In this document: positions 1 to 64,000 of the stretch, one piece after another
Layout of the letters: each line of letters begins with the position of its first letter
How positions within the stretch are numbered: position 1 is the first letter of the stretch
Assembly: GCF_963921235.1 (NCBI RefSeq)
Contig: NC_086108.1
Coordinates: 39,620,001-39,684,000 of the forward strand
Source: Mobula hypostoma
Lineage: Eukaryota
Direction: 5' to 3'
Length of the DNA: 64,000 nt
Position numbers and translations under genes: made by a program
The notes under the pieces: model-generated
The model's input: only the letters and a program-made list of their open reading frames with translations
Database searches by the model: none
What the model was told of the DNA's origin: nothing

Positions 1-1320
1 GTCAGCTTGGAAGATACTCTCAATACCCACATAACGTAACCCTGTCAAGGGCAAGTTCATCCTGGTGCAGGTATAACAGGGGGAACTGGAATTTCTGCTG
101 CACATTCCAGGTATTTTGGGTGACCATATAGACCTGTGACAGTGTGGGGACTTTGGTTTCCCTATGGATCATCTCTGCCATAATAAGGAGACTTTCAATT
201 TGCATTAGGCAGAATATGTCAAGAGGAGTGTCTTCTTTTGTAAATTTTTCAGGTATTTCCTTTTCCAGAGCAAATGGGACAATCCATTGCATTTCTGTGA
301 TTAGTTGTCCCCTTGAATTCAATCTTGTAATTGTGCCCTCCAAGAACAGAACCCATGTCTGCCTTTGTGCCACTGATGAGAGTGGAACACCCGCTGTGGA
401 TTGAAAATGAAACACTAGCTGTTGATGATCAGTACTGAGTGTAAACTCTGTCCCATACAGGTAGTGGTAGAAACATTTTAAACCCCAAACCAGACTCAAG
501 GTCTCCCTGTCAATTTTCCATGCGGCGGCAAGGGAACATGATGCAAAGTCACTTCCATCCCTCATATCATGTGACATGACTGCACCTATACCATAACACA
601 AGGTGTCACAGGCAAGCTTCACTGGATGATGTGGATTGCAATGAGTAATTACAGTGTCTAACCTCACCATTTCTTTTGTCTTTTTAAACCCACATCACAC
701 TGCTTTGTCCATTGCTATTTCTTCCCGATCTGTAGTAATGAGTTCAAGGGGTGGAGCGCAGTAGCTAGGTTTGGCAGGAATCTCTTATAGTAATTGACAA
801 AACCTAAAAAGGACCACAACTGTGTCACGTCCTTTCGCCTTGGGAGCATCCCCTGCTTCTTGAATTTTCTCCGCACATTTACACATCAATAGTGTGACCA
901 CAGTTAAGTGATGCTTGTTTTAAAGAATTCACACTTGTTGCGCGTGCTCTGAACCCATACCTTGTAATTTTTTTAATACTGTCTTGAGATTTTGGAGATG
1001 TTCCTTGACACCCTCAATGGTAACAATGATGTCATCCAGGTAACACTGAGTGCTGGGCAGCCTAACAGCACCTGGTCCATAGCTTTCTGCCAGAGATGCT
1101 ACTTCAAAAATAAGCTTATTAAAGCCCTTTATGGTGAGAAACACTTTGGATTCTTCTCCCATCTCCATCTGCAGTAGGCCTGGCATTGCCCATGGGCTCC
1201 ATTCAAGTTTGGGATGAATTCCTTCAGCCTCCCTGCGATCTAGCTCACCGGCTACTTTATCACAGATGGTATAAGAGACTGGACAGGCCTTGTAAAACTT
1301 TGTTCTGATGACTGTTTATT
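1..1320 (-). mobile_element. Degenerate Ty3/Gypsy pol fragment (RT and RNase H), running off the window edge
   Basis: ORF 929..1186 contains CYLDDIIVT (RT YxDD). ORF 20..670 contains LACD..YGIGAVMSH and HYLYGTEFTLSTDH (Gypsy RNase H). Many frameshifts. Confidence 0.85.
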
Positions 1321-1424
1321 AAATCTTCCAGTATATTTGACATTTAGGTAGGGCAGACGAAGCGCAAAAGAAGTTACATAGTCCTTGTGATAAAGATTTC
1401 AACCCAAAAAGAGTAAAGGCTTCA

Positions 1425-1672
1425 GAGTCTGCAGATGTTGGAGTCTGGAGCAACAAACAATCTGCTGGAGTAACTCAGCAGGTCATGCAGAGGTCTGTTG
1501 GGGAAATGAATGATTGACATTTGCAGTCCAAGTTATATTTGCATTTATATAAAACATATTATTAAATAAATTATTATATTTACAGAAGCATTGCCTCCAC
1601 ACCCCGCTCCCACACACACACAGAAGCTGCTTGACCAGTTGAGCTCCTCCAGCAAATATCTTTTGTTGCTCC
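1425..1672. repeat. Penelope-pLTR-derived inverted-repeat element with an AT-rich spacer
   Basis: ggagcaacaaacaatctgctggagtaactcagcaggtca (~1447) is an imperfect reverse complement of tgaccagttgagctcctccagcaaatatcttttgttgctcc (~1632-1672). Same motif family as 18615-18814 and 44705-44830. Confidence 0.6.
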
Positions 1673-3394
1673 ACAATACATAGACTGAATCAATATGGAT
1701 GGCAGTAAGAGATGACAACTAATGTAAGACCCTGTTTGCAGTGGTTTCCAGGCCCCTGAAGAGCAGCCATAGTATTAGAGAGAATCAATCAAGCCTGTGG
1801 CAGAAGATAATACAATAATTATGTGATACTTTAATCTTCCTCTTCTTGCTCACTATTTGGAAGTAACTAAAAGTAGTTAGTAGATTGCACTTGTAACAGT
1901 TTTCTGCAAAAGTAAGTCCTGGAGATATCTCGGGAGCAGGTTATCTTAAAGGCTGCCTTCTGTGATGAGGCAGGCTTCATTAATCTCAGTGTAATTGATT
2001 CTCTGGGGGAAAGTATTCACAATGTTATAGCTTTTTTCCAGTCTCAGAGAGGCATACTGAAGCTACTCTGCCTTAAACATATAATGCCAGTATGTGGAAT
2101 ATATTGTCCAAAATGGATTGAGAAATAAAGTTAAAAGGTTTAATAATTAACTGTTTGAAAGAGTTAGGAGAATTATTTCAAAATTCTTGAAAACTGTATA
2201 TTTAATTGATAAATGAAATTCCACAGGAGTGATGCCTGGGGAGATTAAGAATGGTATTAAATTAAAAGAATATCAAAGTTGACAGGAAGCCTTGTTGAGT
2301 ATATAGAAGGCAGCTATGAAAGACTGGGGAGATGACTGGAACTATATTAAAAAAGCCATATCGATGGGCTATCTCCACCTTTGTGGAAAGAAATTATGTT
2401 ACAAGAATGAATCAATGATTCAATGGCAGGGTCACTATAATGGGAATAAATAAATGACTGTTATCAGATGGCAAAGTGGACTGGAATCATAGGATCAGAC
2501 AGGGTTTTACTGAAGATGGAGGAGGTTTGACCTGTTGTGATACCCATCTTTTCACTTTGTGTTTCATAACACTGATATAACATGTAATTCTGGAACAGTG
2601 TTTCATTCAAGAGTGTTGCATAATTTTGGGTGATGGATGGCATAGTAATGTCTGATTGTGGGAGAAGGCTATGATGAGTGGAGAACTGAAATGTCATTTA
2701 GTAGGGTTAGCCTATCACCCTCTGATTACGAGAGGTAAGTGGGTTGTGCAATGGAATTCCAAGGGTACTGAATTGAGTATGGCTGGGGAATGAGTATAAT
2801 TCTTGGGGCAATGTTATACTTAGAAGGGTTGAGGGGAAAATATTAATATGGTTGTAAGAAACGTACTATGAGGGATGGTGTGTGTGACTGTGTGCAGGAG
2901 TAACTATATTTCTGGGAAAGAGGTACAAGGCTGGCTGTAAGTATAATTTAGTGAGTGGGGAGAGTATAGCTCCAAGGGAAGGTGCTGAATATAATTCCAA
3001 ACAGATAGGTGTATGTGTCTAACTCCAGTGATGGGAGAGGAGCTGAAATGGAAAAATAGGGGAAATATAATTTGCCAGGGGTTAGGTGTAGGACTGTGAA
3101 ATGAACAAACTTAACTTTGGGACAGGCAGCCTAAGTTGATTGTTTACCCCAGAATTTAGCTTGAATTGAAGCACAAAGGCAATATTTTTGAATAATCACC
3201 TATATTTTTCAAGTATTTATGTGAAATAATTATATGGAGTCTTGACCAATGTCGCTGCAGTTTTGCCCTGGAACATAGATGGATCCCACAGACTTCATAA
3301 TTGGTGCTAAATGCCTGGCCTTGACCAAGAACTTGCAGCTTTCTCAGGTGTGTAATCTTTGCTGCTGAGGTTGTACCCAAAGATCCACACTAGG

Positions 3395-3600
3395 AGCTGC
3401 TCCTGGGGAAACTATCAGCCATTGAAGGACACTGTCAGGTCGGTCCAAAGCTCACTGGTCTCCAGTGAGGGTGTTGATCATGACTGAGTGCTATAAACTG
3501 GCACACTCAAAGATTCAGGGCTCTGTTCCGAGGGAAGCACTGAAGCTGGGTGCAACAGCAATGACTCAATGGGAAAGAGCCACAAGGCATCACTGCACAC
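3395..3600 (+). mobile_element. Tx1-like LINE 3' end fragment (degenerate)
   Basis: Translates to ...TECYKLAHSKIQGSVPREALKLGATA..., resembling the Tx1 ORF2 C-terminus as I recall it. Confidence 0.5.
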
Positions 3601-3831
3601 AATTTAGGAAAAATCTGTGTTAAAGCCCCAGAATTATTTGCAATAACTATAAAAAGATGTTTTATAATCAGTGTTGTCTCAGGGGCCCAAAGACCCCCTT
3701 TCTATCCTATACCTCTCTATGATAACCAATGGCCTGCTAAAGCTAAGAAACATGAGAAACATAACTTGAGCAACACACATCAAAGTTGCTGGTGAACGCA
3801 GCAGGCCAGGCAGCATCTCTAGGAAGAGGTA

Positions 3832-3868
3832 CAGTCGACGTTTCGGGCCCAGACGCTTCATCAGGACT
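3832..3868 (-). ncRNA. Minimal type I hammerhead ribozyme motif in the Penelope pLTR
   Basis: Minus strand reads agtc CTGATGA agcgtctgggccc GAAA cgtc gact: both core boxes, stem I agtc/gact, palindromic ACGT in place of helix III. Confidence 0.75.
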
Positions 3869-4160
3869 AACTGAAGGAAGAGCTAGTAAGAGATTTGGAA
3901 GTGGGAGGGGGAGGGGGAGATCCAAAATGATAGGAGAAGACAGGAGGGGGGGATGGAGCCAAGAGCTGGACAGGTGATTGGCAAAAGGGATATGAGAGGA
4001 TCATGGGACAGGAGGCCAAGGGAGAAGGAAAAGGGAGAGGGGGGGAAAACCCAGAGGATGGACAAGGGGTATAGTCAGAGGGACAGAGGGAGAAAAAGGA
4101 GAGAGAGAGAAAGAATATATGTATACAAAAAAATAATGGATGGGGTACAAGGGGGAGGAA

Positions 4161-4827
4161 TTAGCGGAAGTTAGAGAAGTCAATGTTCATGCCATCAGGT
4201 TGGAGGCTACCCAGATGGAATATAAGGTGTTGTTCCTCCAACCTGAGTGTGGCTTCATCTTTACAGTAGAGGAGGCCGTGGATAAACATATCAGAATGGG
4301 AATGGGACGTGGAATTAAAATGTGTGGCCACTGGGAGATCCTGCTTTCTTTGGCAGACACAGCGTAGGTGTTCAGCAAAATGATCTCCCAGTCTGCGTCG
4401 GGTCTCGCCAATATATAGAAGGCCACATCGGGAGCACCGGATGCAGTATATCACCCCAGCCGACTCACAAGTGAAGTGTCGCCTCACCTGGAAGGACTGT
4501 CTGGTGCCCTGAATGGTGGTGAGGGGGGAAGTGTAAGGGCATGTGTAGCACTTGTTCCGCTTACAAGGATAAGTGCCAGGAGGGAGATTGGTGTGGAGGG
4601 AGGGGGGGGACGAATGGACCAGGGAGTTGCATAGGGAGCGATCCCTGCGGAATGCAGGGGGGGGGGAGGGAAAGATGTGCTTAGTGGTGGGATCTCGTTG
4701 GAGGTGGCGGAAGTTACGGAGAATAATATGTTGGACCTGGAGGCTGGTGGGGTGGTAGGTGAGGACCAGGGGAACCCTATTCCTAGTGGGGTGGCGGGAG
4801 GACGGAGTGAGAGCATATGTGCATGAA
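4161..4827 (-). CDS. Penelope C-terminal GIY-YIG endonuclease (truncated ORF, RT lost)
   Basis: GVIYCIRCSRCGLLYIGETRRRL...EH (GIY-CxxC-YIG), linker Cys motif CKRNKCYTC, C-terminal LQPDGMN. Confidence 0.88.
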
Positions 4828-5059
4828 ATGAGAAACATAACTTGTGCTGGAAATGTTGACTTGAATGTTCTGTATTATGTAATTCTGATTTTTTTTTAAT
4901 ATATAGGTAAAGTATACTTTGAAATTGAAATAAACCCATTTAAGGCCTCTTCTTACACAGGAGTTAATGAAGATGGCAGACGTGTCCCATTTCTATGCAT
5001 TTCCCTCAACTTCAAGGCAGCCTTTTCTGTGGTCACATTGATGATTGTTCATTAGGCTT

Positions 5060-5282
5060 TGTTGTGTATGTGGCCTGGTTACACAATAATGCTACTAATA
5101 AAAACGCTGGAGACGGGAGCTAAGGTTTATGGTTCTTTACTGGCAGAAACTGAACTCGGCACACCCGTACAGATCAATATGTGCCTAATGGCGCATGCTC
5201 AATACGTGCCTAATAGCGCATGCAACAACGTGTCCCTACAACATAAAGTAGTCCCTTATTGTACTGTAGGCCATACAGTACA
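5060..5282 (-). repeat. 3' LTR of the SUDS3-carrying element
   Basis: Direct repeat of 8403-8625, adjacent to the PPT. Confidence 0.92.
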
Positions 5283-5394
5283 CCCCTCCCCTTTTTATTT
5301 TAATGGTGCATCAACTGTTTATTTTACTGGGTCACTCTGCTAAACAAATATGTCTACCCTTAACATACAAACACCTGCCAGTTGTTTACTTAGT

Positions 5395-5478
5395 AACTTA
5401 ATAATATCAAATAATAACAAAGTAACATAATAATATCAAATTATAACAAAGTAATGTAATAATATCAAATTATAACAA
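5395..5478. repeat. AT-rich tandem repeat, ~29-bp unit x ~3
   Basis: taataatatcaaa(t/a)ataacaaagtaa repeated. Confidence 0.8.
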
Positions 5479-5877
5479 GCCTTTTTTTTTAACTTTTGGT
5501 CTAAGACCTATTTATAACTCAAGTCTCTGGGGGTGCGGGGGAGGGATCTTCTCTAGATTATCCAGCACTGAATAGGCAAATAAGTGTTCACTCTATTGTC
5601 TGGAATAAATTGAACAATCCACAAACTGGCAAGCTCCAGCCATGAAGAGTAGTCACCTCTATCTTGCAAAGATGAAAAAAGCAAAGTGAAATCCGTGAAA
5701 AGGTGAATGTTATTCTTAAAAATAACTGGGATGGCATTGGAAAGTGTCTTCAAATAGTGTGTTCTTCAGTCTGTCAATAAACTTGTTTGTTTCAATACAG
5801 ATTTCTATATAAAAGTCATGAACAGTTGACCCCTGAGCATAGGGAGTTAAGATGTGTGCCTCCACTTGCTAAGAGTT

Positions 5878-6814
5878 CTAGGCAGCAGATCACCTATGTA
5901 AAATGAAGGTTCCTCTGTGCAGCTGTCCCTAGATATTTACACATCTTTGTGCTGTCACTTGTCTTCCTTACCCATATCTCATTTGTTCCAACTGAGCTAA
6001 TTATACAGTCAATCTTCATATTCTCCTTAGATTCCAAATAGATAGCCTGACCTTTATGACACCATCTCTTATTATGATATAACTTTCCATCTTCTATTCG
6101 TGCTTCATATCTTTGTGCTGGTGATTCAGCAGGAGAGCTGGAAAGATGCTCAGGAGAAGACGGAGGTGTTGGTCTTTTTGGAAATTTAAGCTTATTGAGA
6201 GTTTGCAGATCTTCCATTATCTGTTCATCCATTAACAAGTAAGTTAACTGCGCAGGTGCAGGTTTTCGTCTTTTATCTGTATTTGGAACAGGGTCATTAG
6301 GTCTTCTCCTTAGTTTCCTAGCCATTATTAGCTTTACCTCCATAGAACCTCCTGTGAGTTTCATTGTTAGCCTCTCATTCTCAATCATCTTTTTCTTTTC
6401 TTGTAACTCAATCTTTTTATCTTCAAATTCCTTCACTGCTGCTTTCTTCTCTTTAATGCAATTCCTTTCCACTTGTTCTGTCTCCAGTTGAAGAAAAAGC
6501 TCTGCATTTCATGTTCTTTCCTTGTATTGTTGATCTAGTTTCTTTATTCTTTTCTGATACTCCTGCAAAATGTCTTCCTGTAACTGCTGTAGCTGTCTTT
6601 TGAGAGATGTCAATTTCTCCTGGTACATTTGCTCTTTTACTTCCAGGTAGTCTTCATCATCCTGCTTATTGACAATATCTGTCTCCCTTGCATCCTCTGT
6701 ATCTTCATCCAAGTTGCTGCCACGGATACTGCGTTCCTCCTCATTGTCAATGCTGTCTAGCTCCTCCTCGTCGTTGTAATAGTCGACAATGGGTGAGAGG
6801 AGAGCTGCGGACAT
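5878..6814 (-). pseudogene. SUDS3: Processed (intronless) SUDS3/SDS3 retrocopy, Sin3-HDAC corepressor subunit
   Basis: MSAALL...[21 protein letters not shown]...[16 protein letters not shown]...[12 protein letters not shown]...[10 protein letters not shown]...[13 protein letters not shown]...SAA* follows vertebrate SUDS3 end to end. Lesions: in-frame TGA at 6509-6511, ~8-codon deletion near 6400, +1 frameshift near 5928. Confidence 0.95.
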
Positions 6815-6829
6815 CTTCCCTGCCGAGCT

Positions 6830-7130
6830 GCCCTCCTTTGTTGACACATCTAGTGCCTTGATGGTGTGCCAATCCAGCTGGATTTTCCTGAGCCATTCAT
6901 GTCCCAGCAACAGTGGTCCTCTATTTTTCAGTACATAGAAGTGCAGTTGCTGTGTTTTATCACCATAGGTCATTGTCACTTTAATTTTGCCTTCGGGATG
7001 CACTTTTTTAAATCTTTAGTAGAAGTTTAGTTCGTTTCAGAGGTATGTGCAAAAACAGTCATTTGTAGTCATGTACACAGATCACTGTTGAAGCTGAGCC
7101 TGTGTCCAACTCCATTTTCAGTCTCACGCC
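6830..7130 (-). pseudogene. Gypsy aspartic protease (frameshifted); C-terminal half in frame with SUDS3
   Basis: MELDTGSAS (DTG at 7098-7106) and [26 protein letters not shown] in ORF 6509..7003. Confidence 0.85.
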
Positions 7131-7260
7131 CACCACTTGTGGAGTGATCCATATTACTCTTCGATCATCTGTCTCTTTCACGCTGTGAATTTGCCGACAA
7201 GACAATTCACTTTCATAGGAGTCGTTTTCATCAAACTGCTTTTATCAGGACTGCCTTCTT

Positions 7261-8023
7261 TCATTTTATGTACCTTCTTGTATTTTCCTTTCTGGGGTTT
7301 TTTGTTTCTCTGTATGTTGCCTTTTTCTGCTGTTTACTAGCTTTGCATACTCTGCCAATGTGGCCCTGTTTGCCACAGTTTCTGCATTTTTTGTCTTTAA
7401 ACCAACAGTCATCAGGGTCATGTGACCTGTTCCCGCAATGGTAACATTTCTTTCCTTCATTCCTGTTCAGTGACATTTTATTTGTGGCATATTCCAGAGA
7501 TTTTTGTTGTATCTCGGAAGCACCCTGTGCTGCTGTTTCCATTGATATTGCAATGTTGAGCGCTTTCTCGAATGTAAAGTCTCTTTCACACAGAAGCTTC
7601 TTCTGTGTGGTTTCACAGTGCATGCCACACACTAATCTGTCCCTCAATGCGTCCAATAGACCAGCTCAAGTTGACAATGTTCTGATAATTTGTGCAATTC
7701 AGCACAATATTCAGAAATGCTTTCATTTTTGCTCTGATTCCAATTGTGAAATTTAAATCTTTCAGCAATGACCAGTGGTTTGGGATTTAAATGCTGTTGG
7801 AGAGTGTCTACTATTTGCTTGAACGTTTTGTCAGCTGGCTTTTCAGGGGTTAACAAGCTCTGTAGCAGGCCGTATGTTTTTGCTCCCATAATGCTGAGTA
7901 AGACACTGGCTTTCTTTTCATCTTTAACATTGTTAGCCTCACAATGTAACTCCACTCTTTCAATGTAAATTGCCCAGTTTCAATGCCACTATCAAATGCT
8001 GTAATGGTTCCAATCATCACCAT
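7261..8023 (-). pseudogene. Gypsy gag (frameshifted) with two CCHC zinc knuckles
   Basis: PKPLVIAERFKF, LRDRLVCG, CYHCGNRSHDPDDC and CRNCGKQGHIGRVC across ORFs 7644..7955 and 7261..7656. Confidence 0.9.
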
Positions 8024-8402
8024 CTTTGTTATGTTAATTAAGCCCCGTTTTCCCCTTATTTTCCTTTTTGACTCACATGTCCTTTTTGCTAGCGCCATGA
8101 GTGCACTCCGTCTAGATGTGTGTGTGTTGCTCCTTTTTATCTCCCTTCTGGGGCAGACAGACGCTCAGCACCTGGGGGTTAGTGCCAGCTGTGGTCTCGG
8201 CTGGATGTGCTGCAGCTCTGTGTCTCGGTCTCCCGACGTTCCCGACCCCAGCTGTGCTCCCGCTTCCTTTCAGACTCATAGCCTCGCTCTGCCTCCTTCT
8301 CCTGCTCCTTGGCTCGTACCTTGCGCTCTTCTTCAGAGTGTCATTATCAATTAAAACATGGTGTTCTGATATGATGTAGGTTCATTAACCTCGTCGCCAA
8401 TT

Positions 8403-8625
8403 TGTTGTGTATGTGGCCTGGTTACACAACAATGCTATTAATAAAAACGCTGGAAACAGGAGCTAAGGTTCATGATTCTTTACTGGCAGAAGCCAAACTC
8501 GGCACACATGTACAGATCAATACGCACCTAATAGCGCATGTTCAATATGTGCCTAATAGCGCATGCAACAAGGTGTCACTACAACATAAAGTAGTCCCTT
8601 ATTATACTGTAGGCCATACAGTACA
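8403..8625 (-). repeat. 5' LTR of the SUDS3-carrying element
   Basis: Direct repeat of 5060-5282, followed on the minus strand by the PBS. Confidence 0.92.
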
Positions 8626-11600
8626 GGTTTTCACTCACTTCCCATCAACCCTTGTAAGAATGACACAGGAGTTGTGAACTTGGCACATAGTTCCCAACAG
8701 GAACTACACAGATCCTGCTTTAGTACAGGATTGTGTTTGCATAATGCTCGTAACAGATTTTAACCCAATTTACAAATATTTTCAGGAGACCCAATTGGGA
8801 TTACATAACATGGAGCACTTGTCCAGCACACCAAAAGAGGGAGAAAACCTCTTTCTGAGTATTTGTATTTCTCTCACAACTTCAACAAATTTGGCTGCTT
8901 TATATTCAGTCCCTTCATTTATCACGAATCTGCTGTGTAAAGTGTTGAGGGCCTATGGCATCTTATGGTATCCTAGGTGCCTGTGGCATCCAACTTCTTA
9001 GATTTTGCAAGCCTGAAAATTGCAACCATTAGTCTCCTGTTAGACAATCCTGTTTCCTTAATATATAACTCTCAACACCATGAACTCTCAACATCATGAG
9101 CGCTTAACTTCAACATTAACCTTTACCTGAAACCTTTTTGAATGCCTTTTGGAGTACACTACAGCTACTACAATCCTTCATCCACTCTGCTTGTTAGGGC
9201 CTTAAAGAATTCTCATTAATTTTTAGATGCTATTTCGCTTTTCAAAAATTGTGTTACCTCTCCGGAATTATAATTATGATCTCTCATATATTTTGCTTCT
9301 TCTTCCTTGCTATTGAATCCCAGCATTTCCCCAACAGCAAATATAAAGCTAACTGGTGTACAGTTTCCTGTTTTTTGCTTCTCCCCTGAAAAAGGGTGTT
9401 ATATTTAATATATTCCAATCTCCTTTGACCTTTCCGGAATCAAAGAATGGATTCACTATCTCTGTAGCTTCTTCATTCAGAGCCTAGAATGAAGGCCATC
9501 AAGCATAGAAGACTTGTTATCTTTTGGTTTCAGTAGCTTGCCTAGTACCTCTCCTCTTGTATTAATGTTGTTTCAAATTCTTTCCTCCCCTTGGCCCCTG
9601 ATTTTGCAAAATTATACCATGAGGAGAGAGAGATGTTTTTGAAGTCTCTATCATTTCCATTTTTTCCCTGTTACTAATCTATGTCACGTAGAAGCTGATT
9701 TATGAGGAAAGGTTGAACAGGTTGGGCCTATTCAATGTTTGGGATTCAGAAAAACATGCAGTGATCTTGATGAAATGTAAGATATTCCATGAGCGCTTCG
9801 TCATCTCATCCACAAGGTGGCCATTGTTTACCTTCTTACTTTGAGGAACCTCCTACAGTCTATTTTATATTTCTTGTTAGTTTATTCCCATAATTTTTTA
9901 CTCCTTCATTATGTTTTCATTGTATTTGGCTTCAGAAATTTTCCAAGTGTTCTAGTTGCTATTAATCTTTGAATTATTTTGTGTTTTTTTGACCTTGTAA
10001 CTACCCTTAGCTTCCTAATTTATCTACGGGTGGATCATTCTTTTCATAATCTTTATTTCTCAGTGAAATATCCTTTAGTTGAAATTTGTGTCATTATCCT
10101 TAAACGTATGGCACATCTTATGTATATTTTTCAATCTGTTTACTCAGTCCAATTTAACCAACACAGACTTCATATTTTTGTAATTGTCTGTATTTCTCTT
10201 AAAATTAAAGGAAATTTTTCACTTGTAATTTCCTTTGATACTTGATCTAATATTGCATGCCTGTTTTCACTTTTAATATCATTCAGTAAATTAATTATGG
10301 AATTAACAGCACATGAAAGAAAGTTTCTCATTTCTCCATTCAATAAACATTGATTATCAGCAGAAATTGACAGCAATGTATATAATTTAGAAACACTTTA
10401 CGAGAATTTAGCATTTCAGTTAAAAAAAATCTTAATATTGGGTATCTTGCTTCCTTGCTGCACTTATATCTTTCAAATGGAAAAACATTAAAGTAAATTG
10501 AATAAACATTTAACCATCTCTTACTACCATTTACCATTACAGTTAAATCATTCACTTATTTATTCCTGGATGGCCACGGTAAGGTGCCAAGTTCAACAAT
10601 CTATTTTGGTGAAAAAGAGGGAATCTAAAAGCATGATTTCAAGGCAGCTCTCTGTATTGAGCATAAAAGTGAGTTGGTTCTGATACACAGCCATATTATT
10701 CACAGGGTTATCAATTTCAGATTAATACCGAAATGAAGCCCACTTTTGGTCCTTATTTAGAGTGTTGCTTTTCTAATTTCCTCAGTTTCAATTTTTACTG
10801 CTTGTGCATAGTTAGGAATATGGGTTTTGATGTTTAACCGCTACTTTTGACTATATTTACAAAGAACAGTTGGTTTATGAGCTGTACAGGAAAGTCCTGT
10901 GGGGAAATGAACCAAAGAGACACATTTGAACCTCAGATGAAGGTCACTCTCCAACCGGGGTTTCAGAACATTGGCAGCTTTTTGTAAATCCCTGGATGCC
11001 ACTTTTTGCAAGAGGTGACGATACCTAGATCGGAAAAATCATCAGTGAACGGCTGGATATCTTACTCTCTTTATTTGTTTAACACTTAGAAAAATGATAC
11101 ATGCCAGATATGAGACATGGGTAGTAACAATTTTTGAAAAGGTTACCTCAACATTGTGTTTTATGGCCATATGTTTTGATTGTATATAGTTCGTCATCTG
11201 AAGATCTACAGATGAAACACTAAATGTATTACTTAATTTTACAATAGAATCAAATTGATTTTTAAGATGTTCAGTTTAGTATAATAATTCATTATTTCTA
11301 TAGTCTTAGTATAATCTGTGATATGTTCCAGCACTACACACTGCAAATGTATATAGTAAAGCAGGAATTTTCCTAAATTTTGGATCAAAGTGGAATGGCA
11401 CTCCACTGGACATCATTGTCATACTAATGTGCAAACTGTTGAACTTTGCCGTCACTAACTCTTTTAAGTACAAATGTGAGACCGAGGTATGCTAAAATGA
11501 ATATTTGAGAGGAAAACTTCTCTTCCACTTAAATTTCATGAGGTCTTTTGTTAATTTATCTTCCAAAGTGGCCCTTGCTGCTAGCTAACCAAAGAAGCAG

Positions 11601-13496
11601 CACAACAAAGTACTGACACTCAACCTTGTTGCCCTTGTTTCTTTTCCTGATAATGCAGGCAGAAAGAAGTCCATGGAGAATGCTTGGGATTGGTCAACTG
11701 GGTTTAGGGTAAGGTTGTATTAACGCAAGTATATTACATTTGATTCTGCAAAAAAATGGGACGGAAAACACAATAATTGTTGAACTAATATAATTTCACA
11801 ACAGGCGGACATTCCAATCAAGGGAAGCAATTTCTTTTAATAACTATAAAGAGGATGTGATCATCATTGGCAAGATATATATTTATTGTCCAGCATTAGA
11901 TTACCTTGAAATAAGTAGCATTCAATGTCACTTCAGAATAGAAAAGGTGTGACTTGTGGGGCTGGAATCCACACAGGCTAGATAAGCACAGAGACACACT
12001 CACAGCATATTTTCTTCCCTGAAGGATAGAGTGGGGTTTCATCACAATCCCATTTCACAGTCCTTGTTCCTGAAGCTATTTGTAAAATTGAAAGATTCTT
12101 AATATGCCAACTCCTCCCTTTAGATCACTAATTCAAGCTTTTGAATACAAATGATGGAACTTGTATACTACTGTGCATTAAGAGGACACTATAGGTCTAT
12201 TATATGGGACTCGGGGTGTCTTGCTGACAAACAGTAATTAAATATGACGAAGGGATAAAATGGGGAGTCTCCTGACAAACAAGCTGAAAGCAGGAATTTG
12301 GCTTTAGCTATTACCATCAGCTATGTATCATCAGGCTGAAGAGATTTTGTTATAAATAATCAAAACTAATGTCCAAAACAGAGGAAATATAATACTAATA
12401 TGGCCTTTCTTCATCACTATTCTCAGAAATAGGATTTATTCCTTGTTTGTGAGGTATGCACAAATACAAGGCATTCTAAACAGACTTCGTTACTTCTCAG
12501 AATCATATCATTTTAGGATGTCCTTCCTTTAAGTAAATCCCTTTACTTGATTTTTAATGCACCCTCCTGAATATGTGAGAGAAACAACCCAACAGTTCTG
12601 GCCTTCAAGAACATAATAAAAAAAAAATAAACTGCCGATGTAAAATTCCAAATGCAAAGTTTTGCTTTCCCCACAAGTCCCCGGCAGCATGTAAGCTTGT
12701 GCAGCTGTCACTGTTAGCTGCAAAAAGATGCATGCACCCCTCCCCCATGGTGAAGGACAACCTTTCACACAACGAGCACGTGAGTGAAACATTTACGGGA
12801 CATATGCCAGTCAGAATGGGTAATGTGCAGACTATGCCTGGAGCTCTGGAAGCACCAGACAATCTGCAGCTCTTTAAGAGCTTGTTATTCCCATGCACAC
12901 GTTCATACTACTCTGTCCCCTCCCCCCGCAGGAAGGGGCCTTAGAACACAGTTAGAAGCTGGTGAGGATATTTTTCCATTCAACACGGCCATTAAACAGC
13001 CACGTGGGGCATTAATGCTTTAAGAAATCTCTCTGTGTTGCAGACCCTTTAGATCTCTCCGATACAGCAACCCACGCGTTGTCGTTGTAAAACTCAAAAT
13101 AAGGAAGTCTTCATTTTTAAGTTTAATGTGGGGAAACTTAACACAGTTATTAGGATCCTAAATTTTGCAAAGGTTAATTTGAGCAGGATGGGATGGAAAA
13201 CACTTTCAGGAAACTGGTCAAGACTTAATTGGGTAAAAGAACCCAGTGGACAGGTTCAAAATATAATTTAGTTAGATATTAATTTGATGTACTGCCCTAA
13301 GGGGACAGAGCCATACTGAAAACACCCGATCAATAAATGAAGTGAAATAGGGTATAACTTTTGTAAATAGTACACAAGAGTGCAAAATATAGTGTAGATT
13401 CAGCGGGTTGGGAGAGATAATATGTATCCAAAGGAAAAATAAAAGAGACAGCAAGAGCGACAAAAAAAACCCCACAAAAATAAACTCCTGAAGGCT

Positions 13497-14470
13497 ATCA
13501 TAGAATTATAGAGCACAGAGGTCCTTTCACTCAGTTCATCCATGCCGACCAAGATGCCTTCCTGGGATAGTCCCTTTGGCCTGCATTTGGCCCATTATCC
13601 CCTAAGTCTCTCCTATCCATGAAGGTCTTTTAAATATTGTCATCGTATTCCACCGCTCTGACAGCTTATTCCATATACCCACCACTCTCCATGTCAAAGA
13701 AGTTGCCTCTCAGGTCCCTTTTAAATTGTTCCCCTGTCATCTTAAACCTCCCTCTCATCTTAAATCTATGCACTCTACTTTTGGACCAAATCTACCCTGG
13801 GAAAGAGTCTGTGACCACTCACCTTATCTATCCTTCTGCTGGTTCATAAACCTCTGTAAGATCATCCCTCAGTATCCTTCAATCCAGCGAAAACAATTCC
13901 AGCTTATCCAATTTCTCTTTATAACTCAAGCAACAAGCCTGTTAACATTTTCTGCACTCTCTCTGGCTTAATCGCCCTCTTCCTATAGTATGGCAACTAG
14001 AACTGCACACACTATTCCAGGTCTCACCAATGTCTTGAACAGCTGTAACATGACAACCCAACATTGGCCTTCAATGAACGCAAGCATCCCATTGTCACTT
14101 TGTCTACCTGTGTCATCGTTTTCAGGGAGCTATGTGCTTGTACCCCTCAGTTTCTCTGTTCTGCCACTCACCAGGGTCCTGCCAGTTACAATGTAGTTTA
14201 ATTTCCCAAAGTGCAACACATTTCTCTGAGTTAAATTCCCTGTGCCATTCCTTTGCCTACTTTCCCAGTTGATTCACATCCTGTTGTAACCTTAGACAAT
14301 CTTTTTCATTGTCCACCCCCACACCAATTTTAGTGTGGTGGTGAGGTGGACAGTGAAATTTACTACTACATGCTCATCTAAATCATGCATAGAAATGGCA
14401 AACAACAGGGGACTGAGTACTGATCCCTACCGCACGGCACTGGTCACTGGCCTCCAATTCAAAAAACAGA
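13497..14470 (-). mobile_element. Degenerate CR1 LINE 3' region
   Basis: Reverse complement resembles the 3' RT/UTR part of the CR1 at 26487-28696. Confidence 0.7.
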
Positions 14471-17400
14471 CCTCAGAGTGCTGGGGCTGGCTGAAAGAGG
14501 GTGGTAAAGGTGATGGAAGTCCTGAAGGTGTGAATGGAAGAGAAGTAGATCAGGAAGACAAATTAAGTATCTTGTACCAAAAGAGAAAATTCACTTTTTC
14601 TTTCTTTCCTCTTTTGTTAACTCTATTTTTATCCAAGCCCCACTACTGTCATTCCACCTCTCCTCATTTCTTTCCTTTCACAAACTTTCTTCCTGCCCAT
14701 TCCAGTTTCTCTGCAGCATTTAACTTGCATCATTCACCTTACAAGTTCATGCCATTTCTCATTCCAGCAGGGACTGCCTGATTTGCAGCGTAATTGCTTT
14801 GCAGTTTTCTCTGTGGAGGAAGAAGTTAGCATCATGAGTATTCCAGGAAAATGAAGGGTGGGCTCAGATTTTACTGCATGGAGCCCACTACCTGAACCGA
14901 CCATGTGGGTCTCCCACTGGTCCCCACCTAATTCAGATTCATGCAGTTGGATTCATTGGTCAAGAGTGTTCTGGACTCTAGACCTGCTCAAGGAGGCTCA
15001 AGTAATAAAACATGTCTGTGAACTTACCAGGAAAACCCCAGAGGTTAAAAGAAAACAGGCCTGCAGTTTAGCCATCTGGTAATACCTCTGACGGTTCCTG
15101 ATATTTAACACTTTTAAATAATTAAAGACGTTACTTGAAACGAATAATTCAAAACATCAATTTGCTTCTCCTTGCATTTCTTCCTGATGGATGTAGAATC
15201 TTCATTTGAATCAATGAGTTTTGGAAGGGTCAACACACTCCTCCCAAAAACTGTTGATGTTCAGTCAATTTGTAATATTGGGATTGAGAGATTGAGATTA
15301 ATGTTTTCCTTTGCCAGTCATATTTATGGAATTTAGACGCAGTTACCCAAATGGTAGCGCATGCTTATGGGTATAAATAGTTTACTTCTGTTTCAAATAT
15401 GAGCTTAAATTCATCATTAAATTGGTTTTAATATTCCCCTCTTTAACCTCATCCAGTGTTTCATGCTCTGACATCTTCATTTTCCTTGACTTTTACTCTT
15501 TGCTAATTTTTATCCCTCCACATTGGTTTCCATGCCTACAATTAGTTTGGTTTTAAACTCCGGAACTCCAATATTAGACTTCTCCCTGCTCTCTCCTTTT
15601 AGAAACTCGATAAAATGGCAGAATATCTTCCAGGTTGTGTTCAGACCTAAGTGGCTCGTAGTCTGATTTTGTTTGAGAACAATCCAGTGAAGAGTTTGGG
15701 ACATTTTCGAACTGAGGTAAATGGAAGTTATTACTGTTTTGCTCAGAAAATTATAGCCTTTATTAGACTCTCTGGAAATTTATCCACTATTGTACAATCA
15801 AGTAGTGTAAAAAGAATTCTATTTTGGCGTTATAAATATTGAGGCTTGATATTACTATCAAAAATAACGGACCAGTAAAAAGACCAAGTGTTTTAACAAG
15901 ATGGTTTCAGTTGTAATGATTATCAAGCGGCGTATCTATGATTTGTTGATCTAGACAAAAAAAATCCATCGGAATACATATTATAGATAATGCCACATTC
16001 ATGTTTGTTTAATAACTGAATTGAAACCATGCCATGCTACTGAGCTAACTCACAATTAGATTCATTAAAATAAACAACAGTCACCTTGGCTTGCCAACAG
16101 ATTTATTTCTTGCTGCACCAAATGTTGTTTTATCATCGATAAGAACTTATCCTGCAACAAAGTTTGTCAATGGGAAATTCTCAAGAAACTTTTAAACATA
16201 GAGCCGAATTTCCTAATGCCAGATTGAAATTTGGAATAACTAGCATCCTTTAAAAAGTTAAATTGTATAATTAATGGAGAAAAGTGATCTCTTAGTTATT
16301 TTGTGCCACTTAACTCAAAATGAATACATGAGCATGGCCGCACAATTCCACACTGTTTCTCCAGTCATGAATTGACTGGATACATAAGGATAGCAGGTTC
16401 TGAATTCACTTAGCACCCATATGAACCTGATCGCTCTACTGAATGTTCCAGGTCAGACATAGCAAGCCAGTAGTTACATGTTACACTACAAAACATTAAC
16501 CAGGAGGACTGCATCCAGGATGTAAAATCATGAGCTTCATTAAACTAATTATTATTATCTGCACGCTGAAAAAACATATAGCTCCTCAGGAATGGAAAAT
16601 AATAATCACAGTACAAACAAATGACAGGATAGAAGCTGGTATACAATACTGCAAAATTAATACAGGACAATGAATGCAATCTTTAATTTAATTTCCAATA
16701 TACAACAGAGGAAATCATCTGTGTGACTATCAGATAACTGTCTCGCATATTTTGTAATATTGGCTGCTTTGGCCCACTGACTCTGCACCAACCTTAACCT
16801 ATTTGAATTAATCCTATACTAATTCCATGATATTTTCCCCGCATTTCCTTGAAATCTGCACCCTCTCCCCCTCCCCGATCCAACCATTTACCCCCATATT
16901 AGGCCGATTTATAACGTGAATGGGATATGGCAGAAAACTAAAGTGCCAAAGAGAAACCCAAGTAGTCACAGGGTCTTGGGTTCAGCAGCCTACTAGGCGT
17001 GCCATCTTACTTCAAAAATTTTCACTATTTGGAAATGTATAATGAGTGCTAGGAAAATAAAAAATGGTGAATCCTGAGAGAATATCTCATTTCTTCATGA
17101 CCTGAAATGCACAGTCTAAGTTTTATATTTACACTAACACTTGAACTTCCATTAACTACTTATAAGTGTGGCTAACCTACAGGCAATCTGCTGTTTATAA
17201 GTATTAGACGACAACAAAAAAAAATGGCCCATATTTCCTTTGGTTTAAAAATGACAATATTGCTCATCTGGATGTCCCAGCAAAACCATCCACTGTATAA
17301 GCGGATTGTAAATCTGAAATACGTTGAAATAGGTACAACATAGTATTGTGCAACAATACAGCTCGAGATGTATTTGGTGTTTGGATTGAAAATTGATTGC

Positions 17401-18489
17401 GACAATGAACTGACATTAAATTTCTTGTCAGTATTGTAGACACAGCAACTGTAGCATCCATAATGTTCAGAAATTCCAAAGCAAATACCAATTATCTTAA
17501 ACAACTTAAAAAAAATAAGGCAAATGAAGAAGCCTAGTTAATAATTTTGAAAAACAGACCTCACCAGTGCATTTTGCATCAGGTTGCCATAGAATATATA
17601 TATCTCCAGTATATATTTTAAGATATTTTTCCTGATGAATTCTTGATTAAGAACTATTCCAATTTATTTTGGGATTTGTATATTACAGGGAAAATTGGAT
17701 GCATTCCTTTTTTTCAAATAACTATTCTTAGTTATAAGGCTTAGTTATATTAAATACTTTTATGTTACAGTGTGCATCTCTCTCAGCTGCCTCTCTGATG
17801 CTTGGTGAATCCGATTCCCATTCGCCCTCTTCACTTTCCCCACTTGAAACCTCATCTCTTTAAGAAATCCCTTCCCAATCACTGAAACAATGAAATTCAT
17901 TCCAATGCCTATTGTTCTCCTGTTCCGAGTCAGCTGTCAGACCAATATTATTGTCCAGGTTTGTTCTCACAGTCATTCAAACTACACCCATTCCTCACTG
18001 GGCAAATAGCGTGGCAGTGAAAAGCTAAAGGTACTGTAAATTCTCCAAGAGATTTAGATTAAGTAAAGAGAAAAATCAAACTCTTCTTTTTTGATATATA
18101 TGCCTTCACAGCCATGTGCATTCCTCTTCTGTTCCTTCTGAACTCTCTGAGGGAGGTTAAAATTCTTACAATTTCCATGTCAGGATCTAGTTTCCTGCCT
18201 TTATCAATACTGGAAAGCTTCTCGTAGCTGCCAAGTTTTTCATTGTCTTCAGTGTGTATTAACTTTGTATAATTTGGAAAATGGCTAATACAAAAGTTGC
18301 AGTATGAAGGGAATGTGTCTAAATTTTATTTTCATGCATTAACTTGTGTGATTCAAATAACTAAACATTTTATTTGAATTAGCAATGACAATTCTGCAGT
18401 TAATACATTTTTAAGTATTTTGCTGGAATATAAATGCAATGCTATCGGTCCGGCATTAGTTCCTTCAGGTTGTTAAGGTGTATAGAGAG

Positions 18490-19250
18490 GGTAATCTCCC
18501 TCTACCTATTAAATGCTCCCAATGGCATGCACCTCAGGTAACTTCTGTCAACCAAGTCTGGTTCCTGGTCTTCATATGTGACTTAGCTACTGAGCCCACG
18601 GAACCATATCTACTCACAAAATAATCTGCAGATGCTGGGGTCAAAGCAACACTCACAACACGCTGGAGGAACTCAGCAGGTCGGGCAGCATCCGTGGAAA
18701 TGATCAGTCAACGTTTCAGGCCGGAACCTGACGAAGGGTTCTGGCCCGAAGCATTGATTGATCGTTTCCACGGATGCTGCCCGACTTGCTGAGTTCCTCC
18801 AGCATGTTGTGAGTGAACCATAGCTACTGATAGGATAAGGGGCAAAGGTGGGTAACTGGCGCCATAAAACCAGTCCCTTTGGGCAGATAGAGCTCATAGA
18901 TTGTGGTTGGCAGCTTACCTAGGAGAAGAAAAGCTGATCTCAAACCTCCACTGCCTTGCAGCTATACCCACTCATGGGGAAGGCTTTAGGAGTAAACCCT
19001 GAAGAAAAATCCAGAGCTGGAGTCACTAAGACAGTTCTACATTGAGTTTAATACTGACTAGCAACTCCTGCAACGCCACTGGTGCCAAACTGTATCGGTC
19101 TCTGCCGTTCCTTTGGATTCATCAGCTGCTTGGAGAGGGGGAGCCTGCTGTATGGGCAACAGCTCTCTCTATATCATACTGCCCTGACTTGTGGATCAAG
19201 TTGATACCTGGGACGTAACATCTATGCTAAACCCCGGCCAGTGGAGGGCC
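18490..19250 (+). repeat. Interspersed repeat (unclassified, LINE-UTR-like); second copy at ~29075-29620 in opposite orientation
   Basis: gcaactcctgcaacgccactggtgccaaa (~19061) is the reverse complement of tttggcaccattggcgttgcaggagttgc (~29288). Interrupted by the hairpin insert at 18615-18814. Confidence 0.7.
18615..18814. mobile_element. 200-bp palindromic Penelope-derived non-autonomous element with hammerhead-like core
   Basis: ~77-bp inverted arms at 18651-18727 and 18737-18814, CTGACGA at 18728-18734, 14-bp TSD gaaccata(t/g)ctact at 18601-18614 and 18815-18828. Confidence 0.85.
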
Positions 19251-19454
19251 TCAAACCTCAACAGATCAGGCATTTTTATGGAAATTGCCTCATGTTCTTT
19301 TCCACTGGAATCAGCACGCAGTGGAATAGTTAGGTTGGGGGACATAGGTGAAGTTTTTGTTCATGGATGAGCTGACACAGGAATCAGAATCAGAAGAAGG
19401 GAAGAGGTTGATAGTAGTTTAGAGTTAAAAAGACTGCAAGCGAGAAAAAATAAG

Positions 19455-20323
19455 GTCAGAAATTGGTGGAGGGGCAGATAGCATTGAGGAAACAGGTCTG
19501 CTGCAGAAGGACTTAGATTTGGAGAATGGGCAAGAGAGTGGCAAATGAAATACAATGTTGGAAAATGCATGGTCATGCACTTTGGTTAGAGAAATAAATA
19601 TGCAGACTATTTTCTAAACGGGGAGAAAATCCAAAAATCTGAGATGCAAAGAGACTTGGGAGTCCTTGTTCAGGTGGTGAGAAAGGCAAATGCAAAGTTA
19701 GCATTCAATTCAAGAGGTCTAGAATACAAGAGCAGGGATGTGAAGCCGAGGCTTTATAAGGCACTAGTGAGGCCTCACTTTGAATATTGTGAGTAGTTCT
19801 GGGCTCCTCATCTAAGAAAAGATGTACTGGCATTGATAAGGGTTCAGAGGAGGTTCACAAGGATGATTCCGGGAATGAAAGGATTATCCTATCAGGAACA
19901 TTCGATAGCTCTGGGTCTGTATTCACTGGAATTTAGAAGGGTGAGGGAGGATCTCATTGAAACCTTTCGAATGTTGAAAATCCTAGACAGAATAGGTGTG
20001 GAAAGGATATTTCCCATGGTGGGGGAAGTCTGGGACAAGGGGGTACAGACTCAGGATAGAGCGATGTCCATTTGAAACAGAGATATGGAGAAATTTCTTT
20101 AGCCAGAGGGTGGTGAATTTGTGGAATTTATTACCACGGACAGCTGTGGAGGCCAGGTCGTTGGGTGTACTTAAGGCAGAGCTTGAAAGGTTCTTGATTA
20201 GACACGGCATCAAAGATTATGGGGTGAAGGCTGGGGATTGGAGCTGAGGAGGGAAGAAAGGATCAACCACGATTGAATGGCGGAGCAGACTTGATGGGCC
20301 AAATGGCCTAATTCTACTCCTAT
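19455..20323 (+). mobile_element. CR1 LINE 3' fragment
   Basis: RVQRRFTRMIPGMKGLSY...LGLYSLEFRR, FFSQRVVNLWNLLP, CR1-type 3' UTR. Confidence 0.85.
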
Positions 20324-22614
20324 GTCAAAAAAAATGAAGTTCAAGGTCAAAAATCATACTGAGGTTACAAATTGTATGTTTCAGGCTAAGACAGTGTCAA
20401 GAGAAAGTTTACAAATTGGTAAAGCAAGGGGAATGGAACTGGTGCTGGTAAAAAGTTTACAGAGCTTGTCGTCATTTTGTTGGAACCTGGCCTCTTGTAA
20501 CATGACCCCATTCATACAACTTTAGTAATTGATTATTTTAGACAACAAGCATTAGGTAAACAAATGCAAGATATTCATGAAGCTGGAAATCTAAAATAAA
20601 GACAGAAACTGCCAGAGGTGCTCACTGTGTAAAGGCAACATTTGTAGAGAGAAAAATTATTTCCAGTCGATCTCTATTCATCACAAATTGCATCAAAATT
20701 GAGAATAACTTCATTTTTAAATGTAAGTGTTTGTTTCATACAAAACCAGTAAAACAAATCTGAGGAACAATATTGAAAGTTTGGTATATAGGTTCCAAAG
20801 AAAATCAGCCACTGATTGTTGGTACTTGTCAAGCAGTATTCAAAAAGTTGATTAAGGCATAATTAGTTGGTTATAATTCGATTATTTCTACAGTGTTGTA
20901 GTGTTGTAACAACTTTTGAGTGTGTTTATGAAATAATATATAATTCTCAATAGTAAGAAAATTACTGTTGTCTCGTGGCATTTGAAAAAGCAATGACATT
21001 TGCATTTGGATAACCAATGAAATGAGGGTGCTAATTATTTCTGCACCAGGATAAAGATGAATTGTTTCAGGACTTAAATGATGTGGTATCTTTCCAAATG
21101 CACAGTTGACCATAATTATCACTTTGATTTGTGTACAATGGGTAATTTGCATTGCGTTTAATTTCCTTCCTTTGCATACAGAATCAGTTTCAAAAGGGCA
21201 ATGAAGCCCAATTCATTGAATTCCACCTCCCCCCCCCTCCACACACACCCATCAAATGCCAGTGAACCTTAAGCTAGTTATAAAGCTCACGCATTTCCCT
21301 TTCCACTTTAACTACTGAGGCTAGAGCAATCACTTTCAGGCATCATTATTTTGCCCCTATAAAAATTGTGCATGTTAATATATTTGAAATATTTAACATG
21401 AGAAGATGGTGCACTGATTAACTGAGTGCACTTTGAAGCCCTTGATGGCAAAGCAATTAGTCAGACAAGGAGGAATGAGGCCTGGATTTTCACTCGACTT
21501 ATGCTGCCCTCGTCACCCCATGTATCTGGAGTGAAAAGCACAGGAGACAAAAGCAGCTGACTCTTCACTTGCCCTCTCCACTTGCCCTCTCCACTTCCAG
21601 ATATCTTGCTGGCAACAGACAATTACCCTGCTTTAAAATATTAAAATATGTAGTGTGGAGTACCTGGATTTGATGTAAAATTGGAAGGGGTGCCTGTCAT
21701 GCATGAACTGGAGCTAATAAAAATTTAAATTGTCCAAACTTGGAAGTGATTAATTGTATAAGATGCTGATATTAAACTGCAAAGTTATTTTTGTCAAACT
21801 TGTGCTGACATGGTCATAGCCATTCCAGGTTGAATTCCTTAACAAGAGCAGACAGAATAGCAGATTTATGCAAGCAATTTTACTACTTGGAATGTGGTCC
21901 AGGTCCATGATCATTGTTTTGTGGTGAGAGGAAGATGCATGATGTTGCAGAAACACCAGACAATTAATATTGTGCGGTATCTGGTTATGTTGTGATTAGT
22001 TTGAAACATAATTTAACAAAATTTTGTTAATCTTTCATTTCCTGACCAGACCAGGCTTAGATTGCAAATTCTTATTTTTCTTCTTTAAAGGTGCTATATA
22101 AATGGAGATTGTTGTTCTTTCTGTTACGTAACATCTGAACATCTGTCTAATCTGTCCACTGCAAAAAGTTAATGATAACTTATTTTTAACTTTAAAGTAC
22201 TGTGGTTGGATCTGGAATTTTCTTTGTATCTTCAGCTTATTAAAAAAAAACAATAACTGAGCTATGAAATATTTTTAATTTTCCAGAATACTTTATCAGG
22301 ATTTTAACTTTAATTCATTGTAAATGCAAACATTCTGTCGATAATTTACAGATTATTGCAAATTTTTGTAGCACTATAATTAAGCAACTTGTATGCACAC
22401 ATGCTGCATACATGAATGTCGAGAATTAATCTCACAAACGTGCATTCCATATTTGCAGACAATGATTTGCAGTTGTGTTTTTTGAAGTGCAAGTCCCACC
22501 ACTTCTCATTTTCTTGGCTTCATTATTATAAAACCTATTCACTTGCAATAAGGCATATTAACATCTAGTCCTACATAACATACCATGTCACTAATTGAAG
22601 GGATGTGATATACA

Positions 22615-23030
22615 AGAATGCAAGAACACAAGAAAACATGGGTCAGCCACCTAGCCTATCAATCCTACCCCATCATTCAATAAGATTGTGGCTGATCTGA
22701 CCCAGGCCTCAACTCCTCCTTTGTGTCAGTTCCCCTAGTCCTTAATTCCTCTCTGCAAACCATCTTCTCACCTCTTTTAATATTTTCCAGTGGTCAAGCC
22801 TCCACATGCTCTGGGATGCAGCCTTCCAGAGATTTGTCACCTTCTAAGATGAGAAATTGTGATGCATCTTTTTTTTTAAATCACCATTTACTTACTTTGC
22901 AATTATGTCATTGTTCAAGACTCTGTCGTGTGCAAACATTTCAACATCTACTTTATCATGCCCTCTTAGAATCACAGGTTTCAATAAAATCGCTCTTTGT
23001 TCTTCTGAACTTGAACGGCTAAAATAAAAA
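22615..23030 (-). mobile_element. Degenerate CR1 3' end
   Basis: Reverse-complement similarity to the CR1 3' end at ~20100-20320. Confidence 0.5.
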
Positions 23031-23784
23031 ATATTCAGTGCTTGTTGTACTCTAACATTGTCTAAACCTTTTATTGCTGTTGTACCATAGGTAATGGGTG
23101 GTCTTTCAAACTTTGTCCACTTAAGAACAAATATATTGGCTATAAAAGCTTGAAGGGACTGGATTTCAGGAGAAAATGGCCGATCCCAGAAATAAACTTT
23201 AGGAAGAAGTAATGGATATGCCAAGTGAAAGAGGACAGTAGGAAGAAATGCTACATTCTCTATCCTATGAATATAAGATTCTGACCCAATGTGCCACTAC
23301 TTTATCCTGTCAGTCACCTTATGTACAGACTCCTGTGCCTAACATCACTTTATGGACATACAATCAATCTATGTATATAAGCTGTCTTATATATTCATAT
23401 TTTTTGTTTTTTAAATTATTGTGTTCTTTATTCTATTGTGTATTTGAGCTGCATCGGATCTGGAGTAACAATTATACTGGAAATGACATCTTGGAAAAAA
23501 CAATCTTGAATTTCATAAGACATGATGCACAGAAGCAGACAATCATCCCAAACAGTCCAAGACAGAAGTTATAGAACACGTGGTCTGTCTCCTCCTCATC
23601 CTGATGTATAATCCATGCAATCCTTGTCCCTTCTCCTTCATGTGCATGTCCAACCTTGCCTCAAATTCTTCTAAACTATTTGCTTTAATCATTAACTCCC
23701 AATAATAGGAAGTTCAACATTTTCACCCCTCGGTGAAATGAAATTCTGAATTCCTGACGGGATTTCTTGCCGCTTGATGACTTT

Positions 23785-24115
23785 AGGGACATGGTGGTGC
23801 AGTTAGTAAAGCTGCTGCCTCACAGTTCAATCCTGACCCAGGGAGATGTTTGTGGAGTTTGTACTTTGTCCCTGTAACCAAGAGGGTTTTTCCCTGAGGC
23901 TCCCAATGATGTGTAGGCTAGTAGATCAATAGGCCTCTGGAAATTATTCCAAGTGTCAGGTAAGGGGTGGATTATGGGAAGAATTGATGAGTATTTGAGA
24001 AAGTAATAAAAATAATATTTACATCAGTTTGTTTTAAATGAGTACTGTAGTTGATAGACAACACAGACATGATCGGCTGAAGGGCTTGTTCCTGTTTCCA
24101 CGCTGCACTCCTGGA
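23785..24115 (+). mobile_element. tRNA-derived SINE (degenerate)
   Basis: tggtgcagttagt A-box-like, gttcaatcc B-box-like, tgtggagtttgtac core, CR1-like tail. Confidence 0.65.
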
Positions 24116-26486
24116 CGACTCCATGACTCCTTTGCATTGACTGCCTGTTGTTATGATATTTTCCACAATGGAAACATTTAACCTGAATCAAACCCTCCAT
24201 AATTTAAAATAATTTTCAATCTGGACATCCTTGAAGGCTGAAGGATGTATAGATCTTTTCTTGAATATGCTTAGCTTTTCTGAAGCGTATAGCTTTGCAC
24301 CTCTCCTATTACCCTTCCACTTCCTGCCACTTCTTCACTGGCTCCATCTTTTCCAAATGACAGAGTAAATGGAACTGTAGGCATTGCTCTAAGATGGCAA
24401 GATCAAGGTTTGATGCAGGTGCAACATACGTTCTGCACTTTCCAATTCTACCCCTCACAATGTTGCACCATAGATTGCTGTAACAACAAGAAACCACAAA
24501 CAAGTGCTTACTTTCTTTTTAGCTTGTGGTCTATGGTGCAACTTTTAGTGATTGGTGTGTTTGCACTCTGAGATCCCTCCATTCTTCTCTCACATCTCTC
24601 ATATGTCAGGTGACTTCTCTATTAGAGCCAGCCCTGAAATGGGCCCTTTAATCCAATGACTCCACACCACCTGAAACACGCCCATTTTACACCCAGTCCC
24701 ATGTTATTCACCCCATGTTCTCACAGCCCATCAGAATGGTTGATAGGGATATTGGAATTAAAAATAAATTAGGAGAGCTCAAAAAGTAGTTTATTGGGCT
24801 GGTCACACAGAAGCCCATTTTACAATGGTATGGGGCAACTGTTTTGAACTGAACAGTGAAGAAATGGCTCACTGCATACCAAAAAAGTCTGGGGAGATGA
24901 AGGCATGTGATTCATTACATTTACTGTACACAATGTGTGACCTATCATGAGGAAAACAAAGAAACAACAGCTCAAATGGAATCTCTAATGGAAAGTTTGC
25001 CAAAAACTCTACAAAGTACAACCCATTTACTCCAGCGATAAGCATTGGCAGGGTCACTTAAGCATAACTTTGTTTGAACTGTTCTGACAGAAACTGAAGT
25101 CTCATTTGATATAATTACCGTCGTCGATGTTGAATCTCTTGATGCTGCTTCAGTTATTTTCTCCATAGGCAAGCACTGTATCTTCCCTGTTGTCGACAAT
25201 TCAGAAAAGTTTGTGCAATGAACAGTTCAGTACAAAATGGCTAAACAGTAAAGGCCACACATTTTTAGCTCTGAAGTCTTGTTTAGTTTGTAACTGACTA
25301 AATCTAATGACAAATATGACAATCTGAGGATCTGACTCTAGTGACAAGTATCTCCTTCTCATCCTTCATTCACTCAAGGCTTAAAATTGGGTCATGTAAG
25401 GTGGTTTATTACAACAGTATTGTACATTCAGAAATCATTATTTAGTAGTACAAAGTACAATAACAAATATTTCTGGGTCATTTTGTGATACTTTGGAAAT
25501 CAAATTTGTCTTTGTCTGACATGAGTTTCACATGAGCATCAGATGTGATTTCAATATCAAATGCACATCAAATTCCATCTACCTCCTTGCAACTTTCCGC
25601 TTGGAGCCTGGTTCACAAAATTATTCCGGCTTGTCTTTTGCCACTAATGGAAGTAAATATTTCCAAGATGCAACGCCATACCAAGATCCCACAAAGATAT
25701 ATATTTATTCCTATTTTTGTTTACCCTTGCAATGCAAAAATCTCTGTGTGTTGTTTCCAATTTTAACATGTAATTGCATGTGTTTCCAGCAGATGGAACC
25801 TCATCATGGAGATGGTAAGCTTATTTTGGTGAACTTCAAGCAGATTAACAAATTAGTAAACGTTTCTAGAAGGTATAAAGGAAGGCAGAGCAATTTAATG
25901 AAATGGGGTATTTCTATACAGTACAATTACATCTAATTCCTACACAGATGATTGAATTCTTTTGCAAAGGGAATTGCTGGAACATGGAGAAGTGGAATAG
26001 CACCTTTCCTCACTGTTGTTGAGGCTTCCATTGCTATTGTTTTCAGCATTACCCACTTACTTATTTTTTTAAAATCCAAATAGCAGCCATGGTTTTACTT
26101 CCTTCAAGATGATATTAGTTCTTTCCCCTCTTCATGAGGACTATAGAGAGTGTGTGCAGGGGCTTGGGCAGGCTGCTGACTTTCACTGTAGTGATGCCTT
26201 CTGTGCTTCCCATCATGTCTTGGGCAATCTGCGTTCTATTTAGGACCTCACACTGAACAAAAATTAAGAAATGACAAATATGGAGCACGTTCCAAATAAT
26301 CCGCGTACAATTGCGTTCTATAGCTAGTCTGCATTTGTAGTCGAGTGCAACCGCCATGCACAGCCTGAAGACAGGTCCCACAGATTTCGTGCACTCTTTG
26401 CAATGTAACTAAAGATCAAATTGCCTTTAAAATGTTCAAGGCATTCTGAAAGTTATTTGAAAGATGCTGCATTAATGCACAATTTA

Positions 26487-28696
26487 TCAAGGAAAAGGAT
26501 AGAATCAGAGAGGACAGGAAAATTTTTAATTGGGGAAGGGCAAATTATGAGGCTATAAGGCTAGAACTTGCAGGTGTGAATTGGGATGATGTTTTTGCAG
26601 GGAAATGTACTATGGACATGTGGTCGATGTTTAGAGATCTCTTGCAGGATGCTAGGGATAAATTTGTCCCGGTGAGGAAGATAAAGAATGGTAGGGTGAA
26701 GGAACCATGGGTGACAAGTGAGGTGGAAAATCTAGTCAGGTGGAAGAAGGCAGCATACATGAGGTTTAGGAAGCAAGGATCAGATGGGTCTATTGAGGAA
26801 TATAGGGAAGCAAGAAAGGAGCTTAAGAAGGGGCTGAGAAGAGCAAGAAGGGGGCATGAGAAGACCTTGGCGAGTAGGGTAAAGGAAAACCCCAAGGCAT
26901 TCTTCAATTATGTGAAGAAAAAAAGGATGACAGGAGTGAAGGTAGGACCAATTAGAGCTAAAGGTGCGAAGATGTGCCTGGAGGCTGTGGAAGTGAGCGA
27001 GGTCCTCAATGAATACTTCTCTTCGGTATTCACCAATGAGAGGGAACTTGATGATGGTGAGGACAATATGAGTGAGGTTGATGTTCTGGAGCATGTTGAT
27101 ATTAAGGGAGAGGAGGTGTTGGAGTTGTTAAAATACATTAGGACGGATAAGTCCCCGGGGCCTGACGGAATATTCCCCAGGCTGCTCCACGAGGCGAGGG
27201 AAGAGATTGCTGAGCCTCTGGATAGGATCTTTATGTCCTCGTTGTCCACGGGAATGGTACCGGAGGATTGGAGGGAGGCAAATGTTGTCCCCTTGTTCAA
27301 AAAAGGTAGTAGGGATAGTCCGGGTAATTATAGACCAGTGAGCCTTATGTCTGTGGTGGGAAAGCTGTTGGAAAAGATTCTTAGAGATAGGATCTTTGGG
27401 CATTTAGAGAATCATGGTCTGATCAGGGACAATCAGCATGGCTTTGTGAAGGGCAGATTGTGTCTAACAAGCCTGATAGAGTTCTTTGAGGAGGTGACCA
27501 GGCATATAAATGAGGGTAGTGCAGTGGATGTGATCTATATGGATTTTAGTAAGGCATTTGACAAGGTTCCACACTGTAGGCTTATTCAGAAAGTCAGAAG
27601 GCATGGGATTCAGGGAAGTTTGGCCAGGTGGATTCAGAATTGGCTTGCCTGCAGAAGGCAGAGGGTGGTGGTGGAGGGAGTACATTCAGATTGGAGAATT
27701 GTGACTAGTGGTGTCCCACAAGGAACTGTTCTGGGACCTCTACTTTTCGTGATTTTTATTAACGACCTGGATGTGGGGGTAGAAGTGCGGGTTGGCAAGT
27801 TTGCAGACGACACAAAGGTTGGTGGTGTTGTAGATAGTGTAGAGGATTGTCAAAGATTGCAGAGAGACATTGATAGGATGCAGAAGTGGGCTGAGAAGTG
27901 GCAGATGGAGCTCAACCCGGAGAAATGTGAGGTGGTACACTTTGGAAGGACAAACTCCAAGGCAGAGTAAAAGTAAATGGCAGGATACTCGGTAGTGTGG
28001 AGGAGCAGAGGGATCTGGGGGTACATGTCCACAGATCCCTGAAAGTTGCCTCACAGGTGGATAGGGTAGTTAAGAAAGCTTATGGGGTGTTAGCTTTCAT
28101 AAGTCGAGGGATAGAGTTTAAGAGTCGCGATGTAATGATGCAGCTCTATAAAACTCTGGTTAGGCCACACTTGGAGTACTATGTCCAGTTCTGGTCACCG
28201 CACTATAGGAAGGATGTGGAAGCATTGGAAGGGGTACAGAGGAGATCTACCAGGATGCTGCCTGGTTTAGAAAGTATGCATTATGATCAGAGATTAATGG
28301 AGCTAGGGCTTTACTCTTTGGAGAGAAGGAGGATGAGAGGAGACATGATAGAGGTGTACAAGATAATAAGAGGAATAGATAGAGTGGATAGCCAGCGCTT
28401 CTTCCCCAGGGCACCACTGCTCAGTACAAGAGGACATGACTTTAAGGTAAGGGGTGGGAAGTTCAAGCGGGATATTAGAGGAAGGTTTTTTACTCAGAGA
28501 GTGGTTGGTGCGTGGAATGCACTGCCTGAGTCAGTGGTGGAGGCAGATACACTAGTGAAGTTTAAGAGACTGCTGGACAGGTATATGGAGGAATTTAAGT
28601 TGGGGGCTTATATGGGAGGCAGGGTTTGAGGGTCGGCACAACATTGTGGGCCAAAGGGCCTGTACTGTGGTGTACTATTCTATGTTCTATGTTCTA
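26487..28696 (+). mobile_element. Young 5'-truncated CR1 LINE with near-intact RT
   Basis: ORFs 26576..27970 and 27997..28629 are separated by one frameshift. Motifs KSPGPDG, NYRPVSL, DFSKAFD, GVPQG, KFADD; (gttctat)n tail at ~28676-28696. Confidence 0.95.
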
Positions 28697-29074
28697 ATTT
28701 TTTTTCTTTAAGGTGACCAGTTTCAATGAGGCTGACTGGAGAACTCATTAGATCCAGTCACCGGTAGAAATTCTCAGAGGGTACGATGGAATCTTTTACA
28801 TGAGATCCGTGGACGGAGGAGAGCTACTTCAGTATCTCAAAACATGGGTGCTCCAACAATGCAGCAATGCCGCAGAATGGCACCTGAGTTTGTATATGGA
28901 AGCTTTTGCATTGTATCTAGGACTATAAGACCATATGCCATAGGAACGGGACCCACAGTCTTCAACATTAGGGGCAAAATTTGTCCATCTTAGGCAAGCC
29001 AGCACCTGCTCCCATTCCCCACTCACTTGTTACAACACTGACCATCAGACCAATGGAAGGTTCAATGTGGCAAC

Positions 29075-29620
29075 TAAATTGTGTTGGATTTAATGAATTC
29101 GTAAACAATATGAGTTCTCTGTTGGTTGGATTCAACCATGGATATTGTGTCCTAGCTGTCTATGTGATCAGCAAGCCGGTAAACAAGCCCGGGTAGTACG
29201 ATGTAGAGAATAAGCTGTTGCCCATGTAGCGGGCTCTCCCTTTTCATGCAGCTGATGAATCTAGAGGAACAGCAGAGTCCAATACACTTTGGCACCATTG
29301 GCGTTGCAGGAGTTGCCAGTCAGCATTGAACTCAACATTGACTGCCTTAGGGACTTGTGCTCCAGATTTTTCCTTGGGATAGGTTCCTGAAGCCTTCCCC
29401 ATGGGAGGGTATAGTCGCAAGGTATTGGAGGATTGAGATTTCCTTCAGCTGAAGAGCCCCATCTCCCAGAATCAACTTATTTTAAGACACCTGTAACCTG
29501 CCTTTGCCCTTTCTCCTGTCAGTAGCAGTGGTTCCTCCAGGCTCAGTAGTTGAGCCACACATGAAGTCCTTGAGCTGAACTTGATTGTCAGAGGCTATTT
29601 CAGACACACACTATCGGGAG
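29075..29620 (-). repeat. Second copy of the 18490-19250 repeat family
   Basis: Reverse-complement similarity over several hundred bp. Confidence 0.7.
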
Positions 29621-31208
29621 TGTGACCCTCAGCTACGGCAATGTACAACATATGTAAACAATATAACTTCAGATAAAACCTGACTCCCCTGTTCTTGTAA
29701 TCTACTTGTCCAACACCAGTTCTGCCAAGTCCCTGAATGTGTTGCAAACTATCAACTTGTGCTTATCTTTCCAGAACTCCTGGTTAGTATCCATCCAGTC
29801 TGGACTCCACCCCTATGGTTCCTGTCAGAAATTTTAATGAACTCTTATGAGGCAGTGACAAAAGGAAGATCCCTCTTCTTGTCCTTCTCAACCTCCTGCA
29901 ACTTTTTACATGATCTACAGATAGCATTCTCTGGCAAAAATGGGTGGGACTGGACTCATTTTGTTCTTAGCTCCCTGGTAAAGTCGAACAATTTGCTTGC
30001 AATGATGCTCTTCATGAACCCGTTATTGTTTTTGGTGTCCACCAATGGTATATTCTATGTTTGTCCATTTTGCCGTCAGTGAAAACTATACAGATTACTA
30101 GATGAATGCAAAATCATAACTTCCAGTGCCACTTGAATATAATCAACATTGCTTAAGTTAAAACACTTACAAGCCTTTGTTGATGGGTAGGAAGGGAAAG
30201 GTTGCCCAGTGTTTGAAACAGGCATTGGGGGTGAGGGAATTGAATCTGACCGGGACGAGTGCCAGAACATACAGTAAGGAGAGTGTACTTCAAAGCACTG
30301 TATTGATTGATGAGTTTGAAAAGTAGGGTAAAATCCAGCCTAAAGCATGGCCAAAGGGTCCAGGAGCAGACAGCAGAGGATACCGGTGCAAAGCTATAAG
30401 CCTCAAGGAAGAAAATGCAAGTCGAAAAACCCAAAAACGCACAGTCATAATCGCTGATTGCTTCTTTAGATCGCATATCATTTCACCCACACCACCAAGC
30501 TCAGACATTGCCCAGCTCACCATTCATCATCTCAAAGAATCAGCATTCATTCATAAGACTGACATTGCTCCACTACAACATCATACACTGCACACTGTGA
30601 TGTCTGTAGTACTGGGAAGCCAGGGGACCATGAATAACACATATGAGAGACAGAGAGGTGAGGAACAAACATATAGCTGCTTATTTTGTTTGTAAGTTAT
30701 CTATCCAGAATGCCTTCTCACATTTCATTCAGTACCTTACACACAGGGAAGCTTGACACCAGCCCATAAGGTTCAAAATACACATGAATACATAACATGT
30801 TCCTCTGCCCCTTCCCATACAGACCAGTTGCTGAAGTATTAACGTACAATAGAGTAATCATCAAATTCAACCAATAACAACAAACATTTTCTTTTTCTAA
30901 ACTAGGGAACAAGGATAGACTGCCTCTATTCCCAGACGTAACCCTGGGGAATAATCTGCCTCATGTTCTGAGGGTGAATCATTAAACTAGAGATTCAATT
31001 TGTCCAGATGCTGCCTACTCCTTGAGTATACCAATGACCTGGGGATGATGCCAAACTCGTTTTATCTCTTGGTGGTGTATATATGGATCTTGGCTTGGAT
31101 ATTGCATTGTTAGAAAGTAGGTGATGGGGGAGCACTGACTGTGTCAGTCGATCTTAACAGAAGTTCTTTCAGAATCCTGTCCCATCACTGCAACTGGATC
31201 TGGATTGA

Positions 31209-31308
31209 TCAGTCCTGATGAAAGGTCTTGGCCCGAAATGTCGACTGTACTCTTGTTCCATAGATGCTGCCTGGCCTGCTGAGTTCCTCCAGCATTTTGT
31301 GTGTGTTG
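31209..31308 (+). mobile_element. Penelope pLTR fragment with hammerhead motif, inserted in the outer Gypsy
   Basis: cagtc CTGATGA aaggtcttggccc GAAA tgtc gactg at 31210-31247, followed by the gatgctgcctggcctgctgagttcctccagc pLTR motif. Confidence 0.8.
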
Positions 31309-32419
31309 TTGGTCAGTTTGTGTTGGTTTTCAGTGGCCTCTGAAATGGGCAACAGCTGACCAAAATGCCTTCTCCAGATGTTGTGGTTACTAGTTTGCAC
31401 TGTGTACAACACGGGACCAGCTTGTGCCACCATCGTCACAGGTATCCACTTTGGTCCAGAGATGCAGTTCTGGGCAAGTACTCTCTTTCCTGCTGTGAAA
31501 CTTCTGACCTTTGTTTTGGCACATCTCTCTGCTTGGGTTTTCTTTTCATTTAGCATAACTTGTTTCGTATTTGGGGGTCTAAGCAGGTTAAGGCAGATGC
31601 AAAGCTGTCTTTTCATCAGTGCAGTGGCTGGAGCCATTTTGGTGGTGGTGTGAGGTGTGTTGCAGAATATCAGCAAGAAAGTGCTAAGACACTGGTTGAG
31701 GGATCCACTTTCCAATTAAGTCTTGAGGGCTTCTTTCATTGTACGAATCATTCAGCAAGGCCATTAGTGGCTGGATGATATGATGCTGACTTACATGCCT
31801 TGAACTCTTTGGAAAGGAGTTGTGGGCCATTGTCACTCAAGCTGTTGAGGAAGCCCAAAACGGCTAAAAATGGAACAGAGCTCCTCAATGCATTTTTCAG
31901 ATGTAGTGCTCTTCATGATGGCAATCTTGGGCCATTTGCTTGTGCATCCATTATGACCAAGAGCATGTGGCCTTCCACAGGTCCTGCAAAATCTATGTGC
32001 ATACTCTGCTATGGTTGTCACAACCACAGCTTTGGCAGCGCAGTAGATACGGCAATTGCACTTGTGAATATGCATGTGTCAGCTAATTATTATTTAACTG
32101 CCATAGTATTTAACTCCATACTTGTCGTCATAGTGTTTGTCGAGACTTGGACAGAGCACAGCAATGCTTCGCTACTTGTTTGCATTCGGCCTTTCCTGAG
32201 AAATTGGACTGTCGAATCAACTGACTCTGAAGACTAGTGGTATTCGTTTAATGTTTAGATAATCTTTTCAGCTGCAGTGTAGGCTTCAATTTTTATTTGA
32301 GAGTTTTGGTTAATGGCTCTATTTGGCCTAGCATTTATTGTTTTATTTTCCTTTTAACACGGTTCACATTAAAGTCTGTGAACTATCGACCTGCTTCAGT
32401 GTCTCTCACTCTGCACTTG

Positions 32420-33162
32420 CTTTCTTTATTAATCTTTTTATTGATTTAAAAGGAACATAAATACAAACAAGAGGAGAATTATCTCAAATATATATATCAA
32501 TAACAATAAAAACAGAGATTGAAGTAAACATTATCAAAATCATACATGGTATTACGCTATTATATAATATATAATAAAAAAGAAAACAGCAATTCTCCTC
32601 TTATCAGTTCATGAAGAGGAAAAAAAGCTTTGAATTTTAAATGAAGGAAAAAAACCCCACTACACTATACAAAAAAAAGGGACTGGGCAGTCCATTCTGA
32701 GGATACGACCAGAACAACAGACTTTCTGATCAAATCTAAAACTCCAAAAAAAATTGGAAGAGTAATAAATCAAATTAAATGAAAATATTGAATAAAAGGT
32801 CACCAGATTTGCTCAAAATTTAAAGGATGTTTCAAATGTCCGACTTATTATTTTCCCTAAACTTAAACAGGACTTAATAGAGGAAAGCCAATAAAAGACA
32901 GTAAGTGGATTAGAATCTTTCCACTTCAGTAAAATGGCTCTCCTAGCCAATAAAGTTGAAAAGGCTATCATACGTTGAGCAGAAATAGGAATATTCCCTG
33001 TTTTTGATGGTGTAATCCCAAATATTGCCGTAAGTAACTTAGGTTGTAGGTCCAGATCCAGGACTTTTGATAATGTTTTAAAAACATCTCTCCAAAAACT
33101 GTCTAGCTTTATACAAGATCAAAACATACGAGTTAAAGTGGCCACCTCACTATTACATCTGT
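32420..33162 (-). mobile_element. L1-clade LINE 3' fragment
   Basis: Minus strand gives CNSEVATLTRMF*SC..FWRDVF (zinc knuckle remnant) and AFSTLLARRAILLKWK, then an AT-rich 3' UTR with AATAAA and an A-rich end. Confidence 0.7.
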
Positions 33163-36148
33163 AATAAAAGATCTCTTTCTGTCATGGCTCTGGAGCTCCA
33201 ACAGCTCAGGACAGTCTGAACAGTCCACCAACATCCGAATGCTGCTCGGACCTCCTGTATTTTGTATCATATGGATGTGGGGGTAGTAAAAGAGACCAAC
33301 ATTGCATTCATCTAGTAGCCAGGGATGGAATGCCCACACATAGATCAAAAATTGACATCAAGAGATGATAATCTATTGGTAGTGTAATTCATCGACCAAA
33401 GAATTGATGGAATTTCTTAGCTCTAAAGACAATTGCGAGTGCTTCCCGCTCATTTTGGGCACAGTGGCTTTCTGCCTTGCTTAAAGGTCTTGATGTGAAA
33501 GTGATTGGGTGCTCTTCACCTGATGGCATGATTGTGTGAGATGACTGCTCCTACACCATAGGGTGATGCATCACAGGCCAACTGTATGAGCAATAATGGG
33601 TTGAAGTGTGTGAGTGCTTCAGATTGTAACAAAGCTGTTTTGGCTTTTTTAAAATCATCTTCATACTGATCTGTCCACTGCCAGTGTGTTGATTTATTTT
33701 AAAAATCATGCAGTGGTTTCAGCATGCTGGCTAGGTTAGGAACAAACTTTGCATAGAATGTTAGTAATCATAAGAAAGATTTAATTGACTTATGTTTTCT
33801 GGTGATGGAGACTCCACAATTTCCTCCACATTTGCTGGTGCTTGTGAAGCCCTGAGCTGTGATTACATGGCCCAAATGTTCAAATGAAGGTCCAAAGAAC
33901 TCACACTTGCCCTTCTGGACTCTTAGCTCATACTACTTGAGTCTTTGTAGTGTGGCATCCAAGTTTTGTAGCTGCTCATGGCCACCTTTCCCAGTAAGAG
34001 TAAGTCATCCCATCCAAATAACATTACACCTGTCAACCCGCTCAGGATCTGGTCTATTGCTCTTTGAAAAAGTGCAGGAGCCGAGGTGATGCCTTCAGTA
34101 CTAGAACATTGCTTGATAAATCACTATAGTCAACAGTTCCTGTGACTCTGGCTCCACGTGCATCTGCAATTACGCTTGACACAAGTCAGTCTTGCTAGAT
34201 GTCTGTCCTCTGGCAAGCCCCGCAAAAAAGTAATTAATGAGGGAAAGATGGTATTGTTCAGCTGTAAGAACCAGGTTAATTGTTACTTTGAAGTCTTCAC
34301 AAAGACTTAAAGGTCCGTCTCTTTTTAGGACAGGAACTACTGGAGTTGCCCACACTAGTTCCAATAACTTACCCTGGACCAGTCTTCCCAATTCAGCCTG
34401 TATTTTTGGTTTGAGGGTGTATGGAGCAGCTTTTGTCTTCAGGCATTTGGGGGTTATGTTGGGCGTAACAGTCATTCCTTTTAAACTGTGTAGTCCTCTG
34501 TTGAATACTTCTGTGTGTTGCTTCAATACTTCTTGTAGGCCAGTGCTCCCACCAATCAAGTCCACTTTATACCAGTTGAGTTTCAGCTACTCCAAACACA
34601 AGGGTCCCAGAAGTGCTGGATAACTACCTTTAACAATGTACAGTGGAAGTTTCTTTTTCTCTTTATTAATCTCCACTGTAAGATGTACTACTCTGCTCTC
34701 TGGAATTACCTCACCAGTATAAGCCTTTATATTCAACCTTGTCCCTTTTGGGGTGAGATGCTGTAATTTCTCCTTGTAAACTGTCTCTGCAGCACCCTGA
34801 ATCCTCACTGTGACCCTATACAATTGCAGGGTCACCCAATAGCCATTTTTGTGTTCTGAAACAAATAAAACATGCAAAGCTTCTTCAACTAAGGAACAAG
34901 AGTCATTCAGTCTGTCCTTAGTATGCTCCATTCTGTTCACAAGTTTCCTTTTGTTTTTCCAAAAGTCGCTTTATTACGGTGTTTTTGGTTGACAGTGTCT
35001 TTTTACTTTTACGGGTGTGTTCATTGTGTCCCTTTTTGCCACAGCTTCGGTAAACAAAATCCTTATACCAGCATTCTTTTGCTGAATGCCCAGTTTTGCC
35101 ACAATGGTAACATTAATTGCCAATAGGTGTTTTATTCTTAACTTCAGTAGAAACTTTATGACTTAGGAAGATGCACTTCATAGCTTTGCATCTTTAGCTG
35201 ACATCTCCATAGGTGTACCAATCTCAATTGCCTTCTGTAATGTTAGTCTGTCTTCTGTAAGCAAATGTTTCTGAATTGCCTCACTACACAGACTACATAT
35301 GAGTCTATCATGTAAAGTGCCATTCAGTGACTGCCCAAAATCACAGTGTCAAGACAGTTGCTTCAGCACCACCTCAGACTATGATATGGACTCGCCTTCC
35401 TCTTGATTCTTTTTACCAGATCTAAACCTCTCAGCAATAATCAAAGTTTTAGGTGCTGTGTACATACACCTACTGATGCTTCTGGACACATCTTCAGTGA
35501 TGTTCCTGGAATCATCGGGTGTTTCGGGTCTTTCAACATCATACAACCTCCTCCAGGTGACCCAGCCGGGGCTGATCAGACCCCAGCTTGTGTCCAGATG
35601 GCTAGCTACTTATGACTCCATGGCTCCCCTCTTTTGAGCCACAGCCATTTTGAGGCCCTCTCTGCCGCATCGGTGGTACTACGGATGGCTCTCCTCTTCC
35701 TCTCTCCCTCGATGCCCAAAATGCTGAAGACTCTAACTGAGGAACAGGCTACGAATCCCCTACAACCAAACCTCCACTGGGAGACACATCGCTCTCCATC
35801 CAGCCTGCTGCCTCAATGCTCTTTGGTTCTTTGAGTAAGATGTTTTGGAGCCTTCTTTCTCCTCTTCTCCGAAGCATTCAGCTGCGATACTGATGTGGTA
35901 AACCATGTATATATGTTGTAAATCGGTTACCTGTCTGGACACACCCCTCTGCTGACTGCCCCTGTGGCTCCTCCCACAGAGTCCTGTATAAAGGTGTTCG
36001 CCTTGCCCCTCCCCCTCAGTCCGGGGGCAGACACTCACTGTGGAGGTCGTATTGTACAGCGAATAAAACCCTTTCAGCATTTTACCAAACCTCAGTCTTT
36101 TGGAGTAATTGAAGGTGCTTCAATTTTATTCACTGTACGTTTTAAAAC

Positions 36149-36973
36149 ATGGAACAGTCCCTGAGACCAGACAAATTAGACGTCGATCCACAAACACCTG
36201 AAGCTGGAAACGCTCTCAAACTCTGGCTGGCCTGCTTCGAAGCATACCTAGAGGAGGTTAAAGCGACCGACCCTGTAGCGAAGCACAGAGTTCTACACTC
36301 CAGGGTCAGTCCATGGGTCTATTCGCTGATCAGAGACCAGCCGAATTACGACGGCTTGATGAGTGCTCTCAAAAGACAATACCTGCGGCCGATAAACAGC
36401 ATCTATGCTCGGCACCGCTTAGCGACATGGCAACAACGGCCCGGGGAATCGAGTGCTGAGTTTGTCCGGGCCCTACAGACACTCGTGCGAGCCTGCAATT
36501 GCCAGGAGCTGACGGCGGCGCAGCATGCAGAACTCCTAGTGAGAGACGCCTTCGTCACGGGGACCAGGTCAGTGTACGTGAGCCAGCGGCTGCTGGAAAA
36601 AGCCGATCTTACCCTAAGTTCGGCGATCGAGCTGGCTGATACGTTGGAGGCCGCTCTGCATAACTCTGAGGTTCTCCAGGCACGCGATCCCCCGATGGCC
36701 TCGTGGGCGCCGCAGACCCCGCAACCCGCCAGCGAATCGACCTCGGCTGCTGCCAGTAGTGAGTCCGCGAAGTGCTACTTCTGCGGACTGAAGAAGCACC
36801 CCCGGAAACGCTGCGCGGCCCGACAAGCTACCTGCTCCAGCTGCGGAAAGAAGGGCCACTTCGCCAAGGCCTGTAAGTCAAAACCGCGAGCGGGATCGAG
36901 CAGCGCTGCGTGCAAGACGTGGGGGTCGCCATCTTGCCTGTCACCATCTTCCCTGCACACTGCCACCACGTGA
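36149..36973 (+). CDS. Gag with two zinc knuckles; the stop is probably a point mutation in a single gag-pol ORF
   Basis: CYFCGLKKHPRKRC and CSSCGKKGHFAKAC. The frame continues past the TGA into the protease ORF at 37031. Confidence 0.88.
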   Translation: MEQSLRPDKLDVDPQTPEAGNALKLWLACFEAYLEEVKATDPVAKHRVLHSRVSPWVYSLIRDQPNYDGLMSALKRQYLRPINSIYARHRLATWQQRPGESSAEFVRALQTLVRACNCQELTAAQHAELLVRDAFVTGTRSVYVSQRLLEKADLTLSSAIELADTLEAALHNSEVLQARDPPMASWAPQTPQPASESTSAAASSESAKCYFCGLKKHPRKRCAARQATCSSCGKKGHFAKACKSKPRAGSSSAACKTWGSPSCLSPSSLHTATT

Positions 36974-37030
36974 GAGACATGGGGGCGGCCATCTTGGTCG
37001 GCGCTACCTCCCACCGCCTACGACCAACGG

Positions 37031-38944
37031 GTGCTCACGGGGCACCCCACCACGCCGGACCAAGACAGCGACCCCACCCTGGCTTCCGTGACCCTCGACC
37101 AAAGCGCTCCCCACCAGCTAGCAAGGTCAATGATGGACATCCTGGTGGAGGGGCGCAGGACAAGCTGCCCGTTTGACACAGGCAGCACGGAGAGTTTTAT
37201 CCACCCGGCCACGATGCAGCATTGTGGACTCGTGATACGGCCGGTAAGTCAGAGGGTCACCATGGCCTCCGGGTCGCATACAACAGACATCCGGGGGGGG
37301 TTGTGTAGCGACACTAGTGGTGCAGGGCACAGAATATCGGGACTTTACGTTACTGGTCTTGCCTCAACTGTGTGCCCCTGTGCTGTTGGGGTTGGACTTC
37401 CAGAGCCACCTGAAAAGCGTGACAATGAAGTATGATGGGCCCCTCCCGCCAATTACTGTCATAAATCCCCTGTTTTGTAGAGATATGTTACATACCCCGC
37501 TACTGACCACACACACACACCGACCCGCGCATCCCACCCAACATCATGCCAACTGCCACACTACCGACACCACTTGCGGCCTCTCCACCCTCAGGATCCC
37601 TCCCCCACCGCTGTTCGCCAACCTGACCCCGACTGTAATTCTGTGGCAACTAAAAGCAGGAGGTACAGCGCGGGGGACAGAACTTTCATTAAGTTGGAGG
37701 TGCAGCGGCTGCTCAGGGAGGGGGTCATTGAGGCAAGCACAAGTCCTTGGAGGGCGCAGGTGGTCGTTGCTCGGAACGGGGAGAAGAATAGGATGGTCGT
37801 GGACTATAGCCAGACCATCAATAAGTTCACGCAGCTCGACGCGTACCCTCTACCCCGCATCGCGGATATGGTCAATCAGATAGCACAGTACAAGGTGTAC
37901 TCGACCATAGACCTAAAATCCGCTTACCATCAGCTCCCCATCCGCCGGGAGGACCGCCCTTACACTGCCTTCGAGGCGGACGGCAGGCTTTATCAATTCC
38001 TGCGTGTCCCCTTTGGTGTCACGAATGGTGTATCTGTCTTCCAGAGGGCAATGGACCGGATGGTGGACCAGTGCCAACTGAAGGCCACGTTCCCATACCT
38101 GGATAACATCACCATCTGTGGTCACGACCAGCAGGATCACGACAACAACCTCCAAAAATTTCTCCAAGCGGCCAAATCTTTCAACCTCACCTATAACAAG
38201 GACAAGTGTGCATTTGGGACCACCCGACTTGCTATCCTTGGGTGTGTCGTGGAGAATGGAGTCATTGGCCCTGACCCCGACCGTATGCGGCCCCTGTTGG
38301 AACTCCCTCTTCCCAATACCCTCAGAGCCCTCAAAAGGTGCCTGGGCTTCTTTTCATATTACGCCCAATGGGTCTCTAACTATGCAGACAAGGCCAGCCC
38401 CCTGGTCAAGTCCACCACATTCCCCCTCTCTGCCAAGGCCCGCGCGGCCTTCAACCGCATAAAAGGGGACATTGCCAAAGCAGCAATGGATGCGGTGGAT
38501 GAGGCCATTCCCTTCCAAGTAGACAGTGACGCCTCTGACTTTGCACCGGCTGCTACCCTCAACCAGGCAGGAAGACCAGTGGCATTCTTCTCCCGTACCC
38601 TTCAAGGCCCTGAAATTCGGCACTCTGCGGTAGAGAAAGAGGCCCAGGCCATAGTGGAAGCTATAAGGCACTGGAGGCACTATCTTGCCGGCAAAAGGTT
38701 CACCCTGCTAACTGACCAGCGCTCAGTCGCATTCATGTTTAATAATCAGCAGCGGAGCAAAATCAAAAATGATAAAATTCTGAGGTGGAGAATCGAACTC
38801 TCCACCTACAACTATGACATCATGTACAGGCCTGGGAAGCTCAATGAGCCCTCCAATGCCCTATCCCGGGGAACATGCGCCAGCGCGCAGATTGACTGGC
38901 TATATGCCCTACATGTAGACCTTTGCCACCCGGGAGTCGCCTGA
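37031..38944 (+). pseudogene. Protease, RT and RNase H (two frameshifts, ending at a premature stop)
   Basis: FDTGSTESF; RMVVDY, DLKSAYHQ, PFGVTNG, YLDN; DASDFA, EKEAQA, TDQ. Frameshifts at the G-run ~37293-37300 and near 37630. Confidence 0.9.
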
Positions 38945-40039
38945 CTTTTCCACTTCGTGAAAGCCCGGAATCTGCCTTACTCCCTTGAGGAGATCAGGAT
39001 GATGACCGGGGACTGCCAAATCTGCGCAGAGTGCAAACCGCACTTCTACCGACCCGAAAAGGCACCACTCATCAAGGCCACCCGCCCCTTTGAGCGACTG
39101 AGTGTTGACTTTAAGGGCCCCCTTCCCTCCACCGACCGCAATGTGTACTTTCTTAACGTAATTGACGAGTACTCGCGGTTTCCCTTCACCATCCCCTGCC
39201 CCGACACCACTACCACGTCAGTTATAAAAGCCCTGCGCAAGCTCTTCACTCTGCTCGGATACCCATGCTATATCCACAGTGACAGAGGGTCCTCGTTTAT
39301 GAGTGACGAGCTGCGCCAATATCTACTGGCTAGGGGAATTGCGACCAGTAGGACCACGAGCTATAATCCCCGGGGGAATGGACAGGTGGAGAAGGAGAAT
39401 GGCACAGTGTGGAAAGCCACACTCTTAGCCCTCAGGTCAAAGGGACTGCCGGTCTCCCGCTGGCAGGAGGTCCTTCCCGAGGCACTCCACTCCATCCGCT
39501 CCCTGTTATGCACGGCCACCAATGCCACCCCTCATGAGCGGCTCTTTTCTTTTCCCAGAAAGTCGACCACTGGAACCACCCTACCAACTTGGCTGACGTC
39601 CCCGGGGCCAGTGCTGCTCCGGAAACATGCGAGGAGCAATAAATACTCCCCGATGGTCGAGAGGATTCACTTACTTCATGCGAACCCCCAGTATGCCTAC
39701 GTGGTTTTACCTGATGGGCAGGAGGACACGGTCTCCATCCGCGACCTGGCGCCCGCAGGAGCACTGGGCCCCTACCCTGAACACCCCATGGTGATTATTG
39801 ACCCCGTACCCACCAATGTATGTACCTACGAGACACCGTGCACCCCAAACCCTATACAGACACCACACGACACTCCCATACCCGGCGCGACGCATACGCA
39901 CGAGGGATTACCGACGCCTAACGTACTGACACCTCACGTCAGGCCGGAGCCAGCACAACCGCCATCGCCGGTGCAATCACTGCTGGTGCTACGTAGATCA
40001 CAGCGACGGACTCGACCGCCTGATAGACTTAACCTGTAA
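38945..40039 (+). CDS. DDE integrase (same frame as RT/RH, after TGA 38942-38944)
   Basis: H-H-C-C (HVDLCH...CQIC), SVDFKGP, HSDRG, NGQVEKEN, GP motif, terminal RRSQRRTRPPDRLNL. Confidence 0.9.
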   Translation, partial: LFHFVKARNLPYSLEEIRMMTGDCQICAECKPHFYRPEKAPLIKATRPFERLSVDFKGPLPSTDRNVYFLNVIDEYSRFPFTIPCPDTTTTSVIKALRKLFTLLGYPCYIHSDRGSSFMSDELRQYLLARGIATSRTTSYNPRGNGQVEKENGTVWKATLLALRSKGLPVSRWQEVLPEALHSIRSLLCTATNATPHERLFSFPRKSTTGTTLPTWLTSPGPVLLRKHARSNKYSPMVERIHLLHANPQYAYVVLPDGQEDTVSIRDLAPAGALGPYPEHPMVIIDPVPTNVCTYETPCTPNPIQTPHDTPIPGATHTHEGLPTPNVLTPHVRPEPAQPPSPVQSLLVLRRSQRRTRPPDRLNL

Positions 40040-41644
40040 ATATACTTCCTGTAAATATTGTCAGTCACTTCACCCCGCGGGACTCTTTTTAAAAAAAGGA
40101 GGGGTGAATGTGGTAAACCATGTATATATGTTGTAACTCGGTTACCTGTCTGAATACACCCCTCTGCTGACTGCCCCTGTGGCTCCTCCCACAGAGTCCT
40201 GTATAAAGGTGTTCGCCTTGCCCCTCCCCCTCAGTCCGGGGGCAGACACTCACTGTGGAGGTCGTATTGTACAGCGAATAAAAGCCTTTCAGTATTTTAC
40301 CAAACCTCAGTCTTTTGGAGTAATTGAAGGTGCTTCAACTGACAATAATTGTTGTCATGGCTTGCAGCTTCCCATCAACCCTTCCTTTCACCGTTGCCTC
40401 CAGAATTTGGTTAACATCTTCATCAAACTGCTTCCAGAGTGATGTCATGTTAGCTGCAGCCCATTTGATCCGCCTCCTGTTAGACTACATGTTAGAGGGA
40501 TTAGTTTGCAACACTTGGAGGTTCCAGGCACTATGGGGTGACTTCGGGCTTGGTCCCTCCTTCGTCTCACCAGGTTGGACACCTGCACGTTGTGCTGCTC
40601 CTGCCCCCGCCAAACACTTCATCCTCGCTTGGTGGATCTTCAGGCCGCGATCGTTCTTGCAGATTTTGCCACATGCACACTGCTTCCTCATCGTCGTTTG
40701 TTCATTTCCTGGGTCTAATGCCACTATGTCCATCCGACTGGGGTGCTCTTCCTCCCCCCCCTATTGGGCACCCCTGGGGGTACCTTTCCCTTAGATTCAT
40801 CGTAGCTTTTGTGGGGGTCCTCCTCTCAGAGGACACAGATTGGGTTGCCAGCCTGTTCTGCCCTGGTTGCCGTCTCCCCAGTCATCACCACTCTTTTCAT
40901 GGTTAGTGGTCCATTAAGACTTTATCTATGTCCTCATAAGGCTTATTGCCAAGCTTAGCAGGTTGCAATAGACTGCATAATAAATTAAACGTGTTTGCAT
41001 CCATCACAGTCAGAAAAGTTGGAGCACTAAAATCATCTGAAAATTGATTTGCCAGTGCAAAATATTCAACCCTTTCAGTATATGAACTCCATTGCTCTGT
41101 TGTTTCATCGTATAGCCCCATACTTCCAAACATCATCAACATTTTCAAACACAATCACACTTCAGAAAAGTTAACTAGTCTTATCCGTCTCTCTCTCCCT
41201 CTTTTATTGGTTTTATTTTAAAATCCTGTTCTCGTTCTCTCGCCTCGAATTCTTCAGTCATCATGCTTCCTGTGGTCACTTTCATTTTGCTCACCCACAT
41301 TATGTAGCAGTACACCGCTAGTGTTGCACGTGGATTTTTCTTGGCTGAAGGAAACAGAACAATAAATATGGCATGAGGAATTGCCACCTCTTTGCCAGTT
41401 TTTATGTTTGTGGTACTGGGAAGCTGGGTGGCCATGAATAACACACAGAGAGCCGGGGAGGCGAGGAGCTAAGATGGTGCTGTTTATTTTGCTTGTAAGT
41501 CATCTACCCAGAATTCCCTCTCGTATTACACTCAATACGTAACACACAGGGAAGATTGACAGTGACCTGTGAGGGTCAAAATACACATGAATACATAACA
41601 CACACTATGACAAATCCTAGCATCCACATAACGTCCCTCACATA

Positions 41645-41860
41645 ATGAACTTGTGGAATTTATTACCACAAGCAGCTGTGAAGGCCAGATTGTTGTGTGT
41701 ATTTAAGACAGAACTTGATAGGTTCCTGATAGGACATGGCATCAATGGTTATGGGGAAAAGGCCGGGGAGTGGGGCTGAGGAGAGGAAAAAAAAAGATCC
41801 GCCACGATTGAATGGTAGAGCAGACTAGATGGGCCAAACAACCTAAATATGCTCTTATGA
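41645..41860 (+). mobile_element. Short CR1 3' end
   Basis: Similar to 20113-20323. Confidence 0.75.
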
Positions 41861-42912
41861 TCTATCGTCTCACTGACAGTCATACCACCCAAGACAGATT
41901 GAACAACACCCACTAACACACTTTCCTGTTCCTTGTGGGATCAGGTAATGAACTCAGACCTAATACTAGGGGGCAGCTGTACTTCCAGTCCTAGATGCTG
42001 ATACTGTGCTGTGCTGACACACAACTGATATCTCAGATGTGGGATCGACACACGGTGAGTCACTGGGCACAAGTCGCAAAGCACAGATTCCAGCTCAATA
42101 GAAGGACAAATCTCATACGGTTTCTGCCGGGACAATCTACAGAAGAAGGTTAATTAGAGCATACAACAAAATGCTTGGTGACTTGAGACATCTGGCAGAA
42201 AGTTCAATGTCAAAGATGCTGGAGAAGTTAGGCACAAAAACAGCACAAGACTTTCCACACTCTCCAGTCTGAAACTAGTAGGGCAACCGAGTCCTCCCAC
42301 TTGTGGATCCAAACACTGATGGTCAACGCTTGACTTCCTTTGCAGGATTGGCAGTCTTGAAAATGGAGTTGGGAGCTCAGACAGCCGTCATCAATGCAGG
42401 TGGTCACCTCAGTCCTCCTATTGATTCTGAGTGCTGATGTGTGATCAATACCAATGGTTCTGTAAGTAGTCCGAGCAATACATTCCACCAGTTGCAGCCA
42501 GACCCCTGACAGCAGTGTCAAGGTGAAGCAGTTTGAATCTAGACACAGAAGTGCTCAGATTCATCCTTCTTGTAGCCTAGACCCTCCCTCCCCTCTGAAC
42601 CTCACATATTTGTGATCGAGTTCCATTTAAGTAATAATATGCCTCCTTATTCCTGTTGTCTACATGCGTGACCTCACACTTCCCTACATTAAAGTCCAAT
42701 TGCCAGGTTTTTGCCTTGTTGTTTACCTGCACTGTACTTTCTCTTCAGCTGTTACACTTTATTTTGTGCAGTCTGTTAGGGTTTTGCCTTGTTCCTCGGT
42801 GCACCATGGAATGAGTCGATCTGTTTGAACAGTGTGAAAGGCAATCTTTTCACTGCATCTTGGGACACGTGACAATAGTAAACCAATACCAATTCCAATT
42901 CCACTCACTCTA

Positions 42913-44446
42913 GCTGTGTGAATTCCGGTTAATTTAGCTATGGTTAATCGGGTCAGCCGCTTATTTGGGACAACTCCTAAAGAACAAAATATACTGAGAA
43001 AATAGCTGGGATTTCCTTTGTTTATTTAGGACACTATGCTACTTAGTTGATGCAAGAGATGGTCATCCAGGTGCACCTGTGTGGCTGTTAGACACTACAC
43101 TGTGCCTGGAGTGAACAGTTGCATCAGCTGTGTGTGCTTGTGTTACATTATCCATTTCGGGCGATGGGTGCAAATTCAAAAAGCAATGATTTTTGATCAT
43201 TTTGTTTTTACTATTTTGACTTTATAAAAAAATTTTGAGAATTTTGCCACAGAAGTATTTGCCACAAAGATTACCCTACTGGACCAAGTTAAAATCCATC
43301 CACCTAACAGCACTCATTGTCAGCTGGCAGAGATAACTGGAGTGCCAATATCTATAGTACACTTGATACATCAGCAAAATAAACTGCGAGAAGAATGGGC
43401 ATTATGTGAGCAACAGGGAACATCACATGAAAGAAAGCATGAGGGTAAGGATCCGGATGTTGAAGAAGATCTCATTCAATGGTTTTTCACTGTAACTGGA
43501 TGAGGTGTGCATGCCAGCGGACCAATGTTTAAAAAAAAAACAAGTCGGAGGAGCTAGCTAAGAAGTTGAGTCACAAACATTTTAAAGCAATAGATGGTTA
43601 GTTGTCTTGAAGGAAAAGTAGGCACAACATTAAATTCATGAAAACACAAGGCGAGAAAGGTGGTGCTGCTGATGTAAGAGCAGAAATATAGAAATCTACA
43701 AAACTCCCTGACTTGCTTCAAAAATTTTGTGCAGATGATTTCTGCAGTGCTGATGAAACAGATCTTTATTATATCATGCCATTCCGGATGGTTCCCTTTC
43801 CTAAAAACACGCAACACCTTCAGGTTTATGGAAAGCAATGGGCCACATAACTGTGTTCTTCAAATACGTCAAGATCTAATATAAAAAGAAATTTGTGGGT
43901 TATTGGATAATGTGTTAAAGCTCAATGCTTTAAGGGGCTAAGAATGGGTAGTTTACCAATTGAGTGTTATGCCAACACACTCGTTGAATTCCTCCATCAG
44001 TAACCATTACAAACTAATAAACAGTTCTTTAGTGTTGTGTATTTAATATTTCAGTAATATCTGAGTAATATTGTAACTATGTTGTTTGATTAAGCATTCT
44101 TTGTTTACATTACAGGTTGTATGTAATAAGTACATGAACGACATACATCATTACACCACACTGTCATATGTGGGTGCCTCACTAAAGTAAAAACAAAACA
44201 ATCGTACACATGTTATCCCCGGGGCTGCTGTGTTTATCTTTCAATTAGTTACAAAACATAACATATGGCACTGCTCTAATTAGTCCTGTATTAATTTAAG
44301 TACATAAATTGTTACTAAGTTAAATGGTAGTTTGTCTTTTTTATACCTTTTTAACTATTTCCATGAAACTTTGGATAGTTGGTGCAGCTGCTTAATTGGG
44401 CCAAAATGTACTGGTCCCGATGTGTTCCAATTATCAGAATCCACTG
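42913..44446 (+). mobile_element. Degenerate Tigger/pogo DNA transposon
   Basis: TIR remnants (gaattccggttaatt / ccaattatcagaatccactg + TA). CENP-B HTH-like translation RKHEGKDPDVEEDLIQWF...SGPM...LAKKL..FKAIDG at ~43430-43640. Confidence 0.75.
44033..44263. repeat. Probable solo LTR inserted in the Tigger remnant
   Basis: tgttgtgt...acataaca termini, ~230 bp, interrupts the transposon 3' part. TSD is weak. Confidence 0.45.
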
Positions 44447-44534
44447 TATATCCTTTTGCAAAATCAGAGTGTCCTCATTACAAACTACTCTTCCATCTAT
44501 TTTCATAAAATTGACAAACTTCTAAACCTTACAA

Positions 44535-44832
44535 CACATACAAAATGAACAGTTGACACTTTGGGTCATGACCCTTCATCAAAGAATACCTAATCAGACA
44601 GTATATTTACAATATTATTCAAACCTTACTGAAATATTAAATACACAACAATAAAGAATGCTTATTAGTTTGTAATATTTACCGATGGAGGAATTCAACC
44701 AGTGTCCTGATGAAGGGTCACAGTCCGAAACGTCAAATGTTTATTCCTCTCCATAGATGCTGCCTGACCTGCTGAGTTCCTCCAGCATTTTGTGTGTGTT
44801 GCCTTGGATTTCCAGCATCTGCAGATTTTCTC
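44535..44832. mobile_element. Inverted Penelope pLTR pair flanking a captured local sequence
   Basis: Degenerate minus-strand hammerhead at ~44553-44582. Plus-strand CTGATGA agggtcacagtcc GAAA cgtc at 44707-44734, followed by pLTR sequence. Confidence 0.7.
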
Positions 44833-46284
44833 GTGGTGTAAACCTTACATTTTGATCATTAATGTAAATTGTAAACAATTGAGCCCAGACCTGACCCAAA
44901 ATGGCCTTTAGGTGAAGGCTGATTAGTGCACCCAGACCTGAGAGCAAGGGGTTGAAGCACAACTCCTCCAGCACCTGTCACTTCATTCCCTGAAGACCTT
45001 TGCCACCTGAAGGAACTGTAGAAAACACCAACATTCTGAAGAAATCAACAAACAACCAGTCCGTATGACTCTTCATGCTTCTTAACATCTGTTCTGCTAT
45101 GTAGAGCTGTTCTTTAAAAAGTACTGATGCCTTGAGTGTGGATATCAATCAACACGGGGCCTGCTCTCAGTACCACAACATTGTTGCCCAAGAATTAAAG
45201 CCTTCATGTTCCATTTCTCAACCAAATCATTACCGAAACTTTATTTTTCAGCAGTACATTTCAATTACATCAAATCTAACATAAATATTGTGAACCACAT
45301 GACAGAGAGAAAAAAAGAGAGGAATGCGACCAATGGGGTTGCACCCCCCAGGAGCTGGTATAATTTCATGGGCCAAATGGCCTAATTCTGTGTTGTTACA
45401 AGAATCCCATTGCAGTAAAAATCAACTAAAATATTAAAAATAAAAGTTATTCACTGGTTTAATGCCATCAATTTAAAATAACACATGGCATATTAATTTA
45501 CTTCTGAAAATTTTATTATGTTTTTAATTATAACAACATGTCTTCTGTAATGGTGTCATTAACATTTCAAGCCACAGTAGAAATATTATAAGGAAAGGGT
45601 CCAATATGTTCCAACCTATTTGAGCTGGAATACTAATTTTACTTTAATTAACATGAAAGCCAGTTAATGTTCTGATCAATTTTTAACCACAACATTAATC
45701 TATGAAAGTAAATTATGGCTGATGGTTCATAAAAATGGTACATGAACTTCATTTACTACTATCAAACATATCTTCTTATTTTTAATTTATTTACTTCATT
45801 ATCATTTACCAGATATTATTAATTAAGTATTACTTTATGTATAAAGAGGGAAGCCTGATCCAGCATTCTATAAACCTATAAATTATGTGTATGATCTCAG
45901 AAACATGTGAACAAGTAACCTTTTGAAACAGTAAATCTCTAAGAAGGATCCATCCAAAAATAGTAAGCAACATTTCTAATTATATATAGGCAGAGAAGTC
46001 AGAATTATTCCAATGATCATTATATGTAATTTAAATAATCACAGCAGCAGTGATGCTAAAATTAGGGAAGTTTTAAAAATATTTTAACAATGCTAATTGT
46101 GAATTAGAAGCTTAAAAGTTAATTGGAGGAGTACATTATTGGAGCTTTCCATACACGTTTCCAAAGTAGAGTGAGTGGCCACAGTACCAATTGCATTATG
46201 CATATTGTTTTTCTATTTCACAAAATGAAATTGATTGTTTGAGAGATCACAAACCTACAGGAAACACTGATCATAATGTAACTT

Positions 46285-46550
46285 TGGGGTGGCTCAGTGG
46301 CACAGTGGTTAGCTCAACGCCTTACAGTTCAGGCGACCCGGGTTCAATTCCCATTGCTGCCTGAAAGGAGTTTGTACATTCTCCCCGCAACCGCGTGGAT
46401 TCTTCCCACAGTCCAAAGCCCTACCGGTTGGTAGGTAGGTTAATTGCTCATTGTAAATTGTCCTGTGGTTAGACTAGGATTAAATTGGGGAATTGCTGGG
46501 TGGCGTGGCTTGAATCACTACTCCGCACTGAATCTAAATAAAATAAAAGA
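46285..46550 (+). mobile_element. tRNA-derived SINE
   Basis: A box tggcacagtgg, B box ggttcaattcc, ggagtttgtacattctcccc core, (aaata)n tail. Confidence 0.8.
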
Positions 46551-47062
46551 AAATGTACACACGCTAAAAGGAAACAGAGTGTGTCGTGTGTCATCAATTC
46601 TCTCCACCCAACTGATGCCTCCTCTGAATCACATATATGCAATTACACAGAGTGTGAACAGCATAGGAAATCTGATCAGGGCACCAGGTATGTGCTCCTG
46701 CTGTTTAAAGGGGTCATCAATTATTGGCAAGTTTGCTTGAGAGTCAGTTGAATTAGACACAACTTGAACCGAGCAAAAGTGATCTGTTTGAAGACAAAAC
46801 ATTAGCTGTGATCCTGTTAGTTCCCCAGAATCAGATACCAAGCCAAGGCCTCTCTCACAGAGGAAGTCAAAGCAGGAGAAAGGAGGGGCTATGGCTAGAA
46901 GTTTCAAAGCCTAAAGCTTTCTGGGATCAACACTTTTAACCCAAAAAGCAGTGTTTGCAAAGCAGAGGCTTTCAAATGAATGGTGAGAGATCTGCTGTCT
47001 TATGCAGAGAGCTTGAGCCTCACTTCATGTCCAGGACTACTCTGATCAGTAAGAGTGGTGAT

Positions 47063-47410
47063 GTGGTGTAACCAGTAGAGCCATTGCCTTGCACTGTTAG
47101 GGACCTGGGTTCAATCCTGACCTCAGGTGCTGTTTGATTGGAGTTTTCATTTTTTTCCGTGTGAATGCTTTGTTTTCTCTGGGTGTTCTTCTTTCCAATC
47201 ATGCCCAGAAGCTGTTCAGGTTCCTAGGTTAATTGTACTCTGTAAATTGATACAAGTGTGTAAATACATGGTAGAGTTTTGGGGATAATTCAAGAGATTG
47301 AGGGAAGAATAAGAAAGGGGTTAATAAAGGGTTGGTGTAACAAATAGTTGATGGTTGGCAAGAGCTCAGTGGATCAAAAAGCTTGTTTCCTTGCTGTATC
47401 TCCCTCTATA
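47063..47410 (+). mobile_element. tRNA-derived SINE
   Basis: ggttcaatcc B box; same family as 23785-24115. Confidence 0.7.
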
Positions 47411-47808
47411 AAAGTGAAGATCTGTGTCACCCTACCCTACTTAGTCCCCAGATTATTCCAGATATTAGAGGCTTTGCTCCTAAATTATAGAGAAATAGAT
47501 AGTCGCTGATGACTGATGGAAAGGTACACCAAGAAAAATCCTAGTACTAAAATGCTCTGGTGAGCAGGATAAGGAGGTAACCATTGGAAAAAGAAATACA
47601 AATATACAATCATAGCATTTTCATGAAACTTCACTTTCAAAAGAAATATTGTGAAGATCTCACTTTTTCCCATTTCTCTTATATTAGTTTTACCAATTAG
47701 GCGGTTGCATGGGATTAAGGATGATTTGATTCTATATGCTTTATGTGGACACTGGGTTGACTGTTAAGAAATAGGAGCAGGAGTAGGCTACCTGACCCAA
47801 AGAGTCTG

Positions 47809-48480
47809 ATTAGATTAGATTAGATTATGAGGACACTCAGTCCTCGTTTATTGTCATTTGGAAATGCATGCATTAAAAAATGATCCAATGTTCCTCCGGA
47901 GGGATACCACAAGAAACACAAGCCAAACCAAGACTAAAACTGACAAAACCACATAATTATAACATATAGTTACAACAGTGCAGAACAATACCGTAATTTG
48001 ATAAAGAGCAGACGATGGGCACGGTAAAAAAAGTCTCAAGTCCCGATAGCCCCATCATCTCACGCAGAAACTCTCCCTACGATGAACTTCCACGTGCCGC
48101 AAACTTGCAGATGCATTGGAAGCACCCTACAGCAGCCGACTCTATGAGTCCGTCCGAAAACTTCGAGCCTCTGACCAGCCCTCCGACACCGAGCACCGAG
48201 CACCATCCTCTGCCGAACGCTTCGACCCCTCCCCAGCCACCGAGCAACAAGCAAAGCCAAGGACTCGGGGCCTTCCCCTCCGGAGATTCTGGACCACACA
48301 GTAGCGGCAGTAGTGAAGCAGCCATTTCAGAAGTTTCACCAGATGTTCCTCCGTGCTCTCACATCGCTCTCCATCAAATCAGGATTGTGCACGGCACCCT
48401 ACTTGAAAGATAACAGATATCATCATCATTGGAGTGGCTGCAGCAAGCTACGTCGCGTCGCGTCGCCATCTTCTCCCTCC
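47809..48480 (-). mobile_element. Non-coding ~650-bp non-autonomous retroelement with (aatct)n tail
   Basis: Begins ggagaagatggcg on the minus strand and ends AATAAA...cataatctaatctaatc. Homologous to 55172-55787. Confidence 0.75.
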
Positions 48481-49124
48481 TGGCTGATCTGGTCATGGAC
48501 TTGCTCATTTTTCCCATAACTCTTAATTTCCCTGCTATGCAAAAATCTATCTACTGTGAGAAAGGATCTAGTGCTTTCCTGGCGTATATGACAAATAAAC
48601 TCTTATCAGGCTTCCAGCTGGGTACAGTTATCGATTTTAACCAACGTTTTGATGACAAACTGCCATCTTCATCACCAGTGATGGCCTGGGCATATCTAGT
48701 TTCTGCTATCCCACTTTGTTTACAATCAAATTCCAGTTCTTACTTAGAGTGAAACCTTCACCTTTGAGGTACTGGAGGTAAAGAATTTTAACAAAAATGA
48801 AGTGTCACTGAGTGGCGCCATTGATGCCCTTGCTGCCACTGAAAATGCTTGTTGAGAACTATCTATTAATACTCTTAGCTTTTCAAAGCAATATTAGGTT
48901 TATGCATTTCCATTCTCTGCCACTAAAGGTATCCTTTGCCTTGCAGAGATTGCACTAGTAAAATACATATTGTGCATTTGTGTTTGATAATTTTTCAATA
49001 AAGTTTTTAACCAATGCATGATCTCCATGCATCTTAAAAGAACACCTTTTTTGTCAGTCTGTCTTACAGAAAGTATGACATTCTTATCAGTGATATCGTG
49101 CCAATTCCAGAGCGAGTTCCGAAC

Positions 49125-49432
49125 CGGAAGCTGGGCCGCCTCAGCCACGTAGCGGTGGCAATGCCGGAGATGGAGCGGGCTGTGCCTTTTACCGGGAGGC
49201 GCTGGGCGGCCGGGTGGGTGAGCCGGTGGTTCTGCCCGAGCACGGCGTCAGCGCGGCCTTCGTGGAGCTGGGCAACACCAAGTTGGAACTGCTGGAGCCA
49301 CTGGGCGAGCGCAGCCCGATCCTCAGCTTCCTCCGCAAGAACCCTGGCGGCGGCATCCACCACGTTTGCCTGGAGGTGGACCACATGGCCACTGTCCTTC
49401 AGCAGCTGCGGGCCCAGCAGGTGCGTACCCTG
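49125..49432 (+). pseudogene. MCEE: Methylmalonyl-CoA epimerase fragment, frameshifted and C-terminally truncated
   Basis: KLGRLSHVAVAMPEMERA [1-nt frameshift ~49185] YREALGGRVGEPVVLPEHGVSAAFVELGNTKLELLEPLGERSPILSFLRKNPGGGIHHVCLEVDHMATVLQQLRAQQVRTL matches the MCEE VOC/glyoxalase-fold core. Confidence 0.9.
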
Positions 49433-49632
49433 TTGCCGCCTCTTGGTGAGGCCGAGGTCAGGGCCCGGCCCTGGGCCGCCCGCCGCCACCGCACCATCGG
49501 CAGCCTGCAGCCAGTGCGAGGCAGCGGCGGGTGGAGGGGGCGAGGCCCAAGGCCTGGAGCTGGCCTGCCGCTCATCGTGACCGCCGCCGCCCACCCCCGC
49601 CACCTGGTACGGCCAGCGCAGCAGCGAGCTGC

Positions 49633-52600
49633 GAGCCCACTTCCATAGGCCAGTAACCAAGGTGATCATCCCAACGGTGGAGCAGGCGGAAGAGGAGACA
49701 TCTCCCAACGGCTGCAAAGGCCGATGAGGATGCCCAACAATGGGTAGGGAGGCTTGCGAGCACGCCGCAAGAACTGCCGTAGACCCACAACACTCAGGGC
49801 TTGTCTACCTAGCGTGTGAAGCCTGGATTCGGCGGACTGCGCAGAAGAAACCATCACTGGTTCAACGGGCAGAAAGGCGATTCTCAGTAATGCGTCGTGG
49901 AGCGCTAAGAGGGCACAGTGAGACACACAGAACACTGCTGGCCATCCACTGCATCCTGACCTATCTCCAGCCGTCTCGACTATGTCTTGCCACTGGGTCC
50001 AGATAGGCCGGGACGAGAAAGTGAGGCTGACGACCTGCGCAACTCTCCCTCACTTTAATCCAAGTCAAGCGCAAGTCCTGACTTCAAACCCAACGCGCAA
50101 CACCTAAAGTCCTGTGGCGATGGGGGAGTGGCGAAGCAGCAGGTACGGATACAGTGGAAGCTGTAGTCACAAACCTGCACACAGGCGTACCAGGGCATAG
50201 GGTCGCTCTCTACTGGACCGAAGCAGCTGTTGAGTTCGGCAGCCCCCTGGGTGTCTGAGCAGCCCTCTTTCGGATCGCTCTGCTCACCTCCATGGAGGAA
50301 GGGGCTGGAAAAGGTGCCTCCAACATAGTCTGCTTCACTTCACCCTGGCCAGCTTACCGCGGCTGGTGGGGATCCCTCATAGCGGTCGACCTACAACAGT
50401 GAAGAAGAAAGTGATGGTGCTCACCCTTGGCACATGGAACGTGAGAACTCTGCGAGATAACATCAAGGCAGACAGACCAGAGAGAAGAACCGCACTGGTT
50501 GCAAAAGAGCTAGCTCGCTACAACGTGGACATAGCAGCTCTCAGCGAAACGCCCCCAACAGACAAGGGCCAGCTGACAGAACGTAGCGGTGGATACACGT
50601 TCTTCTGGAGCGGTCGCAGCAGCGCTGAACGACGAGAAGCAGGCGTGGGATTTGCCATCAATTCTAACCTCGCCCGTAAACTCATCAAGCACCCAGAGAG
50701 CATCAACGACCGCCTGATGACACTTCAGCTCCCACTTGCAAACAAGAAGAGTGCTACGCTGATTAGTGCCTACGCTCCCACCATGACCAACCCAGATGAC
50801 ATTAAAGACAAGTTCTACGAAGAACTCGACGCCCTCATCTCAGCAATCCCACAGTCAGAGAAGCTCATCATTCTTGGGGACTTCAATGCCAGAGTAGGGA
50901 CAGACTACCAAACCTGGGAAGGGATCATTGGAAGACACGGCACTGGCAAGTGTAACAACAATGGCCTTCTGCTCCTCAAGACATGTGCCACACACGACCT
51001 TGTCATCACCAACACCCTGTTCCGCCTACACACCTGTAAGAAGACGTCATGGATGCACCCACGCTCGAAGCACTGGCATCTGATTGACTACATCATCACC
51101 AGGAAGAGGGACAGGATGGATGTCAGAGTGACAAGGGCCATGTGTGGTGCTGACTGCTGGACTGATCACCGCCTCATTGTGTCCAAGTTCAGGCTTCGCA
51201 TTCTGCCCATGAGAAGACCCCAAGGGCAGAAGACGGCAAAGAGGCTGAATGTCTCCAAGCTGAAAAGCGGCAGGGTTGCAGAAGAACTCGTCGATGACCT
51301 TGAAGGCAGACTGTCAGACACACCACAGGATGATGGGACCAGCGTTGAGGAACAGTGGACGGCCTTCAGAGATGCTGTCTACACTACCGCCCTCGAACAT
51401 CTCGGACCAGCAGCTCGAAGAAACCAAGACTGGTTCGATGAGAATGATGAAGAAATACAGGCACTACTAACGGTGAAACATCAACATTACAGAGCGCATC
51501 AGAACGACCCCACGTCGCTAGCCAAGAAAGATGCCTTTACCAACGCAAGAAGAAAGGTGCAGAAAAAATTTTGTGAGATGCAGGACAGCTGGTTCAGCAA
51601 GAAGGCCGATGAAATCCAGGGCTATGCAGACAGCTACAACATAAAGCGCTTCTACGATGCGCTTAAGGCTGTATACGGACCCCAGTCCTCCGGCTCCTCA
51701 CCCCTCCTCAACGCAGATGAGACGCAGCTGCTGACAGAGAAGAAGCAGATTCTGGATCGGTGGGCTGAGCACTTTAACAACGTCCTTAACCGCCCTGCTG
51801 ACATCAACGACGAGGCCATTGCCCACCTGCCCCAGGTAGAGATCAACAAGAATCTCGACACCCTCCCCACAGTAGATGAAGTCAGGAAGGGAGTGAAGCA
51901 ACTCTCCTGTGGCAAAGCGCCAGGACCCGATGCAATCCCTGCTGAGGTATACAAAGCAGGAGGCCCTATCATGATGCAAAAGCTGACTGTACTCTTCCAG
52001 TCCATGTGGAAAAAGGGACAGGTCCCGCAACAGCTGAAAGATGCCAGCATAGTCCGCATCTACAAGAGGAAAGGCAACCGCCAGTCTTGCGACAGCCACC
52101 GAGGCATCTCCCTCTTGTCCATTGCGGGGAAGATTCTGGCCCGCGTCCTGCTCAACCGCTTTCTCCAACATCTTGAGCAAGGTCTGCTCCCAGAAAGCCA
52201 GTGCGGCTTCCGTGCTGAACGTGGGACCGCGGACATGATTTTTGCTGCGCGCCAACTCCAGGAAAAATGCCAGGAGCAACACAGCGACCTCTTCGTGACC
52301 TTTGTCGATCTAACCAAGGCTTTCGATACGGTCAGCAGAGAAGGCTTGTGGAAGATCATGGAGAAGTTTGGCTGCCCCAGCAAGTTCATCACAATCGTCC
52401 GGCAGTTCCACGACGGTATGATGGTGAAAGTTCTGGATGACGGCGACAAGTCGGAGGCCTTCCCAGTGACAAATGGCATCAAACAAGGCTGTGTTCTTGC
52501 CCCGACTCTGTTCAGTATGGTATTCTCTGCCATGCTGACAGATGCCTTCCATAACTACGAAGAAGGAATCCACGTCAGGTACAGGACTGACGGCAGGTTG

Positions 52601-53672
52601 TTCAACCTTAGGCGCCTGCAGGCAGTTACAAAGGTGCAAGAGACTGTCATCAGAGACTTGTTGTTTGCTGATGACTGCGCACTCAACGCCAGCACAGAGC
52701 AGGAGATGCAGCGTGAAATGGACTGCTTCTCACAAGCCTGCAACAACTTCGGTCTCACTATCAGCACCAAAAAGACCGAAGTTATGTACCAGCCTGCCCC
52801 AGGAAAGCCATACCAGGAGCTGCGCATCACGGTGAAGGGCCAGAACCTCCAGGCAGCCGACAACTTCACCTACCTGGGCAGCATACTCTCTTGCGCAGTG
52901 AATATCGACGCTGAGGTCAACAACAGGATTGCCAAAGCCAGCGCCGCCTTTGGGAGACTCTGTGAGAACGTCTGGGAGCGGAGAGGACTCAGCCTTACCA
53001 CCAAGCTGAAGGTCTACTTTGCAGTGGTCCTTACCACCCTCCTTTACGCCAGTGAGACCTGGACTGTCTACAGCAGACACGCCAAACAGCTCAACCACTT
53101 TCACCTGAGCTGTCTCCGCAGACTCCTCCACATCAGGTGGCAGGACAAAGTCCCCGACACGGAAATCCTGGAACGAGCTGGGCTCTGCAGCGTTTATACC
53201 CTCCTGCTGAAAGCCCAAGCCAGGTGGGCTGGAAATGTGGTCAGACTGCCAGACAGCCGATTGCCTAAGCAGCTGCTGTACGGAGAACTGTGTCAGGGCA
53301 AGCGCTCAGTCGGGGGGCAGAAGAAACGCTACAAAGACTGTCTCAAAGCGTCCCTCAAAGGCCTGGGTGTCGACATCAACACGTGGGAGACGCTTGCCCT
53401 CGACCGTCCAGCTTGGCACAGCAAGATCACCACAGGAGCCCGTGCAGCTGAAGTCAGGCGCATCATTGAGGCGCAACGAAAGCGTGCTGTGCGCAAGGCC
53501 CGAGCAGCATCCACTGCCACGACAGCACCCACCCACTTGTGTCCCACATGTGGGCGAGCCTTCAGGGCCCGGATTGGCCTCATCAGTCACCTCCGGACCC
53601 ACAGCCACCAATCTCCCATTTGACTTTGAAGCCATGGTCATCTTCGACTACGAAGGACGAACAACAACAACA
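49633..53672 (+). mobile_element. Full-length RTE-clade LINE (5' boundary approximate)
   Basis: Single long APE-RT ORF, ~40-bp 3' UTR, (ACA)n tail at 53661-53672. Confidence 0.9.
50366..53623 (+). CDS. RTE polyprotein: APE endonuclease, RT and C-terminal C2H2 finger (first ATG at 50414)
   Basis: Uninterrupted 1085-codon ORF: GTWNVRTL, YAPT, GDFNA, TDH; KAPGPD, DLTKAFD, KQGCVLAP, LFADD; CPTCGRAFRARIGLISHLRTH. Confidence 0.96.
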   Translation: MGIPHSGRPTTVKKKVMVLTLGTWNVRTLRDNIKADRPERRTALVAKELARYNVDIAALSETPPTDKGQLTERSGGYTFFWSGRSSAERREAGVGFAINSNLARKLIKHPESINDRLMTLQLPLANKKSATLISAYAPTMTNPDDIKDKFYEELDALISAIPQSEKLIILGDFNARVGTDYQTWEGIIGRHGTGKCNNNGLLLLKTCATHDLVITNTLFRLHTCKKTSWMHPRSKHWHLIDYIITRKRDRMDVRVTRAMCGADCWTDHRLIVSKFRLRILPMRRPQGQKTAKRLNVSKLKSGRVAEELVDDLEGRLSDTPQDDGTSVEEQWTAFRDAVYTTALEHLGPAARRNQDWFDENDEEIQALLTVKHQHYRAHQNDPTSLAKKDAFTNARRKVQKKFCEMQDSWFSKKADEIQGYADSYNIKRFYDALKAVYGPQSSGSSPLLNADETQLLTEKKQILDRWAEHFNNVLNRPADINDEAIAHLPQVEINKNLDTLPTVDEVRKGVKQLSCGKAPGPDAIPAEVYKAGGPIMMQKLTVLFQSMWKKGQVPQQLKDASIVRIYKRKGNRQSCDSHRGISLLSIAGKILARVLLNRFLQHLEQGLLPESQCGFRAERGTADMIFAARQLQEKCQEQHSDLFVTFVDLTKAFDTVSREGLWKIMEKFGCPSKFITIVRQFHDGMMVKVLDDGDKSEAFPVTNGIKQGCVLAPTLFSMVFSAMLTDAFHNYEEGIHVRYRTDGRLFNLRRLQAVTKVQETVIRDLLFADDCALNASTEQEMQREMDCFSQACNNFGLTISTKKTEVMYQPAPGKPYQELRITVKGQNLQAADNFTYLGSILSCAVNIDAEVNNRIAKASAAFGRLCENVWERRGLSLTTKLKVYFAVVLTTLLYASETWTVYSRHAKQLNHFHLSCLRRLLHIRWQDKVPDTEILERAGLCSVYTLLLKAQARWAGNVVRLPDSRLPKQLLYGELCQGKRSVGGQKKRYKDCLKASLKGLGVDINTWETLALDRPAWHSKITTGARAAEVRRIIEAQRKRAVRKARAASTATTAPTHLCPTCGRAFRARIGLISHLRTHSHQSPI

Positions 53673-54939
53673 TCTTGCTAATATAGTAATTGAAACATAG
53701 CACAAGTCACAAATCATTTACCATATGCATATAATTATGTTCATTCAGTTCTATTGTGCATCTGTACAGAATACAGAGATTTGTAGCTATTCACCTAGAT
53801 TGGACCTGCTGTGATTTTTTTAAAGCACTGTAGTTAATTTATTGAATCACTTAAACAATGGGCAGCATTTCTGAAAAGTAGATTCAATCATGTAGGCAGG
53901 CCAGAAAATTGAGGACATGTACTGTGTCAGTGAGAGATACTTCCTAAAACCACTTCAACATATTATGTTAAAATGTCAATTTGCTAAAGTGGTGTTATTT
54001 GCATGTTTCTGCATAAAATGTTTTGCCTTATTGCACTCTACTAATGAACACCTGTATTTGAAAGAGCACTAAAAAATGTTATTTTTCTCTGTTTGATTTC
54101 ATTATAGGTAATATAACCACACATATTTTTGACATCAGTGGTTGTGCTCCCACCAAAAATAAAAATTATAGCATTCTGTTGACAGGTGAAATTATTATTA
54201 TACACACAGTAGCAAGGTTGATATAAAAAGGATTGCTCACAGTAATTGAGCAATAAATAAGACATATCCCTTTTAAGGTTTCTTTGTATGTAGAACCCTT
54301 GGGTTAGGCCTGAAAAATATACCTAATGTCAAACCCATCTTGCTAATTTCAAAAATGTTTTTTCAGTCTCATAAAATATCAAAATTTAAAATGAGCATAT
54401 AAAATGTAATTCAGTGCTAAGCTTAAATTACTTGAACCTTGAAATTGGAATTTGCCCTTTTTTTTTAGAGTGCTCAGCATGTGTTGTATATCACACTAAT
54501 ATCCAATAAAATGCCTTACAAAAAATTCTGAAAGTGACCAGAAATACATTGGGGCTATTGTTAATTACAGGCAGAATCATGTGTTGAAGTACAGCCTGTG
54601 CTGTCCTGAATGGGACTGTACTCATTATAGTGCACTTGCGTAATAATATTTCTATATTCTAACTGAGAAAAGTGACAGCTCTTAACGGCACATTCCCCAA
54701 GACAACCTGATACCAGCAATACACACCAGGGCAGTAGTGGAGGAAAGAGGGAGCTTGTGGGTGAGAAAAGGGCAGAAATTGTAGATCTAGTGAAAGGGAT
54801 ACGGTGAGATAAAAGCAAGGAGGGAGGCAAAGAGACCTGTAATGGCCACAACAGGAAGAACCTAGCAGAAGGTGACGCTGAGAGACTTTGAAGGTATGAG
54901 AATCCCCTGTTATTCCAGTAATGCAGAAACAAATTTCAC

Positions 54940-56215
54940 ATCATAGAACAGAGATTAGTACAGCACAGGAACAAGCTGTCGGCCCACAATATTGTGCTGA
55001 ACCAGCTAAAAAGCAACTCAAATACACCCTCATACTAATCCCTCCTACCTATACTATCTGCATATCCCTCCATCTTCCTTACAACATGTGCCTACCCAAA
55101 TGTCTCTTAGAAAACTCTAATGTATTTGTCTCTACTGCCATACCAGGCAGCACAGTCCAAGCATCCACGACTCGCAGAGTGGCGGGAGGAGAAGAGAAGC
55201 AGTGTGCCGCGCGTGCGCAGCCCTCCGATGAAAAATGATATCGTATCTGTTGAATAGGGGCTGTGGACAATTCTGATTTGATGAAGATGGACGTGAAAGC
55301 ACAGAGGAACAACTGGAAAAATTTCTGAAACGCTCGTTCGCTGCTGTTGTTACTGCGTGATCGGGAATCTTTCGGCGGGTAGGCCTCAAAATCCCCGGCT
55401 TTGCCTGCTGTTGGCGACCGAGAAGGAGGTCGAATCGTTCAGATAGTGATGGCGCTTAGCACTCAGTGTCGGAGAGCTGATCAGAGCTCGAAGTTTTCGG
55501 ATGACTCAGAGTTGGACCGTGGTTGGGTATGGCAGGGAGAGTTTTTCTTCCTGCTCTCCGTCTACCTGAAATGTGGGACTTTACTGTGCTCATGGACTTC
55601 TTCATCAAGTTATGGTATCGTTGCAGTGTTGTAACTATATGTTATAATTATGTGGTTTTGTTAGTTTTTTTCAGTCTTGGTCTGTCCTGTGTTTTGTGAT
55701 ATCACACCGGAGTAAATATTGTATCATTTCTTAATGCATGCATTACTAACTGACAATAAAAGAGGACTGTGTGTCTTCATAATCTAAAAAAAACTTACCC
55801 CTCACATCCTCCTTGAAGCTATCCCCTCCCACCTTCAATACATGCCCTCTGGTACAGTATTGGACTTTTCAACCTTGGGAAACAGATAATCTCAATCCAC
55901 TTTAACTATACCTCTCATAATCTTGTACACCTCTATCAGATCTCCTCTCAGCCTCCAACACCCCAGAGAAAGCAACCCAAGTTTATCCAGCCTCTTGTGA
56001 GAACACATGCCTTCTAAACCAGGCAGCATCCTGGTAAAACTCTTCTGCACCCTCTCTAAAGCTTCAATATCCTTTCTATAGTGAGCAACTAGAACTGTAT
56101 GCAATGCTCCAGATGTGACCAACCAGAGTTTTATAAAGTTGCAACATAATCTCCATTTGAACTCAATGCCTCAACTAATAAAAGCAAGCATTCCATAAGC
56201 CTTCTTAACCACCTC
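54940..56215 (-). mobile_element. CR1 3' fragment interrupted by a younger insert
   Basis: ORF 55892..56122 HYRKDIEALERVQKSFTRMLPGL; resumes as RVVDAWTVLP at ~55170-55080. Confidence 0.85.
55172..55787 (+). mobile_element. Non-coding non-autonomous retroelement (family of 47809-48480)
   Basis: Shares ctgatttgatg, gagctcgaagttttcgga and taatgcatgcatt...gacaataaa...cataatctaa blocks. Confidence 0.75.
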
Positions 56216-57334
56216 ACAAAATATATAAGAGTACACCAGAAATGAAAGTTAACTGAGATAGACTAGTACATCAGATTGAGTCAGTGTGAATGGGTTAAAA
56301 TATTAGCAATACAACTGTGCTAATATGGAGCTTGATAGTTTCATCCGAATGAAGATAGTTTCAGCAAGCTAATTAGGTCATTAGAATGGGGATTTCCTTC
56401 ATTCATGTCTGCACATGGATCTGCAAAGGAGAAAATGAGGCTCTATTACCTGTCATCTGGGGTCTGTTGGGAGAGTATTGGTTAGTGCCCATGATGGGCA
56501 CTGGCCTCCTCAGCATTCAGGGCATCTTCAAGGAGTGATGCCTCGAAAAGGTGGCATCCATCATTAAGGACCCCCATCACCTGAATGGACATTGAACCCA
56601 TGAACACTGCCTCACTACTTCTTTTCTTTTTGAACTACTTATTTAATTTAATTTTTAAATTATATATACTTCTTACTGTAATTTACAATAATAACAATGT
56701 TTTTATTATGTATTGCAATGTACATTTGGATAGGCACATGGATGAAATTTGCACAGCAACAAATTTCACAACATATGCCAGTGATATTAAATCTGATTTT
56801 GATTCATAACTATGTTTTTAAAGAGTAGAGTGTGAAGAGGGTCACTTTATTTGGATTGGGGACTTTGATCTAACAACAGCCTTGTGAAATATTTGTATTA
56901 AAGAGTCCCTTACTGTCACTGTCTTCAGTGACGGTAGTCTTCTTGATGGTATATTGCTGGGCTAACTTTTCAGTCCTCTTGCTACTGCTGTTCTTCACAT
57001 TGCCCCGTGTGACCCTCAAACACTGGTCTCCATTCTACTCTTCCTTCAGCTGCTGTCTTTGGTTGGCTAGGTCATGTCACATAAAGCTCACAATGTTGTC
57101 TCGGTATCTGTCACACATTATATGGGAAGATGCCGCTGAACTGACTTTGGCACCGGAAACCCAAGGCATCTTCCACAAGTTCCCATCCTTTGTGGCCCCT
57201 ATCGTGATGGTACTCAGCATTGTGATAGTACTGCAGGTTGTTGTCAGGAGTCAGGGAAACAGAAGTTAGCCCTCATCACCAAGGATCCATCTCTCCAGAT
57301 ATTGTTAGCTAAGTCTGGCAATCTAATGTTTTCA

Positions 57335-57640
57335 TAGAATTGTAGACTTGTACAGCAAAGAAGCTGATCCTTCATCCCATTGAGTTTGTCCTGACCATCA
57401 ACCACCCACTTGAAACAAGCTCATTCTCCCTACAATCCCATCAATTCATCCTAGACCCTATGATTCATCAGACACTAGGGACAATTGACAGTGGAAGGTT
57501 AACGTCCCAACCCATGTTGTGGGATGTGGGAAGAAAGTATAGGCCCCGGAGGGAACCCACACAGTGGCATAGGAGGATATGCAATCACCACACAGACAGC
57601 ACCAGAGATCACAAGCTATTAGAACTCACGCCACCGTGCT
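57335..57640 (-). mobile_element. Degenerate SINE
   Basis: Reverse complement has a SINE-type core and CR1-like tail. Confidence 0.5.
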
Positions 57641-57874
57641 CCCCTTGTCTTAACAGTTGATAGATGGATGTTGAAATATTAAATATTATGAAAACCTCCG
57701 AGTTTCCAGTGTGACATATTTTGATCAGTTAATCTGTGTATTTTATGCCAGAATATTGCTGGGTACAAATTACTACCAGCACTGTACTGCTGCTGCAAAA
57801 ACAACAAATTTCATATAATTGATTATAACTGACTCTGAGTTAACATTTGGTCATAATGTTGCATAAAAGCTGGT

Positions 57875-58269
57875 GTCACTGTTTCAAAGAGTTGAACTGC
57901 ACGTGCATGTAACGAGAGTGTCTTGGACCTCCAGGTGGTCCACAGCAGGGGTGATTGATAAGTTCATGGCCTAAGGTGGAAGGAGACGAATTATACAGCT
58001 CTCGTTACATGCACATGCAGTTCAACTCTGAGTGAAAATGCAGAAAGTTTGAAGTTAATAAATCATCTCTGTCTACCTTAGGCCACGAACTTATCAATCA
58101 CCCTTGCTGTGGACCACTTGCTGGAGGTCTAAGACGCCAACTTCTACAAAGAAGGGATCCCTATGCTCCATCATGGACTAAGTGTGTAAATGTAGGAAAA
58201 ATAAATGTGCTAGGTTTTCTAAAATTGACTCCTTCTACCTTAGGTCATGAACTTATCAATCACCCCTCT
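57875..58269. mobile_element. Mariner-type MITE remnant with interleaved inverted repeats
   Basis: Three copies of aggggtgattgataagttc(a/g)tggcctaaggt (57947 +, ~58075 -, ~58237 -); the last ends ...cacccctct+TA. Confidence 0.65.
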
Positions 58270-59109
58270 TATATCTTGGTGCAGCTTTTAAAGCTACTTG
58301 CTTCAAAATAGTTGTAAGAAATATATAGATCTACATACAGTATATACAGTAGGTCAAAGCTGGAGATTAAATGTAATTTTCTAATCTAATTTGCTGTGAA
58401 GAAATTTCAGCCTTTCACATCAGGGTTCATTTCCAGGAACGTATATTCACAATGATAATCTTTGATCTTTACACCTGCCGATTTGGTCTGTGACTGTCAG
58501 AGACTCTTCACTAAAGTGGCATAAGGAAACTAGCAAAGCCTTTCTGAAACTTTCACTACAAGAATCCAAGTATTGCCATTTGTTTCAATTAAAACCTGCA
58601 GTTACAGGTAAGGTTCCTATGATTGAGTGAGTAACTGTGAGGACAAGATGTTGATATTATAAATGTACAGATAGCAGTTCTTCCAATTTAATTGTTCAGG
58701 TAGTGATGAAGAACAATACCTACATAACACCATGACTAGAATTTCACACTTCATAACATTCCCACTTGAACAAATTTAGGATTAAGTTATGTTATTTTTA
58801 ACTGAAAAGAAACATTTACTGTTGTACAAGTAGAGGTAGTTGCATCTTCACAAAGCAAAAACGTTGAATGTAGCACATACAGATAATTACAATTGTTAAC
58901 AATGAACAACAGTCATTATTGGTGTTTTTTTTGCACATTTATGGAAAAGTATAAAAATGCATAATCCCTGTACTCCTGGAGATCATCCCTTAAAATGCCA
59001 ATGGATTAAAATACTAACATGCTTGCTTTAAATGACCATTATATGTTGATAAATAAGGTAATTACTAGGCTAATGTCTCCACAATAGACTCAAAGAATTA
59101 AAGATACAC

Positions 59110-61965
59110 GTGGACTAAGATGTTAACTGTCCTGTGCTATCACCAGTGGGATCATCAGTTGATCTGCCACCTGTCTTCAGGAGTTTTGGCCCGCTTATGA
59201 TCAAGACTCCCTCGAGGTGCCTCTATCAGAGTTGTTGGTCCCTTCCATCCAACAGATAGTCTACTCTTTGGGTGTCGATGCAACTACTGAAGGATTTGCA
59301 AAAGATGTTTGCACTGTCCGACTATCTGCCCCTCTGGACATACTTGGTCCACACCCATGATGATCCCATCTCTGCTGCCTCAGTTACAGCCCTGCTGGTT
59401 GACTTGATCTCCCTTCTAGTGAAGCCAAGGTCACACAGCCACTTCTGGAAAGTGAACGCAATAAACCCACGGCAGCCTACTTCGAATGGATAGCATGAGA
59501 CCTTCCACCCTCTGTCTCTGCACTCTGATCTTAACTCTGCATACTTGGTTAACTTACGCTCATGGGCTTCATCGATGTTGTCTTCCCAGGGGACTGTGAG
59601 TTCACCAATAACCATTTCTCTATTGCTGTCAGATCATACGATTATATCTGGATGCAATGTGGTGAAAGCTATTTGCTCCGGGAAACTGCCTTTCCCGTCC
59701 AGGTCAGCCTTGACACACCAGTCATTGGCTGAAGAAAGTATGCTTGATCGTGAGCCTGCGCTGTACACCCTTGACTTGGAGCCTTCTTTCACAAATGATA
59801 TGCGATGTTCTGTGCAACATGGGACATGAGATAAGTTATGCTGCAGTATTCTCTGCTCAGCCGCTTCTGTTACAACTTTGAGAACATTGTTATGTCTCCA
59901 AGTGTACATGCCGCTGGAAAGATTGACTCTGCATGCACTCAAAATATGTTGAAGTGTTCCCTTCTCGCCACAAGCAGCACACCTGTCTGTCTTATCTTCA
60001 TACCAGGTGCTGAGGTTGGCAGGTGTTGGGAACAGATCGTATGCTGCTCTGCATAGAAAAGAGATGCGGAGCGGTTCCATCTGCCACAGAACATTCCAAG
60101 ATAGATGTCGTTGTTCAACACTTTCCCACCAGTTCCAAGACCCTTGTATGGCCAGGCCAGCTGTTTTAGCTAACCTCTGCTCCTCTTCTACCTCTCGTAA
60201 TTTTTGAGTTACAAGCTCACGGCGCTCCTTACCTGTAGAAGATGACCACCACTTGTGGGTTGTCCATCCAAGTCCCTGGCGGCCTCACTGGATAGCCCCA
60301 ACCGTCTCCTTGTGGTTCAATCTAGACTCTGCTTCATCAACTGGTACACGGGCTGAGCACTTCCTGCCTGATCTCACAACTGGCTGGATGTTCTTGATGA
60401 CAGGGTCTTTTGAGTCTCGAAGCATCAAGAATGATCTTACCTTGGCTACCTTGACCTCTTCAACAAGGGATTGCACTGGGATGGTAAGCTTTATCTGGCT
60501 ACTCTGGATTGCAACATTGGTGAGGCTGATTGGTACTCCAAGCCACTTCTTCACATACTTGTTGATCTTCTGCTCCATTGCCTCAACATGGGACTTTGCC
60601 ACTTCATAGACAGTTAGTGGCCACATTATCCGTGGCATCAGTCCGTACTGCAAGCACCACAACTTCAACTTGCCAGGCAAGCCACACTTGTCAAAAGACA
60701 TCAAACCTCTGCTGATCTGTTCTCCTGTCTCTTGAACCCTCTTGGTGTCTCTCAGCTCCTCTGTGTACCATCGCCGAGGCTCTTAACTGGATGGTCCTGA
60801 ATGGATGGAATCTCCTCTCCACAAAGGGTGAAATGAAAGTCAACCAGCTTTCCTCTCCTAAGAACAAGGCTCCTTGACTTCTTGGTCTTGAACTTCATTC
60901 TTCCCCAATCCATTGGCTCCTCGAGTCTAGATGGTACATTTTCCACTGCCTCCATGCTGGGACCCAAAAGGGTAAGATCAGCCATGAACGCTCGTTTGGT
61001 GGTAACTCCCCTCCGCCATCAAGTGCGACACCTGGTCCCACTGATTCTGCAGCCCTCACAATGACCTCCATGGCTAACACAAAAAGGATGGGTGAAATCG
61101 CACATCCCATTGGGATTCCAACATCCAAGCTCTGCCACCTAGTTGTAAACTGCTGAGTAGAAAACCTCATCCGGAAATTGTAGTAACAACAAAGTTCCTC
61201 ACCTTAGCAGGAATCCATAGGAATTCCATCGCAAACTCAATCAGGACATGGGGAACAAAACCATATGCATTTGCCAGATCAAGCAAAACTACAGCCAGAT
61301 TTCTTCTCAACCTTTTCGACTCCTGGATGGTATGCCATATCATACTAGAATGTTCAAGGCATCCTGGGAAGCCTGGTATTCCTGCCTTCAGCACAGATGT
61401 CTTTACCAATCCATTCTCTATCACAAATGAAGATATTCTTTCTGCCAGAATGCCAAACATAATCTTCCCCTCTACATTCAGGAGTGAAATTGGTCGGAAC
61501 TGATTCAATGTAGTAGAATTCTCTTCCTTCGGGATGTATACTCCTTCAGCCTCACTCCATGACAAAGAAACAACACCTTGTGTCCACACCACCTTTAACA
61601 ATCTCCACAAGTACTTCCTCAGCTCTTCACACTTCTTGAACACCTTATACAGCACTCCATTAGGTCCTGGCACTGAGCCTGACCTTGTCTTTCTGATGAA
61701 CCGTTCGACTTCTCCCAGTTTGGGTTCTGACAGATCGAACTTCACTCCTGGCTTGGTAGGCTTCACAAGCCCTGAAATGTCAAGCAAAGGAGCCTCCCGC
61801 TGTTCGTTAGAGTAAGTGCTTGCCAGGTGATCCTTAAGTTCTTGTTGAGAGATGTTAAGCTGCCCGCTCTTACTTTGTTCAAACAGTTTCTTTGAGAACT
61901 TGTGAGGGTTCTCAAAGAACGACATTCTTGCCTTCTCTCTCTTCTTTCTCTTTCTCTTCCTCATC
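59110..61965 (-). mobile_element. 5'-truncated Hero-like RLE non-LTR retrotransposon (frameshifted)
   Basis: RT FRPISLLNVEGK, LDLANAYG, GIPMGCAISP; zinc knuckle CAACGEKGTLQHILSAC; RHN; PDI..ELTVPWE restriction-like endonuclease; EVGCRGF. Confidence 0.9.
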
Positions 61966-63189
61966 AAATGTTATTTTGATGTGAATAATGAGAAATACTC
62001 AGTGCATTAACAAGGAAATTTTAATGTTTTATTCAGTATTTGGATTGGTAATGAAAGGCACATTTATTTAGACATCTGGGAATACCAATAAATTCTGTGT
62101 TTATCATGAAGTGATTTAATCCTAATGATAGCATGAAGATGCACAGTTGTCTCAACACTTAAATGTGAATAACGTGAACACTTTCAAGTTGAGACAAATG
62201 GTGATATACTGTACATTCAAGCAATAACTTGTTAGTTTTTAATCTTACGAAACTGCAGAAACAAACTATGTCCTATTTTATCTTGTTTATTTAATCAACT
62301 GCTTTAATAATTTAACTTAAGTGAAAAGACAGCCTCTATGTATTTACCCATTCACTCATTACTTGACAAGCAGGCAACCCAGCTGACAATTAAGAGGCAA
62401 CTCAAAACACATCCAAATGAAATGGATATATACCTGTACACCTGAAGATAAAAATGTGGAAAGCAATTTATGTGGCAACTCTACATAAATGGTATGAACA
62501 AGTACTTTTTTTTTGTAAACATTACCTATTCTTCCTTCAAGCTATTATGATCAGAGACATCTTTTTAAAAACAGAATAAAACAAGCTTCATTCGACATTG
62601 ATGGAAAGAAATGAGTCAGTACTCTCCTAGAAAGATTTCTTAGCTTTGTATGCCTAGAGTGATGGTGAGGTCAAAAAGCTCACTCATTGCAGAGTTTTTG
62701 CTCTATCTTGTTTTTGCTAAGCTATCATGTTTTCTAGTAGAAATGAAAACCCCAGGAACTGCATTATATTGCAAACTTCAAGTGTTACCTATCAAGGAAG
62801 ACCCTGAAGTATTTCTTTGATCTGGCCTTAAATCAGTCGTTTCAGAGAAATAAAAGGCTTCCAAGTGTCGAGAATATTTTCTAGTACAGCAGAAAAGATG
62901 GAAACTGCAGTGTGTTTTGCTAGATTTATTCACTTTCTGTTTACATATACAACTCTATCCCCACAAAATAGCTAAAACAATTTGAGGTCACTAAATTGCT
63001 TTAAAGGAGAGGATTGTAATCCTCTAAAGTGTAATAAAATGACCAAATATGTCAGTAAGCATTTAACTATTCATTCAAGAAACAGCACACATGCAAACAA
63101 TTCTGCAATAATCCAGGCAGATTCTTAAATTAAAAGCAGAAATTGTCAAAAATATTTCACTATTGCTTTGAAATACTTCAAGCTTTCAG

Positions 63190-63500
63190 GGCATCCCAGT
63201 AGTGTAGCATAATACTATTACAATGCCAGCAATCACTGATCAGGGTTCAATTCCCGCCACTGTCAGTAAGGAGTTTGTATGTTCTGCCTGTGAGAGCATG
63301 CGTTTCCTCTAGGATACTTCAGTTTCCTCCCACGTTCCAAAGATATCCTGTTAGGGTTAGTGAGTTGTGGGTATGCTAGTACCAGAACCATTTCAACACT
63401 TGCAGGCTCAATCCTCATCGATTTGATTTGACTTGACAAAAATGATGCCTTTTACTGTGTATGTTTCAATGTACTTGTGACAAATAAAGTTAATCTTTAC
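63190..63500 (+). mobile_element. tRNA-derived SINE
   Basis: ggttcaattcc B box, taaggagtttgtatgttct core, aataaa tail. Confidence 0.7.
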
Positions 63501-63569
63501 TTGCCTTGACTTAACTTACTCTGATTTTCCTTAAACTGAAAAACATATAGGGGAAAGGTTATCACAATT

Positions 63570-63985
63570 TAAATGCTGGCGCAGTTAGACTGGAAGCCCA
63601 AATGTCGGGTACGGAGGGAAGGATCAGGCAGATCTTGCTCGCTGTCCCATGAATGTTTATTCCTTTCTCTGCGGCGCCGAGGCTGCTATGCATTTTTGCC
63701 CCACTGGTGTGATGAACTGGGGACTGAGGCTCTGGGCTGACTCCAGCTGCTCCATGAGTGGATCTGGGGCTCAGTGCAGTTTGAAACGCTGTTGGCCTGC
63801 TTCCATTGTTTGCACGATGTGTGTGTGATTTTTTCTCGCTCTCTTTCTCTGTGCAGTAGTTTTTGTGTTTTTTTTAATTGAGTTGTTGGGCTTCTTGCTT
63901 TGTGGCTGCCTGTAAGCAGATAAATTTCAAGGTGTATAATTTATACATTCTTTGATAATAAATGTGCTTTGAATTGAATTGAAAG
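63570..63985 (+). repeat. Probable non-autonomous LINE-derived repeat
   Basis: GC-richer head, T-rich 3' part, aataaa followed by a (ttgaa)n tail. Confidence 0.45.
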
Positions 63986-64000
63986 TTACATTTTCAGTGT

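Follow-up and report, generated by a model that had tools for sequence, protein, structure and literature searches.

SUDS3 sequence in place of pol in a decayed, non-autonomous Ty3/Gypsy element of a devil ray

Acutely transforming retroviruses carry a host mRNA that replaces replication genes in frame, and they need a helper. LTR-mediated retrocopies of animals were surveyed by Tan 2016 (PMC5131818); in that survey, switch sites overlap by a median of 6 bp, the transcript share has a median of 26%, and the species set is without cartilaginous fishes. The same paper describes maize Bs1, an element with captured pieces of three genes, present in 1-5 copies and reported to be functional. The Mag lineage of Ty3/Gypsy elements is characterized (PMC3286476) by short LTRs, a 5-bp target site duplication (TSD), a Ser- or Leu-type primer binding site (PBS), two CCHC knuckles and the absence of env.

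The element described here is located in a 64,000-nt stretch of Mobula hypostoma DNA, henceforth the window. It resembles the animal cases of Tan 2016 (PMC5131818) in that an mRNA replaces part of an internal ORF between the LTRs, in its short switch-site overlap (7 nt versus the median of 6 bp), and in its 3' truncation, lack of poly(A), recopying as a non-autonomous element and possible multi-gene chimerism. It differs from them in the whole CDS span, compared with mostly partial retrocopies, and in dozens to hundreds of probable copies, compared with few sites in the re-amplified cases. Captured host exons, switch points common to all copies and secondary retroposition are likewise found in Bs1 (PMC5131818), but the ray family has far more copies and shows no sign of function. 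Like acutely transforming retroviruses, the SUDS3 element has a host mRNA in frame where replication genes would be and would need a helper; unlike them, it is without env, an infectious stage or evidence of selected cargo. The mechanism is already known (Tan 2016); it is the scale in a vertebrate that is unusual.

Anatomy of the element

The whole element ranges from 5060 to 8625 on the minus strand, on which all its features reported below are located. It is delimited by two LTRs of 223 bp (5' LTR, 8403..8625; 3' LTR, 5060..5282) that both start with TG and end with CA and are 91% alike, with 20 differences in 223 positions (17 transitions and 3 transversions; K2P 0.098). The flanking TSD reads AAACC on the left (8626..8630) and AAGCC on the right (5055..5059) and is thus equal at four of five positions. 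A PBS-like stretch (TGGCGACGAGG, 8389..8399) and a polypurine tract (PPT, 5283..5296) are present in the sequence as well, so that the LTR pair, PBS, PPT and near-TSD of an earlier note on this DNA are all recovered. The PBS presumably matches the 3' end of tRNA-Ser. The sole tRNA that ARAGORN reports in the window (38779-38869) sits within the pol of another element. The copy is old, its age being expressed in relative terms only; a published shark rate (PMC10587355) is per generation.

The gag region (7261..8023) contains frameshifts and stops. Its Pfam matches (Retrotrans_gag, E 0.0025; zf-CCHC, E 0.00043) are both under Pfam's cut-off, and two CCHC zinc knuckles are visible in the translation. 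It is followed by a broken aspartic protease region (6834..7241) with an LDTGS motif near 7110, which shares 67% identity over 67 aa with P0247, a Gypsy Pol of Chanos chanos. The gag and protease proposed in the earlier note are accordingly there, but both are interrupted by stops and frameshifts. P0247, the closest Pol, has its domains in the Gypsy order PR-RT-RH-IN; annotated as 'K02A2.6-like', it is a Pol that we take to belong to the Mag lineage. The parts of pol left in the window element are the protease and then the integrase end, in that order, the latter as a C-terminal remnant (...PQRLEL plus stop, 5512..5552) that is documented by translation and contig ends. A tblastn search with P0247 agrees with the reported absence of RT, RNase H and the integrase core inside the element. 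The window element is non-autonomous; RT, RNase H and integrase are not encoded. TG..CA LTRs, PBS, PPT, a short TSD, a CCHC gag and an aspartic protease together characterize it as Ty3/Gypsy. The likeness to the Mag lineage comprises short LTRs, a 5-bp TSD, the assumed Ser-type PBS, two CCHC knuckles and no env; the 223-bp LTRs and the 5-bp TSD with one mismatch fit the Mag values of table 1 in PMC3286476, for an element without RT. Blastn detected no other pieces of the SUDS3-carrying family in the 64-kb window, and the fragments of pol at other places in these 64 kb have no DNA similarity to it.

Between PBS and gag, translation reveals a leader piece (8179..8340) that consists of a 53-codon Arg/Glu/Ser-rich C-terminus with its stop, and this may be a second captured piece of host mRNA. 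It may be ACIN1-like. The C-terminus of Acinus is rich in RS/RE/RD (PMC5441173). Searches with the 53-aa low-complexity piece gave no identifying match: the best Atlas values were 0.80 and 0.76, representative proteins yielded two chance repeat proteins only, the PDB had no match, and the best Pfam hit was Transformer (E 2.1). In run X18 the leader has a depth of 889 at 8226, with loose ends of 255 and more letters at 8215 and 8323.

The processed SUDS3 CDS (5878..6814) is intronless, extends from the ATG at 6814 to the native stop at 5880-5878, and is 83% identical to SDS3 of Mobula birostris. The full span of the previously noted CDS therefore holds, whereas its frame is not intact: it is disrupted by a premature stop (6511-6509), a 24-nt in-frame deletion of eight codons (6404/6405), a +1 frameshift near 5927 and a second premature stop (5892-5890). 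The second SUDS3 piece by itself was missed by Pfam. An additional 19 nt of the SUDS3 5' UTR were captured, and ORF 6509-7015 joins the protease end to SUDS3 in frame. The captured 3' UTR is its proximal part of about 325 nt (5553..5877), with a common 15-nt deletion at 5723 in the contigs, instead of the formerly assumed 390 bp or so up to the A9 tract. This tract (5490-5482) had been taken for the end of the mRNA, but it comes after the stop of the integrase, is DNA of the element and belongs to the element's own 3' untranslated region (5297..5511).

Junctions between pol and SUDS3

The 5' switch point could be narrowed down by the ends of public-run contigs; the runs treated as RNA are so classed by a guess of the tool. 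SUDS3 mRNA contigs from two putative RNA runs cease matching at 6833, and pol-type DNA contigs cease matching at 6827 (loose ends in 3, 8 and 13 contigs). Past 6827 the latter, judged by eye, keep to the frame of pol and resemble P0247 directly after its protease. Both contig types overlap in 7 nt (GGGCAGC, 6827..6833). On the other side of the cargo an SUDS3 mRNA contig continues for 995 letters unlike the window, and pol-type contigs rejoin at 5532, in the integrase end (7, 11 and 7 contigs). The 3' switch is located near 5553, inside the 3' UTR, with a weak overlap of only about 2 nt by eye. Altogether, about 2.7 kb of pol were replaced by about 1.28 kb of mRNA. The 5' junction is bridged by seven of the 31 contigs listed, each with its own substitutions and a single-copy-like depth; the 3' junction is bridged by one contig of depth 12 from a run guessed to be RNA, which would bear on co-transcription from the LTR but may be DNA carry-over. 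Depth over 5518-5745 drops 3- to 10-fold, and some contigs connect 5533 with 5770 and carry additional letters of the integrase end, which documents a second 3' junction and hence a 3' structure that is not common to all copies.

These junctions bear directly on the alternative that a LINE made an SUDS3 retrocopy inside a resident element, which lost its pol separately and was perhaps amplified later as a hybrid. LINEs are abundant in batoids (10.64898/2026.10.27.761883) and in the window, and an A9 tract lies downstream of the cargo. However, the cargo stops within the 3' UTR without a tail and the A9 follows the integrase stop; no duplication surrounds the cargo, whose ends join pol sites 2.7 kb apart with the 7-nt overlap at the 5' side. 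A single copy with LINE-type hallmarks around SUDS3, the configuration named in the earlier note as evidence for an ordinary retrocopy, is not what the data show. The LINE scenario is very improbable and largely refuted. Capture by template switching, as originally proposed, is supported by two junctions that both lie in pol sequence, by the lack of poly(A) or a duplication at the cargo, and by the 7-nt overlap.

Copies, common deletion and fate of the cargo

The 24-nt deletion, which lies between 6-nt direct repeats, is a derived character of the copies. The corresponding eight residues are missing at eight 'SDS3-like' loci, four in Mobula hypostoma, three in M. birostris and one in Hypanus sabinus, which are located on different scaffolds. 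Among 239 SDS3-family proteins covering the site, the short form is found in 10 (the window, the eight loci and one extra isoform) and the long form in 229; no parental SUDS3 has the deletion. Two substitutions, P187T in nine of 10 copies and S271G in all eight that reach the position, are absent from the 10 parental sequences compared. In the tree the copies are grouped together at one end of a branch, in a star-like pattern (88/90; 84% of bootstrap trees), a support under the starred level from a bootstrap that had not settled. The 24-nt piece has a depth of 0 of 5999, 6014 and 3039 in the DNA contigs of three organisms and of 210/210 in the RNA run, the DNA test being imperfect because the parental exon, present in single copy, was likewise not seen. 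P0127 (marmot), which ranked first in the deletion search through a duplicated segment and not through the deletion, was rejected.

The copy number is high. Flanks have a depth of 10-19 and the SUDS3 bins reach 340-1000 times the flanks, a summed contig depth that overcounts and is not a copy number; averaged over single contigs, the depth reaches up to 36-55 times that of the flank, which provides a floor. RefSeq lists at least nine 'SDS3-like' loci in three rays. In P0128 SUDS3 is preceded both by the leader sequence and by the peptide of the protease end, and P0128 and P0006 indirectly place the RefSeq copies between LTRs. The copies likely number dozens to hundreds, in at least two ray families. 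The common deletion, absent from the parents, and the 340-1000x depth suggest that a single master probably multiplied in the manner of a non-autonomous Gypsy element. The suggested mobilization as a unit is consistent with the many loci that have the same junction and the derived deletion. Common junctions and deletions would fit any single origin, including segmental or tandem duplication of one chimeric locus, but depth falls to the single-copy level directly outside both LTRs, the copies reside on many chromosome-scale scaffolds, and the window copy has its own TSD, which renders duplication without retrotransposition a negligible option.

The cargo of the window differs from its parent in 29 of 242 core residues (12.0%). 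At the observed DNA divergence of 6.7% the neutral expectation is 13.9% (10.2-18.0) residue change; the parents of three other batoids show 0 differences in 234-250 residues. In the SUDS3 copies seen, the strong constraint of the parent is lost and divergence fits neutral decay. Given two stops, a frameshift and 12.0% change compared with 13.9% under neutrality, the window SUDS3 copy is dead and not a functional retrogene under purifying selection. The earlier idea that the cargo matters as part of the silencing machinery finds no support in this dead copy with its neutral-like divergence, and nothing shows that the cargo helped.

A useful cargo in the master, followed by decay after insertion, nevertheless deserves consideration, although we regard it as unlikely. 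SUDS3 without eight residues of the dimerization coil would have disturbed Sin3/HDAC silencing and thereby aided the spread, its product being cut from a Gag-protease fusion or made from spliced RNA. Nearly the whole CDS was captured, it is in frame with the protease end, and the common deletion is in frame within the coiled coil of PDB 4ZQA, sparing the Sin3-binding segment (2N2H) and the capped Tudor domain (7SXI); yet for the junction as for the deletion, the chance of being in frame is one in three. Only three protein changes shared by the copies separate them from the parent, which equally fits a short master lineage. Near full-length frames exist in several RefSeq copies, but a few are expected among hundreds, the probability of no new stop being 0.11-0.35 for a divergence of 3-7% if indels are disregarded. 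No annotated Gag/PR-SUDS3 fusion was found, and one of nine candidate longer proteins has a protease end (P0247), which is weak evidence. In run X1 the chimeric depth is about that of the protease and three contigs only continue into pol, but the depth of run X18 at the deletion site is entirely parental. No public run contained half of the query words and no RNA run was listed, a result that is uninformative on expression. Roles of Sds3 in dimerization and pericentric heterochromatin (PMC8800102) are compatible with a useful product; terminal divergence is neutral. Slightly more doubtful still is a specific counter-defence, in which SUDS3 lacking the eight coil residues and retaining the Sin3-binding helix, encoded at the former site of RT and released by the element's protease, poisoned germ-line Sin3L/HDAC and let the element become more numerous than its autonomous relatives in both stingrays and devil rays; the possibly ACIN1-like leader would then indicate a two-gene capture from one network, in which ACIN1 is a partner of SAP18, a Sin3 protein.

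Origin of the family and SUDS3 retrocopies in cartilaginous fishes

The best explanation, with a probability of about 0.87, is a decayed non-autonomous ray Ty3/Gypsy element with spliced SUDS3 where RT, RNase H and integrase would be expected, derived from one capture through two template switches and amplified in trans. An SUDS3 mRNA would have been co-packaged with element RNA, and two switches of the reverse transcriptase, likely in one event, would have put SUDS3 in the place of pol. The 24-nt deletion may have arisen in the master lineage by RT slippage between the 6-nt repeats. RT and integrase were probably supplied in trans by pol-bearing relatives, and the cargo would have been carried along neutrally by cis signals that had stayed intact, namely LTRs, PBS, PPT and gag region. 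An intronless mRNA in one LTR element, ORF replacement, microsimilarity, lack of poly(A) or duplication and dispersed copies with derived changes are the features of Tan 2016, and all are found in the ray family.

A preprint (10.64898/2026.06.26.734816) counts SUDS3 as one of the five genes with the most retrocopies in cartilaginous fishes; in the passages considered, it attributes the repertoires to expression in the germline, to non-LTR elements and to selective filtering afterwards, and LTR carriage of SUDS3 is not mentioned. SUDS3/SDS3 is absent from the main text of the Mobula genome preprint, and our literature search found no published report of an SUDS3-carrying LTR family. Hundreds of the 'retrocopies' behind the SUDS3 excess may accordingly represent one capture event, and such a single origin is a testable alternative to repeated formation and selective retention. 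If there was one event, retrocopy counts and gene-family annotation would be biased. The many copies of one master make selection on a captured chromatin factor directly testable from assemblies, and the family represents a large, clean example, in a vertebrate, of an LTR element that captured a gene and was then amplified massively together with it.

Anatomy and decay of the SUDS3 element

Judged by its best protein matches, which are to Mobula, the window comes from a ray. The minus-strand Gypsy-type element at 5060–8625 is enclosed by a 5' LTR (8625–8403) and a 3' LTR (5282–5060) of 223 bp each, both on the minus strand, which differ at 20 positions, mostly by transitions (K2P 0.098), and its flanks read AAACC and AAGCC. 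It has a PBS-like 11-mer (8399–8389, minus), a purine tract (5296–5283, minus), a leader of 380 nt, a disrupted gag that contains two CCHC knuckles, and a broken protease. The latter is 67% identical over 67 residues to P0247, a Gypsy Pol protein of Chanos chanos with the domain order PR-RT-RH-IN, and is followed downstream by an intronless SUDS3 in the same frame. The lack of RT, RNase H and integrase claimed in the earlier note is borne out, as tblastn with P0247 finds no core of these domains in the element. The SUDS3 coding sequence, described there as whole, does extend over its full span (6814–5878), but the frame is dead: the minus strand exhibits a premature stop (6511–6509), a 24-nt deletion (6404/6405), a +1 frameshift near 5927 and a second stop (5892–5890). 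The supposed captured 3' UTR up to an A9 tract had to be abandoned. The UTR ends near 5553 and is followed on its 3' side by the terminal codons of an integrase with their stop (to 5512, minus); the A9 tract comes only after this remnant and is thus element DNA.

The window contains further repeats. A younger, unrelated Gypsy element (35893–40338, plus) has 231-nt LTRs that are 98% alike and broken reading frames for gag, RT, RNase H and integrase. Decayed pol remnants of the broad P0247 type (5–1174 and 31308–34790, both minus; 28–39% identity) have no DNA similarity to the SUDS3 element. About 200 bp from the latter lies a GIY-YIG-type 3' fragment (4161–4874, minus) with a depth of ~10^6 in DNA runs, which we take to be Penelope-like. 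LINE ORFs are located at 50234–53620 (plus; an open frame of 1129 codons with endonuclease and RT) and 26450–28626 (plus; a further RT fragment), and long inverted repeats at 43977–44705 and 18642–18815 (MITE-like arms; SINE-like copies head-to-head). An exon-like stretch of the glyoxalase superfamily (49094–49645, plus; E 2e-11) presumably represents methylmalonyl-CoA epimerase.

Junctions of the cargo

The junctions were mapped by aligning contigs from six of the 24 listed sequencing runs to the element. On the 5' side, long SUDS3 contigs from two runs presumed to be RNA lose their match at 6833, where the loose end is visible in one mRNA contig. DNA contigs of the pol type (3, 8 and 13 in three organisms) follow the element from its protease side to 6827 and then diverge; as judged by eye, their loose ends continue the pol frame and are P0247-like just behind the protease. 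Given these end points, the 7 nt at 6833–6827 are common to both templates. On the 3' side, a SUDS3 mRNA contig extends for 995 letters without likeness to the window, pol-type contigs rejoin the element at 5532 (7, 11 and 7 contigs), and the overlap at the switch is only ~2 nt by eye. The positions on both sides therefore place ~1.28 kb of mRNA (19 nt of 5' UTR, the CDS and ~325 nt of 3' UTR) where ~2.7 kb of pol would stand. Neither a tail nor a duplication surrounds the cargo at this locus. Its junctions represent the pattern of two template switches that Tan et al. 2016 (PMC5131818) describe for LTR retrocopies.

The family is not uniform, since contigs from three organisms join 5533 to 5770 with extra letters of the integrase end and document a second, shorter 3' junction type. 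Depth drops 3- to 10-fold across 5518–5745. The shorter variant probably arose by later recombination with a pol-bearing RNA.

Copies and age of the family

Among 239 SDS3-family proteins covering the deletion site, 229 have the long form with the eight residues matching the 24-nt deletion. The ten short forms are that of the window and those of nine further records, which represent eight loci and are all annotated as 'SDS3-like'. These loci lie on scaffolds of 189.7, 162.2, 152.4 and 98.2 Mb in M. hypostoma, of 67.9, 64.4 and 52.5 Mb in M. birostris and of 69.7 Mb in Hypanus sabinus; the parental SUDS3 genes are located on 39-Mb scaffolds in both Mobula species. A ninth locus (P0224, 252-Mb scaffold) begins behind the deletion site and carries P187T and S271G. 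P187T is found in nine of ten copies and S271G in all eight that reach this residue, and both are absent from the 10 parental sequences compared. In the tree, a moderately supported branch (88/90) separates the copies from the other sequences, and their topology is star-like. The copies likely go back to one captured master. The M. hypostoma model P0128 (XP_062921164.1) exhibits the leader peptide and the protease-end peptide of the element ahead of SUDS3 and hence shares its 5' junction. Its leader (window 8314–8200) is joined directly to the protease-end/SUDS3 junction (6857–6814), skipping gag, which points either to splicing of a subgenomic RNA or to a copy with an internal deletion.

The depth of the 24-nt piece is 0/5999, 0/6014 and 0/3039 in DNA contigs, an imperfect test as the parental single-copy exon is also unseen, and 210/210 in a run presumed to be RNA; the 15-nt deletion in the UTR (5723) shows the same pattern. 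Six-nucleotide direct repeats bracket the 24-nt deletion, which would be the expected product of RT slippage between them. Depth amounts to 10–19 outside the LTRs and to 340–1000 times that over the CDS, a summed value that overcounts. Mean depth per contig reaches 36–55 times the flank, which implies a minimum of dozens of copies sharing identical 31-mers; the copy number is likely in the hundreds.

Both LTR-flank junctions are without differences in run X1, which may stem from the source organism, and show 6/282 and 12/702 differences in run X4 from another organism. The two LTRs have about five times the divergence of the X4 junctions, indicating that the insertion long predates this split. 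If the Hypanus copy descended vertically, the capture would be older than the divergence of devil rays and whiptail stingrays.

Fate of the cargo and scope of the finding

The cargo of this copy has no function. Its core differs from the parent at 29 of 242 residues (12.0%), and a neutral simulation at 6.7% DNA divergence (versus mRNA contigs), which leaves out CpG effects and indels, expects 13.9% (10.2–18.0). Other copies diverge by 7–9%, and the parents of three other batoids show no differences over 234–250 positions. With so many copies, chance would leave a few frames open. A dominant-negative cargo in the master lineage could be read from the in-frame protease–SUDS3 fusion and the likewise in-frame 24-nt deletion, which hits the dimerisation coil (PDB 4ZQA) and spares the Sin3-binding segment (2N2H) and the capped Tudor domain (7SXI), parts whose roles are outlined in PMC8800102. 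Every one of these points is explicable by chance, and we regard this scenario as very unlikely.

The leader may harbor a second capture, which we offer as a lead. The stretch 8340–8179 (minus) reads as an Arg/Glu/Ser-rich C-terminus with a stop. Its depth in the putative RNA run X18 is 889, against 50–260 for the greater part of gag. At 8215 and 8323, contigs leave the element with loose ends of 255+ letters that show cleaner RS codons and intact CpG (by eye). Depth and loose ends thus suggest a host mRNA as source, and the sequence would correspond to the 3' end of an RS/RE-rich coding sequence. Sequence searches with the stretch gave no identifying match; we presume a resemblance to the end of ACIN1. 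ACIN1 has an RS/RE/RD-rich C-terminus, and its complex includes the Sin3 protein SAP18 (PMC5441173).

The SUDS3 element is real and its mechanism known, while scale and cargo are unusual. Secondary copying and multi-gene chimeras are already covered by Tan 2016 (PMC5131818), where Bs1 is described with 1–5 copies. Our literature search found no paper describing the SUDS3-carrying family. A 2026 preprint (10.64898/2026.06.26.734816) places SUDS3 among the top five retrocopied genes in cartilaginous fishes and attributes the repertoires to expression, to non-LTR elements and to filtering by selection. A SUDS3-carrying LTR family would be a simpler cause for the excess of SUDS3 retrocopies. The other top genes named in the preprint, MIPOL1, SDF2L1, SLU7 and ZNF276, may be LTR cargo too.

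Follow-up and report, generated by a model that had tools for sequence, protein, structure and literature searches.

Host MCEE sequence as an inherited 5' leader in an RTE-like LINE family of Mobula hypostoma

Through comparison of the window, the whole 64,000-nt stretch of Mobula hypostoma DNA analysed here, with the remaining genome, a fragment of the gene for methylmalonyl-CoA epimerase (MCEE) was identified as the inherited 5' leader of one variant, termed A, of a multi-copy, RTE-like LINE family. The element at 49099-53672 of the window is one 5'-truncated daughter of this variant; it bears a short inverted tip, and its ORF is open. Its parts are listed in Table 1.

Table 1. Parts of the A-variant LINE copy in the window (window positions)
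Position	Strand	Feature
49099-49104	+	TGCCAA, 6 extra bases at the 5' junction, after the AT-rich flank and ahead of the MCEE-derived sequence; matches neither MCEE strand
49105-49121	+	Inverted tip; MCEE CDS nt 52-68 in reverse complement, 17/17 bases matching
49122-49125		4-nt spacer after the inverted tip
49126-49433	+	Sense copy of host MCEE CDS nt 65-373 (codons 22-124), the A leader
49434-49638	+	GC-rich, 205 nt; copy of the C80 locus L069:1616-1807, antisense to OTUD5-like exon 1
49639-50413	+	Rest of the LINE 5' UTR, common to the A and B variants
50414-53623	+	Single open ORF, 1069 aa and stop; AP-type endonuclease, reverse transcriptase, weak C-terminal C2H2-like finger
53624-53672	+	3' UTR, 49 nt, with an (AAC)n/(ACA)n run at the end

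The window copy and the donor of its leader

The GC content rises from 0.33 (48900-49099) to 0.68-0.77 (49100-49599) and is back at 0.34-0.37 past 53600, in agreement with the abrupt switch from AT-rich to GC-rich DNA near 49100 reported in the original prediction, which had been made from the sequence of the window alone. The inverted tip (49105-49121) is not mentioned there. For the window copy, a comparison of 60 or 30 nt of upstream flank with 60 or 40 nt of downstream flank gave no exact repeat of at least 6 nt that could be a target-site duplication.

The open frame of the LINE extends from stop to stop over 1129 codons (50234-53623), with the first ATG at 50414; the RTE ORF had been correctly predicted to be open, but its length from the first ATG is 1069 and not 1085 aa. 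The domains Exo_endo_phos (residues 66-292; 3.9e-13) and RVT_1 (residues 615-884; 2.1e-34) both lie in this one frame, and the motifs GTWNVRTL, GDFNAR and FADD are present in its translation. Plus-strand open frames within 49434-50414 do not exceed 92 aa, apart from the frame running in from the MCEE part. RTE elements are not known to have a long ORF1, and characteristically their very short 3' UTR closes with short tandem repeats rather than poly(A). The same layout was found here, with the endonuclease followed by the reverse transcriptase (RT) in one long ORF and no long ORF1 upstream. Of the 20 fetched copies, 17 terminate in an (AAC)n/(ACA)n tail, the alignments of the other three (L053, L058, L065) stopping before the tail. 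The LINE may be called RTE-like on the basis of its ORF layout and 3' end. Among its protein relatives the identity steps down from 96% through 84-60%, and one relative, from a frog and labelled “Reverse transcriptase”, shows 68% identity. The 33-mer at the 3' end of the LINE has 653 genomic sites, and the segment 50101-50403, shared by A and B, is absent from other variants of the family.

The frame 49094-49648 matches the profile Glyoxalase_4 (2.2e-11), and the segment 49126-49432, corresponding to CDS nt 65-372, is 96.1% identical to the host MCEE gene over 308 alignment columns. Codons 1-21 and 125-155 of MCEE are absent from it. A 1-bp deletion near 49180 is private to the window copy, since both other copies covering the site (L002 and L003) are without it. 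The description of about 100 aa of MCEE with one frameshift and a missing C-terminus was thereby borne out. The truncated peptide would have no enzymatic role, as it lacks the C-terminal quarter of the fold.

The host MCEE gene is located on the minus strand of a contig other than that of the window (G000:C5:126106781-126107245; L011/L013), is intronless and contains the only intact MCEE ORF in the genome (155 aa). It matches the model TIGR03081 over its full length (positions 1-129 of 129) with 169.8 bits, at a cut-off of 115 bits; the frameshifted, end-lacking fragment gives no full-length match and is therefore not an MCEE gene. A protein search of the genome revealed no multi-exon MCEE, second MCEE locus or split MCEE copy. 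One match on contig C81, which seemed to reach residue 146, was considered as a second MCEE and rejected, being an ordinary LINE-linked copy (L047).

The contrast in composition with the AT-rich flanks would fit a foreign MCEE fragment, acquired horizontally and brought in by the LINE. Against this, the host gene is 96% identical to the fragment and equally GC-rich (0.686, with a GC3 of 0.853, versus 0.684 for the fragment), and it continues past the fragment at both ends. The differences from host MCEE common to all copies covering them are limited to two, both synonymous third-position changes; at one of these, position 49225, the base of the leader is also found in MCEE contigs of a second organism. 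A foreign donor is thus extremely improbable and this part of the original prediction was not upheld; the donor of the fragment is the host's own MCEE gene.

The fragment had also been said to read through an MCEE exon junction, CLE/VD, as a sign of an RNA intermediate. Human MCEE possesses three coding exons, of which exon 3 starts at c.379, according to the available text of PMC5037260. In the alignment to the human MCEE chain 3RMU, with Arg47 as the anchor, the human exon 2/3 junction maps between E105 and V106 of the host protein, which is the CLE/VD position. The fragment is indeed continuous there, but this is uninformative about an RNA intermediate, because host MCEE itself has no intron at this place.

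Spread of the junction and exchange of leaders

The junction, in which GTGCGTACCCTGA on the MCEE side is joined to TGCCGCCTCTTGG on the LINE side, is common to all A copies, which therefore have a single origin. A 26-mer spanning it was found at 26 genomic sites (at most 3 mismatches), versus 0 for a reversed-pattern control, and a first search detected MCEE sequence contiguous with the LINE at 24 further loci. The genome-wide copy count proposed along with the original prediction thus showed that the fragment is not single-copy. That prediction had left the choice between a template-switch or 5'-transduction chimera and an RTE family carrying the fragment; family cargo is what was found. A one-off chimera at the window locus, whether formed by one template switch or by one 5' transduction, is suggested by nothing beyond the look of the window copy, and in view of the 26 junction sites and the 24 further contiguous loci it is hardly conceivable.

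The 5' starts of the A copies are spread over 49151 to 49429. Exact target-site duplications of 8-12 nt accompany 6 of the 13 direct A copies, versus 3 of 380 mismatched flank pairs. The upstream flanks of the A sites are unrelated, save for one pair of sites on C36 with 99.4% identity between their upstream flanks, and segmental duplication was on this ground excluded as the source of the 26 sites for all but the C36 pair. A 15-nt deletion within the MCEE part is common to L002, L006 and L027, the start points of which differ; the leader has thus spread from more than one source state.

No full-length A copy was found, and no direct copy extends beyond MCEE nt 65. Among 22 scored candidates of the protein search, the MCEE N-terminus is present only in the host gene and in two inverted copies at different loci, L026 and L031, where MCEE nt 78 to -12/-17 stands inverted ahead of nt 353 (L026 is the longer of the two). 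Inversions at the 5' end occur also in L083 and in L053, whose segment 49306-51092 is inverted relative to 51170 onward.

A sister variant, B, is present at 24 sites and carries a leader other than MCEE; the A leader stands in place of the first 108-128 nt of this older leader. The segment 49434-49638 is 87% identical to the C80 locus, and the B copies match on contiguously to L069:1487. The B leader and 49434-49638 both derive from exon 1 of an OTUD5-like host gene, copied in antisense. The roughly 200 bp of GC-rich sequence which the original prediction had noticed without assigning it is thus real, and it is now traced to this exon. In the OTUD5-like case, the final 39 nt of exon 1 reach precisely to the splice donor of the exon. 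A third leader opens with exon 1 of a RING-finger gene, extending from its 5' UTR to 0-2 nt from its donor; three copies with this leader are truncated at different points and share no common 5' end. The OTUD5-like leader is the older one and the RING-gene leader the younger.

A pile of 5' starts at 49434 was considered as the native 5' end of the LINE and rejected, the copies concerned sharing another leader. In the segment 49434-50000 no fixed difference between A and B was found, and their divergence is the same, at 6.25% among A copies, 6.45% among B copies and 6.36% from A to B. Since the leaders originate from MCEE, the OTUD5-like gene and the RING gene, the family has turned to host transcripts again and again to rebuild its 5' end.

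Joining of MCEE to the LINE

The favoured explanation, with a probability of about 0.45, is a single capture, in which a 5'-shortened element within the MCEE transcription unit was transcribed from the MCEE promoter as a chimeric RNA. A LINE shortened at its 5' end would have come to sit inside this unit, and the host promoter would have driven one chimeric MCEE-LINE RNA, starting at the MCEE transcription start, probably about 12-17 nt ahead of the ATG. The source locus would since have been lost, or may be missing from the assembly. As to the 5' end of the RNA, the inverted copies stop at MCEE -12/-17, and contigs matching host MCEE, which come from sequencing runs guessed to be RNA, extend upstream of the ATG by 3-37 nt. 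The host-promoter route has been used to explain multi-copy LINE chimeras, for example RAP1GDS1-L1PA2, in the available text of 10.1101/2025.02.02.635956.

The lack of a full-length A copy and of any direct copy past nt 65 favours a host promoter over a self-starting founder. The inverted A variant is itself present in two copies (L026 and L031), which means that retrotransposed daughters can be sources, and the argument from missing full-length copies is weaker for it. A host promoter is also favoured by two other leaders of the family, which end at host exon-1 splice donors (within 0-2 nt for the RING-gene leader). Insertion into the sole MCEE gene would amount to a knock-out, a consequence that speaks against promoter trapping. 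No source element was found at MCEE: the gene on C5 is intact, with no LINE in the 3.4 kb around it.

The junction was considered as a product of splicing, and this was rejected, because the MCEE side lacks a GT and the LINE side an AG; a good donor, CAG/GTGCGT, located 12 nt upstream of the junction, is unused. The two parts share a microhomology of 2 nt (GA), which fits template switching equally well. The main rival, somewhat less favoured, is a template-switch founder: the reverse transcriptase on a B-type LINE RNA would have jumped, 108-128 nt short of the RNA 5' end, onto codon 124/125 of the MCEE mRNA through the 2-nt microhomology and copied to the mRNA 5' end, after which the chimeric insertion would have become a source. 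The GA at a junction that is not a splice site agrees with such a jump, as does the sense orientation of an MCEE part apparently reaching the mRNA 5' end. The same holds for the same-sense fusion, in which a single target-site duplication encloses both parts, and for the many 5' rearrangements associated with reverse transcription in the family (the window tip and the inversions of L026/L031, L053 and L083). Template-switch chimeras of LINE and cellular RNA have been described (PMC2104539) and are discussed in 10.1101/2022.11.04.512097. Against this origin, chimeras of that kind usually stay unique, while the present junction is repeated at 26 sites. A founder of this type would also be without the MCEE promoter, the GC boxes of which lie upstream of the transcript, and would have to start transcription at its own first base; no founder copy was found.

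Quite unlikely is a joining at the DNA level, by ectopic recombination, end joining or gene conversion between genomic MCEE and LINE copies, followed by mobilisation. The mere 2 nt of microhomology would suit it, and the RNA evidence does not touch the joining itself. Against it, the MCEE part ends at or near the mRNA start, without promoter DNA, and the three other captured pieces with readable ends each have one end 0-2 nt from an exon end. Captured ends at exon ends indicate transcripts, not DNA, as the source.

Parts of the stretch occur in 15 runs guessed to be RNA, no run with such parts being on record as RNA, and contigs were examined from 8 runs. Those over 49126-49432 continue at both ends as host MCEE, and those over 49434-49638 as the C80 locus. 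No contig from the 8 runs bridges the MCEE-LINE junction, and this lack of direct evidence for a present-day chimeric RNA counts against the favoured explanation; assembled contigs drop rare forms and are silent on expression of the chimera. The MCEE transcript appears to be colinear with its gene, as judged only from 30-nt loose contig ends.

Comparison with known systems and meaning for the family

Switching of 5' ends has been described for SolRTE, the RTE LINEs of Nicotiana (Hartig, Seibt and Heitkam; 10.1101/2022.11.04.512097, available text), in which the body and 3' end are conserved and the 5' UTRs are non-homologous and partly mosaic. As possible routes, the authors mention a fusion with host mRNA and a truncated insertion next to a promoter. 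The family studied here is similar in its conserved LINE body and 3' end and in the non-homologous leaders of its variants. In contrast to the plant host of SolRTE the present host is an animal, and the A and B variants are inseparable by body sequence. For SolRTE, the available text gives one new 5' sequence as “of unknown origin” and names no donor gene, whereas here three leader donors were identified at base level in the same genome.

In the case of RAP1GDS1-L1PA2, the available text of Law and Burns (10.1101/2025.02.02.635956) describes an intronic L1 acting through promoter co-option and 5' transduction. Both systems combine host 5' sequence with a LINE whose 5' end is compromised, and show one junction at several loci with distinct target-site duplications. 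The differences relate to the LINE clade, to the number of insertions (four versus 26 sites here) and to the source. The source of RAP1GDS1-L1PA2 is known and its junction is a splice junction, whereas for the MCEE leader no source was found, the donor is intronless and the junction lies within the CDS without splice signals.

Template-switch chimeric retrogenes are represented by U6-L1 and by the bipartite and tripartite chimeras of Buzdin and Gogvadze (PMC2104539, available part). They share with the A variant the same-orientation fusion of cellular RNA and LINE, one target-site duplication and a short microhomology at the junction. These chimeras are reportedly for the most part unique, dead insertions, unlike the present chimera, which is inherited and amplified. 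SVA_F1 is said to be a retroelement subfamily defined by the captured exon 1 of MAST2 at its 5' end. It resembles the A variant in that a host first exon heads a subfamily, but SVA is non-autonomous and reportedly captured exon 1 through splicing. The MCEE leader did not arise by splicing, while two other leaders of the LINE family look spliced. Twin-priming 5' inversions of L1 were reportedly described by Ostertag and Kazazian in 2001. The arrangement of an inverted 5' segment ahead of a direct 3' one, a little internal sequence being lost, is seen similarly in L053, and also in L083, L026/L031 and the 17-nt window tip. In contrast to L1, the family is RTE-like, and one inverted leader has itself been passed to a second copy.

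On a wider and rather doubtful reading, the 5' ends of host transcripts would serve as exchangeable front ends of the LINE, and the CpG-rich pieces from MCEE, the OTUD5-like gene and the RING gene would supply promoter or start-site activity. If this is true, a scrap of the coding sequence of a metabolic enzyme works as a transposon promoter, and an upstream ORF would begin at the MCEE start codon of the ancestral A leader. The window copy has MCEE codons 43-124 in frame with about 72 codons from the OTUD5-antisense piece, and this frame (49094-49648) could then encode a new leader peptide.

One false lead is removed, as nothing suggests horizontal transfer of the MCEE fragment. Swapping of LINE 5' ends is known, but the origin of the new front ends seldom is, and here the donors can be read directly. 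With base-resolved junctions and several to dozens of copies per leader in the LINE family, “promoter rejuvenation by host capture” becomes testable in one species. The MCEE leader was likely picked up once, from a host transcript, and adds one more case in which LINEs have renewed their 5' ends with pieces of host genes.

Structure and distribution of the MCEE leader

The composition of the window delimits the insertion: GC content climbs at 49099, from 0.33 to about 0.7, and drops back after 53672. Its ORF encodes an endonuclease of the AP type together with a reverse transcriptase. Putative membership of the RTE clade ("RTE-like") is based on the architecture: endonuclease and RT share one ORF, the 3' UTR is short and the tail consists of simple repeats; in a homologue search without usable taxonomy, the identity of the protein's relatives falls stepwise, from 96% to 84-60%. 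The original prediction of an MCEE fragment joined to an RTE LINE described the insertion correctly, except for the inverted tip and the length of the ORF, which is uninterrupted as claimed but comprises 1069 aa from the first ATG. A second GC-rich patch (GC 0.54-0.60) is located at 48000-48400, ~700 nt upstream of the insertion.

Features of the window insertion and of the host donor loci
Feature	Location	Strand	Details
Unassigned bases	49099-49104		six bases
Inverted tip	49105-49121		17 nt, reverse complement of MCEE CDS nt 52-68
Sense MCEE copy	49126-49432		CDS nt 65-372 (codons 22-124), one 1-bp deletion
GC-rich piece	49434-49638		205 nt
Rest of 5' UTR	49639-50413		775 nt
ORF (ATG to stop)	50414-53623		unbroken; 1069 aa from first ATG, 1129 codons stop to stop
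3' UTR	53624-53672		49 nt, (AAC)n at end
Host MCEE gene	L011:1405-1872 = G000:C5:126106781-126107245	minus	intronless complete ORF, 155 aa
Donor of leader B plus 49434-49638	L069:1487-1807 (C80 locus, L069:1231-1893)	opposite	in exon 1 of the OTUD5-like gene on the opposite strand
RING-gene donor	L075, C45 near 89887000	minus	

Among the 165 candidates of the first genome search, 40 matches were scored: in 24 loci beyond the window, MCEE sequence runs uninterrupted into the LINE; 15 others begin at 49434-49439 and have no MCEE sequence; the last is the host gene. A single junction, ...GTGCGTACCCTGA followed by TGCCGCCTCTTGG, is common to all MCEE-bearing copies (leader A); its 26-mer occurs at 26 genomic sites with at most 3 mismatches, and the reversed control at 0. 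The 5' starts of these copies are spread over 49151 to 49429, and their upstream flanks are unrelated, with the exception of one duplicated pair on contig C36. Of the direct copies, 13 were retrieved with both ends, and 6 of these have exact target-site duplications of 8-12 nt, which occur in 3 of 380 control pairs of mismatched flanks; the window copy has none of at least 6 nt. Only two differences from host MCEE are shared by the copies, both at synonymous third positions. The frameshift in the MCEE part is private to the window copy, and a 15-nt deletion in this part is common to three copies with different start points (L002, L006 and L027), so that leader A has been transmitted via more than one source state. 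Judged from these sequences, the MCEE leader is a feature of the LINE family and has a single origin. The recurrence of the junction at 26 sites confirms the suggestion of an RTE family stably carrying the fragment and refutes that of a one-off chimera at this locus.

The host MCEE gene as donor

When the 3.48-Gb genome containing the window was searched, one site, on contig C5, matched the MCEE part alone, with 96% identity. Its ORF scores 169.8 bits (cut-off 115) over the full length of the methylmalonyl-CoA epimerase model TIGR03081 and shows, by eye, 60-70% identity with the human enzyme along the entire solved chain. In a protein search of the genome with all 22 candidates scored, neither a second MCEE gene nor a multi-exon version was found, and all remaining significant matches (E below 0.01) are LINE-linked fragments. 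The GC content of the gene (0.686; GC3 0.853) equals that of the fragment (0.684); with this and the 96% identity, the foreign donor considered originally is refuted.

Human MCEE has three coding exons, with an intron at the position corresponding to CLE/VD in the fragment (PMC5037260), as placed by alignment of the host and human proteins; the host gene has no intron there. The read-through at CLE/VD, originally taken as a sign of an RNA intermediate, is real but was inherited from an intronless donor, and is therefore uninformative on the route of capture. The only detectable host MCEE is intronless, with a GC3 of 0.85, GC boxes upstream and AT-rich flanks (GC 0.38-0.43), whereas the human gene has three coding exons; the host gene is possibly a retrogene by which the parent was replaced.

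Leader B and the origin of the MCEE joint

All 15 copies starting at 49434-49439 extend upstream into a common sequence, leader B, of which the longest copies contain 108-128 nt; a search with the 25-mer across its junction gave 25 sites, including one host locus. Together with 49434-49638, leader B forms one contiguous copy of a stretch of contig C80 (L069:1487-1807; 87-92% identity over 287-327 nt) located within the first exon of a gene on the other strand. The product of the C80 gene starts with MTILPKQQ and contains GYNSEDEYE, which we take to be motifs of OTUD5, and the gene is called OTUD5-like; its exon 1 ends with a GTGAGG donor. Contigs of 0.77-1.9 kb (depth 36-640) in six sequencing runs contain the piece and run on as the C80 locus. 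Since 49434-49638 matches this exon, the 200 bp originally described as unidentified are an older host capture, in antisense. There are zero fixed differences between A and B copies in 49434-50000, and A copies diverge from one another by 6.25%, B copies by 6.45% and A from B copies by 6.36% (2.8-3.1% without CpG sites); the two leaders were used concurrently.

The joint between MCEE and the LINE is not a splice product and shows a microhomology of 2 nt (GA). The main rival account of this joint, somewhat less probable than the favoured one, is that reverse transcription switched templates, from LINE RNA to MCEE mRNA, and that the product then became a source; joining at the DNA level is improbable. 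The favoured origin, with a probability of roughly 0.45, is that a 5'-shortened B element came to lie within the MCEE transcription unit and would have been transcribed from the housekeeping MCEE promoter. In two copies with inverted leaders at different loci (L026 and L031), MCEE nt 78 to -12/-17 (counted from the ATG) is inverted, and this limit would mark where the chimeric RNA begins, coinciding with the MCEE transcript start; contigs matching host MCEE, from runs guessed to be RNA, extend to -3 to -37. Transcription from the MCEE promoter is favoured by (i) the multi-copy state of the chimera; (ii) the putative start of the chimeric RNA at the MCEE start; (iii) the ending of the family's other leaders at host exon-1 donors; (iv) the same explanation given for published propagating LINE chimeras (10.1101/2025.02.02.635956). 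No direct A copy beyond MCEE nt 65, no full-length A copy and, whichever model is considered, no source locus of A was found in the assembly.

Further leaders, the window copy and known systems

Four copies (L072-L074 and L076) retain only the final 31-33 nt of the MCEE piece, behind exon 1 of a C45 gene that encodes a RING finger (zf-RING_UBOX, 25.6 bits; cut-off 25.2). This exon, up to 379 nt, extends in the longest copy from about 103 nt before the ATG to within 0-2 nt of the splice donor, and is followed first by 21-23 nt with full identity to the end of an exon-like C2 segment (L080, C2:62587811) and then by MCEE from an AG at 49401-49403. Two joints within 0-2 nt of exon ends suggest that this leader was spliced. 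The most numerous 5' variant (57 sites, 26 with zero mismatches) bears ~44-nt tandem repeats at its 5' end (L085:630-1030; L084, reverse strand), reminiscent of mouse L1 monomer promoters. In both loci an antisense piece of the OTUD5-like exon comes after the repeats, and next come 39 sense nt, the last of OTUD5-like exon 1, ending exactly at its donor; this order is what would be expected if a spliced chimera of exon 1 and the LINE had undergone a 5' inversion. Several copies (L084, L086) lack ~304 nt of the 5' UTR (window 50101-50403, 50100 joined to 50404), as does one X5 contig (50097 to 50404); the ends of the gap are not GT..AG.

Inversions at the 5' end are frequent (L053, L083, L026/L031 and the tip of the window copy) in the family, which has at least 653 3' ends. 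In L053 (C45), L083 (C91) and L024/L025 (C36) the 5' part is inverted relative to the 3' part with a small internal loss; in L053, inverted 49306-51092 adjoins the part from 51170 on. Twin priming in L1 yields such a pattern, seen here in an RTE-like family.

Among the direct A copies found, the window copy is the longest. Among 20 other fetched copies, only a B copy (L064, 1116 codons) has a comparable frame, the next longest being 995 codons and the others at most 806. From the per-column majority in 49434-50000 it differs by 0.44% at non-CpG sites (A-copy mean 1.4%) and by 3.2% with CpG sites included, which places it among the younger copies, with many CpG sites lost. Neither the first 64 nt of the MCEE CDS nor any known promoter is present in it; the MCEE peptide that it could encode is without what is presumably the C-terminal quarter of the fold, and no enzymatic function is expected of it.

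The MCEE leader is a further member of a described kind, its nearest counterparts being Nicotiana RTE LINEs, RAP1GDS1-L1PA2, template-switch chimeras and SVA_F1, a retroelement reportedly carrying MAST2 exon 1. In the MCEE case the donors are identified, the leader is coding sequence of a gene without introns, and the joint is not a splice site. RTE LINEs in Nicotiana are described as switching 5' ends, and in that account the section on new 5' UTRs, in contrast to the present case, names no donor gene (10.1101/2022.11.04.512097); RAP1GDS1-L1PA2 is presented as co-option of a promoter by L1, with four insertions (10.1101/2025.02.02.635956). No paper on an MCEE-LINE chimera was found in the open-access literature and bioRxiv.

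One of the two differences from host MCEE shared by the copies is matched in MCEE contigs from a second organism, which have the base of the leader: at 49225 the leader has G and the host gene A, with A in the contigs of organism A (runs X1-X4) and G in those of organism B (X5-X7). This base could serve to date the capture with respect to the divergence of organisms A and B.
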